From Alphaproteobacteria bacterium (GTDB taxonomy: Bacteria; Myxococcota_A; UBA796; SXON01), in the NCBI GenBank assembly GCA_040376425.1, contig JBEIQS010000002.1, positions 60,173 through 124,172 of the forward strand: DNA of 64,000 nucleotides, written 5' to 3'. The notes beneath the pieces were generated by a model, which did no database searches, was not told the DNA's origin, and saw only the letters and a program-made list of their open reading frames with translations. The position numbers were made by a program, and so were the translations under genes. Positions within the stretch are counted from its first letter, which is position 1; each line of letters begins with the position of its first letter. This document shows positions 1 to 64,000 of the stretch, piece after piece.

Positions 1-37
1 AATAGATGATGGACCGTCCGGACGGTACACTATCCCG

Positions 38-556
38 ATGGCTGCCCCCTCCCGTCGTCTCCACCTCCTGCATGCCGCCGCCACGGTTGTGCGCCGTGCG
101 GGCGCCGAAGCGCTGACCTTGGACGCCGTCGCCACCGAAGCGGGCGTCTCCAAAGGTGGCCTGCTCTACCACTTCCCCACCAAAGAAGCGCTCATCCAGG
201 GCATGCTGGTCGCGGCCCTGGATCACTTCGAGGCGGAGCTGGCGCAGCAACCGCAGCAGGAACCCGGCGATCTCGGGCGGGCCTACCTTCGCGTCACCGC
301 CGCCGCCACTGCTGAAGACTCCACGTTGATCGCAGCGATCGCCCAGCGTCCCGAGCTCATCGAACCCATGCGGGAGCGCTACACACGCTGGACCGCCGCG
401 CTGCTGGAAGATGCACGGGACCCGGTGGAGGCCTGGGTGATGCGCCTGACGGCCGATGGCCTGTGGCTGGCCGACGCCCTGAACCTGGCCCCCCCCGATG
501 CTACGCTGCGTGCCCAGATCAACGCCTACTTTTCGGCCCCGCAGGCGAGCCGATGA
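38..556 (+). CDS. TetR/AcrR-family transcriptional regulator
   Basis: 172-aa ORF. The N-terminal HTH stretch LTLDAVATEAGVSKGGLLYHFPTKEAL is typical of the TetR family. Its stop overlaps the next start (ATGA at 553-556). Confidence 0.85.
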   Translation: MAAPSRRLHLLHAAATVVRRAGAEALTLDAVATEAGVSKGGLLYHFPTKEALIQGMLVAALDHFEAELAQQPQQEPGDLGRAYLRVTAAATAEDSTLIAAIAQRPELIEPMRERYTRWTAALLEDARDPVEAWVMRLTADGLWLADALNLAPPDATLRAQINAYFSAPQASR

Positions 557-1584
557 AGGCGCCCTGGCTGCGAAAAATGGCCTGGTTCTCGGCCTTCCTG
601 TCCTTCCCGATCTGGCTGGCTGCCTTTGTGGTTCCACCCTTTCTCCCATTGGATTTAGCAGACAAGGCCATTGCGGCAGCCGTACTGTTGGGCTTCGGAG
701 AGGTGATGTTCTGGGGTCCGGCGGTGATCCTGGGCAATCAGCTCATCAACCGGTTTCGCACTCCCAAAGTCCGCACAGGAAGTAGCTTTTCCGGGCGACG
801 GGTGGCCGTCATTGGCGCCAATGGAGGCCTGGGGGAAGCGATCGCGCGGGCACTGCATCGGGAGGGGGCGGAGCTGGTGTTGATCGGTCGGGATGCCCAC
901 CGCCTGGCGCTGTTAGGGGCGGAGCTGAAGTCAAGCTCTATCCTTGCCGATCTCTCTGTTTCGTCGCAACGGCGGGCTGCGGAAGCAGGCGGTCCGGTGG
1001 ACCATGTGGTGGTCGCCACCGGCATGGACCTGCGCAAGCGGCTGGACGCCCATCAGGATGAAGAGGTGGAGCAACAGCTGGACGTCGCACTTTTGGGGCC
1101 GATCTCCGTGGTTCGCACATGGCTGGCCCAGACCCGCAGCTCACTGCTTCTGCTGGGCGGCTTTGGAGATGGGCGGGTGGCATTGCCCTACTACACGGTG
1201 AACGTGGCCGCCCGCGCCGGGTTGGCGGGCTTTGCCCATAGCGTCAACCGGGAGCTGCGGCAGGAGGGGGACGAGCGCCGCCTGCTCTACTTCTGCCCGG
1301 CCCCGGCCACCACCGCCGCGGAGCAGCCCTACAGTGCCCTGTGGACCCGTATGGGTAGCCCACCCGTGGCACCCGAGCAGGTGGCGGATGCTGTGCTCCA
1401 ATGCCTGCTATCTGGACGCACCCCGGTGACCATGGGCTGGGGAAACCGGGCGCTGGTGGTGGCGGAGCGCCTGTCGGCCGATCTGGTGGACGTCCTGGTC
1501 CACCGGCGCCTTGGCCCTCCGTTGCAGGAGGCCTTCGGAACAAAGACCACCGCAGAATCCTCTGACAATATTTCTCCTTCTTAG
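553..1584 (+). CDS. Membrane-anchored short-chain dehydrogenase/reductase (SDR)
   Basis: Start trimmed to ATG 553 within ORF 463..1584. Hydrophobic N-terminus (FLSFPIWLAAFVVPPFL) is followed by the Rossmann motif VAVIGANGGLGEAIA. Confidence 0.7.
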   Translation: MKAPWLRKMAWFSAFLSFPIWLAAFVVPPFLPLDLADKAIAAAVLLGFGEVMFWGPAVILGNQLINRFRTPKVRTGSSFSGRRVAVIGANGGLGEAIARALHREGAELVLIGRDAHRLALLGAELKSSSILADLSVSSQRRAAEAGGPVDHVVVATGMDLRKRLDAHQDEEVEQQLDVALLGPISVVRTWLAQTRSSLLLLGGFGDGRVALPYYTVNVAARAGLAGFAHSVNRELRQEGDERRLLYFCPAPATTAAEQPYSALWTRMGSPPVAPEQVADAVLQCLLSGRTPVTMGWGNRALVVAERLSADLVDVLVHRRLGPPLQEAFGTKTTAESSDNISPS

Positions 1585-1601
1585 AGGTGAAGGACTTCTC
1601 T

Positions 1602-2150
1602 CTACACCGAATCAATCTTTTGCAGCACAACCACCTTTCGCGCCTTGCCTTCCACCGTGTAGCGTTCCACGTGGAACAGCGTGTAGCCGGGGGCGACCGG
1701 CGCCTCCTCTGTGGCCAGCATCAGCGCCAGAAAGCCCCCCGGACGAAGCAGACGCAGCCCCTCTGGAAGCAGCTCGGCAGGGGGCTTGTAGGCCCGGCTG
1801 ATTACCCCGTCGTAGCTTCCTGCAGGAAGCTCAGCGCTGTCCATGCAGTGCACCGTGGCATTCTTCAAGCCGGCCTCTGCCACCACCGTCTCCAAAAAGG
1901 TGGCACGTTTCTGCCGACGCTCCACCAGCTCCACCCGAGCCTCCGGAAAGGTGGCGGCCAGCACCACGCCCGGAAAACCTGCACCCGAGCCCAGATCGGC
2001 CCATCGTCCTGACACAGAAAGGTTTGCCACAGCCTTTTGTGAATCTTCAAAGTGCGGATCTACCGAACCTGGACCCACAAGATCCATCGCCTTCCGCCAG
2101 CGCTCCAACAGCTTCCGGTAGATCTGCAGCGGCTTGTCCATCGTGCGCAT
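1602..2150 (-). CDS. rsmG: 16S rRNA (guanine527-N7)-methyltransferase RsmG/GidB
   Basis: 182 aa. SAM motif DLGSGAGFPGVVLA followed by VELVERRQKRATFL matches the characteristic GidB layout. Confidence 0.85.
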   Translation of the reverse strand: MRTMDKPLQIYRKLLERWRKAMDLVGPGSVDPHFEDSQKAVANLSVSGRWADLGSGAGFPGVVLAATFPEARVELVERRQKRATFLETVVAEAGLKNATVHCMDSAELPAGSYDGVISRAYKPPAELLPEGLRLLRPGGFLALMLATEEAPVAPGYTLFHVERYTVEGKARKVVVLQKIDSV

Positions 2151-2178
2151 CTATCCCGCCGGGTTATAGGCCGCCCCC

Positions 2179-3582
2179 TTGGACGCTCAGTCCAGGCCCT
2201 TGACAGGTAAACAGATGCGACCGGACGAGTTTGTGGTAGTTCCCGATGGATGGCTTTCGCGGGGACAGGCTTTTGTGCGGGGCGATGGCGCGCAGTTGGT
2301 AATCCCGGGCGGGATTCCCGGAGAGCGGGTGCGCGTCCGTGTGACCTCGCGAACGCCACATCAGGTCTTCGGCAAGGTGATGGACCCCATCCTGGCCCCT
2401 CACCCGGACCGGGTGGCGCCGCCCTGCGAGCGCCTGCCCTATTGTGGGCGTTGTACCTTGATGCATCTGAACGACCGGGGCATCGACAGCGCCCAGCGCA
2501 GCATCATCGAGCTGGCCCTGCGTGAAGCGGGCGTGCAGCCCAAGCTGGAGCCCATCGTCCACAGCCACCAACAGGACAGCATCCACAACATCGAGCTGCT
2601 GGCCGGCTACTCGGACGAAGGCAGCCCGCGACTGGGCGTGACCGCCGCCAAGGGGGGACTGATCCCCATCCCGCTCTGCAACCTGGTGACCCCGGTGCTG
2701 CGCGAGATTATGAAGGTGGCAGCCCACCATATGCGCGCGCTGGAGATCCGCCCGGCCGACGGTCGCGGCGGTACGCTGCGCCGTATCCGCGCCATGCAGG
2801 TGCCGGGCAGCGAGGAAGTGATCCTGGTTCTGGGGACCGTGCGGAAAAATCCGATCCTGCGCGACTATGCCGTGGCGATGGGGGCCGCTGTTCCCCAGCT
2901 TGCGTCCGTCTATCTGCACCGGGAAGAGGACGATCCGACCGGGGACGATCTCTTCCTCACCTACGGCAAGCCGGCCATTGAATGGTCGGCGGGCTGGCTG
3001 CGTCTGAAGGTGGGCCCCAAGGACCCCATGCCGGCGCATCCCACCCTGGCGCTGAAGATGGCCGAAGACGTGGTAACGGCGTTGAACCCCCAAAAAGGTG
3101 ATGCCGTCGTGGATATCGGCGCGGGCCTGGGGCTGCGCACCATGCTGTTGGCCAAGAAGTCAGGCTGGGCTTTGGGCGTGGAGTCCTCCGAGGACGCGGT
3201 GCGGCATGCGCGCGAAAATGCTTCTGCAAATCAGGTTTCTGCCGAGTTCTTTGAAGGCCCGGTCACCGAGGCTCTGGAGAGTCCGCGCCTGGCCGGTCTG
3301 CGGCCGCTGGTCTACCTGGACGCGGAGCGCCGTGGTCTGGAGGGCGAGGTATTGACGGCGCTGGAGCAGCTCTCCCCCCGTCGGATCGCGCTGGCATGCA
3401 CCAACCCGCGCGCCCTGGCGCGGGATATCGCCCTGCTTTCGGGCAAGGGCTATGATCTTCGCCGCATTGTGTCGTATGATGTGTCGCCCTTCACCCCCTT
3501 CGTCGAGAGTGTGGCGCTGCTGGTTTCCCGCGATCTCCGCGGACCCGAGCGCCGTGCCCCTCAGCGGCGGACGGTGCGCTGA
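2179..3582 (+). CDS. TrmA/RlmD (RumA)-family RNA (uracil-5)-methyltransferase
   Basis: TRAM-like N-terminus, Cys cluster CERLPYCGRC...CNL, SAM motif VVDIGAGLGLRT, and a nucleophile-Cys region LACTNPRALARD. The start is uncertain; ATG 2215 is also possible. Confidence 0.7.
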   Translation: MDAQSRPLTGKQMRPDEFVVVPDGWLSRGQAFVRGDGAQLVIPGGIPGERVRVRVTSRTPHQVFGKVMDPILAPHPDRVAPPCERLPYCGRCTLMHLNDRGIDSAQRSIIELALREAGVQPKLEPIVHSHQQDSIHNIELLAGYSDEGSPRLGVTAAKGGLIPIPLCNLVTPVLREIMKVAAHHMRALEIRPADGRGGTLRRIRAMQVPGSEEVILVLGTVRKNPILRDYAVAMGAAVPQLASVYLHREEDDPTGDDLFLTYGKPAIEWSAGWLRLKVGPKDPMPAHPTLALKMAEDVVTALNPQKGDAVVDIGAGLGLRTMLLAKKSGWALGVESSEDAVRHARENASANQVSAEFFEGPVTEALESPRLAGLRPLVYLDAERRGLEGEVLTALEQLSPRRIALACTNPRALARDIALLSGKGYDLRRIVSYDVSPFTPFVESVALLVSRDLRGPERRAPQRRTVR

Positions 3583-3600
3583 CCCCCCTCGGAGGTTGCC

Positions 3601-5085
3601 TTGCTTCTGCTGCTGAGCTCTCTGGCCTTTGCCCTGGATGAAGATCGCGTCCGCGTGCTGGTTTCCGAGTTTCAACCTCGGAACGAGGACAGCAAGGCCC
3701 TGGCCTCCCTGGTGGAAAACTTCCTGGCTTCCCGTCTGAAAGAAAATCAGGACATCGAGCTGGTGCGCCCGGAGCAGCTCCCGCCCTTTCAGGACTATTC
3801 TGCCCGGATCTACCTGGAAGGTTGCCCTGCGGGGGACATGATCGGCTGTACCTACGTCGCCGCCGAGCGCGGCGAGGTGGAGTGGGCGATCACCGGCACC
3901 ACGCGGGTGACCCCCTCTGCCTCCAAAGTGCAGGTGGAAATCTTGGATATCCGCTCCGGTCGCGTGGTGGTCAGCTTCGAGAGCGAGCTGGAGTCCGGCC
4001 AGGACGAAAAATTCGCCGAAGCGGTGGCGGAGATGCTGTCCGACGCCATTGGCGGCTCCTTCAAGCAGAGCGACATCCGGCAGCCCGACCCGGAATCCGA
4101 AGATCCCGAAGGGGATATGCGGAAGATGTCGGACGACGCCATCGCGCAGCAGCTCGACTCCCTCTCCCAGGAGCTGGGTGACATCTCCACCGTGATCAAC
4201 CGCCCGAATACGGTGATTGAACGCCCCGACTACACGATGGACGACCTGGCCGACCAGATGCAGGGTGAAGGCACCAAGCCCTGGGAGCGGCTGAACATGT
4301 CGCCCGGCGAGTACCTGCGCTACAAAAACTCCGGGCGGACCCTGGATGCCTGGCGGCAGCTTGCGACGGGTCGGCAGGGGCAGCTCCTCATTCGGCCGAC
4401 GGTCGGTTTTGGGATTCAGCCCTCCTACAACACCTACTACGGGCGCTATGCCTATGACTCCGGGCAGGTGGTGGATGTGTACACCGCCCAAGCGGTGACC
4501 AACGGCTTTGGCGGCTACTTTACCGCCGGTGTCGCCTACGGTGTCCACCCCTCCCTGGACGTGGGCCTGGACTTCGGCATCGCCTCGGGCCGGGTGACCC
4601 GCGACTACCAGCAGCAGACGGTGGGGCAGACCATCCCCAGTCCGGAAATCTACGCCTTCCAGGGCAGCTCCTTCGTGTTCGGGCCGCGCATTGTCGGCTC
4701 CTTCATCCCCGTCAGCCCCATCCGTCCGGTGGTGGGCGGGGCGGTGCAGTTCTGGCTGGGGGATACGGTACGCAGCAAGGAAGTTCCCCCCGAAGGACTT
4801 GCCAATTTCCCTGCTCCGCTAAGCATCATCGCCGAGGTGATGGTGGGCGCCGAGCTGCGGTTGACCAAGCGCGTCGACTTCTTTGTGCATGTGCCGGTGG
4901 ATCTGACGGTAGGTGGCAGTATTTTCCAGGAAAAACGCGAGGGCAGTGCCGACGTGCTGCAAGCCGTGCAGGCACCGGCGGTAGGCAGCATGGTCAGCGG
5001 CGGTCTGCGGGCCGGCCTGCAGGTGCGGCTGTTTGGAAAGAAAGTCAAAAGCTCGATCTTGGATGAGATGGAGGAGGAACCGTGA
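3601..5085 (+). CDS. Hypothetical secreted/envelope protein
   Basis: 494-aa ORF with a TTG start 5 nt after GGAGG (3591-3595). Short hydrophobic N-terminus LLLLLSSLAFA. The C-terminal half is Gly/aromatic-rich and beta-strand-like. No family recognised. Confidence 0.5.
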   Translation: MLLLLSSLAFALDEDRVRVLVSEFQPRNEDSKALASLVENFLASRLKENQDIELVRPEQLPPFQDYSARIYLEGCPAGDMIGCTYVAAERGEVEWAITGTTRVTPSASKVQVEILDIRSGRVVVSFESELESGQDEKFAEAVAEMLSDAIGGSFKQSDIRQPDPESEDPEGDMRKMSDDAIAQQLDSLSQELGDISTVINRPNTVIERPDYTMDDLADQMQGEGTKPWERLNMSPGEYLRYKNSGRTLDAWRQLATGRQGQLLIRPTVGFGIQPSYNTYYGRYAYDSGQVVDVYTAQAVTNGFGGYFTAGVAYGVHPSLDVGLDFGIASGRVTRDYQQQTVGQTIPSPEIYAFQGSSFVFGPRIVGSFIPVSPIRPVVGGAVQFWLGDTVRSKEVPPEGLANFPAPLSIIAEVMVGAELRLTKRVDFFVHVPVDLTVGGSIFQEKREGSADVLQAVQAPAVGSMVSGGLRAGLQVRLFGKKVKSSILDEMEEEP

Positions 5086-6581
5086 GCCTGGATCGTCTGT
5101 GGAGGGACTGCACCCTCGGCTTCAGCCTGGACTGGAGCGCCTGTCCAGCCTTCTCGGATGATTCTGTAGCCTGGACTACGGCGTTTTCGGAGATGGCCGA
5201 GCTGGAGGGCGGATCCATCGCCAACCCCGACGAGGGGCGGCAGGTGGGCCACTACTGGCTGAGGACGCCAGAATTGGCGCCGGAGGGGCTGGGTGCGCAG
5301 ATTCGCGCCGTCGTCTCCACCTGCAAAAAGTTCGCCTTTGCGCTGAAGAAGGAAGGGAAATTCAAGAATGCCCTCATCCTGGGCATCGGCGGCAGCGCCC
5401 TGGGTCCGGCCTTTTTGTCCTCCGCCCTGCAGGAGCCGGAGGACTGGATGCGCCTGGTGTTCATCGACAACACCGATCCCGAGGGGATGGCGCGGGTGAT
5501 CGGTCCCTTGGACCTGGAAGAAACGCTGGTGGTCTGCATCTCCAAGAGCGGCGGCACGCCGGAGACCCGCAACGCACTCATCGAGGTCCAAGCCGCCTTC
5601 GGGGTGGCGGGGCTGCCCTTCGCCGAGCACGCCGTGGCGATCAGCCAGGAAGGAAGCCGCTTGTGGAAGGAGGCGGAGGGCTGGAAGCTGCGGCTGCCCA
5701 TGTGGGACTGGGTGGGCGGACGGACTTCGGTGACCTCGGCCGTGGGGCTGTTGCCGCTGGCGCTGCAAGGGGCCGATGTGGAGCTGTTGTTGGAGGGGGC
5801 TGCGGCCATGGACGCCGCCACCCGCATTGCCGACCTGGAGAAAAACCCGGCGGCGATCCTGGCAAGAGCCTGGTACAACCTGGGTGAGGGCCGGGGCAAG
5901 CGTGCGATGGTGGTGCTGCCCTACCGGGATCGGCTGCTGCTCTTTTCGCGCTACCTACAGCAGTTGGTGATGGAGAGCCTCGGGAAAGAGAAGGATCTGG
6001 CCGGTAATCTGGTCTACCAGGGGCTGACGGTCTACGGCAACAAAGGCAGCACCGACCAGCACGCCTATGTGCAGCAATTGCGCGACGGTCCCGACGATCA
6101 TTTCGTGACCCTGATCGGGGTGCTGGACGACGGCTTTGTGGGGGAGGACGTGGAGCCCGGCATCCATGCTGGAGACTACCTCCAGGGATTTTTGATGGGC
6201 ACCTGGCAGGCGCTGCAGCCCCGGCACCCCGTGCTGATGCTGACCATGGACAACGTGGATGCCTTCCGATTGGGGGCTTTGGTCGCACTCTATGAGCGGG
6301 CGGTGGGCCTGTACGCCTTCCGCATCGGCGTCAATGCCTACCACCAGCCGGGGGTAGAGGCGGGCAAGAAGGCGGCCACGGGAATATTGGCGGCCAAGCT
6401 GCGCCTTCGGGAAGTGCTGAGCGCCGAGCCGCAGAACGCCGCCCAGCTTGCGGCCGCCGCCCATGTGGATGCGCGCACGGCCTGGTACCTGCTGAGCCGC
6501 ATGGGGGCGATGGGCGAGCTGAAGGTGGAGCGGGGAGAGGAAGCAGCGGGTGATCGCTTCCTACGGGTAGACGCCGGCTGA
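5082..6581 (+). CDS. pgi: Glucose-6-phosphate isomerase
   Basis: Motifs GIGGSALGP and ISKSGGTPETRNA are present. GTG start overlaps the upstream stop. Confidence 0.85.
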   Translation: MSLDRLWRDCTLGFSLDWSACPAFSDDSVAWTTAFSEMAELEGGSIANPDEGRQVGHYWLRTPELAPEGLGAQIRAVVSTCKKFAFALKKEGKFKNALILGIGGSALGPAFLSSALQEPEDWMRLVFIDNTDPEGMARVIGPLDLEETLVVCISKSGGTPETRNALIEVQAAFGVAGLPFAEHAVAISQEGSRLWKEAEGWKLRLPMWDWVGGRTSVTSAVGLLPLALQGADVELLLEGAAAMDAATRIADLEKNPAAILARAWYNLGEGRGKRAMVVLPYRDRLLLFSRYLQQLVMESLGKEKDLAGNLVYQGLTVYGNKGSTDQHAYVQQLRDGPDDHFVTLIGVLDDGFVGEDVEPGIHAGDYLQGFLMGTWQALQPRHPVLMLTMDNVDAFRLGALVALYERAVGLYAFRIGVNAYHQPGVEAGKKAATGILAAKLRLREVLSAEPQNAAQLAAAAHVDARTAWYLLSRMGAMGELKVERGEEAAGDRFLRVDAG

Positions 6582-6722
6582 GTGGCCCGCGCGGCTGACG
6601 CGGTTCCGAAAAACTGCGAAATTTTCTACGCACCCCGGCGCTCTCAAACGGAAGGCCGTTCTTAGACGTTACAGCCCCAGATCTGAAGGTTCTATCCCGA
6701 TACCGGACCTGTTCGTCCGCTG

Positions 6723-8912
6723 TTGGTGACCTTGCCGCGCCCCCCCCAAGGCCATAGACCGCGCGCGCCATCTTTGGAGGATCCCCTGGCTACCCCTCGC
6801 TATGCTGCCGTCAGCGCCGCCCTGTCCCGTGGTGTCCGTACCTTCACCCGGCCTTCTGATGCCCAAGGGCGCCCTGCCCGCATCTCTGCCTATTTCGGCT
6901 CCAAGGTCTTTGGTTCCGATCGGATGCGCGAGCGCTTGCCGCCCGAAATCTTCCGCCGCTGGGTTGCCATTGTCGAGCAGGGGGCCCGCCCCGAGCGCTC
7001 CGTGGCCGATGCCATCGCCCACGCGGTGAAGGAGTGGGCGGTCGAGCAGGGGGCGACCCACTTCTGCCATTGGTTCCACCCGATGACCGGCCTCACCGCC
7101 GAAAAGCACGACTCGTTCCTGGCCTTTGATGGTACCGGTCGCGCGATCGAGAAGTTCACCGGCTCCATGCTGATCCAGTCAGAGCCGGATGCCTCTTCCT
7201 TCCCTTCCGGCGGCATGCGCTCCACCTTCGAGGCGCGCGGCTACACCTCCTGGGACCCGACCAGCCCGATGTTCCTGATGGACACGCCCAACGGTCGTAC
7301 CCTCTGCATTCCCTCGGCCTTTATCGGCTATCATGGCCAGGCTTTGGACGAGAAGGCCCCGCTGCTTCGCTCCATGGACGCCGTGAACCACGCCGCCACC
7401 AAGCTGCTTCAGCTCCTGGGCGAGCAGGGCGTCAGCCGCGTGACCCCCACCGTCGGTCCCGAGCAGGAATATTTCCTGGTGGATCGCGGCTATCTGGCCC
7501 TCCGTCCCGATCTGGCCATCGCCGGTCGCTCGGTGTTGGGCGCCCGCGCCCCGAAGGGCCAGTCCCTGGAAGATCACTACTTCGGCAGTATTCCCGCCCG
7601 CGTTCTCTCCTTCATGGAAGAGGTGGAAACCGAGCTCTACCTGCTGGGTGTCTCGGCCAAGACCCGCCACAACGAAGTGGCGCCCTCCCAGTTCGAGCTG
7701 GCCCCCATCTTCGCCGAGGCCAACCTCGCCGCAGACCACAACCAGCTGGTGATGTCCACCCTGCGCACTGTGGCCGCCCGCCACGATCTGGCGGTGCTCC
7801 TGCACGAGAAGCCCTTTGCGGGCGTGAATGGCTCGGGCAAGCACCTGAATTGGTCGATGGCCGACAACCGCGGCGTGAACCTGCTGGAGCCGGGCCACGA
7901 TCCGCACCAGAACCTGGTCTTCCTGGCCTCCATCGCGGCTGTCATGCTGGGCGTGCATCGTCATGCGGGCGTGCTCCGCGCGGCGATTGCTTCCTACGGC
8001 AATGACTTCCGCCTGGGCGCAAACGAAGCTCCTCCCGCGATCATCTCGGTCTTCCTGGGCGACACCCTCACCCAGATCGTCGAAGATGTGGCCGCCGGCA
8101 AGGTCAACAACAAGCCCACCGGTCAGGCCATGTTGGAGCTGGGCATCTCCCGCCTTCCCACCATCGCCCAGGACAACACCGATCGCAACCGTACGTCGCC
8201 CTTCGCCTTCACGGGGAACAAGTTTGAGTTCCGCGCGGTGGGTGCCTCGGCTTCTATCTCCTGGCCCGCGACCTGCCTGAACACCGCAGTGGCCGACGGT
8301 ATCGAGCTGCTCTGCCAGAAGATCGCCGAGAAAGGCGATATTATGGAGGCCGTGGCCTGGGCCTTCAACGCCTCGCGTGCGGTGCGCTTCGACGGGAACA
8401 ACTACAGCCAGGAGTGGGTGGTCGAGGCCGAAGGTCGCGGACTTCCCCACGCCCGCAACACCCCCGCCGCGTTGGACCTGCTGATCACCCCCTCGGCGAC
8501 CGAGCTGTTCACCTCGAAAAAGGTGCTGACCGAGCCCGAGCTGCACGCCCGCTACGAGGTGAAGCTGGACCAGTACAACAAGCGCGTAGAGATCGAGGTC
8601 GATCTTCTGCTTCGCCTCGTGGATGGCTCGGTGATTCCGGCGGTGGAGCGGGATCTGGCCAACGCGGGCGTGTGGCGCCGCGCGAAGCTGGAGGCGGCGT
8701 TGGGCAGCCTGATCGGCAAGCGCGAGGCCCTGGCCGAGCTGGTGGCGGATGCTCCGGCAGGCGAGCACACCAAGGCGGCATGGCTGTCCTCTACCTTGAT
8801 CCCTGCCTTCTTCGCACTTCGCGATGCGGCGGACGCGGTGGAAGAGCTGGCGGCGGACAACATCTGGCCACTGCCCAAGTACTACGAGCTGCTGTTCCTG
8901 AACGGCAACTGA
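6723..8912 (+). CDS. glnN: Glutamine synthetase type III
   Basis: About 729 aa. Long collinear resemblance to GSIII as I recall it (HWFHPMTGLTAEKHDSF, LIQSEPDASSFPSGGMRSTFEARGYT, GPEQEYFLVD). The start codon is uncertain (TTG 6723, GTG 6726 or TTG 6774). Confidence 0.85.
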   Translation: MVTLPRPPQGHRPRAPSLEDPLATPRYAAVSAALSRGVRTFTRPSDAQGRPARISAYFGSKVFGSDRMRERLPPEIFRRWVAIVEQGARPERSVADAIAHAVKEWAVEQGATHFCHWFHPMTGLTAEKHDSFLAFDGTGRAIEKFTGSMLIQSEPDASSFPSGGMRSTFEARGYTSWDPTSPMFLMDTPNGRTLCIPSAFIGYHGQALDEKAPLLRSMDAVNHAATKLLQLLGEQGVSRVTPTVGPEQEYFLVDRGYLALRPDLAIAGRSVLGARAPKGQSLEDHYFGSIPARVLSFMEEVETELYLLGVSAKTRHNEVAPSQFELAPIFAEANLAADHNQLVMSTLRTVAARHDLAVLLHEKPFAGVNGSGKHLNWSMADNRGVNLLEPGHDPHQNLVFLASIAAVMLGVHRHAGVLRAAIASYGNDFRLGANEAPPAIISVFLGDTLTQIVEDVAAGKVNNKPTGQAMLELGISRLPTIAQDNTDRNRTSPFAFTGNKFEFRAVGASASISWPATCLNTAVADGIELLCQKIAEKGDIMEAVAWAFNASRAVRFDGNNYSQEWVVEAEGRGLPHARNTPAALDLLITPSATELFTSKKVLTEPELHARYEVKLDQYNKRVEIEVDLLLRLVDGSVIPAVERDLANAGVWRRAKLEAALGSLIGKREALAELVADAPAGEHTKAAWLSSTLIPAFFALRDAADAVEELAADNIWPLPKYYELLFLNGN

Positions 8913-8960
8913 GCACATGCCGCCGGGGCGGCCCCGCGATAGAGGGCCGTCCCTGTTGAG

Positions 8961-9905
8961 GTGCCCATGCCCGCCCATACCCCAGAAGCTGCCGTTCGCG
9001 GCCCTTTGATCGCCATCGGGGGCGCCGAGGACAAGCAGAAAGAACGTCGGGTGCTCGCACGCCTTACGCAGCTTGCAGGAGGAAGCTCGGCGTGCATTGC
9101 TGTGGTGCCGACGGCATCCATGGTACCGGACGAGCTTTCTGCTGTCTACCTGCGGGTTTTCCGGGAGTTGGGCGCGGGTGATGTGCATGTGATCCATGCG
9201 ACCCGCCGCGCCGATGCGTCCGACCCGGACCAGCTTGCCCGCCTGCAGGAGTGCAGCCTGATCTTCTTCACCGGCGGCGACCAGCTTCGTCTGGTGGCGA
9301 CCCTGGGCGGCACGCCACTGGCTCAGGTCATCCGCCGCATGAATGCGCATGGGGTGCCGGTGGCGGGGACTTCGGCGGGGGCCGCGGCCATCTGCCAGCA
9401 CATGATCGGTCGGGGGCGCTCCGGCCAGGTTGCAGGCCGCCATATGGTGAGCCTCGCGCCCGGTCTGGGGCTGACCAACCGCATTGTGGTGGACCAGCAC
9501 TTTTCGCAGCGGCATCGGATGGGACGGCTGTTTTCTGCGGTGGCAATGAACCCCTTCCTGGTGGGCGTCGGCATCGACGAGGACACGGCCGCCTGTATCA
9601 ACGGGAACAACCAGCTTGAAGTCTGGGGGCGCGGCTGTGTGACCGTGGTGGACGGCTCAGAGCTGGTCTACACCGACGTCCACGAGATCGAAGGGCGGGC
9701 CCCGGCCTCGGTGCTGGGAACCAAGGTCCACGTGCTGACACCTGGTTGTACCTTTGACCTGCTGAATCGGACGGCTGAGGGACCTCCTCCTCCGCCCCCG
9801 CGCAAGCCGCCCGCGCCGCCACCGGAGCCCGAAGGCCCAGCGGCCACAGAAGCCCCGGCGGCCACAGAAGCCCCGGCGGCCCCCAAAAAGGGCGCGCGGC
9901 GCTGA
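8961..9905 (+). CDS. Cyanophycinase (peptidase S51) with Pro/Ala-rich C-terminal tail
   Basis: IAIGGAEDK..., FFTGGDQLRL and GTSAGAAAI (nucleophile Ser context) are present. The tail is PPPPPPRKPPAPPPEPEGPAATEAPAATEAPAAPKK. Confidence 0.75.
   Translation: MPMPAHTPEAAVRGPLIAIGGAEDKQKERRVLARLTQLAGGSSACIAVVPTASMVPDELSAVYLRVFRELGAGDVHVIHATRRADASDPDQLARLQECSLIFFTGGDQLRLVATLGGTPLAQVIRRMNAHGVPVAGTSAGAAAICQHMIGRGRSGQVAGRHMVSLAPGLGLTNRIVVDQHFSQRHRMGRLFSAVAMNPFLVGVGIDEDTAACINGNNQLEVWGRGCVTVVDGSELVYTDVHEIEGRAPASVLGTKVHVLTPGCTFDLLNRTAEGPPPPPPRKPPAPPPEPEGPAATEAPAATEAPAAPKKGARR
9840..9881 (+). repeat. 18-bp tandem repeat (gcggccacagaagccccg, 2.3 copies) encoding ATEAPA repeats
   Basis: Read directly at 9840-9857, 9858-9875 and a partial copy at 9876-9881, inside the cyanophycinase tail. 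Confidence 0.8.
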
Positions 9906-9906
9906 G

Positions 9907-10872
9907 ATGCGGCGTCGTCTTGCCATCCTGCTGGTAGCCACGTTGATCGGGCTGTTGGCGACGGCAGGTTGGGCGGAGTGGTACGCACGGGAAAACCGCC
10001 TGGATCTCCGCGATCAAAAGGCGACTTTGATGGGGAAGGCGCGCGGAGAGGCCACCGCCATCGCCGCGCCGCCCGATTGGGGACTGGCCTACCTTCCCCG
10101 CCGTTTTGCGCTGTTGGAGGGGGGCGGCTTCCGCTCGGCCTGGGGGGAGTGTAAGCCGGATTTTCCGGGCAAGACCATTCTTGCCTTTGGCGACTCGACC
10201 ACCCGCTCGGCCGGGAAGGAGGGAGCGCAACCGCGTACACCAGAGGAAGAAGCACGCTTTACCTGGCCAGCGCGGCTGGATCTGGGCAAAGATGTGCAGG
10301 TCTGTGTGCTGGCAGAGGACGGCTACCAGCCGGTCGATCAGCTCGCGCTGATGCAGAAGGTGCTTCCGGGGCTGAAGGTGGACCTGATCATCGGGCTGCT
10401 GTGCTTCAACGACGGGCACACGATGACCCCGTCGATCTCGGTGGCGGTGCCGGAGGGGGTGGCGCTGTACTCGATGCCCCGGCACTGGGTGGTCTATCCG
10501 CCTCTGTACCAGCCCTGGTTGCTGAAGCAGAGCGAGGCTTTTCGCTATCTGCACCGTCGCCTTGCAGAAAAGACGGGAAAGTCGATCCAGGTGCCGACGC
10601 GGGTTCCGGAAGTGCCGGCTGCGACGACCTTTCGCGCGATCTCCAAGCTGGGTCCGCCCCTGCAACTCTGGTATCTGCCCCATTTGAGCGGCAAAGTGGA
10701 AGAAGACCGGGAGACGCAGAGAGCAGTCGCCGCCGCGGGCCTTCCCCTGAATGTAGTACAGCTTACAGGGACCTTGCGGGAGATCCAGCGGGAGTACCTG
10801 GACCGGGTACACATCTCCGACTTCGCGCATGGGCAGGTGGCGCAGCAGATGCGGGCGAAGGTGCCTTTTTAG
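9907..10872 (+). CDS. Membrane-anchored SGNH/GDSL-like hydrolase
   Basis: N-terminal TM helix LAILLVATLIGLLATAGW. Block I FGDSTT, block III CFNDG and block V DFAH are present. Confidence 0.5.
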   Translation: MRRRLAILLVATLIGLLATAGWAEWYARENRLDLRDQKATLMGKARGEATAIAAPPDWGLAYLPRRFALLEGGGFRSAWGECKPDFPGKTILAFGDSTTRSAGKEGAQPRTPEEEARFTWPARLDLGKDVQVCVLAEDGYQPVDQLALMQKVLPGLKVDLIIGLLCFNDGHTMTPSISVAVPEGVALYSMPRHWVVYPPLYQPWLLKQSEAFRYLHRRLAEKTGKSIQVPTRVPEVPAATTFRAISKLGPPLQLWYLPHLSGKVEEDRETQRAVAAAGLPLNVVQLTGTLREIQREYLDRVHISDFAHGQVAQQMRAKVPF

Positions 10873-10911
10873 GGGGGTGGCGGGTGGGGCTGGATGGGCT
10901 AAGACGGAGGG

Positions 10912-12009
10912 ATGCTGACCCACGTCCACTTCACCGGAATCCAGTCGCTTGCTGATGTCTCCCTGGACCTGAGCCCCTTTACTGTGCTGGTGGGGCCGAA
11001 TGGATGTGGGAAGAGTACGCTGCTGAATGAGATTGTGCGGTTGTGTGCGTTTACGCAGGCGGCGGGCCCCCGGGTGTCGAACATCTACGGCAGTGCGGGT
11101 TTGGTGTTTGAGTCCGACCACCCGGACACCGTAGCAACAACGAACGGTAACTTTCGACAGCAATGGGCCGGAACAAGTGACCGGGGAGCCAAATATCAGC
11201 TTCGCTTGGAACCGATCTCGACGCCCAAACACTGGAGCGACCGGATCGAAGTAAAGGTCACCGGACCTGACGGTACCCAAGCCACTCTGAACAATACCAT
11301 CATAAATTTTCGCGATAACCTTGAAAGCCTATTGTCTGCGCACCTTGGCTGGCGGGCCCAACGCCTCGCTCTCATACCCAGCGCCATCGCCAGCCCCTCT
11401 GAAACCACCCTGACTGAGTTGGCCCCAAGCGGCTACGGTCTCGTCACCATTCTGAAGGACATGGCCGGAGATCACACGCAGGCCTACCTTCAGCTCCAAG
11501 CCGACCTGCAAACGGTCGTGCCGCATTTCCGAAGCCTGACCTTTGGAAAGGGCCAGCGCCGGAGCGCAGACGGGCAGGGGAATACCCCCCTCCACACCCT
11601 CAAGCTGGTCATGTCTCAAGGAGAGCTGCCCGCCCACCGCGTCAGCGACGGCACACTCTTGGCGCTGGCCCTGCTCACCGCAGTCCACAACCCCGGCATG
11701 CCCAACTTGATCCTGATGGATGACATCGATCACGGCCTGCACTTAGGTGCCCAGCTCAAGTTGATGCAGGCGATCCGTACCGCGCAGAAACGACGGCCGG
11801 ACCTTCAAATTCTGTGTACCACCCACTCGCCCTACTTTATGCACGACGTCGCCGTGGAAGAGGTGCGGGTGATGGCCTTGGATAGCAACGGGCATACACA
11901 CGTGCGTCCCCTCGCCGACCATCCGGACGCCGCTGCATTCCGCACCGCGATGACGGCGGGAGAGCTGTGGGCCAACCTGGGAGAAGAGTGGGTGGCGGGC
12001 AATGGCTGA
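10912..12009 (+). CDS. ABC/SMC-type AAA ATPase (AAA_15/AAA_21-like), candidate defence ATPase
   Basis: Walker A GPNGCGKST, signature-like VSDGT, Walker B LILMDDIDHGLH and H-loop CTTHSP are present. SD GGAGGG lies upstream. GC is locally lowered: 25 G+C in the 60 nt from 11281. Confidence 0.8.
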   Translation: MLTHVHFTGIQSLADVSLDLSPFTVLVGPNGCGKSTLLNEIVRLCAFTQAAGPRVSNIYGSAGLVFESDHPDTVATTNGNFRQQWAGTSDRGAKYQLRLEPISTPKHWSDRIEVKVTGPDGTQATLNNTIINFRDNLESLLSAHLGWRAQRLALIPSAIASPSETTLTELAPSGYGLVTILKDMAGDHTQAYLQLQADLQTVVPHFRSLTFGKGQRRSADGQGNTPLHTLKLVMSQGELPAHRVSDGTLLALALLTAVHNPGMPNLILMDDIDHGLHLGAQLKLMQAIRTAQKRRPDLQILCTTHSPYFMHDVAVEEVRVMALDSNGHTHVRPLADHPDAAAFRTAMTAGELWANLGEEWVAGNG

Positions 12010-12769
12010 GCGGGTGCTGATCGCGGGAGAGGATCAACTCCACCGGGCGTTGGGGCTGTGGTTACTGCGGTGGGCGGCGCAAGATGTGGGTAAAGAGCCT
12101 CCGCCCCCGGTAGGCCTACGACCGGACGAGCGCGACTTCTTTATGCACCAAGGAGTACGAGATCTGCTGCGAACCAAGCTGAAATTGCCGCCCGGCAGGC
12201 CGTTGTTTCAGGACTCGGCCGGGCCGCTGCGCGGCCATCCTCACGCACGTCTGGCCGCCGACGTGGTCACCCTTGCAGAAATGACCCTTCTTCCTGGGAG
12301 TCTAATCTTTGTATTAGAGGATACCGATGGAAAGAAGGATCGGGTAGACGCTGCAAAAGCTGCACTGGCTTGGTTCGCGGAAAAGCCGAGGAAATCGAAG
12401 GCGCTGGTGATCGGATGCCCGGAGCAGGATGCGGAGGGCTGGGTCGTGGCGGGTCTGGCGGGCGATCCAGCTCTGAAGGAGCGCCGCAGAAGGGCCAAAA
12501 AGCGGCTCTCCTTCGACCCCTGCTTGGAGCCGGAGCGCCTGACATCGGCGCCAAACGAGGCCTTGCAGGATGCCAAGCGGGTGCTGGCCTTCTTGTTGGG
12601 CGACGAGGACCGGTTGGAAGATGGCACGTCAAAGGCGCCGGATGCGCGGGGGCTGGACGAGCTGCTGGACCGGGCTTTTGCTGATTTTGCTGGGCTCGTG
12701 GCCTCTGCGGCGGCCGAGCGCACGCGGCTGAAGCAGGCCGTGGAAGACTTGCGCGACGGGCTGAGATAG
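12002..12769 (+). CDS. TOPRIM-like (DUF4276/RloB/DUF4435-like) partner protein
   Basis: The ATG overlaps the ATPase stop by 8 nt (ATGGCTGA). The ordered acidic motifs VLIAGEDQ, FVLEDTDG and CPEQDAEGWVV resemble the E / DxD / E-x-W pattern of OLD-type TOPRIM partners. This is a motif-level call only. Confidence 0.5.
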   Translation: MAERVLIAGEDQLHRALGLWLLRWAAQDVGKEPPPPVGLRPDERDFFMHQGVRDLLRTKLKLPPGRPLFQDSAGPLRGHPHARLAADVVTLAEMTLLPGSLIFVLEDTDGKKDRVDAAKAALAWFAEKPRKSKALVIGCPEQDAEGWVVAGLAGDPALKERRRRAKKRLSFDPCLEPERLTSAPNEALQDAKRVLAFLLGDEDRLEDGTSKAPDARGLDELLDRAFADFAGLVASAAAERTRLKQAVEDLRDGLR

Positions 12770-12790
12770 ACCAGCAGCAAAAAAGCGTAA

Positions 12791-12818
12791 TTCTCAGTAT
12801 AGGCGTCTATACTGAGAA
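12791..12818 (-). terminator. AT-rich perfect hairpin between convergent genes
   Basis: ttctcagtata-ggcgtc-tatactgagaa gives an 11-bp stem. On the minus strand it is followed by TTACGCTTTTTT. Confidence 0.5.
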
Positions 12819-12838
12819 AAAGCCCCCCAAATCGCTCC

Positions 12839-13294
12839 TCAAAAGGCCACCCCGACGGTGAAGCGACCATCCAAAAAAGGGCCCGGCGGCCGCTCGACCC
12901 AGAGCCCGCCCCCGGCCAGCACCTGCACATCCAGCGCAAAATGGGGCTTGAACCAATAGCTCAGCTCGGCGGCCAGGTTCAGCTCCAGTCCGTGGCGGCT
13001 GCTATCTCCAGTCCAGTAGGCATTCCGCAGCCAGCGCCAGCCGCCCAGGGCCAGCCCCTCGATCAGCAGCCCTCGCCCCTCTACCCGCCGATCCAACAGC
13101 GGAAGTGCCCCTCCGGCGCGGGCAAACAGGGTCGTGTAGAGGATGCCGTTGGCCGCCCCCACCTCCACCTCCAGCGGCCGAAAGGCGGTCAGCGACACAC
13201 TGCCCCCCATCAGATCCGGCAGCCCAACCCCCAGATGGACCGTGGCAATCCGCGTGCCCGCCGCCGCCATTGCAATCAGGCTCCACATTGGCAC
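12839..13294 (-). CDS. Small outer-membrane beta-barrel-like protein
   Basis: 151 aa. Alternating hydrophobic beta-strand pattern, Gly-rich, with C-terminal ...FTVGVAF ending in Phe. It lies downstream of the ABC exporter operon. Confidence 0.4.
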   Translation of the reverse strand: MPMWSLIAMAAAGTRIATVHLGVGLPDLMGGSVSLTAFRPLEVEVGAANGILYTTLFARAGGALPLLDRRVEGRGLLIEGLALGGWRWLRNAYWTGDSSRHGLELNLAAELSYWFKPHFALDVQVLAGGGLWVERPPGPFLDGRFTVGVAF

Positions 13295-13470
13295 CTTCCC
13301 CGGATCGGGTAGGCCGTTCGGGGGAGGGCGTCAAGGCCCCGAGCACGATGCCCCCCCAAAGCCGCCCGGGCCCCTGGCCCGCGCGGCTGGCGTGGCGCTG
13401 AAAATACAAGCTTATTTCCATCCTTCCTACTGAATGAAGCCTCATTCAGTGGCAGAATCTGCCCCCGGGC

Positions 13471-15528
13471 CTAGGGATGCGCAATCACCACCAGGGCCGG
13501 CGCCCGGCGCACCACCGTCTCCAGGCACAGGGCCATGGTCTCCGGGTCCAGGGCCGCAAAGCTCTCGTCCAGCACCACCACATCCGCCTCCTGCAGGATG
13601 GCCCGGGCCAGCATCACCCGGCTCTGTTCCCCATGCGACAACTTCCAGCCTCCCTCGCCCACCATCTGTAGAATTCCGGCAGGCATCCGCTCCAAAAGCG
13701 GTCCCAGCCCCAGCTCTACGCAGAGCTGGGTGGCCTCGGCCAGGGTTTCCATGGGGGCGGGCCAGGGGCGTCCCATCAGCAGGTTGAAGGCCAGGGTTTC
13801 GGTAACCAGGTGGTTCTCGTGGAACTGCGGCGTCAGCACCACCCGGCTGCGCCACCGACTGCTGCCCAGCGCTGCCCGGTCCAGCCCCCCAAACAGCAGC
13901 AGTCCCGACGTGGGTGCGCGAATACCCGCCAAGATACTGCCTAAAGTTGACTTGCCTGCGCCTGAAGCCCCCTCCAAGAGTATCCGATCCCCCCGCTCCA
14001 CCCGCAGGTTCAGCCCGTTCAGCGTGGGCGCCTGCCCCGGATGGGCAAAAACCAGGTTTCTGGCTTCCAACAAGGCTCCCTCCGGCCGCCCTTCCACCGC
14101 CGGGACCCCCTCTCTCTGCCCCCCCGCCCGCACCAGCTCCAGGATGCTCCGACCCGCCACCCCCGCACCGATCGCCGACTCCAGCCCGCCGACCAGCTTC
14201 AGCAGCGCCCCGTGGGCCAGCAGCACCCCGCCCAGCCCCACCGCCAGCGAGCCGGTGCTCGCCCCCATCAGCAGCCCCGGCAGCAGGGCCGCGAGCCCCA
14301 GAATCCGCCACAGCCCCGGAAACAGGCCATTCAGCAGGATTCCCAGCCGATCCAGCCGCCGCGCCTCGCCCAGGTAGCGGTCCAGCAGCCGATCCTCCTG
14401 CGCATGCCACGCGTCGGGAGGCAACTGCGCAATCCGCGTCCGGTAGCCCACCATATTTTCCAGGATGTCCGCGCTCAGGCTCATCCGCCCATCGGTCCAC
14501 CGCAGCCGCTGCCGCGCGTACAGGGTGCCCAGCAGCCCCGCCACCGCACAGCCCCCCACCAGCGCCAGCATCGCCAGACCGCCCCCCGCACCATTCCAAA
14601 GTACCCAGCTTGCTCCAGCCACCTCTACCACGGCTGCCAGCGAAGCAAAGCCTGCGCCCAGCGCCAGCGCCTCCACCGCCTGCGACTCGTCCACCCGCGC
14701 AATGAGCTGCCCCACCCCCGCCTGACGTATACGCCCCGGCTCCAACTTTAAGGTTCCCAACAGCAATCGCTGCTTCAGCAGCACGCCCGCCCCCAGCGCC
14801 AGGTTCCCCTGCACCCAGCTTATCGCCAGGTTCAGCGGCAGCCCGCACAGCATCAGCAGCACCCAGCCCCAAAACCAGGCCGCATCCACCTGGCCCGCCA
14901 GCAGCCCCGCACCCATCACCCACCAGCCGCCAATCGCCAAAAGCTGGCTCAGCAGCAACAGAATCAACAACTGTGCAAGACGATGACCCAGCCGCTGCTC
15001 GCCAAGCTGCTGGGACAGCCGCTCCGCCGCCGGACGGAGGAGGAAGAAGCGCGGCGGCGTCATCCCTTCCGACAGGTAGTCCGCCGAGAATTGGGCACCC
15101 CCAAGCCGCTGTCCCAGCAGGTGCCGCCGGGCCGACTCCGAGCGGATGCCCGCGCGTGCCAGCACCCGGTCCACCTGGGCCCCCGCGCGCCCCTCCACCG
15201 TCTTCCGCAGCTCCGCACACAAGAGCGCCTTCGGCAGGCGGGGTTGGCTCAAGTCCGGCGCCAAAAGTCCGGGCGATTCGCCCCCCATAAGAATGCCAAG
15301 CCAGCCCTGCGCCGTTGCCACCAAAGCCGGGGCCGAGCTGCTCAAAAAGGCCTCCACATCGGCATAGCCCAGCTCCAGCAATTCGGCGTGGAGCCCCATC
15401 CGGGCGGCGATCCGCTCGATGTCCAAGCCGCTGCTGCTTCCGGGGTCCTCCGGCGCAAAGCCGCTCTGCCGGCCCAGACGCTCCACCAGCTCGCTCAGGC
15501 GCTCCTCCGGCCAATAGGGAAGGGTCAT
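13471..15528 (-). CDS. Bacteriocin-type ABC exporter permease/ATPase without peptidase domain (NHLM ABC2-like)
   Basis: Start trimmed to ATG 15528 (ATGA overlap with the upstream stop). TM region followed by an NBD with GASGAGKSTL, LSHGEQSR and VVVLDESFAALD. Confidence 0.8.
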   Translation of the reverse strand: MTLPYWPEERLSELVERLGRQSGFAPEDPGSSSGLDIERIAARMGLHAELLELGYADVEAFLSSSAPALVATAQGWLGILMGGESPGLLAPDLSQPRLPKALLCAELRKTVEGRAGAQVDRVLARAGIRSESARRHLLGQRLGGAQFSADYLSEGMTPPRFFLLRPAAERLSQQLGEQRLGHRLAQLLILLLLSQLLAIGGWWVMGAGLLAGQVDAAWFWGWVLLMLCGLPLNLAISWVQGNLALGAGVLLKQRLLLGTLKLEPGRIRQAGVGQLIARVDESQAVEALALGAGFASLAAVVEVAGASWVLWNGAGGGLAMLALVGGCAVAGLLGTLYARQRLRWTDGRMSLSADILENMVGYRTRIAQLPPDAWHAQEDRLLDRYLGEARRLDRLGILLNGLFPGLWRILGLAALLPGLLMGASTGSLAVGLGGVLLAHGALLKLVGGLESAIGAGVAGRSILELVRAGGQREGVPAVEGRPEGALLEARNLVFAHPGQAPTLNGLNLRVERGDRILLEGASGAGKSTLGSILAGIRAPTSGLLLFGGLDRAALGSSRWRSRVVLTPQFHENHLVTETLAFNLLMGRPWPAPMETLAEATQLCVELGLGPLLERMPAGILQMVGEGGWKLSHGEQSRVMLARAILQEADVVVLDESFAALDPETMALCLETVVRRAPALVVIAHP

Positions 15529-18230
15529 CGCGCTTCCTCTGCCGGGGCCGATCCCTCCAACAAACCCGCCTTCAGACGCAGCCGCCGCCAGCGCACATCG
15601 CCCCACTGCTCAGATTGCAGCCGCTGCTCCGCCTCCACCAGCTCCCGGTAGCGACTGGGCTCCTGCATCAACTGAGCAGGATCGCCGTCCTCTTTCACCA
15701 CCCCATCTTCAATCACCAGCACTCGGGGGAAGCCCAGCGTCTCCTGCATGTCGTGGGTCACACACAAGAGCGTGGAGCCCGCCCAGAGCTGCCGCGCCGC
15801 GGCCATCAGCCGCTGCCGGTTGGGGCGATCCAGTCCCCGAAAAGGCTCATCCAACAAGGCCAAGCCGGTACCACTCCGCAGCATGGCGCGGCCCAGCCGC
15901 AGCCGCTGCCCCTCTCCCCCCGACAGCCTACAACCGCCCTCGCCCAGCTCGGTCTGCATGCCCTCGGGCAGGCGCTCCAGCACCGGCAGCAACTGCGCCG
16001 CCTCCAGCACCGTCGCCAGACCATCCCCATCGGCGCCATAGCGCAGGTTCTCGATCAGTGTGCGCGACCACAGCCGAATCTCAGGGTCTACCCAGGCAAT
16101 TCGCCGCCGCAGCGGGTACAGTGCCGCCCCGGTCAGCGGCTGCCCATCCACCCGGATCTCGCCGCTCTGCGGCCGCAGCCAGCCCAGAAACAGCCCGAGC
16201 AGGCTGGACTTTCCGGCTCCGGACCGCCCCACGATGGCCACATGCTCGCCCGCCGCCACCTCCAGGTCGATGCCGTGCAGCACCGGGTGCCCCCCCGCCA
16301 CCGCCGTCACCCCCTGCAAGGACAGCGCCGCCGGCACGGAATTTGCTTGTTCCAACTGTTCTGGGGGAAGCTCCCCTTCCACGGGGGTGCCCAGGGGCTC
16401 CAGCAGGCGCAGCACCACATTTCGTAGTCCTGGATACATTCTGGCCTGCATCACGAGGCCCTGCATCAGCATGGGAATCCGTAGTGTCCACCACAAAACC
16501 AGCAGGGCCTCGCCGCCTGCCCCCTCGCGCCACAGGTGCAGCCCCACCAACAGCACCACTCCGCTCAGCGCGGCCAATCCCGAGAAAAACTCGGCGCCCA
16601 CCGAAAAGGCGAGGAGACCCCGCGCCGAGCGCTGCCACTCGGAGAGCAGGGTCTCCTGGGCCTGCCGGATCGTCGTCTCTGCGCCGTGCGCACGGATGGG
16701 AATCACGCCCAACAAGGCATCTAAATAGAAGCCCATCAGCGAGGCCTGCTGGGTTCGCATCCGCAGATCGCGCTCTTCCATGGCCGGCTGCACCAGGAGT
16801 GCCGGCAGCGCAGAGAGCAGCAGCAGCGCACTAAGGACCGGCAAACACCAGGGATCCAGCAGCAGCAGCCCGATGGAGGCGGCGATCAGCCCGCCGGCGA
16901 TCTGCACCAGGCCCCGCGCAAATGCGGGCACTTGCCGCAGCGTGTACAGAGAGTGGCTGCGGCTGGCCAGGTCGGTGATGGTGCGGGAGTGGAAGTAGCG
17001 GTCGCCAAGGCGGGGAATCCGGGAGAGGAAGGCGAGGCGGAGGCGGGTTTCCAGACGCCGCCCCAGCCACAGGCCCCCGGCCGTGCCCGACAGCTCCGCG
17101 ATCAGCAGCACCACCAGAAAAAAGGTGATTCCCAGGCCTGCTTCCAAGCGCGCCACCGGACCACCCAAGAGGCTGCCCACCTCCAAAAAGCTTCGGAACA
17201 GCAGCGCTTCGACCACCGCCCCAACGGCCGCCGCAAAGCCGACGCCCAGCACGGCACCTAAGGGCAGCAGCGCCGCCCAGCCTGGCCACAGCGGCAGCCT
17301 CGTCAGGTCGTCTTCTGGCGGAAAATCATGGGGAGAGGCCAGCAAAGACCAGAGAATTCGGCCCGGACGCGCGGGCGGCGTCGACAGCGCTGCTTGCAGC
17401 TCTACCGGCAGGCTCTCCCGCGCCACGACCTCGGTGGCCCGCCCCTGGAAACAGAGCACCACGGCGCCGACAATTCGGAGTTGCTCGCCCTCCTCCTCGG
17501 AAAAACCCGGCGCGGAGCGGTCCGGTGGTCGCGCCGACCACAGCCCCTCGGGGATCACCTCCATCGGCCGCTCTGCGGCGATGGCGTCCTGTGTAAAAAG
17601 CTCGACCAGACGCCCGGTTTGTGGCCCCCGACGGAGCGCGCCTGCCTCCACCAACTGCCCCACCTGACGCGTGGCCGCATCCAGCGCCGCCAGATCCTGC
17701 CAGCGCCCCGTGGCCAGGATCTCCTCACGAAAGGCAGGGCGAACGTGGAGATCCCGCAGGATAGCCGCGAGTACGCGCTGCGAGTCTTCGTCGGCAAACC
17801 ATGCCAGCCAGTCCGCCGCGGGCACATGCATGACGTGTACATGCAGGCGGGGGCGCAGCGAAGAAATGCGCTCCAAACGCCGACCAGTCCCCGGGTCCAT
17901 CACCTGGAGAAAGCTACCGTAGCGACCCCAGAGCAGCTCAAAATGGGTGAGCCCCAGGCCCGAGCGGGTCACCACCATGCCCGGAAGGCAGCGGGAGAGG
18001 GGGTGGAGGAGGAGGTCGATGGGCATCACCCGCTGCTCGCAGCGCAGTCCGAGCTGGTTGCAGACATCCTCCAGCACGTCGATGGAGGTGCCGTCCACCG
18101 AGGTCTGGCAGGCCTCCCGCAGCCGGCCCAGGTCCACCTCGATATCAAAACCCGCCAGCGCGGCCTTTAATGCCGCCACCCCGCAGTCCATCGACGAGGT
18201 CTGGATCACCTCGGGGACCAGCCGCCTCAC
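15525..18230 (-). CDS. C39-peptidase / permease / ATPase bacteriocin ABC exporter (NHLM ABC1-like)
   Basis: Start trimmed to GTG 18230 (GTGA overlap with the HlyD stop). C39 motifs QTSSMDCGVAALK and LTHFELLWG are present. NBD has GRSGAGKSSL, LSGGEGQRL and LALLDEP. Confidence 0.8.
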   Translation of the reverse strand: MRRLVPEVIQTSSMDCGVAALKAALAGFDIEVDLGRLREACQTSVDGTSIDVLEDVCNQLGLRCEQRVMPIDLLLHPLSRCLPGMVVTRSGLGLTHFELLWGRYGSFLQVMDPGTGRRLERISSLRPRLHVHVMHVPAADWLAWFADEDSQRVLAAILRDLHVRPAFREEILATGRWQDLAALDAATRQVGQLVEAGALRRGPQTGRLVELFTQDAIAAERPMEVIPEGLWSARPPDRSAPGFSEEEGEQLRIVGAVVLCFQGRATEVVARESLPVELQAALSTPPARPGRILWSLLASPHDFPPEDDLTRLPLWPGWAALLPLGAVLGVGFAAAVGAVVEALLFRSFLEVGSLLGGPVARLEAGLGITFFLVVLLIAELSGTAGGLWLGRRLETRLRLAFLSRIPRLGDRYFHSRTITDLASRSHSLYTLRQVPAFARGLVQIAGGLIAASIGLLLLDPWCLPVLSALLLLSALPALLVQPAMEERDLRMRTQQASLMGFYLDALLGVIPIRAHGAETTIRQAQETLLSEWQRSARGLLAFSVGAEFFSGLAALSGVVLLVGLHLWREGAGGEALLVLWWTLRIPMLMQGLVMQARMYPGLRNVVLRLLEPLGTPVEGELPPEQLEQANSVPAALSLQGVTAVAGGHPVLHGIDLEVAAGEHVAIVGRSGAGKSSLLGLFLGWLRPQSGEIRVDGQPLTGAALYPLRRRIAWVDPEIRLWSRTLIENLRYGADGDGLATVLEAAQLLPVLERLPEGMQTELGEGGCRLSGGEGQRLRLGRAMLRSGTGLALLDEPFRGLDRPNRQRLMAAARQLWAGSTLLCVTHDMQETLGFPRVLVIEDGVVKEDGDPAQLMQEPSRYRELVEAEQRLQSEQWGDVRWRRLRLKAGLLEGSAPAEEAR

Positions 18231-19366
18231 GCCCCTCCCCCGATGTGCAGCCCCACCACGTCCAAAACCAAGCCCAGCGGCGTACTTTCCTCCACAGAGA
18301 TCTCCACCCGCCCCGGCAGGCCATGGCCCAAGAGCAGCGGGCTCTCCCCCACCTCCAGCTCCACCCGCAGCCCCTCCGGGCCCGGCTCTTCTGCCACCGA
18401 GCGCACCTGCAGCGGCAGTGCGCCGAAGCGGATCCACGAGAATCCATCCAGGTACATCCTCGCGGACTGCCCCTCCTGCACCCGACCCGCCGCCGCTATC
18501 GGTAGCCAGGCCACCACCTGAAGGTCCGCCGTTGGCACCACCGTGGCCAGCCGCTCGCCCACCCCCACCCGCTGCCCAATGGTAAGCTGGCGTACCAAAC
18601 TCACCCTTCCGTCCACCGGTGCCCGGATGCGGTGGCGCTCCACCTGCTCCTCCCAGGCCGCCACGCGGGTCTCGGCGGTGGAAAAGGCCTCCTGCAAGGA
18701 AGTCAGCTCGTCGGTGAGTCCCCGGCGGCGTGTGTCCCGCGCTGCGGCATTGGCCCGGTGCTGATCCTGAAGCAAGGCCAATTCCTGGCGGGCTGCCGCG
18801 GCCGTGGCGGACAACGAGGCGAAGTCGGCACCCTCCGCCTGCACCTGCGCGGCGGAGATCCCGCCCGAATTCACCAGGCGCAACGCCGACTCATGGACCA
18901 GCTTCGCCTGCTGTGCCGCCACCTCCGCCACCTCCAGCCGGGAGCGTCCCACCCGCTCGGCCTGCGTCTCGGCCTCGGCCTCCGCCGCCAAGCGCGCCTG
19001 CTCCTCGCTCTGCCGGGCCTCCGCACTGCGCAGCCGCTGCTCTGCCGCGTCGCGACGCGCCTGCTCTTCCTCCAGCTTCAACCAGATATCCTGGGCATCC
19101 AGCTCGATCAGGATTTCATCCGCCTGAACCGGTCGGCCCAGCTCGAACAACACCCGCGCCACCTTGCCTTCCAGCGGGCTCTGGACCGGCGCGGCCAGAC
19201 TCTCGACCCGCGCCGTCGTGCTGGCCACACGTACGGTGAGCGGCGCCAGGGTAAACCACAAGGTCCACACAAATCCCAGGGACACGCACACAAAAATCCA
19301 CAGCAGCCAGCCGCGCGGGCTGTCCGCATTCAGGGAGCGCAGGGATCGGGTGAAGGGCAGGGGCAT
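18227..19366 (-). CDS. HlyD-family membrane fusion/secretion protein
   Basis: N-terminal TM helix, a long coiled-coil (EEEQARRDAAEQRLRSAEARQSEEQARLAAEAEAE), then a beta-barrel domain. First gene of the exporter triad. Confidence 0.8.
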   Translation of the reverse strand: MPLPFTRSLRSLNADSPRGWLLWIFVCVSLGFVWTLWFTLAPLTVRVASTTARVESLAAPVQSPLEGKVARVLFELGRPVQADEILIELDAQDIWLKLEEEQARRDAAEQRLRSAEARQSEEQARLAAEAEAETQAERVGRSRLEVAEVAAQQAKLVHESALRLVNSGGISAAQVQAEGADFASLSATAAAARQELALLQDQHRANAAARDTRRRGLTDELTSLQEAFSTAETRVAAWEEQVERHRIRAPVDGRVSLVRQLTIGQRVGVGERLATVVPTADLQVVAWLPIAAAGRVQEGQSARMYLDGFSWIRFGALPLQVRSVAEEPGPEGLRVELEVGESPLLLGHGLPGRVEISVEESTPLGLVLDVVGLHIGGGA

Positions 19367-19386
19367 CGAGCTTCCCCCCTATCAAG

Positions 19387-20559
19387 CTATCCCTCGCGTA
19401 CCCAGCCCTCTCCCACGGCCCGGCGAATCAGCGGCACCCGTACCGGGCCAAATTCGGCGCAACCCGGTCCTCCCAAAAGCATTACGCTCAGACGACGCCC
19501 GCCTCCACACTCTCCCCAGTCCGTCCAGGTGGGCAGCAGCTCCAGCTCCTGCAACACCACCTTGCCCTCCGCCCGACCATAGCGTACCCGCAGAATCCCA
19601 CTGTCCCGACGTAGTCCGTCCCGAAGGGAGCTTGCAGGCTTATAACCAGCCCCTTGACCCGTCAAGAAGTTGCCCAAACTATAGGCGACAAAGCTGCGCC
19701 GACCGTCGGCAGTGAGAAGCTCTTCGATGGGCTGGAGCACGTGGGGATGGTGACCAAAGATGCCATCGATCCCGCCCTCCAGAAGCTGAATCGCCAGACG
19801 ACGTTCGGTGTCCCGGGGCTGGGTCTGGTACTCGATGCCCCAGTGGATCGAGAGGATCACAATTTCTGCCCCGGCGTCGCGCGCTTTTTTGCCCTCCGCC
19901 AAAATCTTCGCCGCGTCCAGCTTGAACACGCAGGGATCCTGCGGGCGCCGGTTCCGATAGTAATTGTGCACATCGGTGGTGGAGATCCAGCCCACCGTAA
20001 AGCCGTCGGCCTTCAGGAGCTTGGCCGTTGTGGCGGCAGAACAGTCGCGCCCGGCGCCGGCGTAGGCAAGTCCCTGCGCCTCGATGTGGCCCACGGTCTC
20101 CACGAGGCCACTCACGCCCTGGTCCCAGACATGGTTGTTGGCGAGAGAGAGTGCGTCAAAGCCCGCGTTTTTCAAGGCCGGCAGCATAGCCAGGGGCCCG
20201 TCAAAGACGACGTTCACCACCGGAACCTGGGTGGCCGGGGCCACGGGGGTCTCCAGGTTCACAAAGGCGAGGTCTGCCTGCTGGATGGTGGGAGCAACCG
20301 CCTCAAAAAGGCGATCCCAGCCCTCATTTCCATAGGACCGAGCATAGCGCTCTGCCGCCGCTTTCACCGAGTCGTGCGGGATCATGTCCCCCACCGCCAC
20401 CAGCTCCAACAGCGGCGGGGGAGGGGGAGGACGTGGCGGAGGGGCTTCCAGGATCCGGGCAACTTCCACCGTCTCCGCCGCCGGAGCCGAGAGGCAGCCA
20501 CCCAGAACCAGAAGACTAGCTGCCCGCAGGCAGGGTGGCCGTGAAGTGTCCAAGGGCAT
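19387..20559 (-). CDS. CapA/PgsA-type metallophosphatase-fold protein (poly-gamma-glutamate synthesis family), lipoprotein
   Basis: Lipobox LVLGGC, plus VAVGDMIPHDS, FVNLETP and LANNHVWDQG. The first 44 nt overlap the upstream HMA gene. Confidence 0.7.
   Translation of the reverse strand: MPLDTSRPPCLRAASLLVLGGCLSAPAAETVEVARILEAPPPRPPPPPPLLELVAVGDMIPHDSVKAAAERYARSYGNEGWDRLFEAVAPTIQQADLAFVNLETPVAPATQVPVVNVVFDGPLAMLPALKNAGFDALSLANNHVWDQGVSGLVETVGHIEAQGLAYAGAGRDCSAATTAKLLKADGFTVGWISTTDVHNYYRNRRPQDPCVFKLDAAKILAEGKKARDAGAEIVILSIHWGIEYQTQPRDTERRLAIQLLEGGIDGIFGHHPHVLQPIEELLTADGRRSFVAYSLGNFLTGQGAGYKPASSLRDGLRRDSGILRVRYGRAEGKVVLQELELLPTWTDWGECGGGRRLSVMLLGGPGCAEFGPVRVPLIRRAVGEGWVREG
19653..19666. promoter_or_regulatory. 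Palindrome CTTGAC-CC-GTCAAG (TTGAC-N2-GTCAA family)
   Basis: Read directly. It lies inside the capA-like CDS. Confidence 0.3.
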
Positions 20560-20884
20560 TCACCGCCGAGATCAGCTTGTCAGCACCGGTCTTCTTGCTG
20601 TCATAGGCAACTTCCACCTTGTTGCCGGCCAGGTCGACCTGAGCGCCGGTCACCCCTTCCACGCCCATCAACGCGGCATGGACCTTGTCCGCGCAGGCGC
20701 CGCAGGTCATTCCGGAAACGTTCAGGGTGGTATGGGTGCCATCCTTGGGAAGGGCGGCGGTGCTGGCGGTGGTGGCGGGCATGTTGCAGTGAGACTTGCC
20801 TTCCCCAGCTTTGGCGTGCTCCCCTTCACAGGCGAGGGCGGCGGGGGCAGCAACAAGGAGAGAGACCAGAACGAGAGAACGCAT
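20516..20884 (-). CDS. Secreted heavy-metal-associated (HMA) domain protein
   Basis: Trimmed to ATG 20884. Signal peptide MRSLVLVSLLVAAPAALA, a Cys/His/Met stretch CEGEHAKAGEGKSHCNMP, and the HMA motif GMTCGAC. Confidence 0.8.
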   Translation of the reverse strand: MRSLVLVSLLVAAPAALACEGEHAKAGEGKSHCNMPATTASTAALPKDGTHTTLNVSGMTCGACADKVHAALMGVEGVTGAQVDLAGNKVEVAYDSKKTGADKLISAVNALGHFTATLPAGS

Positions 20885-20946
20885 GACGACTCCAGGTTTC
20901 CGTACAAGGCTAACCACTGGCGGCAGGTGTGGCTGGTCGCAAACGG

Positions 20947-22653
20947 TCATTCGGTGGGGGCCGGGTTCCGGCGCACCCAGTGGTCGTACACAAACATACC
21001 CACCACGGAAGCGCCCGAGATCGCGATAAAGGTCCACCAGACCTGTCCCGGCTCGTAGCTGTTGTACAGCAGTACGCGAAGGCTGTCGTGGGTGGCCACT
21101 ATCCCACCGGGAAGCTGTGGAACCACGGCAACTGCGTAGTCCAGCACCTCGGCCCGGGGCACCAGGTCCACCAGGATTTTTGGCAGGTCTGGCGCTGCTG
21201 CCAGTTTTTGTAGCACTTCCGACGCCGGTACAGACTCGCCAAGCTTCAGCGCCTCCCGCGCTGCAGCCACCAGCTCCCGCAGCGCGCCCGCCGTCCAGCC
21301 CGAGCCGGAGAGTGCGGTGGTGGCCGCCTCGCCCTCCAGGCTGCCCACCTTTCCTACCAGGACCGCAGCCTGCTCTACCCAGCCCTTCGCCAGCGCCGGA
21401 TCCACCGCCTGATCGGCCAACCAGCCGCGACAAAGGTTCACTTTGTCGCCAAGCTCATCATAGGCCGATCCGGCAACCACCGAGCCAAGCACCCACCCGA
21501 TTCCGTCGGGCATATTGGCATAGCCAAGATAGAGCGCCCGCTTTCCAGGAGGCGCCAACGATGCCATGTACTCCTGCCGCTTGGGGCTGGACAACATCTC
21601 GCCGATGGTGAAGATGACTACGCCGGCAAGCACTGCGTACACATCTGCCGTCCATACAAACAATAAAAAGGCGCCAGTGGCAAGCATCATGCCCACCATG
21701 GTGGAGGTGAGCACCCGCAGCCGACTGGACAGCCAGGCAAAGATGAACATGGTGAACATGATGATCAGCGCGTTGATGTTCAACAGCCGCTCTTGCGGCA
21801 CATGCTCGCCCGCATTTCCCGCATCGATCCAGCTCTGTACCCCCAGCGCCCCACCCAGATCCCGCAGCAGCACCGAAGAGTCCGTCCAGTCGTCCACATA
21901 GTTCGGCAGCATGTCAAAGAGCTGGTGGAAGCTGAACCAGAAGCCGGCCGAGATGAACACGAAGGCCAGCAGGCGCGGACTGGTGAACAGCGTGGCGACC
22001 GACTCGACGACCAGCGCAAAAACGCCGCGCTCGTCCTTCTTATTCTGCCGTTCATCCACGGGATCCTGGTAGAAGAACAACGGGACAAGGTTGAAGCAGA
22101 CCATCAGCGAGCAGGCGTAGAAGAGGCTGGGCCAGCCATAGATATCGCGGGTATAGATCGGGATGTAGGCCGAGATTGCCGCGCCTACGTTGACCGACTG
22201 GTAGAACAGGCCCCAGCCCATCGACGCGGAATCCGGCGACTTGGCGATGGAGTGCGCCATGGTCCCTTGGATACCTGGCTTAAAAAGCCCGGTTCCCGCC
22301 GCCAACAACTGCGTGGCCACGAACATGCCCCAGAAGTCACCCGCCTGCGCCATGAACAGGTAGCCGACCGTCTTCAGAAATACCGACACCGCGATGGTGC
22401 GCTTGTAGCCGAATCGGTCCGAAAATCCGCCTGCAAAGGTGGGAAGCCAGGACTGCATCGCCGCCCAACAGGCCAGGATGGTGCCCTTTTCGGTGTGGCT
22501 GAGGCCCGCACCGCCCTCGCTCTGCGCCAAAACCATAAAGACCGGGACCACCAAGCGCACGCCGTAGTAGGCCATACGCTCCATGAGCTCCATGAGGATG
22601 CAGATCCAGAAGACATAGTCAAAGGCACGAAGTTGTTGGGAGAGGCTGTTCAT
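20947..22653 (-). CDS. MFS transporter, POT/PTR2-like peptide permease
   Basis: Trimmed to ATG 22653. ELMERMAYYGVRLVVPVF resembles the POT signature. Multiple TM helices, with a soluble insert of about 120 aa before the last helix. Confidence 0.65.
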   Translation of the reverse strand: MNSLSQQLRAFDYVFWICILMELMERMAYYGVRLVVPVFMVLAQSEGGAGLSHTEKGTILACWAAMQSWLPTFAGGFSDRFGYKRTIAVSVFLKTVGYLFMAQAGDFWGMFVATQLLAAGTGLFKPGIQGTMAHSIAKSPDSASMGWGLFYQSVNVGAAISAYIPIYTRDIYGWPSLFYACSLMVCFNLVPLFFYQDPVDERQNKKDERGVFALVVESVATLFTSPRLLAFVFISAGFWFSFHQLFDMLPNYVDDWTDSSVLLRDLGGALGVQSWIDAGNAGEHVPQERLLNINALIIMFTMFIFAWLSSRLRVLTSTMVGMMLATGAFLLFVWTADVYAVLAGVVIFTIGEMLSSPKRQEYMASLAPPGKRALYLGYANMPDGIGWVLGSVVAGSAYDELGDKVNLCRGWLADQAVDPALAKGWVEQAAVLVGKVGSLEGEAATTALSGSGWTAGALRELVAAAREALKLGESVPASEVLQKLAAAPDLPKILVDLVPRAEVLDYAVAVVPQLPGGIVATHDSLRVLLYNSYEPGQVWWTFIAISGASVVGMFVYDHWVRRNPAPTE

Positions 22654-22783
22654 GGGGAGGATGTTATCACAGACTTCGCCAACGCCGGTCACAGAGGGGC
22701 CGTTGACATCGCCCGCTGCGGTGGGCACCTATACGAAATCAACCCTTTCCCAGTCCGGGGCTCGACCCACGGCAGGGGGATCC

Positions 22784-23914
22784 ATGCGGGATCTGTACAC
22801 CGTCCTGGGCGTCGCAAAAAACGCCGACCAGGCCACCATCAAAAAAGCCTTCAAGACGCTGGCCAGAAAGTACCACCCGGATGTGACCAAGGAGCCGGGT
22901 GCGGAGGAGAAATTCAAGGAGATTGCCGCCGCTTACGAGGTGATCGGCGATGAGCAGAAGCGGGCGCTCTACGACGAATTCGGCGAGAATTCCCTTCGCC
23001 CTGGATTCAACGCCGAACAGGCCCGCGCGTACAAAAACTTTGCGGGCGGCGGGGGCGGCTTCCCGGGTGGAGGGTTTCCCGGCGGTGGCAACCCCTTCGG
23101 CGGCGGCGGAGGCATCCGCTTCGAAGACCTGTTCGCCGGCGGCGACATGGGCAGCTTTTTCGGGGGTGGAGGCGGCGGTCGGGGGAGGGTGATGAAGGGC
23201 GCGGACATCGAAGGCCGCACCCGTATCCCCTTCATGGTGGCGGTCCGAGGGGGAGAAGTCCAGGTTCCCCTTCGGCGCCCCGCACATTGTAGTGCCTGCG
23301 GGGGCGAAGGCGGCACCGGGCAGCGCCCCTGTCGCGCCTGCGCAGGAAAAGGACGTAAGAACATGGGTCAACGCGGGCTGATCATGGCCTGCGATGAGTG
23401 CGGAGGCACGGGGGTGGAGTTCGCCAACACCTGCGCCACCTGCGATGGCACCGGACGGGCCCAGTCGGACCAGAAGCTCACCGTGCGAATCCCCGCCGGT
23501 GCGGAGACCGGAAAAAGCATCCGCCTGAAGGGGCAGGGAGGCGAGGGGGTCCGCGGCGGTCCCGCCGGGGATCTGGTGCTGAGTCTGGAGGTGGAGGACC
23601 ACCCGATCCTTCGCCGGAAGGGCAAGGATCTGGAGCTGGATGTGCCCATCACCCTGTCCGAGGCCATCGGCGGTGGCTCGGTAGAGGTACCCACCCCCAC
23701 CACGCCGGTGCGCGTCAAGATTCCCAAAGGTGCGGCCAATGGCGCACGACTCCGTGTGCCCGGCCGTGGCGTGCAGGCCCGCGACGGGGCGGGGGACCTC
23801 TACCTGATCCTGCGGCCGGTGATCCCCAGCGGCGTGACCGAGGAGTCGGTGGAGTGGGCACAGAAGCTGGATGCCCAGGGCAGTGGCGACGTGCGCGCGG
23901 GTCTACAGCTCTGA
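22784..23914 (+). CDS. dnaJ: Molecular chaperone DnaJ (type I, with zinc-finger domain)
   Basis: Trimmed to ATG 22784. J-domain DLYTVLGV...KYHPDV, a G/F-rich linker, and four CxxCxG motifs (CSACGGEG, CRACAGKG, CDECGGTG, CATCDGTG). Confidence 0.85.
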   Translation: MRDLYTVLGVAKNADQATIKKAFKTLARKYHPDVTKEPGAEEKFKEIAAAYEVIGDEQKRALYDEFGENSLRPGFNAEQARAYKNFAGGGGGFPGGGFPGGGNPFGGGGGIRFEDLFAGGDMGSFFGGGGGGRGRVMKGADIEGRTRIPFMVAVRGGEVQVPLRRPAHCSACGGEGGTGQRPCRACAGKGRKNMGQRGLIMACDECGGTGVEFANTCATCDGTGRAQSDQKLTVRIPAGAETGKSIRLKGQGGEGVRGGPAGDLVLSLEVEDHPILRRKGKDLELDVPITLSEAIGGGSVEVPTPTTPVRVKIPKGAANGARLRVPGRGVQARDGAGDLYLILRPVIPSGVTEESVEWAQKLDAQGSGDVRAGLQL

Positions 23915-23920
23915 AGTGAA

Positions 23921-23936
23921 TCTTGACGCGTCAAGA
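23921..23936. promoter_or_regulatory. 16-bp perfect palindrome TCTTGAC-GC-GTCAAGA
   Basis: Read directly, 7 nt after the dnaJ stop. It belongs to the TTGAC-N2-GTCAA family. Confidence 0.35.
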
Positions 23937-23995
23937 GACGAACAGCCCTTCAAGGCTCCTTACCCTCGGAGGACCATGAAATCCCGCGCCGCTGC

Positions 23996-24025
23996 TTGAC
24001 AAAACTGCCACTCCTCCGGTAAAAG
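23996..24025 (+). promoter_or_regulatory. Sigma-70-like promoter candidate for the lipoprotein gene
   Basis: TTGACA (23996-24001), a 17-nt spacer, then GTAAAA. GGAGG at 24036-24040 precedes ATG 24049. Confidence 0.3.
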
Positions 24026-24048
24026 TCCGGACTCTGGAGGAGTGTATC

Positions 24049-24945
24049 ATGCGGTGGATTCTGGCATTGGCCCTGGTGGGCTGCGACGGTGGTTCGACGA
24101 CGGATGATAGCGGCAGCAAGACCGACGACAGTGGTATCACCACAGAAATCAAGCTCAGCAAATACATCTACACCAACGTCACCTACAGCGGGGATACCTC
24201 CTGCTTCACCCCGCCCAACTGGCTGGCCAAGCCCACCGTGTGTGAAGGCTGCACCGCCGACCACGCGCTGAAAGGCTGGGTAGAGGATTTCGAGTCCGGC
24301 GACAACGTGCCCCAGGCCGATATCGCCCTGTTCTTCTCGGACGACATCTCCGCCTCCCCGGACGTGGAGATCAAGGCCGACGCCAACGGCGACTTCAGCA
24401 CCACCGTGCCCGCCTGTACCCCGCTCGGCTACAAGACTTCCACGCCCGCCGACTGGGAGCAGACCAAGGACACCTACGAAGTCCACCAGATCTGGGGCTT
24501 CGAGGCGGATGGGGAGCTGACCGAGCCCATCAACTCCGTCTCGGTGAGCACCTCCAAGATCATCCCTGCCATGTTGGCAGTGGAGTGGGAGCCCGGCACC
24601 GGCATCATCGCCGGCACCGCCTATGACTGCAACGAAGATCCGATCACTGGCGCCCAGGTGGTGGTCCGCAGTGCGGATGGCACCATCGTGGATGCGGACA
24701 TCTTCTACTTCATCGACAGCTTCCCGGCGCTGAACCAGCCCGAGAGCAGCGAAGACGGTCTGTGGGTGGCGGTGAATGTGCCCACGGGAGATTGGTATGT
24801 GGACATGTACGTGTGGGATGGCAGTGCGCATCAACTGATGGGCACCACTGTCCTGGAGATCAAGCCGGACTCGGTGAATATCTCCAACGTGTATACCGGG
24901 CGTGACGACGGGATCTACTACCCCGCCTCCTGCATCGCCGAGTAA
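24049..24945 (+). CDS. Hypothetical lipoprotein
   Basis: Lipobox LALVGC followed by a Ser/Thr/Asp-rich linker. No family recognised. Confidence 0.55.
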   Translation: MRWILALALVGCDGGSTTDDSGSKTDDSGITTEIKLSKYIYTNVTYSGDTSCFTPPNWLAKPTVCEGCTADHALKGWVEDFESGDNVPQADIALFFSDDISASPDVEIKADANGDFSTTVPACTPLGYKTSTPADWEQTKDTYEVHQIWGFEADGELTEPINSVSVSTSKIIPAMLAVEWEPGTGIIAGTAYDCNEDPITGAQVVVRSADGTIVDADIFYFIDSFPALNQPESSEDGLWVAVNVPTGDWYVDMYVWDGSAHQLMGTTVLEIKPDSVNISNVYTGRDDGIYYPASCIAE

Positions 24946-25007
24946 GCTGTACCGTATTCTGACCCACCCCCTCGGGCTGTCCCGAGGGGAAAGCCCCCGG
25001 AGGTTTT

Positions 25008-26630
25008 ATGCTTTCCCTGCTTTTGGCCCTGGCACAGCCCGCAATGGCGGACGCGCCGGACAACTGGAAGTTCTCGCTGGATGGCTACTACCGTGTCCGG
25101 GGCTTTGTGTTTCCCGGTCTGTTCCCCGGCCAGGTGAAGCCGGGAACCTACATGACCCACAAGATCCGGCTGCAACCCGGGTTGAACTTCCAGGATCGCG
25201 CCAAGTTCTTCATCATGGCCGACATGTTGGACGGCGTGGTGTTCGGGGACAACCAGTCGGTGGCATCGACAGCCTTGTTCGCCGGCGATCCCACCAACAC
25301 CAGCATCCGTGGCACCGCCATGGACCCGCTCACCATCAAGCGGGCCTGGATGGAGTTCAAGGTTCCCGTCGGCCTGGTGCGCGTGGGACGGCAGGCGTCC
25401 AACTGGGGCATGGGCCTGTTGGCCAACGAAGGGAACGGCTTCGACGACGCTTTTGGTGAAAACCAATATGGTTCCACCTACGACCGGGCGATCTTCGCCA
25501 CCCGGCCCATCTCCATCGTGCAGACCATTATGAAGAAGCGGGACTCCGGAATTCCGCTGGTGGTTGCTGTGGGTGTGGACCGACTGGTCGAGGATCCGCT
25601 GATCCAGTACTACGGCTACAAGTGTGACCCCGAGAAGGATACCGACGTAGGCTGCACCGAGGACGAAGATCACGGCTACACCGAGGATCGCACCGAGGAC
25701 AACCGCAACGAGACCTGGTGGGTGGACGGCCAGGACGACGTGTGGGAAATGATCTATGTGCTGTCCTACCGCGGCGAGGGCATCGCCCTGCCAGGCGGGC
25801 GGGTCGGCGACCTGATTGGCGGCGTGTATGCCGTCAACCGCATGCAGACGGAGACCAACTCCAACGTGCTGATCTTGGACGCCTACGGGAAGGTCGAGGT
25901 TGCGAATATCTACGCCGAGGGCGAGATCCTACACATCGGCGGCAACACCGAAGCCATCTCGCTGGCCGGTGCCGAGAACGTGGGCGCTGAAAGCCCGCTC
26001 TTCAAGAAGGCGGACATCTGGGGCTATGTCGTCCGCGCCGGCTACCAGAACCGCACCTTCACCGGCTACCTGGAGCACGGCTATGCCTCTGGCGACCCGA
26101 ACGTGGCCGATGCAGAGTTCACCGGAAGGCCGCTGCATCCCGACTACAACGTCGGATTGTTGCTCTACGAAGAGATCATCGCCCGTAGTACCGCGAATGT
26201 GTGGGGCCCGGACGCACAGGGACTGTGGAGCAACGGCGGCGTGTACAACAGCCGCTACATCTTCCCCACCGTCAAGTACCGCCCCCTGGACAACTGGGAG
26301 CTTCTGGGCGGATTTTTGATGGCCTGGCCCGACAAGGCGGACGGAAGCCGAATCCGCTGCTCGCCCGACGATCCGGTGCCCGAGGGCCAGGATCCGGCGC
26401 GCTGGAAGGACAAGTGCAACGCAACCTCAGATATGCTCGGTTACGAGATCGATCTGGCCGTGAAACATAAGTTTCATGATCACATCAACTTCACGATGGA
26501 GGGAGGCTACGCGCACGTCACCGACCGCATTCCGCTGTCCTCGGTGGGGTTGGACTACCGGGTGAACGACAAGGGCCAGGAAGTGGGTGACTTCTGGACC
26601 TTCCAAACGCGCATCGCCTACGAGTTTTAA
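25008..26630 (+). CDS. Outer-membrane beta-barrel (porin-like) protein
   Basis: Signal peptide ...AQPAMA/DA, abundant Gly/Tyr beta-strand pattern, and C-terminal RIAYEF. Confidence 0.5.
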   Translation: MLSLLLALAQPAMADAPDNWKFSLDGYYRVRGFVFPGLFPGQVKPGTYMTHKIRLQPGLNFQDRAKFFIMADMLDGVVFGDNQSVASTALFAGDPTNTSIRGTAMDPLTIKRAWMEFKVPVGLVRVGRQASNWGMGLLANEGNGFDDAFGENQYGSTYDRAIFATRPISIVQTIMKKRDSGIPLVVAVGVDRLVEDPLIQYYGYKCDPEKDTDVGCTEDEDHGYTEDRTEDNRNETWWVDGQDDVWEMIYVLSYRGEGIALPGGRVGDLIGGVYAVNRMQTETNSNVLILDAYGKVEVANIYAEGEILHIGGNTEAISLAGAENVGAESPLFKKADIWGYVVRAGYQNRTFTGYLEHGYASGDPNVADAEFTGRPLHPDYNVGLLLYEEIIARSTANVWGPDAQGLWSNGGVYNSRYIFPTVKYRPLDNWELLGGFLMAWPDKADGSRIRCSPDDPVPEGQDPARWKDKCNATSDMLGYEIDLAVKHKFHDHINFTMEGGYAHVTDRIPLSSVGLDYRVNDKGQEVGDFWTFQTRIAYEF

Positions 26631-26634
26631 GAAA

Positions 26635-27309
26635 ATGTTTCTCCTCTGGGTGGCGATCGGTCTCGCCGGCACGCCGGAAGATGTAAGCGTGGCCGGAAAC
26701 CGGGACCTCGCCGTGGAGGAGCGGCAGCCCGCCTTTGATCGGCTGGTGAGCGGGCAGGACGTGGCCGGACTGGTTGAGGTGGGGAAGAACACGGATCGGA
26801 CCGTGTCGGAGCGCTGGGTGGCTATCCGGGCCCTCGGGCTGGTGCCCACCGTTGAAGCGCGGCAGGCGCTGGTGGACTTTCTGGACCACGGGGATGTGTG
26901 GGCCAGGATCGCGGCCTCGGGCGCAGCCGGCGAGCGCGGCGACCGGAGCATGGCCGGAAAGGTGGCCATGCGGCTGACCGACCCGGCGATCCTGGTGCGG
27001 GCCGCCGCCGCCGAAGCGCTAGGAAAACTGAAAGATCCTGGCACCCTGGGCGACCTGGAGCGGGCGCTGAAGGACCCCACAAGCTGGTATCGCGGCACCT
27101 CGCTGTGGATCCGACGCAAATATGTCGAGGCCATGGCCAGTGTCGGAATTGAAAGTGGCCCCTACCTGGCGCGGGCGCTGGAGGACAAAGACCCCGTTGT
27201 CAGTGCCGCCGCCCTGCGCGGCCTGGAGCAGGTCGCCGGCTTCTCCTATAAAGAGGGACGGACGGCCGAGGAAGAGAAGGAAGCATGGCGCCGTTGGGCA
27301 GGGAAATAG
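26635..27309 (+). CDS. HEAT-repeat protein
   Basis: Trimmed to ATG 26635. Repeated xRxxAxxALGxL units are present (VAIRALGLV, VRAAAAEALGKLKDP, VSAAALRGLEQV). Confidence 0.6.
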   Translation: MFLLWVAIGLAGTPEDVSVAGNRDLAVEERQPAFDRLVSGQDVAGLVEVGKNTDRTVSERWVAIRALGLVPTVEARQALVDFLDHGDVWARIAASGAAGERGDRSMAGKVAMRLTDPAILVRAAAAEALGKLKDPGTLGDLERALKDPTSWYRGTSLWIRRKYVEAMASVGIESGPYLARALEDKDPVVSAAALRGLEQVAGFSYKEGRTAEEEKEAWRRWAGK

Positions 27310-27316
27310 GCGGCCA

Positions 27317-27775
27317 ATGGGAGCTTTGCTGCTATCTGGCCTGCTGTGGGCGGGGCCCGGAGAGCAGGCCGCCTTGGCGGAGCGTCGACATCTGATACGC
27401 CTTGGCGCCTGGGCCGGAACCAGCGCCCTGGGTGGCACGGTGATGCTGGTGGCCGGACGGAAAGACCCGTTCTATCGGCACCTCGGCATACAGAGTATCG
27501 GCTGGAGCTTGATTAACGGCGCGATCGTCGCCGCCTCCTGGAAGGGCACGGAAGAGCCCAAGACCGCCGACCAGATGGCATGGTCGCGCGAGTTTGTCAA
27601 TCTGAACCTCGGTTTAGACGTAGCCTACATGGGCGTGGGCATCACCCTGACCTGGACGGGGTTGCAAGAGCCACAGCGGCGGGGGCTGGCCGGAGCCGGT
27701 CTGGGCATCTCTATCCAAGGCGCTGCGCTGCTGATCCTGGATGCCATTCTGTTGGCCCAATATCCCAAACCCTGA
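27317..27775 (+). CDS. Small integral membrane protein
   Basis: Trimmed to ATG 27317. Four predicted hydrophobic helices. No family recognised. Confidence 0.5.
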   Translation: MGALLLSGLLWAGPGEQAALAERRHLIRLGAWAGTSALGGTVMLVAGRKDPFYRHLGIQSIGWSLINGAIVAASWKGTEEPKTADQMAWSREFVNLNLGLDVAYMGVGITLTWTGLQEPQRRGLAGAGLGISIQGAALLILDAILLAQYPKP

Positions 27776-27899
27776 GGAAAACGGGGCGGACCACCGCGCG
27801 CGTGGACGCGGGACACACAATAACATGTTCCGCATTTTCCATATACTTCCAATATTATTGACAATACAGTACAAATATAGCACCTACAACATTCCCGAC

Positions 27900-29340
27900 G
27901 TTGTACTGCCCGGGAAAACCGAGGCCCTCCCATAGGGGACTCTCGGAATCGCATGGGGACCCCAGCATGTGTCCCACCGCGCACCCCTACGCAAAAAACC
28001 AACTGTTGCTTTAAGCCAAGGCGGCGCCCCCCGCTTCAGGGGCAGCCCATGCCCTATTGGACCGCCACCGGCACCCCCGCCGCCGCTTTCCTTACCCAGC
28101 AGCAAAAAGAGCAAACGCACGTCCTTTCCCGACGGGCTACGACATGGCCCCCCGGGCCGTGGCCCCCGCAGCTCCTTCAACCAACAACACTGCCTTCCGA
28201 CAGCGTCCGAACGGCCCCTTTCCCCACCCCGCTCCCTCTTCTCAGCCAACATCCCCCCGCTCCCGACATCCTCCCAAAAACCCGGAAAACCAGGCAAGGC
28301 GCCGCCCAGCAACACCCGGCACCACCCCCTCCCCCCGGTTTTCCCTCCAAACACTACTCCACTCACGACAAGCCCGCACCCGCTCCTCCAAATGCGTGCG
28401 GGGGCGTTCATTTCGGAGCTGCGTCCACCCCCTCCCACCCCCGCGGCCCTCCCCATCCGCGTTTTCCCGGCCAACACTGTTGGCTAACGACGCCCCGGAG
28501 AGTCCCCCGGAAATGGCTCCCCCCGTGCCCATTTCCAGCTCGGCCGCAGCCCCCCTCTTCCGACCCACTGAGGGCTTTTTCGGCAAACGCAAACTACTTA
28601 CGACAGCCCTGATCCGGCCCTCCAAATGGGCTCTCCCGTGCCCATTTGGCGCCCCTCCCCACCTGGCCCCCGCCCCTCACCCCGCCGGGGGGGGACCCCG
28701 CCAAAGGCCGTCCAGACCCCTGTCGTAAGCACTTTGCGTTTGTCAGGAAAACCACACCCTGGTCAGAATGGTCGGGCCGGTTAGGATGTGGGGGAGGGCA
28801 GACCCCGGCGCCACCCTCCCCAGCCCCGGCGGGAGTCCCCCTCCCGAAATCCGCCCCACCCGCACGGATTTCCAAAAAGCCATCGCGATGAAAAAATCGT
28901 TTGAATGGAAAACCAACCCCCGGTCAGAATTGTGACCAAGGCGGGAGCCACCAAAGCCCCGCTGGCGGCGTGCCGCAAAGCCCCTTCTCCCGCGCCCATT
29001 TCCAATCTTCAGGTCGCTTTTCGTCGTAAGCAGAATCCACTTGATCGGAAAACCGACCCCGGCCGCCTCACCCAGCCCTCCCACACCGCGTCGCAAGGCA
29101 AATGCAGTCCGTTTTGCCGCAGCTCTGCAGGCAAAATCCCTGCGTCGTCAGGCAGAGGGGTTTTCCGCGCTCGCGTCCACCTCTGACCCCGGCGGCCCCT
29201 ACCGGGAGTGCGTCGTAAGGCACATCTGTCACGTTTTCCGGCCCCCACAGAGGGAAGCACCCCGGGGCGAAGTGGACTCCCGAAAAAGACCTTCCCGGTC
29301 AGAAGGGGCGGGATAAAAGACCCATCCCCTGCCGAGGAAG
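27900..29340. repeat. ORF-poor, C-skewed region dense in short repeated motifs (GGAAAACC/GGTTTTCC, GTCGTAAG/CTTACGAC, GGTCAGAA, GAAAT-stem hairpins)
   Basis: Exact GGAAAACC at 27913, 28284, 28746, 28907 and 29047. Exact GGTTTTCC at 28337 and 29159. GTCGTAAG at 28722, 29023 and 29212. CTTACGAC at 28597. GGTCAGAA at 28761, 28922 and 29297. Confidence 0.75.
28584..28742. repeat. 23-bp inverted repeat pair (21/23 complementary) flanking 113 bp
   Basis: 28584-28606 is caaacgcaaactacttacgacag. 28720-28742 is ctgtcgtaagcactttgcgtttg, whose reverse complement is caaacgcaaagtgcttacgacag. Confidence 0.8.
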
Positions 29341-29342
29341 CC

Positions 29343-30179
29343 ATGAAGGAAGGTCAGCCCAGCACCACCGCCGAAGCCGTCGCGTTTTGGCGGGCCCTGG
29401 AGCAGCACTATCCCCCCGAGCGTCGCATTTTGGATGATGGTTGGGCGCATCATTTTATGACCCGGCACACGCGCGCACTTCTAAAAATGAACGGTAATCC
29501 TTGGATTATTTCTCAATCTGACCATGTTTTTGGTCTGGGGACGATGGTCTACACGCTGCTGAGGCATCGCTGGATGGACCTTGCTTTTGAGCGTGCGGCC
29601 GGGCCCTTGGAACAGGTGCTGATTTTAGGTGCCGGCTACGATATGCGGGCCTTTCGCCTAAATTTTGGCGATGCGAAGGTCTTTGAGATCGATCATCCGG
29701 CCACCGGTGGCCGCAAAGCCCGCAAGGTGGCCACCTTGGGGCGCCCGGATCCTGTCCATCGGATCTCCGTGGACTTTTCAACCGAGAACCTCGCGCACGC
29801 TCTGGAGCGCGCAGGCTTTCAAAAAGACCGTAAATCCTGGTTTTTCTGGGAAGGAGTCTCTATGTACCTGCCGGAAGCGGCGGTGCGCTCCACCCTCACG
29901 GTTTTGTCCTCCTGGGGTTGTGAGGGGGTGCTGGACCTCTACGCGCCTCTGGAACATCCCGGTCTGGGTGGCTTCTACCGCCGTACCCTGCCCAGAGTGG
30001 TAGAACTCGTGGGAGAACCTGTCGATTTCCTCCTCCGTCCCGAACATGGCGAAGCCTTCGCCCGCGAGCTGGGCTTCCGCGTGCAGGCACTGGCAACCCA
30101 CCGGGATCTCCGCCTCCTTTCCCCACGCCCCGCCGCGCCCAACGAGAGCGGCTGGCTGATGCACCTGGTCCCCGCCTGA
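29343..30179 (+). CDS. Class I SAM-dependent O-methyltransferase, LCM (leucine carboxyl methyltransferase, PF04072/TIGR00027-like) family
   Basis: Trimmed to ATG 29343. Motifs VLILGAGYDMRAFRL, VFEIDHPATGGRKARKV and WFFWEGVSMYLPEAAV match my recollection of the LCM family. Confidence 0.7.
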   Translation: MKEGQPSTTAEAVAFWRALEQHYPPERRILDDGWAHHFMTRHTRALLKMNGNPWIISQSDHVFGLGTMVYTLLRHRWMDLAFERAAGPLEQVLILGAGYDMRAFRLNFGDAKVFEIDHPATGGRKARKVATLGRPDPVHRISVDFSTENLAHALERAGFQKDRKSWFFWEGVSMYLPEAAVRSTLTVLSSWGCEGVLDLYAPLEHPGLGGFYRRTLPRVVELVGEPVDFLLRPEHGEAFARELGFRVQALATHRDLRLLSPRPAAPNESGWLMHLVPA

Positions 30180-30208
30180 GCACTGCTCGGACCGCGCGCC
30201 CACCGCCC

Positions 30209-30246
30209 ATGCGCGCCCGCGCATTCCCACGATGCGCGCGCATCGT
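30209..30246. promoter_or_regulatory. Two adjacent GC-rich palindromes sharing the ATGCGCG half-site
   Basis: ATGCGCG-CC-CGCGCAT at 30209-30224, and the perfect 18-mer ACGATGCGCGCGCATCGT at 30229-30246. They lie 30 nt after the methyltransferase stop and upstream of peptide gene A. Confidence 0.4.
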
Positions 30247-30368
30247 CTGGCTACCCCTGACCTTGCAATAATCGGCCTTGGTCCGTTCGGGGGAGCCGGC
30301 ATGGCCCTTGCATAAGGGGAGTACAGCCGGATGAAGCCCGCTCCGGCCCACACCCAAGGAAGGACCCC

Positions 30369-30470
30369 ATGACCAAGCCCCTCTCGCTCACCGACTGCAA
30401 GCGCATCGTGACCCCCTCTGTCCGCACCGGCGTGCGCGCTGGGACTGGCAACGGTCGCTTCCGCTTCTAA
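30369..30470 (+). CDS. 33-aa peptide A (MTKPLSLTDCKRIVTPSVRTGVRAGTGNGRFRF), candidate modified-peptide precursor
   Basis: Hand-translated. ATG is 4 nt after AAGGAAGGA, with a TAA stop. A paralogue lies 231 nt downstream with synonymous-biased divergence. Not in the ORF track because it is under 60 aa. Confidence 0.6.
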   Translation: MTKPLSLTDCKRIVTPSVRTGVRAGTGNGRFRF

Positions 30471-30479
30471 CAAAAATCT

Positions 30480-30516
30480 CTGCGGGAGGGAGAGCCCCTC
30501 TCCCGCAGCTTTCTTC
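30480..30516 (+). terminator. Hairpin plus pyrimidine/T-rich tail after peptide gene A
   Basis: ctgcgggag (30480-88) pairs with ctcccgcag (30500-08) and is followed by ctttcttc. Confidence 0.45.
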
Positions 30517-30599
30517 ACCAGGGTGAGAGCCCCACCCCGGTGAGCCCAACCTGCAAGAGCCGAGAGCCCCGGCTCCTGCTTCCCCCCTCCGAGGATCCC

Positions 30600-30701
30600 A
30601 TGCAAAAGCCCCTTTCGACGGCCGACTGCAAGCGAATCGCCACCCCCTCCGTCCGCACCGGTGTGCGTGCAGGAGCCGGCAACGGTCGCTTCCGCTTCTG
30701 A
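30600..30701 (+). CDS. 33-aa peptide B (MQKPLSTADCKRIATPSVRTGVRAGAGNGRFRF), paralogue of peptide A
   Basis: Hand-translated. ATG is 4 nt after GAGGA, with a TGA stop. 28/33 residues are identical to peptide A. Confidence 0.6.
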   Translation: MQKPLSTADCKRIATPSVRTGVRAGAGNGRFRF

Positions 30702-30708
30702 CCTTGGC

Positions 30709-30769
30709 GCGGGAGAGAGAGCCCCTCTCCCGCCCTCCTCTCCCCGGGGCGAGAGCGCCGCTCCGGGGA
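30709..30769 (+). terminator. Two consecutive GC-rich hairpins between peptide gene B and the oxygenase gene (attenuator/terminator candidates)
   Basis: gcgggagag (30709-17) pairs with ctctcccgc (30725-33). tccccgg (30741-47) pairs with ccgggga (30763-69), with an inner ggcg/cgcc pairing. There is no clear U-tract. Confidence 0.4.
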
Positions 30770-30851
30770 ACCCCCTTCATGTGCTCTGGCCGGTCTCGGC
30801 TCGGTGGCGCAGGTACCGGCCGGAGCCATCTCTTTCGGTTAACGGCAAACG

Positions 30852-32024
30852 ATGGAAGCGCTGGCGACTCACCTGAAGCAGTTGATGGCGGCACGGCAGC
30901 CCACGGTGCTCCACCGCAAGGCCCGCCTGATGCCCCCATCCTGGGCCTTTGACCTGGCACAAGCCGCTACGGAACGTAGCCTCGCGGGGGTGCCCGGTGC
31001 GCGCATGCGGCTGTACGGCAACGGCCAAGAGCTGCCGCTGAACGCGGCGCTGCTGCCCCGGGCCGGGGACGCCAACCTCGCCGGCTGGTTGGAGCGAGTC
31101 CAGCTTCGAGATCCCGGTTTGGTCGTGAACAATGTCCAGTGCCTCCGCCCGGAGGTCTGGCGCTGGGTGCGACAGCTTCTGGGAAACCTGTTTGCGCAGG
31201 AAATGCCCGCAGGCGGTTGCAGCCTGGAGATTTTCACCGGCCGCTATCGCCAGAGCTTCTTCGGCCTCCACAAAGACGACCAGGATGTGGTTACCTTTGT
31301 ACTGGAGGGGACCAAGGTATTTTACGTCTGGCCCTTTGAAGTATTCAGTGCGCTTGCGCCGGGCCTGCAGCCCCTGGGCAACCACAGCCTGCCGGAGGTG
31401 GACTGGCGCCAGCACCTGGATCTGGCCATGCGCCTGGAGGCGCGTCCGGGCGACATCGTCTACTGGCCTGCGGAGGCCTGGCATATCGCCGCAGCAGACG
31501 ATCCCGAGCTGCTCACCACCACCTTGGGCCTGGGTTTTTTCCGGGGCGGCAACCCTGCCCAGCTCTGCTCCGATGCGGTGACGGCCGCCCTCGCCGAGGG
31601 GGAAAGCCCCGAGCTTCCCCCCTTCCAGCGGGATGCCATTCCGCAGAGGGTGGAGCAAATTCTTGCCTTCCTCGCCCAAGCTTCGGTACGCGAGCGTACG
31701 GAGGAACAACTCCTCTCCTGGCTCACCGGCTACGGCTTTACCACCCTGCCAGAACCGGAAGAGCAGACCGAGGTTCCTCCGCGGTTTCGGGCCGTTGCAC
31801 GAGGGGGAATCAGCTCTCTCCCCCGTGGATCTCAGCGGGTGGTGGGCGCCTGTGGCCGCCTCTTCCACATTCCCGAGCACGCCTTCCTCGTCGATCTTCT
31901 GAATGCCCTGGCGTCGGGCGCCACCCTGCACCGCAATGCCTGGCAGCACGACGAGGTGGCCCCTGAAGTGGTGGACTGGCTGCTCGTGGAGCTGCTGTCG
32001 GTGAGCGCGATCGAAGCAGCCTGA
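30852..32024 (+). CDS. JmjC/Cupin_4 Fe(II)/2-oxoglutarate oxygenase, ribosomal-oxygenase (YcfD/RoxA)-like architecture
   Basis: GLHKDDQDVVTFVLEGTKVFYVW (HxD) is followed about 70 aa later by VYWPAEAWH. The C-terminal LLNALASGATL...VVDWLLVELL parallels the ALDALASN...winged-helix tail of E. coli YcfD as I recall it. Confidence 0.7.
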   Translation: MEALATHLKQLMAARQPTVLHRKARLMPPSWAFDLAQAATERSLAGVPGARMRLYGNGQELPLNAALLPRAGDANLAGWLERVQLRDPGLVVNNVQCLRPEVWRWVRQLLGNLFAQEMPAGGCSLEIFTGRYRQSFFGLHKDDQDVVTFVLEGTKVFYVWPFEVFSALAPGLQPLGNHSLPEVDWRQHLDLAMRLEARPGDIVYWPAEAWHIAAADDPELLTTTLGLGFFRGGNPAQLCSDAVTAALAEGESPELPPFQRDAIPQRVEQILAFLAQASVRERTEEQLLSWLTGYGFTTLPEPEEQTEVPPRFRAVARGGISSLPRGSQRVVGACGRLFHIPEHAFLVDLLNALASGATLHRNAWQHDEVAPEVVDWLLVELLSVSAIEAA

Positions 32025-32027
32025 GCG

Positions 32028-34298
32028 CTACTCCTGCCGCACCTCCACCGTCACTGTGGCGGTGCCGCCGCCCCCATCCATCACCATGATCTGATGGACG
32101 CCCGCGGCGGGAATCCACCACAGGCGCTCCCCGTTGCCCTGCCCCCACATCTTGCCGTCCACAAACCAGGTGTAGGGCGCGTCTCCGCCCACACTCTCCA
32201 GCGGCACCTCCTGATCGTCGGCGGGCATACCGGGGATCAGGCTCAGCACCATGCCGGGGGAGGGGGAGCGGATGCTGGGTCGCCCCGCCGGGGCCTCGCA
32301 ACCGATGGCCCACGGGGGCACTTCGGACTCCGAAGAAAATCGGCTTCCCAGCCATGCTTTGACCGTGGCGGGCCAGGCCACCCGCGACTCCACCCGGCTG
32401 GGGCCCTGCCGACAGGCGGGGTGTACCCGAAAGCCGCGGACATCGATCTCCACGTTTTTGTGGTAGGGACAGGCCTCCGTCGGTACTTTTTCGACCCGGG
32501 CCAATGCGGTCCGCTGCTCGCCGCAGGCGGTGCTCGGCGGGTGACCGGACAGTGCACAGACCCGTACCGGCACCAGCTCGGCCGGTGCCGGGTCTTCGGA
32601 GCGCACGCGGTCATCCAGTCCGTCCAGCAGGTCAAAAAGCAGGGGGGCCGCCACTTCCGAGCCGATCAGGTGGGAGGAGCTGGAGTTGTCGAGGTTTCCC
32701 AGCCAAACCACCACGGTGTAGCGCTCGCCGGAGCCCACGGCCCATGCGTCCCGGTTTCCAAAGGAGGTTCCTGTCTTCCAGTGGATACCTGCGGGCATGG
32801 CCACCGCCGCACGGGTGGGAAAGTCGGGTCGGTCCCGCAGCCGCAGGGCGCGCCGGGTCAGCCAGGCCGCTCCCGGCGAAAGTACAGGCGTTCCCTCCAT
32901 CTCTTCGCTGTTGGCCTGCCAGCGCAGGGGCCGGTAGTGCCCGTCTTCGGCCAGTGCCGTGTAGAGCCCGGCCAGCTCCAAAGGCGTCAGCTCCACCCCG
33001 CCGGCCACCAGGGAGAGTCCATAGTAGCCCGGGTTGCCGTTCAGGTGCTTCACCCCTCCCTTTCTCAGCATCCCCAAGAAGGGCTCCACCCCCACCTGCT
33101 GCAGCAGGTGGATGAAGGGCACGTTCAGGGAGCGCGACAGCGACTCCTCCAGGCTCACCATGCCCGACCAGGTTCCATCATAGTTTTCGGGGCTGTAGCT
33201 GCCGAAGTGTACCGGCGCATCGGGGACCAGGAAGCCCGGCAGCGCGATCCCGCGGTCGATGGCGGCCGCGTACACAAAAGGTTTGAGAGTGGAGCCCGGC
33301 GACCGGGGCTCGTCGAAGGACAGAATCTGTCCCCCATGCTCCCGGTCCCAGAAGTCGAAATTGCCCGCCAGGGCCCGCAGCTCCGCGCTCTTGTGGTCCA
33401 CCACCACCACCGCCACGTTGTGGATACCCTCCGCAGCCCGCTCGGCGCGCACCCGCTCCAGCACTTTTTCGACACGACGCTGAAGACCCCCGTCCAGGGT
33501 GCTCCGCAGCCGCGAAAGACCCGGCAATTTCCGGTGCATCCACAGGGCCGCATGGGGCGCCAGGCGGGGGATGGTCTGGATGCGGGCCGGAACCGGAGGC
33601 AGGGGATCGGTAGAGGGAGCATAGACCCCGGCCGCCTCCAGACGGTACAGAATCTCGGCACGCGCTGCCGTCAGGCGGGCCTCATTTTCCGGGCTGGGAA
33701 AGCGCCGGTTGGGGTCCTGCGGCACCGCCAGCAGCGTGGCCACCTCGGCGCGGCTCAGGTCTTTGGCACTGTGCCCGAAGTACCAGAACGAGGCGGCCTC
33801 GATCCCCTCCACGTTCCGCCCGAAGGGCAGGTAGCTGAGATATTGTTCAAGGATCGCCTCTTTGCCTAGACGGATCTCCAGTTGCAGCGCCCGGGTGGCC
33901 TCGATGGCCTTGGAGGTCAGCACCCGCGGTCGGGGCTCCAGCATCCGCGCCAACTGCATCGTCAAGGTGGAGGCCCCGGACACCACCCGTCCTCTGGCCA
34001 CATTGCTCGCCACCGCCCGGCCCACCGCGATCGGGTCCACCCCCATGTGCCAGGGGAAGCGCTCATCCTCCAGCGCGAACAGCGCCCGCAGGTAGTCGGG
34101 GTCCACATCCGCCCGCGTCGCCGGGATTCGCCACTTTTGATCCCCGGACAGAAAGACGTGGGCAGCGCTGCCGTCGCGGTACAGCACCACGGCGGAGTCC
34201 TGGCCCAACATCCGCGGGGGCAGCGGCCACAGCCAGGCGCCCAAGACGCTCAGGGAGAGCAGCAGCAGGGAGGCGACCAAAAGTCGGGGCGAAATCAT
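32028..34298 (-). CDS. pbpC: Penicillin-binding protein 1C (bifunctional transglycosylase/transpeptidase)
   Basis: Trimmed to ATG 34298. GT51 motifs EDERFPWHMGVD and GASTLTMQLAR, transpeptidase SPGSTLKP, and the PBP1C-type C-terminal domain. Downstream of the alpha-2-macroglobulin gene. Confidence 0.85.
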   Translation of the reverse strand: MISPRLLVASLLLLSLSVLGAWLWPLPPRMLGQDSAVVLYRDGSAAHVFLSGDQKWRIPATRADVDPDYLRALFALEDERFPWHMGVDPIAVGRAVASNVARGRVVSGASTLTMQLARMLEPRPRVLTSKAIEATRALQLEIRLGKEAILEQYLSYLPFGRNVEGIEAASFWYFGHSAKDLSRAEVATLLAVPQDPNRRFPSPENEARLTAARAEILYRLEAAGVYAPSTDPLPPVPARIQTIPRLAPHAALWMHRKLPGLSRLRSTLDGGLQRRVEKVLERVRAERAAEGIHNVAVVVVDHKSAELRALAGNFDFWDREHGGQILSFDEPRSPGSTLKPFVYAAAIDRGIALPGFLVPDAPVHFGSYSPENYDGTWSGMVSLEESLSRSLNVPFIHLLQQVGVEPFLGMLRKGGVKHLNGNPGYYGLSLVAGGVELTPLELAGLYTALAEDGHYRPLRWQANSEEMEGTPVLSPGAAWLTRRALRLRDRPDFPTRAAVAMPAGIHWKTGTSFGNRDAWAVGSGERYTVVVWLGNLDNSSSSHLIGSEVAAPLLFDLLDGLDDRVRSEDPAPAELVPVRVCALSGHPPSTACGEQRTALARVEKVPTEACPYHKNVEIDVRGFRVHPACRQGPSRVESRVAWPATVKAWLGSRFSSESEVPPWAIGCEAPAGRPSIRSPSPGMVLSLIPGMPADDQEVPLESVGGDAPYTWFVDGKMWGQGNGERLWWIPAAGVHQIMVMDGGGGTATVTVEVRQE

Positions 34299-34403
34299 CG
34301 GATTCTGCCTTATATATCGTTTCGATATATATTGAAACGAGACATAGTTCCTCTTCAACGGAGAAGGGAAAGCCCCCAAAGGGGGCCTCCCCTCCCACCG
34401 ATC

Positions 34404-37400
34404 TCAGTCGCGCAGGGGCAGAACCACCGCGGATCCATTGCCCAGCCGGGCCCAGATCTCGGGGTCGTACATGGCCTCCGCAGTTGCGCCCGGCAACACA
34501 AAGCTGCCTGCGGTCACCGCGCGGACCTGGTAGACCACATCCACCGTGCCCCGGCTCTGCACGGTGCCGAACATCTCCACGCGGTCGTCACGCACGTTCA
34601 TATGGTCCACCGCCCACAGCTCCTCCGCCTCCTGCCAGTCGGGCATCCCACCCCGACCCAGGCGGGGGTTCTCGATCTCCCAGCCTGCGGGCACGCGGTC
34701 CACCAGGGCAATGTTGTCCATGGTCATGGCGGTGGTGTTGGTCAGCTCCAGCTTGACATAGATCAGGTCGCCCAAGCGGGGCTGTCCGGAGAGCGGCTCG
34801 CCATCGGGCCGGTGGTAGCTGCGCGTGACCTGGAGTCCCTCTCCGCCGGTGGGCCGGTCGTCCACCTTCAAGGTGCCCTCCATGGTGCTGACCAGGTACA
34901 GCTTCCCACCCAGGTTGTCGTTCACCTGCATGCTCAGGTCGTCGGCATTGCTGCCACGCTCCACCTGCCAGGTGGCGTTGTTGCCCTTGGTCTGACCGGG
35001 CTTCAACGTGGCACCATCGCGGCTGACAACCGGTGCCTTGAAGCCGGTGGGGGCCTTGCCCACGGACTTGCCGAGGCCGGTGATCGCCCAGGCCAGCTCC
35101 TGAGTGGTGTAGCCCCAGTCGGGCAGGCGCATCAGCGCCGAGCCCACCGCGTCTGCCATGGCGTCGCCCGCCGGGTCGTCGCCGAAGAGGTCGCGGAACA
35201 TGGACAGGCGCATCCCGCGCTCGCGCAGGTCGGAGTAGAAATTCCACCCATTGTAGCGACGCATCAGAATGGCCGAGCTGTCCGGCTTCCGCAGCTCGGT
35301 CTGGTAGCGCCGATCGCCCCCCAGGTACATCGCAGCCTTCAGCACCATGTCGGTCTCGTTCGCCCAGTAGAAGGAGCCGTTCACCCGCTCCAGCATGGCC
35401 GCTGCCTGCGCCGGACGCCCTTTTCCGCCCAATGCAAGTACATAGTGGGCGTATGCGCTCTCGCTGGTTCCCGCGAGGCTGTTGCTCTCGGTGACCCGCT
35501 CCAGGTAGGTCAGCGCATCGGCCAGGGCTTCTTCGTTCACCGGATAGCCCGCCTTCTTCGCATCCAATAGTGTGTGGGTGGCGTAGGCACTGCCCCAGGC
35601 AGCCGGCTCAGAGCCGCCCGGCCAGTAGGAGAAGCCACCGGAGGGGGTCTGCATCGACAGCAGGCGCTCCACCCCACGCTGGACCAGATCTTCCAGCTTG
35701 TCCTTCTTCTCCGGTCGAATGCTGTCCATCAGCTCGCCGATGTACAGGAGCGGCCGGGTGGAGGAGGAGGTCTGCTCGATGCAGCCGTAGGGGTAGCGGA
35801 TCAGGTACTCCATCCGCTTCAAGGCAGGTGCGTAGGGGTTGGTGGTCACCCAGAAGCTGGTGGAGTCGGTGCCAGGAATGAAGGCAGAAAGCTGATCCTT
35901 CAGGTTGGTGACCCCGGCGGGCAGGGCGATGCGGCGGACCTCCCGAGCCGGGGGGCGGGGAGGCTGCAGCGGAATCTCCAGCTCCTCGTGCGACTCCAGG
36001 TTGCCGGCCTTGGCCACCACACGCAGGCGGGCTCCGCCGGTGGCCGCCAGACCCTTCATGTGGAAATAGACCGATCCTCCCTCATCTTTCCCCAACTTCA
36101 GGCTGCCACCGCCGGTGATCTCCACCGGGTTCTTGGCACCCGCAATGCCCTCCACCTCTACCTTCACCGTCACATTCTGCGGGGAACCGGACATATTCGT
36201 GATGCGCACCGGCACATCGGCCTCGTCCCCCATCAGGAGGAAGCGCGGAAGGGTGGTCTGAAGCACCAAGGGCTCGCGTACCTTCACCTTGGCCGAGGCC
36301 CGACCCACCTTGCTGCGGCCGGTCGCTACCGCCATCACCCGCAGCTCGCCACGATAGCCAGGAACATCCAGGCTCACCGATGCCTTTCCATCGGGGCCCA
36401 CCTGCACCGGACCGGACCAGAGCGCCACCGGCTTCACCATCTGCACGCGGCCTCCCGCCCCTGCGGCGTCACCGCCGGTCTGTTTGCCGGAGCTGCCCGG
36501 CGCAAAGAGAAGGGTCCAGCCGATGGTCTCGTAGCCGCTCACCCCCAGGGCCCGGCGGGCAAAGAGGTCTCTGTTGGGATCGGGGTCCTGGAATTTTGTC
36601 AATGACAAAATCCCCTCGTCCACCGCCGCCACCGTGACCCAAGTGGGCTCGGTGGTGGCACCCAGATCCAGATCCACCTTCAGCGGCGAATAGGGCCGGA
36701 TCTCCGCAGGAACCGAAAGCTTCAGCTCAGAGGTGAAGGCGGTGGGCTCCACCCGCACCGACTTCACCCCGAAGGCGCGGTCGGGCAGGAAGGCCTGGGC
36801 GGACTCCATGTGCGGGTCCTTCACCACCAGCGCGCCCACGTACAGGTTGGGCGCAAAGGAGGTGACCGTGAATTCCCAGGTATTTTCGCCGGGCTTCACG
36901 TCCTTCCAGGCGTACTGCTGCACGCTGTCGGTCTCTACCGTGTACAGCACCCGCCCCGCAAAGGGCGCGTTGATCTTCACGGGAACCGTATCGCCCACCT
37001 TCACATTGTCGGGGAGCTGCACCGCAAGCGACTTGGGGGCCTCGGGACGGGGGGTTTCATCCACGGACATGTCGAAGTCCCACCACCACCAGCGCATGCC
37101 TCCGGGCAGGTAGTACTCCGTGTGCGCCTTGCCGCTGTCCACCACAACCAGCCAGCCGGAGCCGCGGTTTCCGGGGGTCAGGTCCAGGGTGAAGCTGCCG
37201 TCCGCCGCACTGACCACTTCCTGCTCGCTCTCTTTGGACCGACGCAGATAGCGCCGGTAGGTGCTGCGATAGCGCTCCGCATCCCAGGTCCAGACACTCT
37301 CCTCCTGGAGCTGGAGCACCTGCACGGACAGCTTCTTCTGGCCGGATTGGGGCTTGCCCTCCCAGTCCACCACCTTGCCCTCGAAGCGCACGGGGGTGCC

Positions 37401-40043
37401 GGACTCGGCGCGCTCGGCGGAGGTCTTCAGGCCGATATAGAACTTTTCGGGGTGTACGGGCACTTCTGCGGTCGCTACGGTGCTGCGGCCGCTGTCCCCC
37501 TCAAACACGGAGGTCTGAGCGATCAGCACCGAGGGAGTGGCCAACCCGGCCAGAGCTCGCGTGGTAGGGCAGGAAAGTGTTCCTTGCCCCAGCATATCCA
37601 GCTCGCCATCCACCTGGCCCAGGCTCAACAGTCGGCTGTTGTCGTCCCCCGACAAGGAAGCCGGACCAAAGCGGAAGCCCTCCAGGCCGGGCGGATCGAA
37701 GGGGCGGGGCTCCACCCGGCAGTCCAACTGGTAGCGGCTGCCATCGGCGGGCGCCCCAAAGAGCCAGGCCGCGTCCACCTGCACGTCCATCGCATCCGTG
37801 GGCAGGTAGGCCGCTTTTTTGGCCTTGGCGCTGGCGCGCATGCGCTCCGGCACAAACTCCTCCACCTGGAAGGAGAGCGAGCCGATGGAGCGCTTGGCCA
37901 CCTCCAGGCTCACCGTCCACCGACCGGTGGTGGCGGAGTCCGAGAAGGGCATATCCCAGTTGAGCAGGCCTGCCGCATTCACATTCAGCACTTTCTGCCG
38001 CACGATTTTCCCTTGCGGATCGCGAAGCAGGGCCATCACCGGCACCGACTCGGCCGGGGCAGAGTTCTGCTCGTCGCGCACCACCGCCGAGAGGTGGGCG
38101 GTGTCTCCCGGGCGATAGACGCCGCGATCCAGGTAGGGGGCCGCCCGGTAGGGCTGCTCGGTCTGGTAGGGCAGGCCGCCCACATCGCCCTCGATGGGGA
38201 TCTGCAGGTCGGCGAACTTCAGGTAGGTCAGGTCGCTCCCCTTCTTCGCCACCACGGCCATCGGCGCGCTGGTGTCGGCTTCGTCCTGCTTCACCTCCAC
38301 CTTGCAGTGGCCGTCTGAAGCCGTGGAGCAGGTGCCCAGGACAAAGCCCGAAGGCCGCACCAGCTTGATGTCCACCCCGCCGATGGGCTGGTTGTCGTGT
38401 ACGTCGATGGCCCAGACATCCACCCCCGGGGTCACCTTGTCCTTGGGCCCGGTGCCCGAAGTCTTGGCCAGCAGGTGCATGTCGGTGCGGAGCAGGCGCG
38501 CGGTGGCCTCGGCGGAGGCCTGCTGCCAGTCGTCGGAGGAGGGGGTGCGGCGGCCGGTGTCCTCGTTCTCCTCCTCGGCCTCCTCCCCCTCCGCGGCAGG
38601 CTTGCTGGGGTTGACCTTGATCAACTGAAGCTCATAGACGCCGTTGCCCACGTCCGGGACCAGCGAGGCCACGTCCACAAAGGAGGTGGTCGTGGTGTCC
38701 AAGGGGGCCGCCAGCGGAAATTCTGTATCCAACACTACATTCGAGCTGCGCTCGTCGGCGCGCTCCTGGCCGGACATCCAGAAGACCAGGTTGGCCTCGG
38801 GAATGTGGCGCACGCGCAGGCGCACGCGCTCCACGTTGGTGTGGACCACCGGCAGGTTGCGCCAGGCCGAGCGCGGAAGGTAGCGGCCGGAGGAGGCGAA
38901 CTGCAGCTTGGGCGTCCGGTGGGGGATGTCGAGCTGCGCCTCGTGGCGGCGCACCAGGCTGCCGCCGTCCTCGGTGATGGCGCCCCCGTCGATGGTGGCC
39001 TGGTAGGAGGTGCCCGGCATGAAGTCGCCAAAGATGCGGAAGCCCGCCTCGCCCGGCGCCATGCTCAGATTCTCGACGGCAGGGGAGAAGTGGACGGCAG
39101 ACTTGAGCATGTCCGCATCCAACACACAGCGGGTGGAGACCTTGTACTCCTCCCAGGACTGCCGGTCGTACCACCAGGTCTTCTCGGGAACCGCGTCGTC
39201 ATCGCAGATCACATCCAGGTAGAAGCCGTTGGCACCTTCGCGGGCCCGAACGGCCTTGATCACCATGGGGTGCTGCCCGAACTCCAGGGTCAGCGACGCC
39301 GTACTACGGGGAGCGCGGACATTGCCGCCGCTCATGCCCACCTCGGGCACCTTGATCTGGACCTGAACCGGTACGGGAGCTTCCTGGCCGAAGATCGAGT
39401 CGTTGATCTCGACGATCACCTCGTAGGGGTTGCTGCCCGGTCCCACCTTGCCCGTGGTGGGGATCCCATCCAGGGTCAGCGGCAGCTCGGCGGGCAGGTC
39501 CGCAGGGGCGCCCGCCCAGGACAGGGCCACCTTCACCATGCGCTGCTTCTTCTCCCAGGCCACCATCTTGGCATTCAGGAATTGGAACACCGGGGTGCGG
39601 AATTGGTGAGACCAGCCCGGGCCCTCCGGAGGCTTGAGGGGCTTGACCTCGGTGTCCTTGCTCACCACCGACTTCAGGGTGACGGTATAGGGAGTATTCG
39701 GCTTAAAAGCCTCGGTAGGCCGGAACACCAGGGTCCAGCGGTCCTGTACCGTCAGGCTGCCTTCCACCGCGGGACTGATCTCCAGAACAGTGCCTTCGGG
39801 AGGCGCATTCCCCACCTCTGCGGCCCCAAACATGGGGGTGCGGGAGCTGACCACCAGCGCCTCGGGCAGGGAGTCTGCAGGGCCACGCACGCGAATCGCC
39901 AGGTCTACACCCGGAGCAAGGTCGGTTTCAAACTGGCTTTCCGCAGGAGTGCTGCTGGATGCCTCTGGGCCGGAGGAGGAGAAAGACGGGACTTGCTCTG
40001 CAAGCTTGGAGCAACCGAGGGTCAACACGAGGAGGCTGTACAT
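34404..40043 (-). CDS. Bacterial alpha-2-macroglobulin (YfhM-like) lipoprotein with thioester
   Basis: Trimmed to ATG 40043 (lipobox LTLGCS). About 1880 aa, with the thioester motif YPYGCIEQTSS. Confidence 0.9.
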   Translation of the reverse strand: MYSLLVLTLGCSKLAEQVPSFSSSGPEASSSTPAESQFETDLAPGVDLAIRVRGPADSLPEALVVSSRTPMFGAAEVGNAPPEGTVLEISPAVEGSLTVQDRWTLVFRPTEAFKPNTPYTVTLKSVVSKDTEVKPLKPPEGPGWSHQFRTPVFQFLNAKMVAWEKKQRMVKVALSWAGAPADLPAELPLTLDGIPTTGKVGPGSNPYEVIVEINDSIFGQEAPVPVQVQIKVPEVGMSGGNVRAPRSTASLTLEFGQHPMVIKAVRAREGANGFYLDVICDDDAVPEKTWWYDRQSWEEYKVSTRCVLDADMLKSAVHFSPAVENLSMAPGEAGFRIFGDFMPGTSYQATIDGGAITEDGGSLVRRHEAQLDIPHRTPKLQFASSGRYLPRSAWRNLPVVHTNVERVRLRVRHIPEANLVFWMSGQERADERSSNVVLDTEFPLAAPLDTTTTSFVDVASLVPDVGNGVYELQLIKVNPSKPAAEGEEAEEENEDTGRRTPSSDDWQQASAEATARLLRTDMHLLAKTSGTGPKDKVTPGVDVWAIDVHDNQPIGGVDIKLVRPSGFVLGTCSTASDGHCKVEVKQDEADTSAPMAVVAKKGSDLTYLKFADLQIPIEGDVGGLPYQTEQPYRAAPYLDRGVYRPGDTAHLSAVVRDEQNSAPAESVPVMALLRDPQGKIVRQKVLNVNAAGLLNWDMPFSDSATTGRWTVSLEVAKRSIGSLSFQVEEFVPERMRASAKAKKAAYLPTDAMDVQVDAAWLFGAPADGSRYQLDCRVEPRPFDPPGLEGFRFGPASLSGDDNSRLLSLGQVDGELDMLGQGTLSCPTTRALAGLATPSVLIAQTSVFEGDSGRSTVATAEVPVHPEKFYIGLKTSAERAESGTPVRFEGKVVDWEGKPQSGQKKLSVQVLQLQEESVWTWDAERYRSTYRRYLRRSKESEQEVVSAADGSFTLDLTPGNRGSGWLVVVDSGKAHTEYYLPGGMRWWWWDFDMSVDETPRPEAPKSLAVQLPDNVKVGDTVPVKINAPFAGRVLYTVETDSVQQYAWKDVKPGENTWEFTVTSFAPNLYVGALVVKDPHMESAQAFLPDRAFGVKSVRVEPTAFTSELKLSVPAEIRPYSPLKVDLDLGATTEPTWVTVAAVDEGILSLTKFQDPDPNRDLFARRALGVSGYETIGWTLLFAPGSSGKQTGGDAAGAGGRVQMVKPVALWSGPVQVGPDGKASVSLDVPGYRGELRVMAVATGRSKVGRASAKVKVREPLVLQTTLPRFLLMGDEADVPVRITNMSGSPQNVTVKVEVEGIAGAKNPVEITGGGSLKLGKDEGGSVYFHMKGLAATGGARLRVVAKAGNLESHEELEIPLQPPRPPAREVRRIALPAGVTNLKDQLSAFIPGTDSTSFWVTTNPYAPALKRMEYLIRYPYGCIEQTSSSTRPLLYIGELMDSIRPEKKDKLEDLVQRGVERLLSMQTPSGGFSYWPGGSEPAAWGSAYATHTLLDAKKAGYPVNEEALADALTYLERVTESNSLAGTSESAYAHYVLALGGKGRPAQAAAMLERVNGSFYWANETDMVLKAAMYLGGDRRYQTELRKPDSSAILMRRYNGWNFYSDLRERGMRLSMFRDLFGDDPAGDAMADAVGSALMRLPDWGYTTQELAWAITGLGKSVGKAPTGFKAPVVSRDGATLKPGQTKGNNATWQVERGSNADDLSMQVNDNLGGKLYLVSTMEGTLKVDDRPTGGEGLQVTRSYHRPDGEPLSGQPRLGDLIYVKLELTNTTAMTMDNIALVDRVPAGWEIENPRLGRGGMPDWQEAEELWAVDHMNVRDDRVEMFGTVQSRGTVDVVYQVRAVTAGSFVLPGATAEAMYDPEIWARLGNGSAVVLPLRD

Positions 40044-40245
40044 GGTCTTCCTTAAAGGGGGGATGGCCCCGAGCACAGGTCTTAGCAAGAGCCGTGCCGA
40101 AGGGCACGCCTATTTTGATGGGAGGAATTCGTTGCTTCCCGCGCCGAGTCGGCCGACACTCTCTACGATTAATAGATCGAATTCTATCAGTCCCGCCCCG
40201 GTCGCCCACCGCGGCGAAGGGGATATACTGTGGGCGGGAGTGGCA

Positions 40246-41898
40246 ATGGTCCGCGACGAGACTGCGATCTACATCCATGTGGCACCTGAGTTCGGCGGGG
40301 GAAAGCTGGGGCCCTTCCCGGACATGGAAGTGCGCTTCGGAAGCGACAAGGGTCGGGTGCATGTGCATGTTCCCGAGGATTTCGGCGTGGCCAAGGAGCA
40401 CGCCAAGATCATCCGGCAGATGGAAGGCTCGCTGATCCTGTCGCCCGTGGAACGCACCGCGGCCGTTTTTGTGTGGAAGGGAGATGCACGCCGCCCCACT
40501 CAGGTGCTGACCCCCACCGCCATTCGGCATGGTGACTCCTTCGCGCTGGTGAATGCAGAGGGGCCGAAGTTCATCGTAGAGCTTGGGAAGATGCCGGTCG
40601 ACCCCCGCAAGGGCACCGACACCCGCTCCATGATGCGCAAACGTTTTACGGTCGCGGGCTTCTTCGCCGAAGTGCAGCGCGTGATCATGGCCACCCTGTA
40701 CACCTTCTCCCCCGTCGCTATGGCGGCGCGGGCGAAGATGTTGTGGGAGTCCGGCTACATCTTCACCCCGCGCTTCATCGTGAGTGCGCTGCTGCTCCTC
40801 TCTGGCTATCTGATGATGGCCCCCACAGGCTGTTATGCGCTTCGATCCCGGAGCTTGCTGGGGAAGAGCGACGAGACGCTCAAAAACTGTCGCGCCCAGT
40901 TGGATGCGCTGGGAGGGGTGGCCGGCACCGACGCCATGGATCTGCCGCCGCGAAAGCTGATCGGCTCGATCATGACCGACACGCGGCTGCTGGCCCTGCT
41001 GGAAAAAGACAGCGACTTCTACGCGAAGGTGAAGGGCCGCGCCCGAAACCTGATCGGCAACTCCTCCGAATATGAATGGTTGTACAAGGAGAACAGCTCC
41101 GAGGCCGTTGCATTCGGGCGCTGGCGGGAGGCCGTGGCGAAGACGGAGGGGCTCGACAACAGCACGCAGAAGTTGGTGCCCTACTTGGCCGCAATTCCCA
41201 ACCTTGGAAATGGGGACTTCGGGCCCGTGCTGGACTCGCAGGAGGAGTACGTCTGTGGGCGCGGCCCCCTGCGGCTGACCTGGCGACAGGCCAAGGCCTT
41301 GGGCATGGATGCGGCCCTGGATGCCTACGTCACCGGCGATCTGTCGCCCACCCAGGACGAGCTGAAGCGCTCCGACCTCCTGAAAAAAACCGCCACAACC
41401 GCGCAAAATCCCGGCATCCTTGGCGATCCGGCGGTGCTCCTCCCCAGCGAGGCCAAAGACCTGCTGGCCGGGCAGTCCTCCTGTGTGGTCGAGCTGGCCG
41501 GAGACGACCGCGAGGATATTCCCGCGTTGAAGAAGATGTTGGCGGACCAGCTTGGCACCAACGCCGGGGGACTGCCCGACGGGGAGAACAGCATCGGCGC
41601 CGGTCCAGCCCGCATTGCCCGCTATTTTGCAGCGGATGTGCCGCTGATCCACTTTGGCGGCGGCCTAGGGACCCAGATCAATTTCAACAAGCCCACCCTC
41701 AGCGACGCGCTGGATGGGGTGCCCAAGAGCAGTTGGATGTTGGATCGCACCGCGGAAGTGGTGGCGAGGGCCGTGGTGTTGCCCTGCGTGGCGGCGCTTA
41801 CCCCCAAAGACCAGCATCCCCGCCTCGAAAAGGTCTTCGGGACGCTGCCCAACCCCGTGATGTGCCTGGTGCTGAACTACAAGCTGGCCAACGAGTAG
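40246..41898 (+). CDS. FHA-like domain membrane protein
   Basis: Trimmed to ATG 40246; the 702-aa ORF would overlap the A2M gene. The N-terminal 115 aa follow an FHA-like pattern (VRFGSD...GVAKEHAKI...GSLILSP...IRHGDSFAL...FIVE), followed by 2 TM helices and an unassigned domain of about 350 aa. Confidence 0.45.
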   Translation: MVRDETAIYIHVAPEFGGGKLGPFPDMEVRFGSDKGRVHVHVPEDFGVAKEHAKIIRQMEGSLILSPVERTAAVFVWKGDARRPTQVLTPTAIRHGDSFALVNAEGPKFIVELGKMPVDPRKGTDTRSMMRKRFTVAGFFAEVQRVIMATLYTFSPVAMAARAKMLWESGYIFTPRFIVSALLLLSGYLMMAPTGCYALRSRSLLGKSDETLKNCRAQLDALGGVAGTDAMDLPPRKLIGSIMTDTRLLALLEKDSDFYAKVKGRARNLIGNSSEYEWLYKENSSEAVAFGRWREAVAKTEGLDNSTQKLVPYLAAIPNLGNGDFGPVLDSQEEYVCGRGPLRLTWRQAKALGMDAALDAYVTGDLSPTQDELKRSDLLKKTATTAQNPGILGDPAVLLPSEAKDLLAGQSSCVVELAGDDREDIPALKKMLADQLGTNAGGLPDGENSIGAGPARIARYFAADVPLIHFGGGLGTQINFNKPTLSDALDGVPKSSWMLDRTAEVVARAVVLPCVAALTPKDQHPRLEKVFGTLPNPVMCLVLNYKLANE

Positions 41899-41902
41899 GC
41901 CC

Positions 41903-43039
41903 ATGGCGCTCCGCTTCGCGGACTACCGCAAACGGATGGAAAAGGCCGCTACTGCATGGATTTCCGGCCGAAATCTATTGACAGGTCAAGCCCCCTACAT
42001 CCTGAAAGACCACACTCAGTGGCCGCAAAACCTGCTTGAACCGGGTCTTGCCGGAATGATTGAGGCGGAACGTACTCTTCGCGCGACCACCGGCGCGGGA
42101 TTTCCCCTCCACAAATACCTGCACCACGGGCTCTCCAGCCAGGCCATGTTGTTCAACCTGGTGTTGCCCCTGCAGCAGAAGGGGGACATCGACGCATGGA
42201 AGGGCGGCTTTGAGGCGGCGGGGATCCCCTGGCCCGGCCCGGATGCCACGGCGCGGCTGGAGGTGGAGGATCGCAGCCTGTTCAACGAAAATAGCGGCCA
42301 ACCCACCAGCTTTGATCTGGAGATCAGCGGACCCGGCGGTCCCAGCCTGTACATCGAAGCCAAGCTGGTGGAGCAGGAGTTCGGCGGATGCAGCCTGTTG
42401 GAGGGGGGAGACTGTGACGGCGAAAACCCGGCGAAGGACCATCAGAAGTGTGCCCTGGTCGGCCTGGGCAGGCGCTATTGGGAGAGACTGGACGCCCTCG
42501 GTTTTGACCTCTCCGCAGGTCCTATCTGCCCCTTTGGCAGCTACTACCAGTTCTATCGAGAGGCTGCCTACGCCCTGACCCGGGGAGGGCACTTTGTGCT
42601 ATTGGTCCACGACCAGAACCCCGCCTTCTGGAAAGATGGCGGAGAACGTGGCCTGTGGCCGCTGCTCCTCCGAACGGTCCCTCAACAGCATCGTAGCCGC
42701 CTGCACCGCCTCAGCCTCCAGCAGCTTGCGGAGGCACTGCGCCAGACCGGCCGCCACCCGTGGATCGACGAATTCTCCACCCGCTACGCCCTGAACGCTC
42801 CGGTATTGACAGGTCAAGCCCCTGAAGACGTCCTGGCGCTGCTTCCTCTGCCCACCGCCGCCGCCATCCGTCGACTGTGGGAAGATGTCGCCAAAGGGGG
42901 CCAAGAGGGTCGAACAGCACAGACACGCATCTCCAAACGGCTGGCCGGAGAAGGGATCTTCAAGGGAGATCCACGCTGGGAGCGTGTGATCGGGTATGGG
43001 CGGGGGTTGTACTATGGGGATGGAAGCGGTACGATCTGA
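41903..43039 (+). CDS. Hypothetical protein with PD-(D/E)xK nuclease-like motif
   Basis: FDLEISG...LYIEAKLVEQEFG fits a D...ExK arrangement. It starts 4 nt after the upstream stop. Family not recognised. Confidence 0.4.
   Translation: MALRFADYRKRMEKAATAWISGRNLLTGQAPYILKDHTQWPQNLLEPGLAGMIEAERTLRATTGAGFPLHKYLHHGLSSQAMLFNLVLPLQQKGDIDAWKGGFEAAGIPWPGPDATARLEVEDRSLFNENSGQPTSFDLEISGPGGPSLYIEAKLVEQEFGGCSLLEGGDCDGENPAKDHQKCALVGLGRRYWERLDALGFDLSAGPICPFGSYYQFYREAAYALTRGGHFVLLVHDQNPAFWKDGGERGLWPLLLRTVPQQHRSRLHRLSLQQLAEALRQTGRHPWIDEFSTRYALNAPVLTGQAPEDVLALLPLPTAAAIRRLWEDVAKGGQEGRTAQTRISKRLAGEGIFKGDPRWERVIGYGRGLYYGDGSGTI
41976..41994 (+). repeat. 19-nt exact direct repeat copy 1 (tattgacaggtcaagcccc), containing palindrome TTGAC-AG-GTCAA
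   Basis: Read directly. It encodes LLTGQAP. Confidence 0.85.
42804..42822 (+). repeat. 19-nt exact direct repeat copy 2 (tattgacaggtcaagcccc)
   Basis: Read directly. It lies 828 bp (276 codons) downstream of copy 1, in the same frame, and encodes VLTGQAP. Confidence 0.85.
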
Positions 43040-43041
43040 GC

Positions 43042-43467
43042 ATGCCCATTGTACTCCCTCCCTTTGACCGCAGCACCGGTGGCTGTTCCGCACCGGAGTT
43101 TCTGTCCAAGCTGCTTCCGGCCTTCACCCTCGCCAATGAAATCTGCCGCGAGTGCTGCGTCATTCACGACGAAATCTACTACTACGGCGGCACCCGTGAG
43201 GACCGGCGTGCGGCGGATCTGGCGCTGCAGAGCTGTATTGAGGGGCACGGCTTTCCCTCGGTAGCCGAGCAGTACTTTTTTGCTGTGCGACCTTTTGGCG
43301 GGCCGGAGCACCGCATCCCCAAGGTGAGCTGGGCCTTCGGCGGCTTGCGCTTTGTCTATGATACCGACCTGGTCCCCAACAGCCCAAGCCAAAAGGCACT
43401 TCGGGCACTCCAAAAGCGGGCGAAGGCCGAAAAAGATCTTCGAAAGGTTGGAAAAAAGCCAACCTGA
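43042..43467 (+). CDS. Small HD-motif protein (DUF1353-like / phospholipase-A2-like CCxxHDxxY motif)
   Basis: Trimmed to ATG 43042, 2 nt after the upstream stop. CRECCVIHDEIYYYGGTREDRRAADLAL...AVRPFGG is present. The family call is tentative. Confidence 0.35.
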   Translation: MPIVLPPFDRSTGGCSAPEFLSKLLPAFTLANEICRECCVIHDEIYYYGGTREDRRAADLALQSCIEGHGFPSVAEQYFFAVRPFGGPEHRIPKVSWAFGGLRFVYDTDLVPNSPSQKALRALQKRAKAEKDLRKVGKKPT

Positions 43468-43553
43468 CCGCTGCGCAAGCGGCCGTCGAAATTATCTGCA
43501 CACCCTTGCTTGTGGTCGCCGCCAGGATACCAACAAAAAGCGTGAGGTGTGCC

Positions 43554-44903
43554 ATGTCGAAAAGTCAGGCCCCCCAACAGTCCCACCGTTCCGGCCCGGC
43601 ACCGGCTCCGTCGGGGAACGGGGCTGGGAGGGCGGCTGTCAGCCCTACAAACCAACGCGGCAACGCCTTCGCCGCACAGCAGGTCACTGCCGCGCTGGCT
43701 GCCTCTGGAAGTGCGCCCGAAAAGAAGGGCACACCTTCGGGAACCGGCGGAGCCGCGATTCCAGCATCGATTCGCAGCCGGATGGAACAGCGCTTCGGAG
43801 CCGATTTTTCCAGTGTAAAAGTGGTGATTGACCCGGAGCTGGCGAAGGCCAGCACCCAGGCATTCACGACTGGGGATACAATCCGATCGGCTTCCTCCCA
43901 GATTCTCTCGGGGTCACCTGCCGGAGACAAGCTGCTTGCCCACGAGCTTACCCACGTCGTACAGCAACGCAGCGGACGTGTTGGAAAGGGGGATGGAGAT
44001 CAAGCTGACCCCGATCCGTCTCTGGAGGCAGAAGCCCAGCGCCAAGGCGAGCAGGTGGCGGGTGACGAACCTGCCTCGGTTGGGGGCGGCCCGGACCAAT
44101 CGGCCCCCTCCCGGGAGTCCGTTCCAAAGGCTGCCCCCACGCAATCCGCCCCCGCCCAACGCGCCGGCCCTGCCATCCCCATCATCATCTGGGGTGGCAA
44201 AGCACTCGCCGCCACCACCCTCGACCACTTCATTGACTTTGCGATCGCGGCCATTCTCGGCCTTCCCGCACCGGGACTCGCCGACGACGCCATCAACTTT
44301 GCCATCAACCTCGTGCCATTCTTGGGTGAAGCCAAAAAAGTAAAGAAGATCGCCAAGCTGTTTGAGCTGGTCGACAAAGTCAGCGATTTCGTGAAGCGCA
44401 TGAAGACGCTCAACAAGGGGGGCAAGCGACTACTGGACAACATTGTCCGCGAATCTGGAAAATTGCGGGAGGCTATCGACAGCTTGGAGCTGGAGAAAGC
44501 CAAAGCTGCCTTCGGCCGGCTGATCGGGCACGTGCGCGAAGGACAGGTGGCGGCAAAACTGGGTGGAGAGTCTGGCGAAAAACTGATATTCACCGGAATG
44601 GACAAGCTCAGGGACGGCACCAAGCTCGGTACCGACATCGACGTGGTCTTCAAGGAAGGCAACGATGTCGTGTTCGGCGAAGTGAAGGCTTTGAGCGCCG
44701 GAAACCCTGTTCCTGGCACCAAGAGCTGGGATGAGTTCATGGCCAAGGCTGACATCAAGCTCGACGCGGCCAAGAAGTACAGCGATCTGGAGGGCGTTAC
44801 CACCAAGCTCCGGTACTATGTGGACGAGATCTCTGACGAAGCACGGCAGGCGTTGGAGGCCAAAGGCATTGACGTCGTCTTGAACGGAACCATCTTGAAT
44901 TGA
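43554..44903 (+). CDS. DUF4157 (zincin-like HExxH) N-terminal domain polymorphic toxin with PD-(D/E)xK-like C-terminal domain
   Basis: Trimmed to ATG 43554. RMEQRFGADFSSVKV...LLAHELTHVVQQ is the DUF4157 hallmark. The C-terminus has GTDIDVVF...VVFGEVKAL. The 3' third is visibly lower in GC: 29 G+C in the 60 nt from 44341. Confidence 0.7.
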   Translation: MSKSQAPQQSHRSGPAPAPSGNGAGRAAVSPTNQRGNAFAAQQVTAALAASGSAPEKKGTPSGTGGAAIPASIRSRMEQRFGADFSSVKVVIDPELAKASTQAFTTGDTIRSASSQILSGSPAGDKLLAHELTHVVQQRSGRVGKGDGDQADPDPSLEAEAQRQGEQVAGDEPASVGGGPDQSAPSRESVPKAAPTQSAPAQRAGPAIPIIIWGGKALAATTLDHFIDFAIAAILGLPAPGLADDAINFAINLVPFLGEAKKVKKIAKLFELVDKVSDFVKRMKTLNKGGKRLLDNIVRESGKLREAIDSLELEKAKAAFGRLIGHVREGQVAAKLGGESGEKLIFTGMDKLRDGTKLGTDIDVVFKEGNDVVFGEVKALSAGNPVPGTKSWDEFMAKADIKLDAAKKYSDLEGVTTKLRYYVDEISDEARQALEAKGIDVVLNGTILN

Positions 44904-44907
44904 GGCG

Positions 44908-45522
44908 ATGATGGCTTGGTTTCCCCTTGTGGCTCTGTACCCCCGCACGCGGCAGCCTGCACTGTTGGAGTCACTGCAGCGGGCCTTCCCGGACGCTGTT
45001 TTGCGCCCGTCAGCGCCACGCTCGGCCAGTGCCGGCACCCACGCCGGACGATTCACCGAGTTGATCACCGGGGCCATCCATTTGCGGATACCGACCCAAA
45101 CGTCTGGCGAAGTCTTCGTCGAGTTCCTGGATTTCCCGGAGGAGGTCTATGATCAGGACGGCCCTACCCCCTCCCAAGCCGGGGCCAAACGGCAGGCTGC
45201 AATCCATGCGCTGGCGGCGCTGATCCGCGGCGGTGCACGCCTTGCGTGGCTGGCCGGCGCAGAGGACAACTACGCCGGCCAACCCGATCACTATGAGACC
45301 AGCTCCAAAATCTTCGACGCACTCGAAGAACCCGGCGCACTCACACCGCTGTTGCGCCGCCCGCTCTACTTTTGGCTGATGGCCTGCCGCACCGACGACG
45401 TCGGACTGGCCCCCCGGCTGCTGCAACGGCCCGATACCCAAGCCGTCGCCACCCCGCCGGACATCATGGTTGTGGAAGAGGTGGACGCTGCGCCACTTTT
45501 TGCTGACCGCCTGCGGCCCTAA
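44908..45522 (+). CDS. Hypothetical protein, positional candidate for toxin immunity
   Basis: It starts 4 nt after the toxin stop. No family recognised. GC is back at background level. Confidence 0.35.
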   Translation: MMAWFPLVALYPRTRQPALLESLQRAFPDAVLRPSAPRSASAGTHAGRFTELITGAIHLRIPTQTSGEVFVEFLDFPEEVYDQDGPTPSQAGAKRQAAIHALAALIRGGARLAWLAGAEDNYAGQPDHYETSSKIFDALEEPGALTPLLRRPLYFWLMACRTDDVGLAPRLLQRPDTQAVATPPDIMVVEEVDAAPLFADRLRP

Positions 45523-45547
45523 AGCCCGACCAAGACCGGAATTTCAG

Positions 45548-46945
45548 TCAAGCCTCCGTCGACGCCTCCGCCTCATCTGCCGTCTGCGCCACCCCCGGCA
45601 CCTGCGGCGCTGCCAACAAAAAGCGCCCCAGACCCAGGGCCAAGAGCCCGGCCACACCGCTCGCGCCCAGAATGCCCAGGCGGGCCGCATCCAGAAGCGC
45701 CGGATCCACAAAGGCGAGCTGTGCCACAAAGAGCGCCATGGTGAAGCCGATGCCCGCAACGGTCCCCAAGACCAGCAGATGCCGGAAGCCCAGCCCCTTG
45801 GGCAGCGCCACCCACCCCAGCCATTTTGTAAGATATACTACAATCAGAATTCCCAGAGGTTTGCCCAGCAAAAGGCCAAGCGCCACCCCGGGGATCACCC
45901 GAGCTGCATCGCCCGCCACACTGAAGCCGGCAATCGACACCCCTGCATTGGCCAACGCAAAAATCGGCATGATCCCATAGGCCACCCACGGATGCAGCGT
46001 CTCAATCAGCCCCTCAGCGGGCGACGTCGCTTCCCGACGCAGGTGATCCACCTCGGCCAGCGCCTCGGTCAACGCGTGCCCCTGCAGCTCGCGCAGGTCA
46101 CGCTGCCCCTCCACATGGCGTTGCAAGCCTGCGATCAGACCATCCACCCCCACCCAGGCACGCACCGGGGTCAACAACCCCAGAATTACCCCCGCGATCG
46201 TGGGATGAATACCCGCCGCATACACTCCCGCCCACAGCACCACACCGGCGGGCACATAGGCCCACCTCGACCGGACGCCCAGCCCCTGCAGCAGAAAGAC
46301 GCCGGCAATCCCCGCCCCAGCAACCGCGAAGCCCGACCACTGCAGACCCTCGCTATAAAAGAGGGCGATCACCAGAATTGCGCCCAGATCGTCGATCACC
46401 GCCACCGCCAACAACAGCACCCGCAGTGCCGCAGGCACCCGCTTTCCCAGGAGCGCCAGCACTCCCACCGCAAAGGCGATGTCCGTAGCCATGGGCACCC
46501 CCCAGCCACTCCGCGTGGTCGGCCCCCCCGCGATGGCCAGATAGATCAGGGCCGGGGCGATCATTCCGCCAATGGCCGCGGCCACTGGCAGCGCCGCCCG
46601 ACGCAGCTCTGAAAGCTCGCCATGGTGGATCTCCCGCCGGATTTCCAGGCCCACTACAAAAAAGAAGATCACCATCAGCCCATCGTTCACGATCCAGGCC
46701 AGATCGCGTGCGAAAGACCAACCACCCAGAGAAATACCCACCTTCAGTGCCCAAAAATCGGCCACCTGCCCCGACCAGGGCGAGTTGGCCAAAGCCAAGG
46801 CCACGGCCGCAGCCACCAACAGCAGAATGCCGCTGGCGGCCTCGATCGCCAGAAAACGCTCCAGCGGCAAACGGGCGAAGCGTGCGAGTTTTTGGAGGGG
46901 GGCCCATGCGCCCGGAGGGGGGGAAGGAGAAGGCGGAGCCGCCAT
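45548..46945 (-). CDS. nhaA: Na+/H+ antiporter NhaA
   Basis: VVGLEIRREI and AVAVIDDLGAILVIALFY motifs are present, with about 12 TM helices. Confidence 0.9.
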   Translation of the reverse strand: MAAPPSPSPPPGAWAPLQKLARFARLPLERFLAIEAASGILLLVAAAVALALANSPWSGQVADFWALKVGISLGGWSFARDLAWIVNDGLMVIFFFVVGLEIRREIHHGELSELRRAALPVAAAIGGMIAPALIYLAIAGGPTTRSGWGVPMATDIAFAVGVLALLGKRVPAALRVLLLAVAVIDDLGAILVIALFYSEGLQWSGFAVAGAGIAGVFLLQGLGVRSRWAYVPAGVVLWAGVYAAGIHPTIAGVILGLLTPVRAWVGVDGLIAGLQRHVEGQRDLRELQGHALTEALAEVDHLRREATSPAEGLIETLHPWVAYGIMPIFALANAGVSIAGFSVAGDAARVIPGVALGLLLGKPLGILIVVYLTKWLGWVALPKGLGFRHLLVLGTVAGIGFTMALFVAQLAFVDPALLDAARLGILGASGVAGLLALGLGRFLLAAPQVPGVAQTADEAEASTEA

Positions 46946-47061
46946 TGCGTCACCTCGGCCAATGCCGAAGAGATGGCGGCCCGACCATCCCGGATCCTGC
47001 AGTCAAGGACTGCACCCCTTCCGTGCCGATTAACCCGCCGATGTGCCGCTGTAAATGTGGA

Positions 47062-48495
47062 CTACTTGAAATCGGCCAACAGCTTCTGCACTTCACCCCG
47101 ATAGCGGCGCGTGCGCACGTCCACATCCGGCGGAGGCTCCGGAATCTCGACCAGGATTGCCTCCAAAACCGTCTTCCCCTCTGCCATCTTCCCCTGCGCC
47201 TTCAGCACCTTCGCCAGTAGCATGGATGCGCGCAGGCGCTGATCGCCAAAGCTGTACTGCAGCGCCGCCCGCGCCGCGGCCTCCGCTCCCGAAAGATCCC
47301 CAGCATCCAGCCGAATGCGCCCCAGCACATAGTGAAAGGTGAACTCGTTGGGAAAGCTCTGAATCGCGCCGGCCAGCAGCTTTTCCGCCTCGGCGCGCTG
47401 CCCCAGCTCGGCGTAGAGGTCGGCCAGACCGGTGTAGTAGCCCTTGTCGGCCACGGGATCACCGGTCAGCCGCTCCCGATAGAGCAAAAGTGCCGCCGCC
47501 TTCCAGACCGCCGCGTCCTTCTGCTGGGCCGCCAGGACCTCCAGGTAGGCGGGCGCATCCACCCCCGTAAGCAACAGCGGCACAAAAAGGCCCGGCTCCT
47601 GCGGAAGTAGCTCAATCGCATCAAAAACCCAGCCCCCCTCCGGCGCCCGGTTCTCCAGGAGCCAGCGCGCATCCTCCGCATGGCCGTCCAGGATCAACCG
47701 GGCGATACGCAGATCCACCCCGTCCTGCCCATCCCACAGGTAGCGCCGTGCCGCATCCAGCTTGCCAGCCTCCGCCAACCGTCGGGCCGCCAGCGAAGCC
47801 TCCGCCCCCTTGAGCGGCAGCCCCTTCTCCAGCTCCGCCAGCGGTCGCAGACTGGAGAGCGAGCTGACCCAGGCCGAAAACGCCACCTCACCGGGATAGC
47901 CCACCAGCCGATCCACCTCGTTTCCCGCGGTATCTACGGCCAAAATCGTCGGATAGCCACCCACGGAATACTGGTCTTTGAGTGCCCAGGACTCCGGACG
48001 ATCCACATCCACACGCTCCACCACAAAAGGAGCCAACAACGCGGCGTCTTCCGGATCCTCCAACACCTCGGCGATCAGCAGGTTGCAGGGCGGACACCAG
48101 ACCGCGCCGAAATCGATCAGCCGTACCACGCCCGCGCCGGCCTTTGGAGGCAGTACCGGGGGAGGCTGCGGCGCCCAAGACAGGCTTCCTTTGCGACCTT
48201 TCGCCTCACCCTCGCCCACAAAACGTACGGAGCGACAGGTGGTAGAGCCGTCCGCACAGAAGGCCAGCTCCGCCTCCACCCGCAGCGGTCCGGGAGCCAC
48301 CCGAAAGCCCATGCCCTCCGGATCGCCTACGGTTTCCAGCAGCAGGCTGCGGCCGCCCTGCTCCACACGGATGCGGGACGGGGCCTCCCCCACATGCTCC
48401 CCCGGCAATGGTTCCACGTGGAACACAGCCTGGCTGCCCTTCCAGCGCAGCTCCAGGGCAGGCTCGGCCAGGGCCAGGGGCATCCAGAAGATCAT
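47062..48495 (-). CDS. Thioredoxin-fold plus TPR-repeat protein
   Basis: Trimmed to ATG 48495. FGAVWCPPCN is a thioredoxin active-site motif. The C-terminal half has TPR-like helices. Confidence 0.65.
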   Translation of the reverse strand: MIFWMPLALAEPALELRWKGSQAVFHVEPLPGEHVGEAPSRIRVEQGGRSLLLETVGDPEGMGFRVAPGPLRVEAELAFCADGSTTCRSVRFVGEGEAKGRKGSLSWAPQPPPVLPPKAGAGVVRLIDFGAVWCPPCNLLIAEVLEDPEDAALLAPFVVERVDVDRPESWALKDQYSVGGYPTILAVDTAGNEVDRLVGYPGEVAFSAWVSSLSSLRPLAELEKGLPLKGAEASLAARRLAEAGKLDAARRYLWDGQDGVDLRIARLILDGHAEDARWLLENRAPEGGWVFDAIELLPQEPGLFVPLLLTGVDAPAYLEVLAAQQKDAAVWKAAALLLYRERLTGDPVADKGYYTGLADLYAELGQRAEAEKLLAGAIQSFPNEFTFHYVLGRIRLDAGDLSGAEAAARAALQYSFGDQRLRASMLLAKVLKAQGKMAEGKTVLEAILVEIPEPPPDVDVRTRRYRGEVQKLLADFK

Positions 48496-49181
48496 GCGAG
48501 GCTCCGATGCAGGGCCAGGCAAAGGGCCGGCCAGTTTTGAGAGGGCGGAAACGCAGGCAGACCTGCTATTGTAGCACATCTCGCCTGAAGCTCATGATAC
48601 CAATCTTTTTCAACAGACTCCTCTATCCGTAGAGGCAGTCCCAAAAAGTCGGCGAGGCGGTCCAGGTGGCGTTCCTGCCAGGCGCGATCCGGGTCGGCAG
48701 GCAGACTCAGCAGGCGTTCAAGCGGCCCGTGGAGGGCATGGAAAGCGGGCAACCACCGCTCCCACAGCAGCACCCCCAGGTACAGGCGGCAGGCCAGCTC
48801 CACCTCGCGCACCGGCTCCAGGTGCAGCAGGCTCTGCTCCACCAGCCCATCCGTCTCGCCGACCATACACTCCAAGGCCCGGTTCTGAACCACTTCAATT
48901 GCGTTGGCAAAGACTTCCGCATCCGACCAGGCGGAGGTGGCATGCAGGTGGGCCGCGTGGATCCCGTCGCTCAGCTCCTGCGCCGCCATCGCCAGCCACT
49001 CCGCACGGTCCACAGGAACTTCTTCGCGATCTTCGCTGGCCATCACCGAAGTGCGCAGCAGCGTCCCTATCACCCGCCAGAACAGCGGCGGCAGGGCTTC
49101 CGCTGCCCCGTGGCGACGCCGAGCCGACTCGGTCACCAGACCCCACAGCGCCCCTTCCGGTACTTTGATGTCCCCGCTCAT
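48492..49181 (-). CDS. Hypothetical protein
   Basis: 229-aa ORF with an ATGA overlap to the downstream thioredoxin/TPR gene. No family recognised. Confidence 0.45.
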   Translation of the reverse strand: MSGDIKVPEGALWGLVTESARRRHGAAEALPPLFWRVIGTLLRTSVMASEDREEVPVDRAEWLAMAAQELSDGIHAAHLHATSAWSDAEVFANAIEVVQNRALECMVGETDGLVEQSLLHLEPVREVELACRLYLGVLLWERWLPAFHALHGPLERLLSLPADPDRAWQERHLDRLADFLGLPLRIEESVEKDWYHELQARCATIAGLPAFPPSQNWPALCLALHRSLA

Positions 49182-49217
49182 CTGCCCTCCTCCGCAGGAC
49201 GCGATATATCCGCTGCC

Positions 49218-49883
49218 GTGAGCGCCGCTATCCCCTTGGAGTCCCGAATCCGCCCGATCGAAGTCTATGCTTCGGTGCAGGGGGAGAGCACGTGGGTGGG
49301 CGTGCCCTGCGTATTTATACGCTTGGCAGGCTGTAACCTTCGTTGTACCTGGTGTGACTCAACCTTCACTTTTAAGGGCGGCCAGCACCGCTCCATCGAC
49401 GAGGTCTTGGACGAGGTGGCGGCGTTCGGGATTCCCCTGGTGGAAGTGACCGGCGGGGAGCCGCTGGTACATCGGCAGGCCATCCCGCTGATGGCCCGAC
49501 TTCTGGAGCGTGGGCATACCGTTCTGCTGGAGACCAGCGGCAGCCGGGACATCTCGCAGGTGCCCGACGGGGTCCACATCATCCTGGACCTGAAGCCGCC
49601 GGACTCGGGAGAGGAAGCGGCAAACCTGTGGACGAACATTCCCCTCCTCAAGTCGAAGGACGAGGTGAAGTTTGTGATCGCCTCGCGACGTGACTACGAG
49701 TGGGCGCGGGAAAAGCTGCGCGAATTCGAGCTGAACCTGCGCTGCACCGTGCTGTTTTCGCCGGTGTTCGGACAGGTCGCCCCCCTGGATCTCGTCAACT
49801 GGATCCTGGAGGATCGCCTGCCGGTACGTTTTCAATTGCAATTACACAAGGTGCTTTGGCCACCCGATCAACGGGGCGTGTAG
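49218..49883 (+). CDS. queE: 7-carboxy-7-deazaguanine synthase QueE (radical SAM)
   Basis: VQGESTWVGVPCVFIRLAGCNLRCTWCDS (CxxxCxxC) and VEVTGGEPL are present. The start is uncertain (GTG 49218 or TTG 49236). Confidence 0.8.
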   Translation: MSAAIPLESRIRPIEVYASVQGESTWVGVPCVFIRLAGCNLRCTWCDSTFTFKGGQHRSIDEVLDEVAAFGIPLVEVTGGEPLVHRQAIPLMARLLERGHTVLLETSGSRDISQVPDGVHIILDLKPPDSGEEAANLWTNIPLLKSKDEVKFVIASRRDYEWAREKLREFELNLRCTVLFSPVFGQVAPLDLVNWILEDRLPVRFQLQLHKVLWPPDQRGV

Positions 49884-49903
49884 ACAGCTTTGGGAGAGAG
49901 CCG

Positions 49904-50110
49904 ATGGAAAAAATGATCCTGAAGATCGACGGCATGACCTGCGGCGGCTGCGTGGTGTCCGTGACCAACGCGCTCAACCGGGTGGCCGGCGTCCAGAGAG
50001 TGGACGTTTCACTCGAGAAAAAAGAGGCCGTCGTCTACGGCGTCGGTCTACAGTCCCCGCGCCTGCACACGGCGGTCGAGGATGCAGGCTTTGAAGTGGG
50101 CGCTCAGTAG
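49904..50110 (+). CDS. copZ: Copper chaperone CopZ-like HMA protein
   Basis: 68 aa, MEKMILKIDGMTCGGCVVSV.... Confidence 0.8.
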   Translation: MEKMILKIDGMTCGGCVVSVTNALNRVAGVQRVDVSLEKKEAVVYGVGLQSPRLHTAVEDAGFEVGAQ

Positions 50111-50574
50111 CTGGCCCGCAGCGGCAACATCAGAATCCCGTCCTGATACTTGGGACCGGCCACGATGAAGGTGCCATTCCGATTGATGCTGACCGTGGTG
50201 TCCAACAGTTTTCCGTCCCGGTTGGACATCTCCACCCGCACACGGGCGCGCTCGTCGTCCACCGAAACCAGGGTGACCTTGACGCGCCGGTCCCCCTCCA
50301 CCGAAAAGGTGGCGCCGTCCCCCACGGCCACCGGGGCGCGCTGGGTGGAGAGCAGCCAGTAGCCCTGGTATTTGAAGTAGCGGAAGGAGGAGGCCAGCGA
50401 CGCGAGGCGCGGGTCCACACCCGGTCGCGACTCGGTAGCATGGACCACCATCAGCTCCATCGACACCTGGCGCACGCCGGCCTGTGCCGAAGGGGGCGGA
50501 GGAGGTCGGTTTTGCGCAAAGGAGCTCAAGGGCGCGAAGGCCAGGAGCAGCGCGAGGGCAAGTCGTCGGGTCAC
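50104..50574 (-). CDS. Hypothetical secreted protein (last gene of the ECF sigma operon)
   Basis: Signal peptide MTRRLALALLLAFAPLSSFA. Its stop overlaps the convergent copZ stop region by 7 nt. Confidence 0.5.
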   Translation of the reverse strand: MTRRLALALLLAFAPLSSFAQNRPPPPPSAQAGVRQVSMELMVVHATESRPGVDPRLASLASSFRYFKYQGYWLLSTQRAPVAVGDGATFSVEGDRRVKVTLVSVDDERARVRVEMSNRDGKLLDTTVSINRNGTFIVAGPKYQDGILMLPLRASY

Positions 50575-51413
50575 AGTGGCACCGCCTTGTCAGGAGCTGC
50601 GCCTTCATCCACCAGAATGAAGGTAGGTCCGTTCTCTTCAAATTGCATCACCTGCACGGAGGCCGTCGCCGAGGCGGAGAGGTCCTCGACCTCGGCCACG
50701 TTGCGATCCGCCAGGACAAAGGCATCTTCCTGCGAAGGGGACTGACCCACACGCAGCACGAAGAAGGCCATCGCCGCCACGGCCGCGAGGCTCACCAGCG
50801 CCGCAACCCAGGGCATCCGCCGGGAAGCCGACGGGGTGGCAGGCCGCGGGATGTCGCGCTGCGCCGTGCTGCTGCGGATTTTTGTCGAGGGACGGGCAGT
50901 TTTCGCTTCCAACGCGCCCATCACACCGGCTTCCAGATCCACGTCGGTGCCCAGCGCCTGCTGCAGCGCCTCCCCACGCGACTTCTCCGAAGAAGCCAAG
51001 TCCAACGACGTAAAGATGTCCGCTTCCAGATCCACCGGTGCGCGCAAGGCCGCCACCAGCTCCGCCCGGGGCAGCGTGGCGTCCAGGGCGGCAAAGATGT
51101 CGCCCTCCAGATCCACCACCTCGGCCAGGGCTGCGCGCAGCGGCGCACGGGGGGAGGCGGCGTCCAGGGCGGCAAAGATGTCGCCCTCCAGGTCCACCTC
51201 CGCCAACAGCTCCTTCTGAATCCCCGCGGAGGCCGATTGGGCCTGCAACGCGGAAAAAATGTCTTCTTCCAGATCGACGGGCCCCGCAAGCTGGCGGAGC
51301 ACCGTCAGGTCAGGCGTCGTGAGCGCCTGCATCACTGCCTCTTCCAACCCAGGATCCACCTCGTCTTCGACGAGGCTGGAGCGCAGCAGGCGGCTTAGCA
51401 GCTCCTCAGACAT
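50571..51413 (-). CDS. Putative membrane-spanning anti-sigma factor with five 27-aa VDLExDIFxAL repeats
   Basis: Located downstream of the ECF sigma gene. It has a single TM helix (WVAALVSLAAVAAMAFFVL). Repeats start at residues 46, 73, 100, 127 and 158. Confidence 0.45.
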   Translation of the reverse strand: MSEELLSRLLRSSLVEDEVDPGLEEAVMQALTTPDLTVLRQLAGPVDLEEDIFSALQAQSASAGIQKELLAEVDLEGDIFAALDAASPRAPLRAALAEVVDLEGDIFAALDATLPRAELVAALRAPVDLEADIFTSLDLASSEKSRGEALQQALGTDVDLEAGVMGALEAKTARPSTKIRSSTAQRDIPRPATPSASRRMPWVAALVSLAAVAAMAFFVLRVGQSPSQEDAFVLADRNVAEVEDLSASATASVQVMQFEENGPTFILVDEGAAPDKAVPL

Positions 51414-51554
51414 AGATCGGATCCTCTTTCCCGCCGGAGCAAAACGCCAAGGTGGCGGGCCATCGTGCGGGGAAAGCCACGACAGCCATCTGTCCCTTGG
51501 ACGACGGTGCCTTCCAGATATTCACGGCGGCTCTTTCTTCTGCCTTTCGCGCGC

Positions 51555-52133
51555 TCACAGCAGCTCCTTGAGCGTGGTCTGGAGCTTCTTGCGCGCGTAG
51601 AACAGGCGGCTCATCACCGTTCCTTCCGGAAGATCCAGCATATCTGCGATCTCCTTGTAGGAGAAGCCCTCCACCTCGCGCAGCAGCACCACCTCGCGGT
51701 GCTCCTCCGGTAGCTGGCCCAGCGCGGCAAGAATGGTAGCTTGTAGCTCCTTTCTCTGGAGAGCCTTTTGCGGGTTGTCCGGGGCGGGCATGGGATCGAT
51801 GGGCGCCTCATCGTCGGACTGGCCGATGGACTCGTCAAAAGAGCTGGTCTTCCGCCGCTGACCCCGCCGGCAGTGATCGATGGCCAGGTTCATGGAGATG
51901 CGGTAGATCCAGGTGTAGAAGCTGGATTCGATCCGAAAGCTGCTCAGGCTCTCGTAGGCCTTGATGAAGGCATTCTGCGTGATGTCCCTGGCATCTTCTG
52001 GGTTGCGAACCATGCCGAGCACCATCGCATGAAGACGATTTTGGTAGCGCCGCACGATAAAGCGGTAGGCGTCACGGTCGCCCGCAAGCACCCGGGTCAC
52101 AATCTCTGCGTCGCTGCGTTCCTGATTTTCCAT
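51555..52133 (-). CDS. ECF-type RNA polymerase sigma-70 family factor
   Basis: Region 2 DARDITQNAFIKAYESL and region 4 REVEGFSYKEIADMLDLPEGTVMSRLFYARKKL are present. Confidence 0.85.
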   Translation of the reverse strand: MENQERSDAEIVTRVLAGDRDAYRFIVRRYQNRLHAMVLGMVRNPEDARDITQNAFIKAYESLSSFRIESSFYTWIYRISMNLAIDHCRRGQRRKTSSFDESIGQSDDEAPIDPMPAPDNPQKALQRKELQATILAALGQLPEEHREVVLLREVEGFSYKEIADMLDLPEGTVMSRLFYARKKLQTTLKELL

Positions 52134-54668
52134 TCAGTGTGCCGTATCCCAGGTGGTACCCGTTCCGATATCCACTTTCAAAGGAACCCGCAGGCTCGCG
52201 ACCCCTTCCATCGCCGCCTGCACCCGCTTGCCGATCGCTTCGGCCTCGTCCGCAGGGACTTCCAAGAGCAATTCGTCGTGGACCTGGAGGAGGAGGCGGG
52301 CGTTGCTGCCAGAAATCACCGCCGCCACGCGGCTCATCGCCAGCTTGATCAGATCGGCGGCGGTGCCCTGGATGGGGGTGTTGATGGCGATGCGCTCGGC
52401 CGCTCCCCGATCCATGGGGTTGGAGGCGGTGATCCCATTGACCGGCCGGCGGCGCCCGTAGAGGGTAAGCGCGTAGCCCTCCTGGCGAGCCTGCAAAACT
52501 GCCGCCTCCATGTAGCTTTTCACCTGGGGCTGCCGCGCGAAGTAGCCGTCGATGTAGGCCTGAGCCTGCGTGCGGGAGATGTCCAGCTCGCCCGCGAGGC
52601 GGGTGGCGCTCATGCCGTAGACGATACCGAAATTGATGGCCTTGGCCGCCCGCCGCATCTCGGCGGTGACCAGGCTGGGCATCACCCCGAAGACCTCGGA
52701 GGCGGTGCGGCGGTGGATGTCCTCGTCGCGGCGAAAAGCATCGGCGAGCGGGCCATCTTCGCAGAAGTGAGCCAGCACCCGCAGCTCGATCTGGGAGTAG
52801 TCGGCCGACAGGAAGACGTGGCCGGGACGGGCGACAAAGCAGTGTCGGATACGACGTCCCTCGTCGGTACGGATCGGAATGTTCTGGAGGTTGGGATCCT
52901 TGGAGGAAAGCCGACCTGTGGCGGCAACGGTCTGCTCGTAGTTGGTGTGGATCCGCCCGTCGGCGGCGATACACTTGGGCAGCGCGTCCACATAGGTGTT
53001 CTTGAGCTTGGCCAGCTCGCGGTAGGCAAGAATCGCCTTGGGAAGCGGATGTTCCAGCTTTTCCAGGGTGTCGGCGTCGGTGGACCGGCCGAATTTGGTC
53101 TTCTTTCCGGGAGTGAGGCCCAGCTTGTCGTAGAGGATGGTGGCCAATTGTTGGGTGGAGTTGACGTTGAACTCCTCGCCCGCAAGCGCGTGCAGCGCCC
53201 GCACCATCACCTCGATGCGGCCCTCCAGCTCCCGCGACAGGGCCAACAGCGCCGTCGCATCCGCGGCAATGCCCTCCGTCTCCATCGCCGCAAGCACAGA
53301 CACGATGGGAAGCTCAACTTCTTCCAGCACCTGAGTCAGCTTCTGCTCGGCGATTGCCGGAGCCTGGGCCTCCAGAATGGCATGCACAAGCTGTGCCACT
53401 TCGCCCCGATCCCCCTGCGGACGCAGCAAAAGTGTACGCTGGCATACATCATCCAGGTCGTGCTTCTGGTCGGGGCCCAGCAGGTAGTCGGAGAGCATGG
53501 GATCACCCGCCACCCGGCCCAGCTTGATCCCAAACTTCTGGAAGCGACGCAGCAAGGCCTTGCTGTCATAGGCGGCAACGCTCGCTTTCTCCAGCGCTGG
53601 AACCAGCACTTTTCGGGCATGGGCGTCCCAGGGCACCACGCCGCAGCCGCCGGCCCACGCCACCTCCAGAAGGGTGGGCTCGCCGCTGCCGGGAGCGTGC
53701 ATGGAAATCCGCTGCTTTTCCATGACCTCCGCCAGCTTCTTCAGCGGCTGCTCGCCCCAAATCACGGGTGCAGTCTGAAGCTTGAAGCCACCTTCGGTGC
53801 TCAGGCTGGGAAGGGGGGCATCCAGGCCCAGGTCCTTCATCATTCCCTTGAAATTGTACCGATTCAACCGCTCGGCCATCTGCGCGCGGTCCAAGGGGCG
53901 GGGCGCCAGGGCGGCCAGGCTACAGTCCACGTCCATGTCGGTCTTGATGGTGACCAACTGGCGGGCAAGGCGGACTTTTTCCACACTTTCGGCGACCGCC
54001 TGACCGGTCTTGCCACCGATGGCGGCGTGGTTGGCCAGCACCGCCTCCATGTCGCCATATTTCTGTAGGTACTGCGCAGCTTTTTTCTCACCCACGCCGG
54101 GAATACCCGGCACATTGTCGCTGGCATCCCCCATCAGCGACAGCAGGTCGATGATCCTGGCAGGTGGGATTCCCCAGCGTTCTTCCACCTCTTTGGGGCC
54201 CAGCTCCTGCCCCTTCAACAGGTCCAGGATGTGGATGTGCTCGTTCACCAGTTGACAAAAATCTTTGTCGCCGGAGACGATCTTGACGTCCACCTCGGGC
54301 GAGGCGAAGCGCACGGCCAGCGTACCGATGATGTCGTCCGCCTCGGTATCGGGCAGGTTGAACACAGTCAATCCGGTCGCTTCCGCCAGCGGTACAAGCT
54401 CAGGCCACTGCCGACGCAAATCGTCCGGCATGTCCGGGCGCTGCCCCTTGTAGTCGGGGAAGAGGGCATTGCGAAAGCTGTGGCCGCGGTCAAAAATCAG
54501 GGCGGCGTAGTCGGGCTTGTGCTCGCGAAGAATCGCGAGGAGCATCCTGGTAAAGCCATAGATGGCCCGCGTGGGAAAACCATCAGGAGCGCGCATATCG
54601 GACTGGATGGCGTGGTAGGCCCGATAGGCGTGGTTGGAGGCGTCGATGAGCAACAGCTTTTGCGGCAT
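52134..54668 (-). CDS. polA: DNA polymerase I
   Basis: Trimmed to ATG 54668. 5'-nuclease N-terminus LLLIDASNHAYRAYHA, motif A LSADYSQIELRVLAH, motif B RRAAKAINFGIVYGMS and motif C LQVHDELLLEV are present. Confidence 0.9.
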   Translation of the reverse strand: MPQKLLLIDASNHAYRAYHAIQSDMRAPDGFPTRAIYGFTRMLLAILREHKPDYAALIFDRGHSFRNALFPDYKGQRPDMPDDLRRQWPELVPLAEATGLTVFNLPDTEADDIIGTLAVRFASPEVDVKIVSGDKDFCQLVNEHIHILDLLKGQELGPKEVEERWGIPPARIIDLLSLMGDASDNVPGIPGVGEKKAAQYLQKYGDMEAVLANHAAIGGKTGQAVAESVEKVRLARQLVTIKTDMDVDCSLAALAPRPLDRAQMAERLNRYNFKGMMKDLGLDAPLPSLSTEGGFKLQTAPVIWGEQPLKKLAEVMEKQRISMHAPGSGEPTLLEVAWAGGCGVVPWDAHARKVLVPALEKASVAAYDSKALLRRFQKFGIKLGRVAGDPMLSDYLLGPDQKHDLDDVCQRTLLLRPQGDRGEVAQLVHAILEAQAPAIAEQKLTQVLEEVELPIVSVLAAMETEGIAADATALLALSRELEGRIEVMVRALHALAGEEFNVNSTQQLATILYDKLGLTPGKKTKFGRSTDADTLEKLEHPLPKAILAYRELAKLKNTYVDALPKCIAADGRIHTNYEQTVAATGRLSSKDPNLQNIPIRTDEGRRIRHCFVARPGHVFLSADYSQIELRVLAHFCEDGPLADAFRRDEDIHRRTASEVFGVMPSLVTAEMRRAAKAINFGIVYGMSATRLAGELDISRTQAQAYIDGYFARQPQVKSYMEAAVLQARQEGYALTLYGRRRPVNGITASNPMDRGAAERIAINTPIQGTAADLIKLAMSRVAAVISGSNARLLLQVHDELLLEVPADEAEAIGKRVQAAMEGVASLRVPLKVDIGTGTTWDTAH

Positions 54669-54736
54669 GGCCCGCGATTGTATCACGGCCCCTGCTTCCA
54701 GGCGGCACCAGGCAGCCCGCAGGTTAGCCTGCGGCC

Positions 54737-56464
54737 ATGCTGCTGCTCCTCTCGCTCACCTATGCCGCCCGCCTGGATGACTCGACACCGCCGATGGCCA
54801 CCGATCTGATGGTCGCACTGGAGCTTCCATCCAAGCTGAGTCCTCGGGACCCGCTCGCCTGGAAAGCGGCAATTGCTGCAGGGCGGGAGTCGGTACTACG
54901 CTGCGTTCCCGACGCGGTCGAGCAACATCGCTACACGATGGCACCGCTGCTGCATCTCCAACTGCCCGTCGCCTCCCGTGCCGCGTTATTGGACTGCCCC
55001 GGCGTCAAAAGTGTTGGGCCCAACCTTCCCATGTACCCACAGCTCGCCGAAAGTGTGCCCATGATGGGGGCAGACCTGTGGCATGGGGCCGCCTGGGACG
55101 GCACCGGCGGGGCCGTGGCGGTGATCGACTCGGGGGTGGACTGGTCCCTGGCAGAGTTAGGGGGGTGCCTGGGCGCGGGATGTAAGGTTCGCGGCCGGGA
55201 TGTGGCCGACCGGGACGACGACCCCATGGACTGCGAAACCCACGGCACCTCCGTGGCGGCCATTGCGGCCGGCACCCGGGGGGTGGCACCGGGCGCCAAT
55301 GTGGTGGCGGTCAAGGTTTTCCCAGACCAAAGCTGCTTTTCTACGGATGTGGCCACCGTCGCCTCGGGTCTGGACTGGGTGCTGAACCACCAGGCCCAGG
55401 AGAACATCGTCGCCGTCAATCTTTCTGTTGGAGGAACCTGGCTTTATTCCTCACCCTGCGAAGACTCGGAGACCGGCTACACCCCCGCGCTGGATGCCAT
55501 CGTGGCGGCGGGGATGTTGATGGTGGTCTCGGCCGGAAACCAGGTGGATGCCAACCGGGTCAACTACCCTGGCTGTGTCTCCAACGCCTTTACGGTGACG
55601 GCCGTCTACGACGGCGACTCCGGACCGATCTATTGGTCGAATTGTTCGGACAACGTCACCGCGTCGGACCGGATGGCCTGTTTTGCCAATGGCGGCCCGA
55701 TGGTGGATATGGCAGCTCCAGGCGCCATGATCGACGCGGGCGGGGTGATCATGGGTGGGACCTCGCAGGCCGCACCCCATGTGGCCGGGGCCACCGCCCT
55801 GCTGCACCAGGGCTACCCCGACGTGGACGGCGCAACCCTGGGCCTGTGGATGCAGGGCGCCGGCGTGCCGGTGACCGAAACGCGGGGTTCTACCCCCTGG
55901 GTCTACCCCCGGCTGAGCCTGGAGAGCCTGCTTCCGCCCGAGCCGCTGCTGGTCCTGGCCCAGCAAGAGGATCTGCCCGATCTGGTGTACGGTCAGCCGG
56001 GAAATCTGACGGTATCCCTGGAGAATGTGGGAGAGGGAGAGGCGCGGGGCGTGACCCTTTCCGCAGAAGTGGCCGCTCCGGCCGTGTTTTGGGCGACCCC
56101 CGCAGACCCCGGCACGGTGGGGGCAGGGGAGAGCCTGCTGCTGGGCCCCTGGGTGCTGGGACTCGCCGCCGACTGCACGGGTGAGGGCGAGGTGGCCCTG
56201 CGCCTGACGGTGACTTCTGAGCGTTTGCCGCCTCTGACTTTGGACCGTAGTCTATCTTACAAATGCCCGACGGTGGACAGTACGCCGCCAGAAAGTGAGG
56301 GGGAAGAGTCGGAGGTGGTGGAGGACTCCCCGGGGGAGGAGAGCGAAACAACCCCGCCCCCGGAGACGAGCTGCGGCGGCTGTGCGCCGCTCTCCGCACC
56401 CGGGGCGGCCCTTCCGGCCCTCGCCCTGCTGGGACTGCTTCACCGCCGTCGCGATCGCCGCTGA
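54737..56464 (+). CDS. Subtilisin-like S8 serine protease with MYXO-CTERM-type sorting signal
   Basis: Catalytic triad contexts VAVIDSGVD, HGTSVAAIAAG and GGTSQAAPHVAG are present. The C-terminus is SCGGCAPLSAPGAALPALALLGLLHRRRDRR. Confidence 0.85.
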   Translation: MLLLLSLTYAARLDDSTPPMATDLMVALELPSKLSPRDPLAWKAAIAAGRESVLRCVPDAVEQHRYTMAPLLHLQLPVASRAALLDCPGVKSVGPNLPMYPQLAESVPMMGADLWHGAAWDGTGGAVAVIDSGVDWSLAELGGCLGAGCKVRGRDVADRDDDPMDCETHGTSVAAIAAGTRGVAPGANVVAVKVFPDQSCFSTDVATVASGLDWVLNHQAQENIVAVNLSVGGTWLYSSPCEDSETGYTPALDAIVAAGMLMVVSAGNQVDANRVNYPGCVSNAFTVTAVYDGDSGPIYWSNCSDNVTASDRMACFANGGPMVDMAAPGAMIDAGGVIMGGTSQAAPHVAGATALLHQGYPDVDGATLGLWMQGAGVPVTETRGSTPWVYPRLSLESLLPPEPLLVLAQQEDLPDLVYGQPGNLTVSLENVGEGEARGVTLSAEVAAPAVFWATPADPGTVGAGESLLLGPWVLGLAADCTGEGEVALRLTVTSERLPPLTLDRSLSYKCPTVDSTPPESEGEESEVVEDSPGEESETTPPPETSCGGCAPLSAPGAALPALALLGLLHRRRDRR

Positions 56465-56506
56465 GGGCCTCTTCGGCGAGCCCCGGAACCGTGGTACCAT
56501 GGTTGC

Positions 56507-57094
56507 ATGGCGCTTCTCTTCCTCCTCCTCCCGCAACTTTGGGCGGGGGACATCTACCTGGTACGGATGCCGGACGGCAGCATGATGCTGACGGATACGC
56601 CCAAAGCAGGCATGGATTGGGAACTTTGGTGGGATCAGGTGGACCCCCGAACCAACCTGCCTCGTTTGGACCTGATCAAGGATCTCCATAGCTTTGACCC
56701 CTACTTTGTGGAGGCGGAGGGCATCCACGGGGTGCCCGCCGAGCTGTTGAAGGCGGTCTGTGTGGCCGAGAGCCGCATGAACCCCAAGGCGGTGTCCAAG
56801 GCCGGCGCACAGGGCCTGATGCAGCTCATGCCGGGTACCGCAAGCTCTCTGGGGGTGGAAGACCCTTTTGATCCCCGGCAGTCCATCGCGGGTGGGGCCA
56901 GCTATCTGTCTCGCCAGATCCAGAACTTTGCAGGCGACTATCGCCTTGCGCTGGCGGCCTACAATGCGGGCCCGGGGGCCGTCAAAAAATACGGGGGCAT
57001 TCCCCCTTTTGAAGAAACACGCACCTATGTGGACCGGGTGATGGCGATCTACAGGCACTTCCGGGATACAAGCCCGCTCTCTTCGAGCCCTTGA
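56507..57094 (+). CDS. Lytic transglycosylase (SLT domain)
   Basis: [26 protein letters not shown] and AYNAGPGAV motifs are present. Confidence 0.8.
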
Positions 57095-57696
57095 TGACCC
57101 CCTGGTACCGTCGGAAGCGCTTCTGGAACCTGCCCAACACCATCACCGTGCTGCGCACCCTCTTTGTGCCGGTGGTGGTGGCCCTGCTCTGGGAGCGGCC
57201 CGATATGCTGCGGGCGGCGATCGCCACGGGCGTGTTTATTGTCGCGATGCTCCTGGATCTGGTGGACGGTTGGCTGGCCCGAAAGTGGGATCTCCAGAGT
57301 GTGATGGGCGCTTTTCTGGATCCCCTGGCAGACAAGTTGATGCACGTCACCGCCCTGATCATGTTGATCCCCATCGGGTGGGCGCCGGCGTGGATGGTGC
57401 TGGTGCTGGAGTGCCGAGAGCTGGCGATTACGGGACTGCGGTCTTTGGCAGCCGGAGAAGGTCTGGTCATTCCCGCCTCCAGCCTGGGTAAGTTCAAGAC
57501 CGCCTACCAGAGCACCACCATCTCTTTTCTGTTGCTGCACTATCCAATCTGGGGCATCGACTGCCACTCCGTCGGCATCCTGTTGCTCTGGATCTCGATG
57601 TTTATGTCTCTGGCCAGCGGCGCCGAGTACGGATGGCGCTTCTACGAGCACTACAACCGCCGCAAAGAGGCGGGGGGCACACCTCGCGAAATGTAG
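57091..57696 (+). CDS. pgsA: CDP-diacylglycerol--glycerol-3-phosphate 3-phosphatidyltransferase
   Basis: CDP-alcohol phosphatidyltransferase motif [11 protein letters not shown]...[11 protein letters not shown] is present. ATGA overlap with the SLT gene. Confidence 0.85.
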
Positions 57697-57706
57697 GAAG
57701 AAGCTC

Positions 57707-57759
57707 TCTACCATTTGGTAGACAGGCATCTACCGTACGGTAGAGGAATGTCTACCGTG
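57707..57759. terminator. Tandem hairpins built on the TCTACC half-site in a convergent intergenic region
   Basis: TCTACC-ATTT-GGTAGA at 57707-57722, the perfect 16-mer TCTACCGTACGGTAGA at 57729-57744, and a third TCTACC half-site at 57751-57756. Confidence 0.5.
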
Positions 57760-57775
57760 TGCAAAAAGAGAAGAG

Positions 57776-58540
57776 CTAATACCGATGTTCCAGAGGCCGC
57801 ACCTCCGAACAAGGGCGGCAGATGGTGGAGGGCAGCCCGGTGTTGCGGCGGGTGCGTCCGGCCACCTCCTTGAACACCGGCCCACTCTCATCTTCATCGC
57901 ATTGGAGGCACTCATTCAGGGAGCCATCGGCCTGGTGCCAGGGCTGGTCCAGGGCTGCAAAGCAGGGAGCGGCGCAGGCGACACGGGTGTTTATGGTATT
58001 GTAGTACCAGATCCACGCGCAAGGGGCCGTGAAGCCCAAGGCCTCCAGGCAGGCCACATGCTCCTCGGCCGGGTCGGTGAGGTGTTCCAGGCCGCAGGCG
58101 CGCACCGGCTCGGTCAGCTCCGGCTGCTCGGCATAGACGGCGAGGTCGGCCAGGCTGGAGCAAAGGCCGCAGTGGCCGAAGTGGGTGGGCAGCGCTTCGG
58201 CCTTTTGGGCATCGGCGCTGCTCTCGAAATCCTGGAGCTTGTAGCCGTCTCCCTCGCGGATGACCGCACAGACCGCGTCGGCGCTATCCTGACGAAGTTG
58301 GGGCGCCGCATAGGGGTCGCTCGTGGGAATCTCAGGGGGATTCAAATGCTTCAACGAGCGCCATTGAGCGAAGTCCGTGGCGGAGTAGGTGGGGGGAGAC
58401 CAGGGCTCCCCGCCGCAGTCGCTGCAGGTAGGCGCACACTGATCGGCGCCCAGACCTGTGGATTCGCTGGGGACCCCGAAGAGTTTTTCTCCCGCACACA
58501 GGGGGGGCTCGACGAAACAAGCCAGCAGCAAGAAAATCAT
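57776..58540 (-). CDS. Cys-rich secreted lipoprotein (hypothetical)
   Basis: Trimmed to ATG 58540. Lipobox-like LLLAC. About 20 Cys in 254 aa, including CxxC pairs (CSDCG, CLQCD). No family recognised. Confidence 0.5.
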   Translation of the reverse strand: MIFLLLACFVEPPLCAGEKLFGVPSESTGLGADQCAPTCSDCGGEPWSPPTYSATDFAQWRSLKHLNPPEIPTSDPYAAPQLRQDSADAVCAVIREGDGYKLQDFESSADAQKAEALPTHFGHCGLCSSLADLAVYAEQPELTEPVRACGLEHLTDPAEEHVACLEALGFTAPCAWIWYYNTINTRVACAAPCFAALDQPWHQADGSLNECLQCDEDESGPVFKEVAGRTRRNTGLPSTICRPCSEVRPLEHRY

Positions 58541-58548
58541 GGAATTTC

Positions 58549-59739
58549 CTACCCTTCTTCGGGGGGACGGGGACCGGCCAGCGAAGGCGCGATGGTGGAA
58601 GGTGCAGGGCCCGACAACAGCAGGGCCGCCCAGGCCAACAACATGGTTGCGGTGGTGCCGCCCCAGGTGGTGTAGAGCGCGTAGAAGCTGCTGTTTCCAG
58701 GAAGGAGCAGCAGGGGGAGGGCGGAAAGGCCCACACTCAGCAGGCTGAGGCTCCAACCGCGCCCTGACAGCCCCAAGGCCCACACCAAGGGCAGCAGCGT
58801 ATAGTAGTGGTGCCACCCCGGTTGTAGCGCGAGCGTCAGTCCACAAAATAGATGTGCAAGACGATGATAGCTGTCCTGGCTGCGCAGCCCCACCAGGGCC
58901 CCCAGCAGCGGCGCCATCCCCAAAACACCGATACCGCGCGGCAATTCAAACAACAATGGCCCGTGTTGTTCCGCACCCAGACCCGCACCGTCCACAAACC
59001 ACCGGTACAGCGACACCTGCAAGCCCTGCCCCCCCAGGGCCGCCGCGCTGGCAATGGCCTGCGCATGACCCTGGAGCTGCAACCGAAAAATCGACTGGTG
59101 AAAGGACTGGATCTGATCCCAGGGCAGCATCAACAGCGGCAGACCCAGGCCCAGCAGCAGCCCCCCCACCGCCCACCCCAAGCCCCGCCGATCCCGCCAC
59201 AGCCCCGCCAGCCACAGCACCGGATACAGCTTCACCGCCGCCGCGAGGCCCAGCAGCGCCCCCGCCGCCCCGCCCCACCGGAGCGCACAGAGGGCCGCCA
59301 CCCCCAACGCCATACTCACCTGGCCCCACTTCAGGCTGTGGATCACCGGCAGGCACAGTAGCTGTAGCGCCACGGCCTGGCCCAGCGCCGGGCCCCGTCG
59401 GCCGGGCAACAGCTCGGCGATACACCAGCTTTGGAAGCCGATCAACGCCACCTGAAACAGGGTCCACAGTCCCACCGCCCAGACCACCGGAAGAAAGGCC
59501 AGCGGCTGCAACAGGATGGCGAGGATCGGCGGATAATTCCAATCCCGATGAACAAAACCCTCGTAGAGATGCTGCGCCTGGGGCAGATACACCACCTGGA
59601 AATCACAGGCGAGGTAGGGGCAGTGGTCCAGTCGGGAAAGATTTTGGAGCGGAGCGCCGATCCACAGGATCACCAGCAACAAGGCTGCTAAAAGGAGCCC
59701 CCACCCCACCCATTCCTGACGGGGGCGACCCGCCGACAT
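58549..59739 (-). CDS. Polytopic membrane glycosyltransferase-like protein (DUF2029/GT87-like)
   Basis: Trimmed to ATG 59739. About 10 TM helices. CDFQVVYLPQAQHLYEG...NYPP and AAVKLYPVLWL resemble GT87/DUF2029 hallmarks. Confidence 0.5.
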   Translation of the reverse strand: MSAGRPRQEWVGWGLLLAALLLVILWIGAPLQNLSRLDHCPYLACDFQVVYLPQAQHLYEGFVHRDWNYPPILAILLQPLAFLPVVWAVGLWTLFQVALIGFQSWCIAELLPGRRGPALGQAVALQLLCLPVIHSLKWGQVSMALGVAALCALRWGGAAGALLGLAAAVKLYPVLWLAGLWRDRRGLGWAVGGLLLGLGLPLLMLPWDQIQSFHQSIFRLQLQGHAQAIASAAALGGQGLQVSLYRWFVDGAGLGAEQHGPLLFELPRGIGVLGMAPLLGALVGLRSQDSYHRLAHLFCGLTLALQPGWHHYYTLLPLVWALGLSGRGWSLSLLSVGLSALPLLLLPGNSSFYALYTTWGGTTATMLLAWAALLLSGPAPSTIAPSLAGPRPPEEG

Positions 59740-59750
59740 GCCCTGGCCCT

Positions 59751-59960
59751 TCAGCGGCGTCGGGAGGCGCGGGCCAGCCCAAAGCCGCCCATAAGCATCA
59801 GCACCGCCGCTGATTTTCCGCCACATCCGCCGGGATCTTGGGTATAGGTCAGCTCTGCCGTTGCGTCGGTATCCTGGAAGGGGGCGCTGTCGCCAGAGTC
59901 CCCGGAGTCCGCCGAATCCGCTGCAAGCGCCACAAACAGGCTGAGGAGGAGGATGGTCAT
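59751..59960 (-). CDS. Small acidic secreted protein with MYXO-CTERM-type tail
   Basis: Trimmed to ATG 59960, giving 69 aa. The sequence is MTILLLSLFVALAADSADSGDSGDS...GGCGGKSAAVLMLMGGFGLARASRRR. Confidence 0.55.
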   Translation of the reverse strand: MTILLLSLFVALAADSADSGDSGDSAPFQDTDATAELTYTQDPGGCGGKSAAVLMLMGGFGLARASRRR

Positions 59961-60102
59961 CTGCCACAGCGTAGCCGTCCCGCAAAAACCGCGCAATCCC
60001 TCAGCAAAGTCCCCTACGCTCAAGGCCCCTCGCTTTCCATGTGGTTAGGGGGCCCCGAATCCTCCTCGGAGGACCATCGTTGAGCAAAAATGCTCTGAGG
60101 TA

Positions 60103-61131
60103 GTGATGATTTTGCTTCTTAGCCTACTTTCCTGCAAGGAAATCACCGCGGTCTCCACTGCGGCCACCCCGGCTCTGGCCTTGCGCACGGGGGCTGTGGA
60201 AGCCACCACGTGGCTGCCGACGGTGGAGCTGACTGGAAACGTAGAGCCGGTTGCGATGGTGCAGCTCGGTTTTGACGTTCCCGGGCGGATTGAAGCCTTG
60301 CTGGTCGAGCGTGGTCAGGCCGTCCGCAAGGGCGATGCCATCGCGCGCCTGGACGCGCGCATCGCCTCCGCCCAGCTTGCCCAGGCCGAAGCAGCCCTGG
60401 CGGGCGCAAGAGCTCAAGTTGAAGCGGCAGAAGCCGCTTGGAAGCGCATCGAGCAGATCAAGGCGGCGGGTGGGGTGTCCGAGCAGCAGTACAGCGATAC
60501 CAAGGCGCAGATTGAGGCCGGCCGTGCCGGACTCCAACAGGCCGAAGCGGGCGTGCGGATGGCGCGGGCCAACGTGGACTTCCACACCCTGCGCAGCCCC
60601 ATCAACGGAATCCTGACCAATGGCCCGGACAACGCCGGGATCATGACCGGTGCGGGTACCCCGATGTTCCTGATCGAAGACCTCTCCACCATGCAGCTAA
60701 AGGGCACCGTGGGAGAGGAGTACTCCTGGGTTGCCGCGGGCCAACCGGCCAGTCTTCAGGCCGGCACGCCCGGGACCGAGGTGACCGTCGCTGCCGAAGT
60801 GCTGCGGGTGCTGCCCTCGCTGGACATGGCCACCCGCCGCATTCCGGTGGAGCTGCGCATCGTCGCACCGCCCCTCAACCTGAAGGCCCACGGCTTCGGT
60901 CGGGCGACCATCACCGCCGCCGAACCGCAACCTGCCCTGGCCATCCCGAAGGCCGCGCTGGTGGCCCGTCCTGACTTTTGTGTGTTTGTGCAGGCCGCGG
61001 CCGATCAGGCTCCCACGCGGGTGCCGGTAGCCGTCCTCAAGGAAGAAGGCGACAAGGTTCTGGTTCGGGGCAAGATTGAGGCGGGCAACCTGGTGGTGCT
61101 CGATCCTCCCTACAGCCTCGGCGCGGAGTGA
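60103..61131 (+). CDS. RND efflux periplasmic adaptor (membrane fusion protein)
   Basis: Lipobox LLSC, a coiled-coil hairpin (AQAEAALAGARAQVEAAEAAWKR...), and the motif LRSPINGIL. Confidence 0.8.
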   Translation: MMILLLSLLSCKEITAVSTAATPALALRTGAVEATTWLPTVELTGNVEPVAMVQLGFDVPGRIEALLVERGQAVRKGDAIARLDARIASAQLAQAEAALAGARAQVEAAEAAWKRIEQIKAAGGVSEQQYSDTKAQIEAGRAGLQQAEAGVRMARANVDFHTLRSPINGILTNGPDNAGIMTGAGTPMFLIEDLSTMQLKGTVGEEYSWVAAGQPASLQAGTPGTEVTVAAEVLRVLPSLDMATRRIPVELRIVAPPLNLKAHGFGRATITAAEPQPALAIPKAALVARPDFCVFVQAAADQAPTRVPVAVLKEEGDKVLVRGKIEAGNLVVLDPPYSLGAE

Positions 61132-61134
61132 GCG

Positions 61135-64000
61135 ATGACCTTATCCGACGTCAGTATCAAGCGGCCGGTTTTTACGCTGATGCTCAGCTTTGCCCTCCTG
61201 GTGGTGGGCCTCCTGTCGCTGACGCGTTTGCCCACCGACCTGTATCCCTCGGTGAACTTCCCGATCATGCTGGTGCGCGTCGTGTATCCGGGGGCCAGTC
61301 CCCAGGACATTGAGCGCGACATCACCAAGCCCTTGGAGGATTCGATCGCCGGTATTCCCGGTATCGACACCATCCAGAGCTTCACCCGCGACGGCTTTAT
61401 GATCGCGGTGCTGAAGTTCGAGATGGATACCTCCCTGGATGAAGCCACCAATGCGGTGCGCGACCGCGTGGGCGCGGTCCAGGGAGACTTCCCGAGCGCC
61501 GCCTGGGATCCGGTGATTCAGCAGATTGATATCGGCGCATTGCCGGTCATGGTCGTGGCCATGTCCAGCCCGGGCGGGGTGAACGAAACCCGCGAGCTGG
61601 CCGATGAGCGCCTTCGCCCTTTGCTGGAGCAGGTGCCGGGCGTCGGCAGTGTAGAGGTATTGGGTGGTCAGGATCGCGAGGTGCAGGTCAACCTGGACCT
61701 GGACAAGATGCGCGCCCTGAACATCAGCCTGGACCAACTGAATCAACGGATCGGCATCGAAAACCTTTCAGTGCCCGTCGGTGATTTTTCTGCGCACGGC
61801 TACACCGTGGGTGTGCGCGCCGAGGGCCAGTACCGCTCGGTAGCCGACCTCGCCAGCACCGTGGTGTCGCAGACCCAGGACGGCAAGGTGGTGCGTCTGT
61901 CTGAGATCGCCGAGGTGGTGGACGGCTACACCAAAGAGACCTCGGTGGTCCGCTTCAACGGCCAAAGTGCCGTGACCGTGGCGGTGATGAAGCGCTCCGG
62001 CAGCAACACCGTTGCGGTGTCCGACGGAATCCAGGCCAAGCTGAAAGAGGCGGTACCCCAACTCGGTGCCGGGATCCAGTACGACATTATCGTGGATCAA
62101 TCCATCGATATCCGCGCCAACGCCCACGAAGTCTGGATCGCCATCTACTTCGGCGGCGCGATGGCCGTGCTGGTCATCCTCTTCTTCTTGTTGGATGTGC
62201 GCGGCACGATCATCTCCGCCATGGCGCTGCCCACCTCGGTGATCGGTACCTTCGCGCTGATGTATGCGATGGACTTCTCTATCAACATGATGACCCTGAT
62301 GGCCCTGTCGCTGGCCATCGGTCTGCTCATCGACGATGCGGTGGTGGTGCGCGAAGCCATCACCCGTCGGCTGGAGGCCGGAGACCCGCCGGAGGTGGCC
62401 GCGTCCAAGGGCACCAGCGAGATCGCCCTGGCGGTAATGGCGACTACATTTTCTCTGGTCGCGGTCTTTGTGCCGGTGGCCTTCATGTCCGGGATGGTGG
62501 GCCAGTTCTTCAAGCAGTTCGGCTTGACGATGGCTGCCGCGGTCATGATTTCGCTGTTCATCACCTTTACCCTTGACCCCATGCTCTCCGCCCGGTTCAC
62601 ACGGGCGCATCACGGGCCTCGCGGTTGGGTGGCCCGCACGATCATCCGCTTCCTGGATACCATTGATGCATCCTATCAGCGGATCCTGAACTTCACCCTG
62701 CGTCATCCCTGGTTGGTCAGCGGCACAGCGGTGATCTCCTTCGTGTTCACGCTCATCGTGGCCGCGATGATGCCCTCGGAGATGATTCCCAAGCCGGACC
62801 GCGGCGAAGTGCAGGCGGACCTGGAGATGCCGGTCGGCACCTCGCTGGGCGTGACCGACCGCGCGGCGATGCGGGCCGAAGAGGAGCTGCTGAAAGTTCC
62901 GGGGGTGGCGCGCGTCTATACGGTGGTGGGCAACGACAGCCGCACCTACCGTGCGCGCTTCCGCGTGAAGACGGTGGAGGATCGCCCCAACAGCCTGGAG
63001 TGGTACGAAGACAAGGTGCGCGAGATCCTGAGCAAGGAGCCCACTGCACAGGTGACCCTGATGCAACCGGCCGTCATCGAAGGCTTGGGCGACTGGCCCC
63101 CGATGATGATCATCCTTCAAGGCGACAGCCTGGAGACCCTGCTGAACGAAGGCAAGCGCGTCAAAGCCATGTTGACCGCGATTCCCGGCTCCTCCGACGT
63201 GCGCATCTCGGTCAGCCCCGGCGTGCCAGAGCTGCGGGTGGACATCGACCGTTCGGTCGCCGCCGATCGCGGGATTCCTGCCGGTCTGGTGGGGGTAACG
63301 GCGCGGATGTTGGTGGAAGGACAGCTCGTGGGGACCATGCGCGACGGCAAGCGCGAGGCCGACATCCGGGTGCGCGCCGCCCCGCGCTACGCCACCGATC
63401 CGGCCGCCATCGCCGGGCTGCCGCTCTCCACCCCGCGCGGCACCATCGCCCTGGGAGACGTTGCGAAGATCTCTATGGAAGCCGGTCCTTCCGAGATTCA
63501 GCACTACAACCGGATGCGCGCGGTCACCGTGTCCACCCAGATCGCCAACGGCTATACCCTGGGCGCGGTGCAGGAGCAGTTCTTCAAGGACCTGGAAAAG
63601 GCGCCGTTGCCCGCCGGCTACTTCTACACGCTGGACGGCCAGGTGCGGGATATGAACGAGACGGCGGCGGCCATGGGGCTGGCGGTGCTGGTCGCGGCCC
63701 TGTTCATCTTTATGGTGCTGGCGAGCCAGTTTGAGAGCCTGATCCATCCCTTCACCCTGATGGTGGCGCTCCCGCTGGCACTGTTGGGGGCAATCTTCGG
63801 GCTGCTCTTCACCGGCAACAGCATCTCCATGGGTGCGCAGATCGGCATCGTGTTGCTGATGGGTCTGGTGACCAAGAACGCCATCCTTCTCGTGGACGGC
63901 GCGTTGACGGCCATGCGCGAGGAAGGCGCCAACGCTGCCGACGCCATGCGGCAGGCCGGCCCGCGGCGGTTGCGCCCCATTCTGATGACCACTGCGGCGA
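61135..64000 (+). CDS. RND (AcrB/HAE1-like) efflux permease, 3'-truncated by the window end
   Basis: Not in the ORF track because it has no stop in the window. Hand translation from ATG 61135 gives MTLSDVSIKRPVFTLMLSFALLVVGLLSLTRLPTDLYPSVNFPIMLVRVVYPGASPQDIERDITKPLEDSIAGIPGID..., a classic RND N-terminus. It starts 3 nt after the adaptor stop. Confidence 0.9.
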   Translation, partial: MTLSDVSIKRPVFTLMLSFALLVVGLLSLTRLPTDLYPSVNFPIMLVRVVYPGASPQDIERDITKPLEDSIAGIPGIDTIQSFTRDGFMIAVLKFEMDTSLDEATNAVRDRVGAVQGDFPSAAWDPVIQQIDIGALPVMVVAMSSPGGVNETRELADERLRPLLEQVPGVGSVEVLGGQDREVQVNLDLDKMRALNISLDQLNQRIGIENLSVPVGDFSAHGYTVGVRAEGQYRSVADLASTVVSQTQDGKVVRLSEIAEVVDGYTKETSVVRFNGQSAVTVAVMKRSGSNTVAVSDGIQAKLKEAVPQLGAGIQYDIIVDQSIDIRANAHEVWIAIYFGGAMAVLVILFFLLDVRGTIISAMALPTSVIGTFALMYAMDFSINMMTLMALSLAIGLLIDDAVVVREAITRRLEAGDPPEVAASKGTSEIALAVMATTFSLVAVFVPVAFMSGMVGQFFKQFGLTMAAAVMISLFITFTLDPMLSARFTRAHHGPRGWVARTIIRFLDTIDASYQRILNFTLRHPWLVSGTAVISFVFTLIVAAMMPSEMIPKPDRGEVQADLEMPVGTSLGVTDRAAMRAEEELLKVPGVARVYTVVGNDSRTYRARFRVKTVEDRPNSLEWYEDKVREILSKEPTAQVTLMQPAVIEGLGDWPPMMIILQGDSLETLLNEGKRVKAMLTAIPGSSDVRISVSPGVPELRVDIDRSVAADRGIPAGLVGVTARMLVEGQLVGTMRDGKREADIRVRAAPRYATDPAAIAGLPLSTPRGTIALGDVAKISMEAGPSEIQHYNRMRAVTVSTQIANGYTLGAVQEQFFKDLEKAPLPAGYFYTLDGQVRDMNETAAAMGLAVLVAALFIFMVLASQFESLIHPFTLMVALPLALLGAIFGLLFTGNSISMGAQIGIVLLMGLVTKNAILLVDGALTAMREEGANAADAMRQAGPRRLRPILMTTAA

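Follow-up and report, generated by a model that had tools for sequence, protein, structure and literature searches.

Two 33-codon open reading frames, ORF1 and ORF2, lie in tandem near the middle of a 64,000-nucleotide stretch of DNA (the whole of which we call the window), and peptides of this kind are either unnamed or labelled 'hypothetical protein' in the source records. The locus raises a twofold question: are frames this short genuine genes, and if so, what are the peptides for? The sequence is 65% GC, and spurious long ORFs are frequent on both strands. The features of the locus are collected in the table below.

Table. Features in and around the two peptide genes (window positions; functional assignments of non-coding elements are putative).
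Feature	Position	Strand	Description
Palindrome 1	30209..30224	.	ATGCGCG-CC-CGCGCAT; candidate regulator (enhancer-binding protein) site
Palindrome 2	30230..30245	.	CGATGCGCGCGCATCG; perfect 16-mer, half-site ATGCGCG common to palindrome 1
σ54-type -24/-12 promoter-like element	30297..30312	+	CGGCATGGCCCTTGCA (GG-N10-GC); conserved in all orthologues
5'-UTR hairpin	30326..30347	+	GCCGGA...TCCGGC; stem invariant in 5 orthologues; in MFE fold
ORF1 Shine-Dalgarno	30356..30364	+	AAGGAAGGA; read from sequence; kept in orthologues
Peptide gene 1 (ORF1)	30369..30470	+	33 codons, 33 aa MTKPLSLTDCKRIVTPSVRTGVRAGTGNGRFRF, stop TAA
Hairpin H1	30480..30508	+	11-bp stem, heptaloop AGAGCCC, then CTTTCTTCAC (terminator-like)
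Hairpin H2	30514..30544	+	Loop AGAGCCC as in H1
Hairpin H3	30553..30579	+	Loop AGAGCCC; immediately before ORF2 ribosome-binding site
ORF2 Shine-Dalgarno	30591..30595	+	GAGGA; read from sequence
Peptide gene 2 (ORF2)	30600..30701	+	33 codons, 33 aa MQKPLSTADCKRIATPSVRTGVRAGAGNGRFRF, stop TGA
Hairpin H1'	30709..30733	+	H1 copy after ORF2
Hairpin H2'	30742..30768	+	H2 copy, loop AGAGCGC
Long hairpin	30779..30841	+	GCTCTGGCCGGT...ACCGGCCGGAGC plus tail CTCTTTCGGTTA; nearly invariant; directly before enzyme gene
JmjC/cupin Fe(II)/2-oxoglutarate oxygenase gene	30852..32024	+	390 aa; Pfam JmjC_2/Cupin_8
Oxygenase C-terminal β-β-β-β-α-α-α domain	31737..32021	+	Winged-helix/RRE-like; predicted model, Foldseek

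The initial annotation had argued from the two copies alone that the frames are translated, and a recount of its figures was exact. ORF1 and ORF2 are separated by seven synonymous differences (codons 5, 12, 17, 21, 23, 24 and 25) and five replacements (T2Q, L7T, T8A, V14A and T26A), the final 19 codons contain one replacement against five synonymous changes, and the stop codons differ at equal length. Nucleotide differences fall on codon positions 1, 2 and 3 in the ratio 4/4/11; Nei-Gojobori estimates are pS 0.385 and pN 0.106 (dN/dS 0.21), and the synonymous excess has a Fisher p of ~0.005. The paralogues are alike only as far as the ORF borders (81% DNA identity within the ORFs, 17-50% in flanking 30-nt blocks), and both peptides end in ...GNGRFRF. 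On its own, the window pair lends the coding interpretation suggestive but modest support.

A codon-aware comparison of homologues, the check that had been proposed for this claim, was run on 11 copies (six of copy 1 and five of copy 2) from six related contigs: the window, L001, L003, L005, L007 and L008. Between the window's copy 1 and that of L001 there are 13 synonymous differences and no replacement (Fisher p=3e-9), dN/dS among copy-1 orthologues is 0-0.23, and third positions make up 19/25 of the variable columns of copy 1 (p=1.6e-5). In the sense frame, which is stop-free, 17 codon columns of copy 1 are synonymous-only and five contain replacements. Most control frames give 1-2 synonymous-only and 20-21 replacement columns and contain stops, and the antisense frame whose third positions coincide with those of the sense frame has 14 and 8, also with a stop; a one-frame synonymous excess is thus a property of the sense frame, and the other five frames fail. 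No intact copy has a frameshift or an internal stop. Since the comparison of orthologues is decisive where the window pair is only modest, we regard coding as settled, and the substitution pattern indicates that both ORFs are real genes under purifying selection. Judging from the same alignment, ORF2 is an old paralogue under weaker constraint than ORF1; it is dispensable, as it has been lost in L003. The opposite view, that the ORFs are chance frames in a repeated non-coding element or structured RNA, could appeal to the base composition and to the repeated hairpins in the surrounding DNA, but it is effectively refuted by these counts, as the initial annotation had anticipated; the protein-profile matches described below and the lack of any Rfam family at E ≤ 1 over 30100-30900 also speak against it.

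Searching 5.8e9 proteins with a profile of the peptide returned only 16 clusters, with E-values of 1e-8 to 1e-21 in a database of that size; in the distant homologues the amino acids are retained while the codons differ. The family is rare and unnamed, and both it and its minimal architecture are undescribed; judging by the homologues found, the peptide/JmjC cassette occurs mainly in Myxococcota. Its members share the motif x-Φ-T-Φ-x-D-L ... V-R-[TS]-G-Φ-R-A-G, with two or three [KR][FY] dipeptides after it. Within the close clade the earlier description is borne out, the C-terminal part being constrained and the N-terminal part looser. The wider family behaves differently: its conserved parts are the middle block VR[TS]GΦRAG and the N-terminal ΦTΦxDL, and its extreme C-terminus varies in length while keeping the [KR][FY] dipeptides. 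The family alignment accordingly has a two-part layout of conserved blocks and a variable tail, and we infer a leader/core border in the peptides.

The non-coding DNA around the ORFs is itself conserved. Palindrome 1 is found in five orthologous upstream regions, including that of L006, which has a different upstream gene; the centres of the two palindromes are 21 bp apart, and both may bind a regulator. In L008 the promoter-like element is the exact σ54 consensus TGGCACGGGCCTTGCA. As the σ54 pattern, with two mismatches allowed, occurs in the window no more often than chance predicts (20 sites, 22.8 expected), the putative promoter is called from conservation and position only, and Pfam scans found no gene for an enhancer-binding protein in the window. 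The hairpins show compensatory changes: one pair in H1 (UA to CG), a CG/UA exchange in 2/6 sequences in H2, and changes at two pairs in H3. The long hairpin, conserved in six orthologues even where H1' and H2' are missing, has one compensatory change as well as G-U changes and is a candidate attenuator or processing site.

These stem-loops, one of them terminator-like, follow each ORF and precede the enzyme gene, and they invite the idea that the ORFs are regulatory leader peptides (uORFs) whose hairpins attenuate transcription of the JmjC gene. Attenuator peptides are under selection at a few regulatory codons and not along their whole length. Here, in contrast, the amino acids are conserved over the full length while the codons vary, and the hairpins fold independently, no alternative arrangement of mutually exclusive terminator/antiterminator pairs having been found. 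Moreover, distant homologues that differ in length and have no hairpins (L010 and L017, where the gap to the enzyme gene is only 15-20 nt) still show a recognisable peptide, and the window has two copies of the gene in tandem. We consider an attenuation leader highly improbable.

The initial annotation made no mention of the enzyme encoded downstream of ORF2, on which the interpretation of the peptides hinges. This protein scores 26.3 bits against Pfam JmjC_2 (cutoff 22). Its HxD...H triad is intact (H140, D142 and H211, invariant among homologues), and K155, 13 residues past D142, is invariant or nearly so; with the β-helix fold, triad and basic residue identify a JmjC/cupin Fe(II)/2-oxoglutarate oxygenase. 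An antisense ORF (30777-31949, minus strand) preferred by a crude GC3-based filter was rejected, as homology and a confident model back the plus-strand JmjC. The AlphaFold2 model (pLDDT 91.8) has NO66, YcfD and MINA53 as its best Foldseek matches over all three domains, with probability 1.0 to NO66, YcfD and FIH, at sequence identities of 17-20% to YcfD and 12-20% to ribosomal oxygenases. The enzyme is thus predicted to have the three-domain architecture of ribosomal oxygenases: JmjC, helical dimerisation and C-terminal winged-helix domains. The modelled C-terminal domain (pLDDT 92.1) has the order of secondary-structure elements of an RRE. When searched in isolation, it matches the RRE domains of McbB, ThcOx, LynD, TigE, TbiB1, PbtF and MccB, the top matches being a mixture of RiPP enzymes that bear an RRE and ROX winged-helix domains, and all of them weak (E 0.06-1, probability 0.9-0.98). 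Because ROX enzymes acting on ribosomal proteins carry the same domain, it is not specific to RiPP pathways; we propose from the model that it docks the peptide. RRE-JmjC fusions in RiPP-like contexts have already been noted (PMC12710340).

Is the neighbourhood of peptide and enzyme meaningful? Wherever flanking sequence suffices, a JmjC gene is found directly downstream of the peptides. Starting from the peptides, five look-ups (P0001, P0002, P0159, P0161 and P0167) showed such a JmjC-like gene in every case where the flank was long enough. Starting from the enzyme, for which we fetched 87 neighbourhoods against ~900 JmjC representatives, an enzyme 31-38% identical to that of the window is immediately preceded by a small ORF homologous to the peptide genes in L009, L010, L011, L015, L016, L017 and L022, while the remaining neighbours of the distant loci are unrelated. 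Adjacency of the kind expected for a RiPP precursor is therefore kept in at least seven lineages. In L101 the JmjC gene is a pseudogene with two frameshifts and a stop, and the peptides carry changes at otherwise invariant positions (V18D in one, A24T and F33S in the other), whereas the contig's genes for the methyltransferase, PBP1C and α2-macroglobulin are all intact; peptides and enzyme appear to decay together. The close orthologues all come from metagenomes, and a poor assembly of L101 is possible in principle, although its long intact neighbours argue against it.

Other neighbours were considered as members of the cluster and rejected. The LCM/TIGR00027 methyltransferase upstream (29208-30179) is also found in L001, L007, L008 and L101/L102, but it is absent from all distant loci, and in L006, which has a 97% identical peptide, an unrelated gene takes its place. 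The PBP1C and α2-macroglobulin genes downstream, a known pair, are on the opposite strand and are retained in close relatives only. The neighbourhoods of homologous loci revealed no conserved protease or exporter beside the cassette. An ABC exporter with a C39 peptidase (catalytic motif QxxxxDCG) is encoded 12 kb off in the window, which also contains HlyD, but this transporter does not recur consistently beside other members of the family; nor is the TldD/PmbA pair close to L095 a general feature. Farther JmjC homologues adjoin peptides whose leaders end in ...VKGG, ...VTGG or ...MVAGG.

One could still suppose that the ORFs encode independent small proteins with a regulatory or stress role and that the JmjC adjacency has no functional meaning; purifying selection, after all, tells us that the peptide matters and not what it does. 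That the pairing persists between such diverged enzymes while all else around them differs, that the two genes lie so close together in L010 and L017, and that both components are eroded in L101 speak against it, and we judge this decidedly improbable.

The alternative that survives best, though we hold it to be improbable too, is that the oxygenase is a housekeeping ribosomal-protein hydroxylase of the YcfD/RoxA type, and that the peptides are regulators, decoys or competitive inhibitors mimicking a glycine-rich basic loop. The best structural matches of the enzyme are indeed ribosomal oxygenases, uL16 arginyl hydroxylases among them, and automatic annotation at JGI gives the fragment in L101 the name 'ribosomal protein L16 Arg81 hydroxylase'. 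YcfD/RoxA acts on Arg81 of uL16, in the loop VRMGKGKG. Without gaps, the window peptide segment VRAGTGNGRFRF can be aligned to VRMGKGKGNVEY of E. coli uL16, the stretch with Arg81 (shuffle P ~0.02), and a PDB search with the peptide profile gave as its best match a loop of uL4, KTGIRAGKGKMRGRRY, at a non-significant E=0.76. A cassette that lacks a conserved protease or exporter would also suit such a role. However, the likeness to uL16 is not significant in other family members (P 0.04-0.9), and identity to YcfD, at ≤20%, is low. The two components are acquired, retained and lost as a unit in scattered lineages, and the peptide forms just 16 clusters; since the cassette is scattered, co-inherited and rare, a housekeeping role fits it poorly.

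The reading that we consider probable is that the ORFs are tandem genes for RiPP-like precursor or substrate peptides and that their partner is the downstream JmjC Fe(II)/2-oxoglutarate oxygenase. Conservation suggests that transcription would start from the σ54-type promoter ~55 nt upstream of ORF1, under control of a regulator bound at the two upstream palindromes. Each peptide would be translated from its own Shine-Dalgarno sequence, consistent with the selection seen at the protein level. The stem-loops after the peptide genes and before the enzyme gene may stabilise the transcript or partly terminate it, which would yield peptide in excess over enzyme. The RRE-like winged-helix domain would then dock the conserved N-terminal and middle region of the peptide, PΦ[ST]ΦxD[LC] ... 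VR[TS]GΦRAG, and the JmjC domain would hydroxylate a side chain. Because the JmjC enzymes BipG/PbsQ and PhaI hydroxylate ornithine, the likeliest target by analogy would be the Arg or Lys of the C-terminal [KR][FY] dipeptides, RFRF in the window; an alternative candidate is the Arg in the RAG motif, which is invariant. More speculatively, Φ-R-A-G may double as a cleavage site of the double-glycine type, with the distant C39 exporter as a possible partner. As no protease or exporter generally accompanies the cassette, a classical route of leader removal and export is only putative.

A bolder version, which we think unlikely, is that a ribosomal-oxygenase-like JmjC enzyme with its own docking domain and a small substrate peptide form a self-sufficient two-gene module, free of any dedicated protease or exporter, in which side-chain oxidation by the JmjC enzyme defines a new class of RiPPs, or else that the hydroxylated peptide is an intracellular signal of O2, iron or 2-oxoglutarate. 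The signalling variant would be, by analogy, a bacterial counterpart of the FIH/HIF logic, possibly under σ54 control. In the same vein, the cassette could be an evolutionary bridge from ribosomal-protein hydroxylases to RiPP tailoring enzymes.

What follows for annotation is that both 33-codon frames, in a genome of 65% GC, are genuine genes under selection, and that the enzyme which one JGI record names after uL16 Arg81 likely has the adjacent peptide, and not uL16, as its substrate. Similar misnaming may extend to JmjC relatives from Myxococcota, Acidobacteriota and other MAGs. A pair of one peptide and one enzyme is a compact system for studying how JmjC enzymes recognise peptides through an RRE-like winged helix, and through it predatory bacteria may become a source of short hydroxylated Arg/Lys-Phe/Tyr peptides. 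For a family of 16 clusters in 5.8 billion proteins, the practical reach is modest unless the product proves bioactive or regulatory.

Tailoring of RiPP precursors by JmjC/PF08007 enzymes is already known from BipG/PbsQ, PhaI and CzlI (PMC12707348, PMC12257519, PMC8784127, PMC11575548). The biphenomycin clusters (BipA/PbsA) resemble the window in that a short precursor is encoded several times in tandem and has a Phe/Arg core at its C-terminus (FRFRS in biphenomycin, RFRF in the window). Their JmjC-type Fe/2OG enzyme BipG/BpmG/PbsQ is an ornithine hydroxylase acting on a basic residue between aromatics (PMC12707348, PMC12257519), and we propose by analogy the same for the window enzyme, a likeness drawn from the published descriptions of PbsQ and BpmG. 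The ornithine of biphenomycin derives from the Arg of the F-R-F motif, and BipG/PbsQ require the prior conversion of Arg to Orn. In the window, unlike in biphenomycin clusters, the JmjC protein has no other conserved enzyme beside it and carries an RRE-like domain of its own. Pfam scans of the window's plausible ORFs found no MNIO with partner, arginase, B12-radical SAM enzyme or neighbouring TldD, and the FHAFRF motif (PMC12257519) is absent from peptides that end in ...GNGRFRF; we therefore rejected a RiPP of the biphenomycin type. In L010 alone, a B12-rSAM gene is found ~2 kb away on the other strand.

PhaI (PF08007), which hydroxylates the proteusin phaeornamide (PMC8784127), and CzlI, the JmjC Phe hydroxylase of curacozole (PMC11575548), belong to the Pfam/structural family of the window enzyme and act on ribosomal precursors. 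They differ in being accessory tailoring enzymes of large multi-enzyme clusters, with NHLP-type and cyanobactin-like precursors, respectively. Double-glycine leader peptides, as in bacteriocins and NHLP/Nif11 proteusins exported by C39 transporters, have a parallel in the Φ-[RKT]-[AG]-G that precedes the variable tail of the window family; the window motif is, in contrast, only a candidate cleavage site, and the C39 transporter is distant. YcfD/RoxA, NO66 and MINA53 share the three-domain likeness, if only at 12-20% identity. Ribosomal oxygenases hydroxylate Arg or His in glycine-rich basic loops, whereas the window enzyme is partnered by a small peptide gene dedicated to it, and the two co-vary.

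Two 33-codon genes, ORF1 and ORF2, lie in tandem directly upstream of a gene for a 390-aa JmjC Fe(II)/2-oxoglutarate oxygenase, and each is preceded at suitable spacing by a Shine-Dalgarno sequence (AAGGAAGGA for ORF1, GAGGA for ORF2). The initial annotation had argued from synonymous-biased divergence of the two copies that they are translated. Our codon-by-codon recount reproduces its figures exactly: seven synonymous differences (codons 5, 12, 17, 21, 23, 24 and 25), five replacements (T2Q, L7T, T8A, V14A and T26A) and a change of stop codon at equal ORF length. DNA identity between the copies is 81% within the ORFs versus 17-50% in flanking 30-nt blocks, and the duplicated and conserved unit is therefore the reading frame itself. 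Taken alone, this pair with its few sites is suggestive of coding (dN/dS 0.21, Fisher p ~0.005).

To extend the comparison, we gathered close relatives via a concatenated-peptide search and via the neighbouring gene, and analysed 11 copies (six of copy 1, five of copy 2) from the window and loci L001, L003, L005, L007 and L008. Between ORF1 and the orthologue in L001 we count 13 synonymous changes and no replacement (Fisher 3e-9), dN/dS among orthologues is 0-0.23 for copy 1 and 0.06-0.48 for copy 2, and third codon positions account for 19 of the 25 variable columns in copy-1 sequences (p=1.6e-5). A control over all six frames gives, for the sense frame, 17 codon columns with synonymous change only against 5 with replacements, and no stop. 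The antisense frame sharing its third positions reaches 14 against 8 and contains a stop; the remaining frames score 1-2 against 20-21 and are interrupted by stops. Together, the 13:0 ratio, dN/dS, third-position excess and frame control show, at the level of codon comparison, that the peptides are under purifying, protein-level selection; the original claim is thus supported across orthologous and paralogous copies. The paralogue signatures (MTKPLSLTD in copy 1, MQKP[LI]S[TM]AD in copy 2) are independent of lineage; the duplication is therefore an old one, with both copies retained since. Copy 2 is evidently dispensable, given its decay in L003 to MNKPMKRTPLPVFF followed by a stop.

Features of the peptide-JmjC region and of the putative export genes (window positions)
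Feature	Position	Strand	Details
Second ABC-ATPase protein	13471-15606	-	adjoins C39 transporter
970-aa ABC transporter	15525-18437	-	N-terminal Peptidase_C39; catalytic Cys motif QTSSMDCG
HlyD-family adaptor	18227-19366	-	adjoins C39 transporter
Palindrome 1	30209-30224		half-site ATGCGCG
Palindrome 2	30230-30245		same half-site; palindrome centres 21 bp apart
Candidate σ54 element	30297-30312		GG-N10-GC, CGGCATGGCCCTTGCA; L008 counterpart is the exact consensus TGGCACGGGCCTTGCA
5'-UTR hairpin	30326-30347		conserved among orthologues
ORF1	30369-30470	+	33 codons; product MTKPLSLTDCKRIVTPSVRTGVRAGTGNGRFRF; stop TAA
Stem-loop H1	30480-30508		after ORF1; heptaloop AGAGCCC; terminator-like
Stem-loop H2	30514-30544		after ORF1; heptaloop AGAGCCC
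Stem-loop H3	30553-30579		after ORF1; heptaloop AGAGCCC
ORF2	30600-30701	+	33 codons; product MQKPLSTADCKRIATPSVRTGVRAGAGNGRFRF; stop TGA
H1 repeat	30709-30733		after ORF2
H2 repeat	30742-30768		after ORF2; heptaloop AGAGCGC
Long hairpin with U-rich tail	30779-30841		before enzyme gene; nearly invariant; one compensatory change plus G-U changes
JmjC gene	30852-32024	+	390 aa; JmjC_2, plus Cupin_8 below family cutoff

We then inspected small ORFs upstream of JmjC homologues in genomes and metagenomes. A homologous small ORF lies directly upstream repeatedly, even though these enzymes are only 31-38% identical to that of the window: MENKD...PAITIADLEAREKQTEGQNLRIRSGVRAGAGRFAGPGR[YF] in L010/L016, ...VTLETLVASESRSAARHLRVSTGIRAGGGEWYGKFAKGR in L011, ...IRITAADLEACERATETRNLAVRTGLRAGAGAGKYAGKF in L015, ...TAVTAADLLQADRAAQRRNAVRTGLRAGADNGRFGRF in L017, ...PLTADDLAALEQRTERQNLAVRSGVRAGTLKYRYRF in L022 and, partially, ...ALAVRTNLRAGLSEAGKYAKFAKY in L009. 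When distant and window peptides are aligned, G-x-R-A-G is invariant, every C-terminus carries two or three basic-aromatic dipeptides, and the N-terminal Φ-[ST]-Φ-x-D-[LC] block of the distant peptides is shared by the short window peptides (PLSLTDC); the distant homologues encode the same amino acids with different codons. In L010 and L017, 15-20 nt separate the peptide gene from the enzyme gene, and the remaining neighbours differ among the distant loci (kinases, GDPD, FHA regulator, aminotransferase and others). In the reverse direction, starting from the peptides, a profile run against 5.8 billion proteins yielded just 16 clusters, and no cluster name was informative. In five peptide-sequence look-ups (P0001, P0002, P0159, P0161 and P0167), a JmjC-like gene follows immediately wherever the flank is long enough. 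Gene order across these loci shows the pairing of peptides with the JmjC oxygenase to be conserved.

In locus L101 (JGI Ga0673005_0001033, 1526-3105) the JmjC gene has two frameshifts and an in-frame stop, one peptide carries V18D and the other A24T and F33S, all at sites invariant elsewhere, and the contig neighbours are intact (methyltransferase, 322 aa; PBP1C, 756 aa; α2-macroglobulin, 1879 aa). It therefore appears that peptide and enzyme are retained and lost as a unit. The first of these mutated peptides recurs in a second sample (L102).

For the enzyme, exhaustive HMMER searching retrieved 910 representatives at E <= 1e-3, mostly ~400 aa long and 30-41% identical. H140, D142 and H211 never vary, and K155 does so rarely if at all; these residues correspond to the HxD...H iron triad and the 2-oxoglutarate-binding lysine, and the enzyme is predicted to be catalytically intact. 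When its AlphaFold2 model (pLDDT 91.8) is compared over its whole length with the PDB, the best matches are the ribosomal oxygenases NO66, YcfD (of Rhodothermus and of E. coli) and MINA53, with YxbC and FIH next; YcfD is the uL16 arginyl hydroxylase. Modelled alone (pLDDT 92.1), the last 95 residues fold into four β-strands and then three helices. Top Foldseek matches, weak at E 0.06-1, are the RRE domains of McbB, ThcOx, LynD, TigE, TbiB1, PbtF and MccB, interleaved with ROX winged-helix domains; the modelled domain is RRE-like or winged-helix. RRE domains of RiPP enzymes are peptide-binding. A mirror antisense ORF (30777-31949, -), also of exactly 390 aa, overlaps the JmjC gene and has a GC3 profile more 'coding' than that of the true gene. 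That the + strand gene is the real one is shown by homology and by the structure model, so genes called from composition in this genome should be treated with care.

We infer that the C-terminal domain of the enzyme would dock the leader-like, conserved portion of the peptide while the JmjC domain would hydroxylate a peptide side chain. By analogy, the preferred site would be an Arg or Lys within the [KR][FY] dipeptides at the C-terminus (RFRF in the window peptides), which we put at roughly an even chance. The characterised RiPP JmjC/PF08007 enzymes BipG/BpmG/PbsQ and PhaI hydroxylate ornithine, which in biphenomycin originates as the Arg residue of an F-R-F core (PMC12707348, PMC12257519, PMC8784127). 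Modification of the invariant Arg of Φ-R-A-G, cf. Arg81 of uL16 V-R-M-G, seems unlikely, and an aromatic residue, as with CzlI (PMC11575548), is a further alternative.

The Φ-[RKT]-[AG]-G motif of the family resembles double-glycine leader ends, and peptides beside more distant JmjC homologues have leader ends ...VKGG, ...VTGG and NHLP-like ...MVAGG. The C39 transporter and its two adjoining genes (13471-19366, -) look like an export system for double-glycine-leader peptides. Since these genes lie 12 kb from the peptide genes and are not conserved near other family members, cleavage at Φ-[RKT]-[AG]-G and export of the peptides are speculative. The L017/L095 lineage has two PmbA/TldD-family protease genes in the same orientation as the peptide-JmjC pair, upstream of it and separated from it by a GDPD gene (L095 1198-4060); in the maturation of biphenomycin and microcin B17, proteases of the TldD type cleave off the leader.

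Directly upstream of more distant JmjC homologues (~30-33% identity) are small ORFs of other leader types: an NHLP-like one (L023, ~2210-2440; ...LSDSALEMVAGG/KGDSYDCHESKGG...), peptides with ...KKVKGG/ and ...RKVTGG/ (L028, 22-213; L042, 3696-3848) and a Cys-rich MKKKMKLETLKVKSF... peptide (L013, ~4503-4694; L020, ~3503-3694). The wider enzyme family may be broadly RiPP-associated.

The elements upstream of ORF1 are conserved in five orthologues, including L006, which has a different upstream gene. The σ54 pattern by itself is no more frequent in the window than expected by chance, so the putative promoter assignment draws on conservation and position; the window contains no enhancer-binding protein gene. 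All four occurrences of the nonamer GAGAGCCCC in the 64-kb window fall within 240 nt of the stem-loop region at 30480-30768 (+), whose five stem-loops share the heptaloop AGAGCCC, varied to AGAGCGC in the last. The ORF1-ORF2 spacer is 87% identical among orthologues, with compensatory changes at four base pairs of its stem-loops, and Rfam has no match for these structures. The stem-loops and the long hairpin would stabilise the transcript or terminate it partially, favouring peptide over enzyme expression. In the MFE fold the ORF1 Shine-Dalgarno region (GGAAGGACC, 30356-30364) pairs with GGUCGCUUCC in codons 29-32 of ORF1 (30453-30462). The last five codons (GGT CGC TTC CGC TTC) show almost no synonymous change in the 11 copies, in contrast to the freely varying Arg codons of the rest of the ORF; RNA-level constraint or codon preference may be responsible.

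The next gene upstream encodes an LCM/TIGR00027-family SAM methyltransferase (29208-30179, +); it has the orientation of the peptide genes, and the promoter region lies between. It is present in most close relatives, replaced by another gene in L006 and absent at distant loci; it is probably unrelated to the cassette, but may act within one clade, for instance in C-terminal carboxyl methylation. On the other side, with stop codons only 3 nt from that of the convergent JmjC gene, are genes for PBP1C (transglycosylase, transpeptidase, BiPBP_C) and a 1894-aa bacterial α2-macroglobulin (32028-40088, -), a well-known pbpC-A2M pairing. A 702-aa ORF without a Pfam match and, after it, a 'restriction endonuclease associating with ARP' (PF22558)/PD-(D/E)XK protein gene (39790-43039, +) may form a defence pair.

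Membership of the biphenomycin family is ruled out: the peptides lack the FHAFRF motif, and the window has no MNIO, arginase or B12-rSAM enzyme. Assignment as a uL16 hydroxylase, the name given by JGI, is doubtful: the peptides resemble the uL16 loop weakly, with P ~0.02 for those of the window and no significance for other family members. That JmjC enzymes tailor RiPPs is already established, and a 2025 paper noted RRE-JmjC (PF08007) fusions in bacterial, RiPP-like settings (PMC12710340). For the peptide family we found no describing paper in full-text literature searches and no Pfam or NCBIfam model. What is new here is the precursor family and its minimal architecture, with the JmjC enzyme as sole conserved partner, and ORF1 and ORF2 are best described as putative genes, in tandem, for the precursor or substrate peptides of a JmjC-dependent, RiPP-like cassette not described before, from an uncultured Myxococcota lineage.

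Follow-up and report, generated by a model that had tools for sequence, protein, structure and literature searches.

Genes and features at the locus

The stretch of DNA analysed, called the window here, is 64,000 nucleotides long. At the locus of interest it carries a methyltransferase gene, two genes for short peptides and an oxygenase gene, all in the same orientation. Their coordinates and those of the features within them are given in Table 1. The initial annotation had singled out positions 30420-30470, which correspond to codons 18-33 plus the stop codon of the peptide A ORF.

Table 1. Genes, domains and sequence features of the peptide-oxygenase locus.
Feature	Coordinates	Strand	Basis or remarks
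LCM / TIGR00027-family SAM-dependent methyltransferase	29340..30179	+	PF04072, TIGR00027
Precursor peptide A, 33 aa	30369..30470	+	ATG ORF, MTKPLSLTDCKRIVTPSVRTGVRAGTGNGRFRF; putative leader/core split MTKPLSLTDCKRIVTPSVRTGVRAG / TGNGRFRF
Leader-end motif V-R-T-G-V-R-A-G, codons 18-25 of peptide A, including Arg23	30420..30443	+	Stretch likened to uL16
Putative core T-G-N-G-R-F-R-F, codons 26-33 of peptide A	30444..30467	+	Two basic-aromatic dipeptides; putative boundary
Stem-loop after peptide A	30480..30508	+	11-bp stem, then CTTTCTT; terminator- or attenuator-like
Precursor peptide B, 33 aa	30600..30701	+	ORF, MQKPLSTADCKRIATPSVRTGVRAGAGNGRFRF; putative leader/core split MQKPLSTADCKRIATPSVRTGVRAG / AGNGRFRF
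Second stem-loop, after peptide B (weak)	30706..30735	+	-24 kcal/mol, z only -0.42
ROX-like JmjC Fe(II)/2-oxoglutarate oxygenase, 390 aa	30852..32024	+	PF08007 JmjC_2, fold, metal site
JmjC double-stranded beta-helix core, about residues 120-232	31209..31547	+	HKD...H metal site
C-terminal domain, corresponding to the ROX winged helix, putatively RRE-like	31764..32021	+	Domain model pLDDT 91; weak Foldseek matches

Both peptides end in SVRTGVRAG(T/A)GNGRFRF, and peptide B is identical to an entry (P0166) of the public collection. A syntenic locus, L001, is 82% identical to the window locus and also holds two peptide copies. When the two window copies were compared with the two copies in L001, codons 18-33 differed by 3-5 synonymous and 0-1 non-synonymous changes per pair. 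Since synonymous differences outnumber non-synonymous ones in this part, both ORFs are real genes. The same pattern indicates that codons 18-33 are under purifying selection.

The genes on either side are unrelated to peptide maturation. Upstream lie genes for HEAT-repeat and DUF6992 proteins, and downstream, on the other strand, a PBP1C/alpha-2-macroglobulin pair. PCATs are ABC exporters with a built-in leader-cleaving peptidase. Around the cluster in the window we found no PCAT exporter, C39 peptidase or other protease.

The oxygenase resembles ROX enzymes

The 390-residue protein matches PF08007 JmjC_2 marginally, with 26.3 bits against a cut-off of 22. An exhaustive search placed it in a family of about 910 representatives at 50% identity. 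We built a profile from 60 family members, and this profile matched R. marinus YcfD (4csw) across all three domains with E=2.9e-10. The next profile matches were YxbC, E. coli YcfD, FIH and NO66. The AlphaFold model of the oxygenase has a pLDDT of 94.2, and its top full-length Foldseek matches were NO66, YcfD_RM, MINA53 and E. coli YcfD (E 1e-13 to 1e-17, TM 0.5-0.57). We draw the ROX link from the family profile and the fold search only, because a PDB search with the single oxygenase sequence returned nothing relevant. The E. coli (YcfD/RoxA) and R. marinus YcfD proteins are C3-hydroxylases of uL16 Arg81, and NO66 and MINA53 are eukaryotic members of the ribosomal oxygenases (ROX). According to the model, the window enzyme has the ROX three-domain architecture, which consists of a JmjC domain, a helical (dimerisation) domain and a C-terminal winged helix. 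The initial annotation had described the adjoining enzyme as ROX-like, and the domain, profile and fold matches bear this out.

The metal triad consists of H140, D142 and H211. In a set of 60 homologues neither histidine varies, and at least 90% of the sequences have D142. K155, the basic residue that would bind 2-oxoglutarate, is conserved in the family. The metal site varies by enzyme class. The window class has HxD, whereas the class associated with Pro-Cys cores has HxG, in a comparison that excluded L004, L006 and L040. Such a difference between classes that serve different cores argues that the active site follows the core, which varies, and not the leader-end residue that the classes have in common.

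The C-terminal domain weakly matched the leader-binding RRE domains of ThcOx, McbBCD, LynD, TigE, TbiB1, PbtF and MccB in Foldseek (E 0.05-0.5, prob 0.8-0.97). Winged-helix domains from YcfD, NO66 and MINA53 were scattered among these matches. RiPPs are peptides made on the ribosome and then modified by enzymes. A 2025 survey independently noted that PF08007 JmjC proteins can carry a fused RRE-like domain and that bacterial homologues occur in RiPP-like settings (PMC12710340).

Related peptides accompany related oxygenases

In more than 12 independent loci a homologous oxygenase gene is immediately preceded by a related short ORF. Because this adjacency recurs so often, the window peptides are, on the evidence of gene order, almost certainly substrates of the neighbouring oxygenase. 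The same arrangement is seen in the close relatives L001 and L061. Oxygenases at 31-41% identity also have upstream peptides of the same pattern. The C-terminal parts of these peptides are …HIKSGVRAGSGNGRFKY in L003, …AVRTGLRAGADNGRFGRF in L004/L008, …AVRTNLRAGLSEAGKYAKFAKY in L005, …AVRTGLRAGAGAGKYAGKF in L006, …RIRSGVRAGAGRFAGPGRF in L007, …AVRSGVRAGTLKYRYRF in L011 and …KLRTGVRAGALNGKYVNGKY in L052/L053; L056 belongs to the same group.

A profile search of public data added about 20 more peptides; each of them has G[VL]RAG and, after it, two or three [RK][FYW] dipeptides. Among about 25 related oxygenase-adjacent peptides only G-[VL]-R-A-G is invariant, and the G-x-G-x-G portion is variable. 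In nine peptides of the closest subfamily G21, R23, A24 and G25 are invariant, and the other invariant position is the Asp of an (I/L)T..D(L/C) box. The linker that follows RAG is variable, and two or three [RK][FYW] dipeptides then appear in every subfamily member. Some related peptides extend past the dipeptides (…RFSP, …RFANG, …RYGG). The invariance of Arg23 throughout this subfamily counts against a modification site in the core.

Two precursors depart from the pattern at Arg23. The leader end of the L056 precursor (…RIKDLDVKKKVAGG / KYTAKYGGHEGP) is KKKVAGG and has no Arg, yet the KY…KY dipeptides are kept. The leader of the L009 precursor (MKLETLKVKSFVAG / …) ends in VKSFVAG, also has no Arg, and an oxygenase is present. 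Where oxygenase identity falls to 25-30%, the oxygenase gene is preceded by 1-7 precursors in tandem, each built as KVKDL…[VI][KR]GG / …PC…. In L012 the oxygenase gene lies between two NHLP-type precursors (…LEMVAGG ends) and a LanM synthetase.

VRAG as a probable leader end in clusters with and without the oxygenase

We found VKSGVRAG at the leader ends of three of the four precursors in a LanB/LanC class I lanthipeptide cluster that has no JmjC gene. One of them is P0185 (…LVLDKETVKNLKVKSGVRAG / SLIRCDTR), which has two sibling precursors alongside. P0176 and P0183 carry the motif and have no JmjC neighbour. P0175-P0179 and P0182 each contain two copies of the motif, both leading into a core-like segment. 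VRAG also aligns with the double-glycine-type leader ends of distant precursors. The form common to oxygenase-linked and lanthipeptide leaders is [VI][KR][ST]G[VL]RAG. Because VRAG also ends leaders in clusters without the oxygenase, it is most simply read as a generic leader-end motif for recognition or cleavage.

Several leader elements are thus common to the peptides and to accepted RiPP precursors, namely the (I/L)T..DL box, the V[KR][ST]G[VL]RAG end and, in relatives, KGG or the NHLP MVAGG end. Compared with leaders of the double-glycine type (…GG, …GA, …AG; NHLP/Nif11 and the 'KGG' leaders of Bacteroidota/Acidobacteriota), the box and VRAG end of the window peptides align with KVKDL…[VI][KR]GG of their relatives. 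Compared with class I lanthipeptide leaders, the VRAG end is identical in form to VKSGVRAG of the LanB/LanC-linked precursors. The window cluster differs from both in having no protease or exporter gene nearby. Our literature search found no paper on this precursor/enzyme family or on the VRAG motif. Judged from the alignments, V[KR][ST]G[VL]RAG is a newly recognised leader-end motif common to several RiPP classes.

The methyltransferase is confined to one lineage

The upstream gene matches the leucine carboxyl methyltransferase (LCM) family, which includes LCMT1/PPM1, strongly, with 126 bits for PF04072 LCM (E=2e-36) and 152.5 bits for TIGR00027 against a cut-off of 93.55. Among solved structures, ML2640 and Rv0731c are the nearest to its product. 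The reading frame is open from GTG 29208, and ATG 29340 is the likely start because it matches the start of the L001 orthologue. Among 51 related loci searched with tblastn, only L001 has a homologue. Beyond L001 we saw the gene only in L061 and L062, and these belong to the same lineage as the window because they share its flanking genes. The window gene occurs with the peptides in one lineage only, where the flanking genes are identical. The distribution indicates that the LCM methyltransferase is an accessory gene limited to this lineage.

LCM enzymes are carboxyl methyltransferases. The adjacency of the genes makes C-terminal methyl-esterification of …RFRF plausible in this clade. A free Phe33 carboxylate is not a requirement of the family, because related peptides carry C-terminal extensions.

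A model for the locus

We favour the reading, with a probability of roughly 0.55, that the locus is a compact RiPP-like cluster in which the RRE-like domain holds the leader and the JmjC domain oxidises the core TGNGRFRF. The cluster would consist of two precursor peptides, a ROX-type JmjC oxygenase and an optional methyltransferase. Residues 1 to about 25 of each peptide would form the leader, which contains the (I/L)-T-x-x-D-(L/C) box and ends in V-R-T-G-V-R-A-G, and the last eight residues (T/A-G-N-G-R-F-R-F) would form the core. The leader would dock on the oxygenase, probably through its C-terminal winged-helix domain. The Fe(II)/2-oxoglutarate site would then oxidise the core, most likely by side-chain hydroxylation within the dipeptides, at Arg30/Arg32 or Phe31/Phe33. 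In this lineage the methyltransferase may subsequently methyl-esterify a carboxylate or methylate the new hydroxyl. Finally, the leader would be cut off after A-G by an enzyme encoded elsewhere. We infer cleavage at this point from motif homology only, because the window has no protease or exporter gene near the cluster. The target is placed in the core because L056 and L009 keep the enzyme without the Arg, and L056 keeps KY..KY.

Instead of simply hydroxylating the core, the oxygenase could cross-link neighbouring basic and aromatic side chains of the [RK][FY] repeats, desaturate them or rearrange them oxidatively in some other way. The conserved feature of the core, two or three copies of strictly ordered basic-then-aromatic dipeptides, is compatible with such chemistry, and the tolerance of K or R and of F, Y or W suits a pairwise reaction. 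B12-radical-SAM genes near the relatives L007, L024, L025 and L031 also echo the F-R-F chemistry of biphenomycin (PMC12257519). No biphenomycin-type FHAFRF or YHxYxY precursor was found near these relatives. There is no radical-SAM gene next to the cluster in the window. Furthermore, the HxD...H triad is canonical and gives no sign of unusual chemistry, and the characterised ROX and RiPP JmjC enzymes in the work cited here are all hydroxylases (PMC5862942, PMC12707348, PMC11575548). We therefore regard a pairwise reaction as unlikely.

Comparison of the peptides with uL16

The initial annotation had raised the idea that the peptides imitate the uL16 Arg81 loop as free-standing modified peptides, and had predicted Arg23 as the site hydroxylated by the neighbouring enzyme. 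In this reading the enzyme would hydroxylate C3 of Arg23 in V-R-A-G-x-G-x-G as YcfD does that of Arg81 in V-R-M-G-K-G-K-G. The sequence observations behind this proposal are correct. Both peptides carry G-V-R-A-G-(T/A)-G-N-G with Arg at residue 23, and the V-R-x-G-x-G-x-G spacing is that found around E. coli uL16 Arg81 (VRAGTGNG against VRMGKGKG). The E. coli uL16 sequence used for the comparison agrees with the uL16 chains of the PDB over its full length (291.9 bits over 1-136). Residue 81 is Arg within PLAVRMGKGKGNVEYW.

The resemblance is only modestly above chance. The best local alignment between peptide and uL16 does fall on the Arg81 loop, but 11.7% of shuffled peptides reach its score of 27, and the overall similarity lacks significance (p about 0.12). 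Only 0.36% of the shuffles contain R.G.G.G and 0.04% contain VR.G.G.G, frequencies to be read in the light of the post hoc choice of the V-R-x-G-x-G-x-G pattern. The part that the family conserves, [VILA]R.G, occurs in 12.9%. Compared with the uL16 loop signature R-M-G-x-[GR]-K-G (PROSITE PS00701), the peptide sequence R-A-G-T/A-G-N-G agrees at the Arg and three Gly residues but lacks Met82 and Lys86.

The wider peptide family does not preserve the resemblance. The G-x-G-x-G spacing is confined to near relatives of the window peptides and is lost in L004, L005, L011, L052, P0157, P0161, P0163 and P0165. Forms without it in the family include RAGADNG, RAGLSEAG, RAGTLKY, RAGALNG and RAGQLRY. As described above, VRAG also ends leaders of LanB/LanC clusters without JmjC and of other peptide families. 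These comparisons indicate that the motif is neither conserved across all peptide-oxygenase pairs nor specific to that pairing. The uL16 arginyl hydroxylases are among the closest solved relatives of the enzyme. The YcfD_RM residues that hold the target Arg, D118, M120, Y137 and S208 (PMC5862942), align here with Ile/Leu127, Thr129, Gln144 and Gly/Ala226. This mismatch is weak evidence, because the register of the profile-4csw alignment, at about 17% identity, is not secure. Taken together, the mimic explanation is quite unlikely. That the ribosomal-loop idea is probably wrong is worth knowing before experiments are designed on Arg23 alone.

A related proposal is that the Arg of G-[VL]-R-A-G is itself hydroxylated, the ROX enzymes having an ancestral preference for Arg in a [VL]-R-x-G loop. 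Arg23 as the target has evidence on both sides. It is invariant in the closest subfamily, and nearly all peptides of the distant classes also have a basic residue at the corresponding position (-3 of ...[KR]GG), but the L056 (VAGG) and L009 (FVAG) precursors have no Arg there and retain the enzyme. In the paralogue comparison the N-terminal half of the peptides is more variable than the C-terminal half, VRTGVRAG included, and because this motif lies in the more conserved part, a modification inside it would also fit. We give hydroxylation of Arg23 a low probability. If it did occur, hydroxy-Arg would mark the leader or recognition motif and not the core, and the peptides would provide the first case of a bacterial ROX acting on free-standing substrates. 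The ribosomal-protein and peptide hydroxylases would then be two branches of one substrate-recognition lineage, and the ROX winged helix would have been recruited from a RiPP leader-binding (RRE) domain, or vice versa.

It is highly improbable that the oxygenase is the housekeeping uL16 hydroxylase (a ycfD orthologue), with the small ORFs unrelated to it or serving as its intracellular decoys or regulators: the ROX fold, the absence of a protease or exporter from the cluster and the Ser/Thr kinase and FHA regulator genes that recur near relatives would suit this, but the enzyme is only 17-19% identical to YcfD and has no NCBIfam equivalog match, tandem-duplicated peptide genes always adjoin it across distant taxa, relatives are embedded in lanthipeptide clusters, and the family is too patchy for a housekeeping gene, with only five relatives above 80% identity among 5.8 billion proteins.

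Comparison with known oxygenases

The window enzyme shares the three domains, the HxD...H triad and the PF08007 match with YcfD/RoxA, NO66 and MINA53, which are its best structural and profile matches, but it is only 12-19% identical to them. In contrast to YcfD/RoxA, its gene is invariably accompanied by small peptide genes, and its relatives are sometimes found within lanthipeptide clusters. This genomic context points to a peptide rather than a ribosomal substrate.

BipG, BpmG and PbsQ are JmjC/cupin gamma-hydroxylases of biphenomycin biosynthesis whose target is the central position of an F-R-F motif, an Arg that has first been converted to Orn (PMC12707348, PMC12257519). Like them, the window enzyme would be a JmjC Fe/2OG enzyme acting on a ribosomal precursor, and the window peptides also end in ...R-F-R-F. 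However, biphenomycin clusters depend on several further enzymes, an MNIO (multinuclear non-haem iron oxidase) with its partner, an arginase, a B12-radical-SAM enzyme and a TldD protease, and none of these adjoins the window cluster. The biphenomycin motif is FHAFRF, whereas the window family has [RK][FY] repeats; we liken the enzyme to BipG by described function.

TcaO is a PF08007 cupin that dihydroxylates Ile of thiocupinamide (bioRxiv 10.64898/2026.01.07.698260), and CzlI is the JmjC Phe hydroxylase of curacozole (PMC11575548). Both are YcfD-family/JmjC oxygenases like the window enzyme, and both perform RiPP tailoring hydroxylation of unactivated side chains. They are accessories in large multi-enzyme clusters (thioamitide and cyanobactin-like), whereas here no enzyme besides the oxygenase is conserved with the peptides. 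The window oxygenase is best read as a ROX/PF08007 protein in structure that would function like the JmjC RiPP tailoring hydroxylases and not as a ribosomal-protein hydroxylase.

The recognition of JmjC/PF08007 hydroxylases as RiPP tailoring enzymes is recent and has so far concerned accessory enzymes of large clusters. What is new here is a ROX-type oxygenase as the sole enzyme conserved with the precursors, together with a precursor family hitherto undescribed. With about 910 clusters at 50% identity the enzyme family is large, and it serves several different types of precursor. The two-gene system is tractable for studying the roles of bacterial ROX-like enzymes beyond the ribosome, for asking whether the ROX winged helix acts as a leader-binding domain and for finding the purpose of the widespread VKSGVRAG leader-end motif.

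Stem-loops in the peptide region

Rfam and tandem-repeat searches of the peptide region and of the C-rich region upstream of the methyltransferase gave no matches. The stem-loop after peptide A folds with -20.7 kcal/mol (z = -3.5), and none of 200 shuffled sequences folded equally well. The second stem-loop, after peptide B, is listed in Table 1 because its sequence is similar to that of the first.

Oxygenase relatives and their peptides

A distant branch of the window oxygenase family has the H-x-D metal ligand replaced by H-x-G. One to seven tandem precursors precede the branch oxygenase. They take the form KVKDL…[VI][KR]GG up to the inferred leader/core boundary and …Pro-Cys…[RK] after it, and the Cys is invariant in these substrate peptides. 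Because the carboxylate ligand is missing and the substrate Cys is invariant, the sequences suggest that this branch carries out halogenase-like or thiolate-binding chemistry.

In the related locus L012, a homologue of the window oxygenase is flanked by two NHLP-type precursors on one side and by a class II lanthipeptide synthetase on the other. Of the four precursors in another locus, L057, which is a class I lanthipeptide cluster, three have VKSGVRAG as the leader end. The window peptides share this motif. The L057 cluster has no JmjC gene.

Five public peptides of 45-58 aa (P0175, P0176, P0178, P0179 and P0182) carry V[KR][ST]G[VL]RAG twice. An LT(A/D)NHNR-like segment follows each copy of the motif in four of them. 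The segments in P0182 are SSGGGSRGL and SSRGGSKGL, which are not of this type. The two-copy peptides look like an uncharacterised family of multi-core precursors. The contig neighbours of P0176 are a MacB-type ABC gene and secA.

Gene neighbourhoods of relatives

Genes for a Ser/Thr protein kinase, an FHA/Trans_reg_C regulator and DUF3300 repeatedly adjoin the peptide-oxygenase pair in several relatives. Their recurrence may reflect regulatory linkage or the mere abundance of such genes in the host genomes.

Related locus L061 (380-3105) has a gene order identical to that of the window. Its oxygenase is broken into two ORFs of 185 aa and 124 aa, and its two peptides are altered at otherwise invariant positions, one by V18D and the other by A24T and F33S. 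The split oxygenase and the peptide changes represent either decay of the cluster or an assembly error.

Coordinates of features in the window and in related loci
Locus	Feature	Position (strand)	Remark
L007	kinase, FHA/Trans_reg_C or DUF3300 neighbours	6187-7113 (-), 7597-9186 (-)	
L052	same	843-2414 (-), 3982-4998 (-), 5034-6986	
L005	same	1456-3636 (-)	
L006	same	244-4299 (-)	
L057	cluster	2243-4533	
L057	LanC	2368-3621	
L057	LanB	5509-7371 (-)	
L012	precursors	1989-2441, 1727-2068	leader end …LEMVAGG, then KGDSYDCHESKGGQNTRVEFNATVSLV
L012	oxygenase homologue	2489-3766	
L012	LanM	about 3800-7965	DUF4135 plus LANC_like
L017, L026, L014, L019, L022, L032, L020, L013, L041	H-x-G branch oxygenase genes		
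L028	peptide ORFs upstream of H-x-G branch oxygenase	74-917	example
Window	nhaA-I riboswitch	46971-47017 (-)	47.2 bits; gathering score 37
Window	Na+/H+ antiporter NhaA gene	45548-46945 (-)	riboswitch directly upstream
Window	REase-ARP/PD-(D/E)XK nuclease gene	41903-43039 (+)	
Window	eCIS_core-domain protein gene	43506-44903 (+)	

Other features of the window

In a stretch of about 1.3 kb ahead of the methyltransferase gene (27900-29250), the + strand is strongly C-rich, with GC skew down to -0.46. The stretch holds neither a tandem repeat nor an Rfam match, and no ORF in it is convincing. When compared with L001, the 82%-identical syntenic locus, it is collinear from window position 28223 onward.

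The nhaA-I riboswitch ahead of the NhaA gene is the expected arrangement. The nuclease and eCIS_core genes lie a few kb past an alpha-2-macroglobulin gene.
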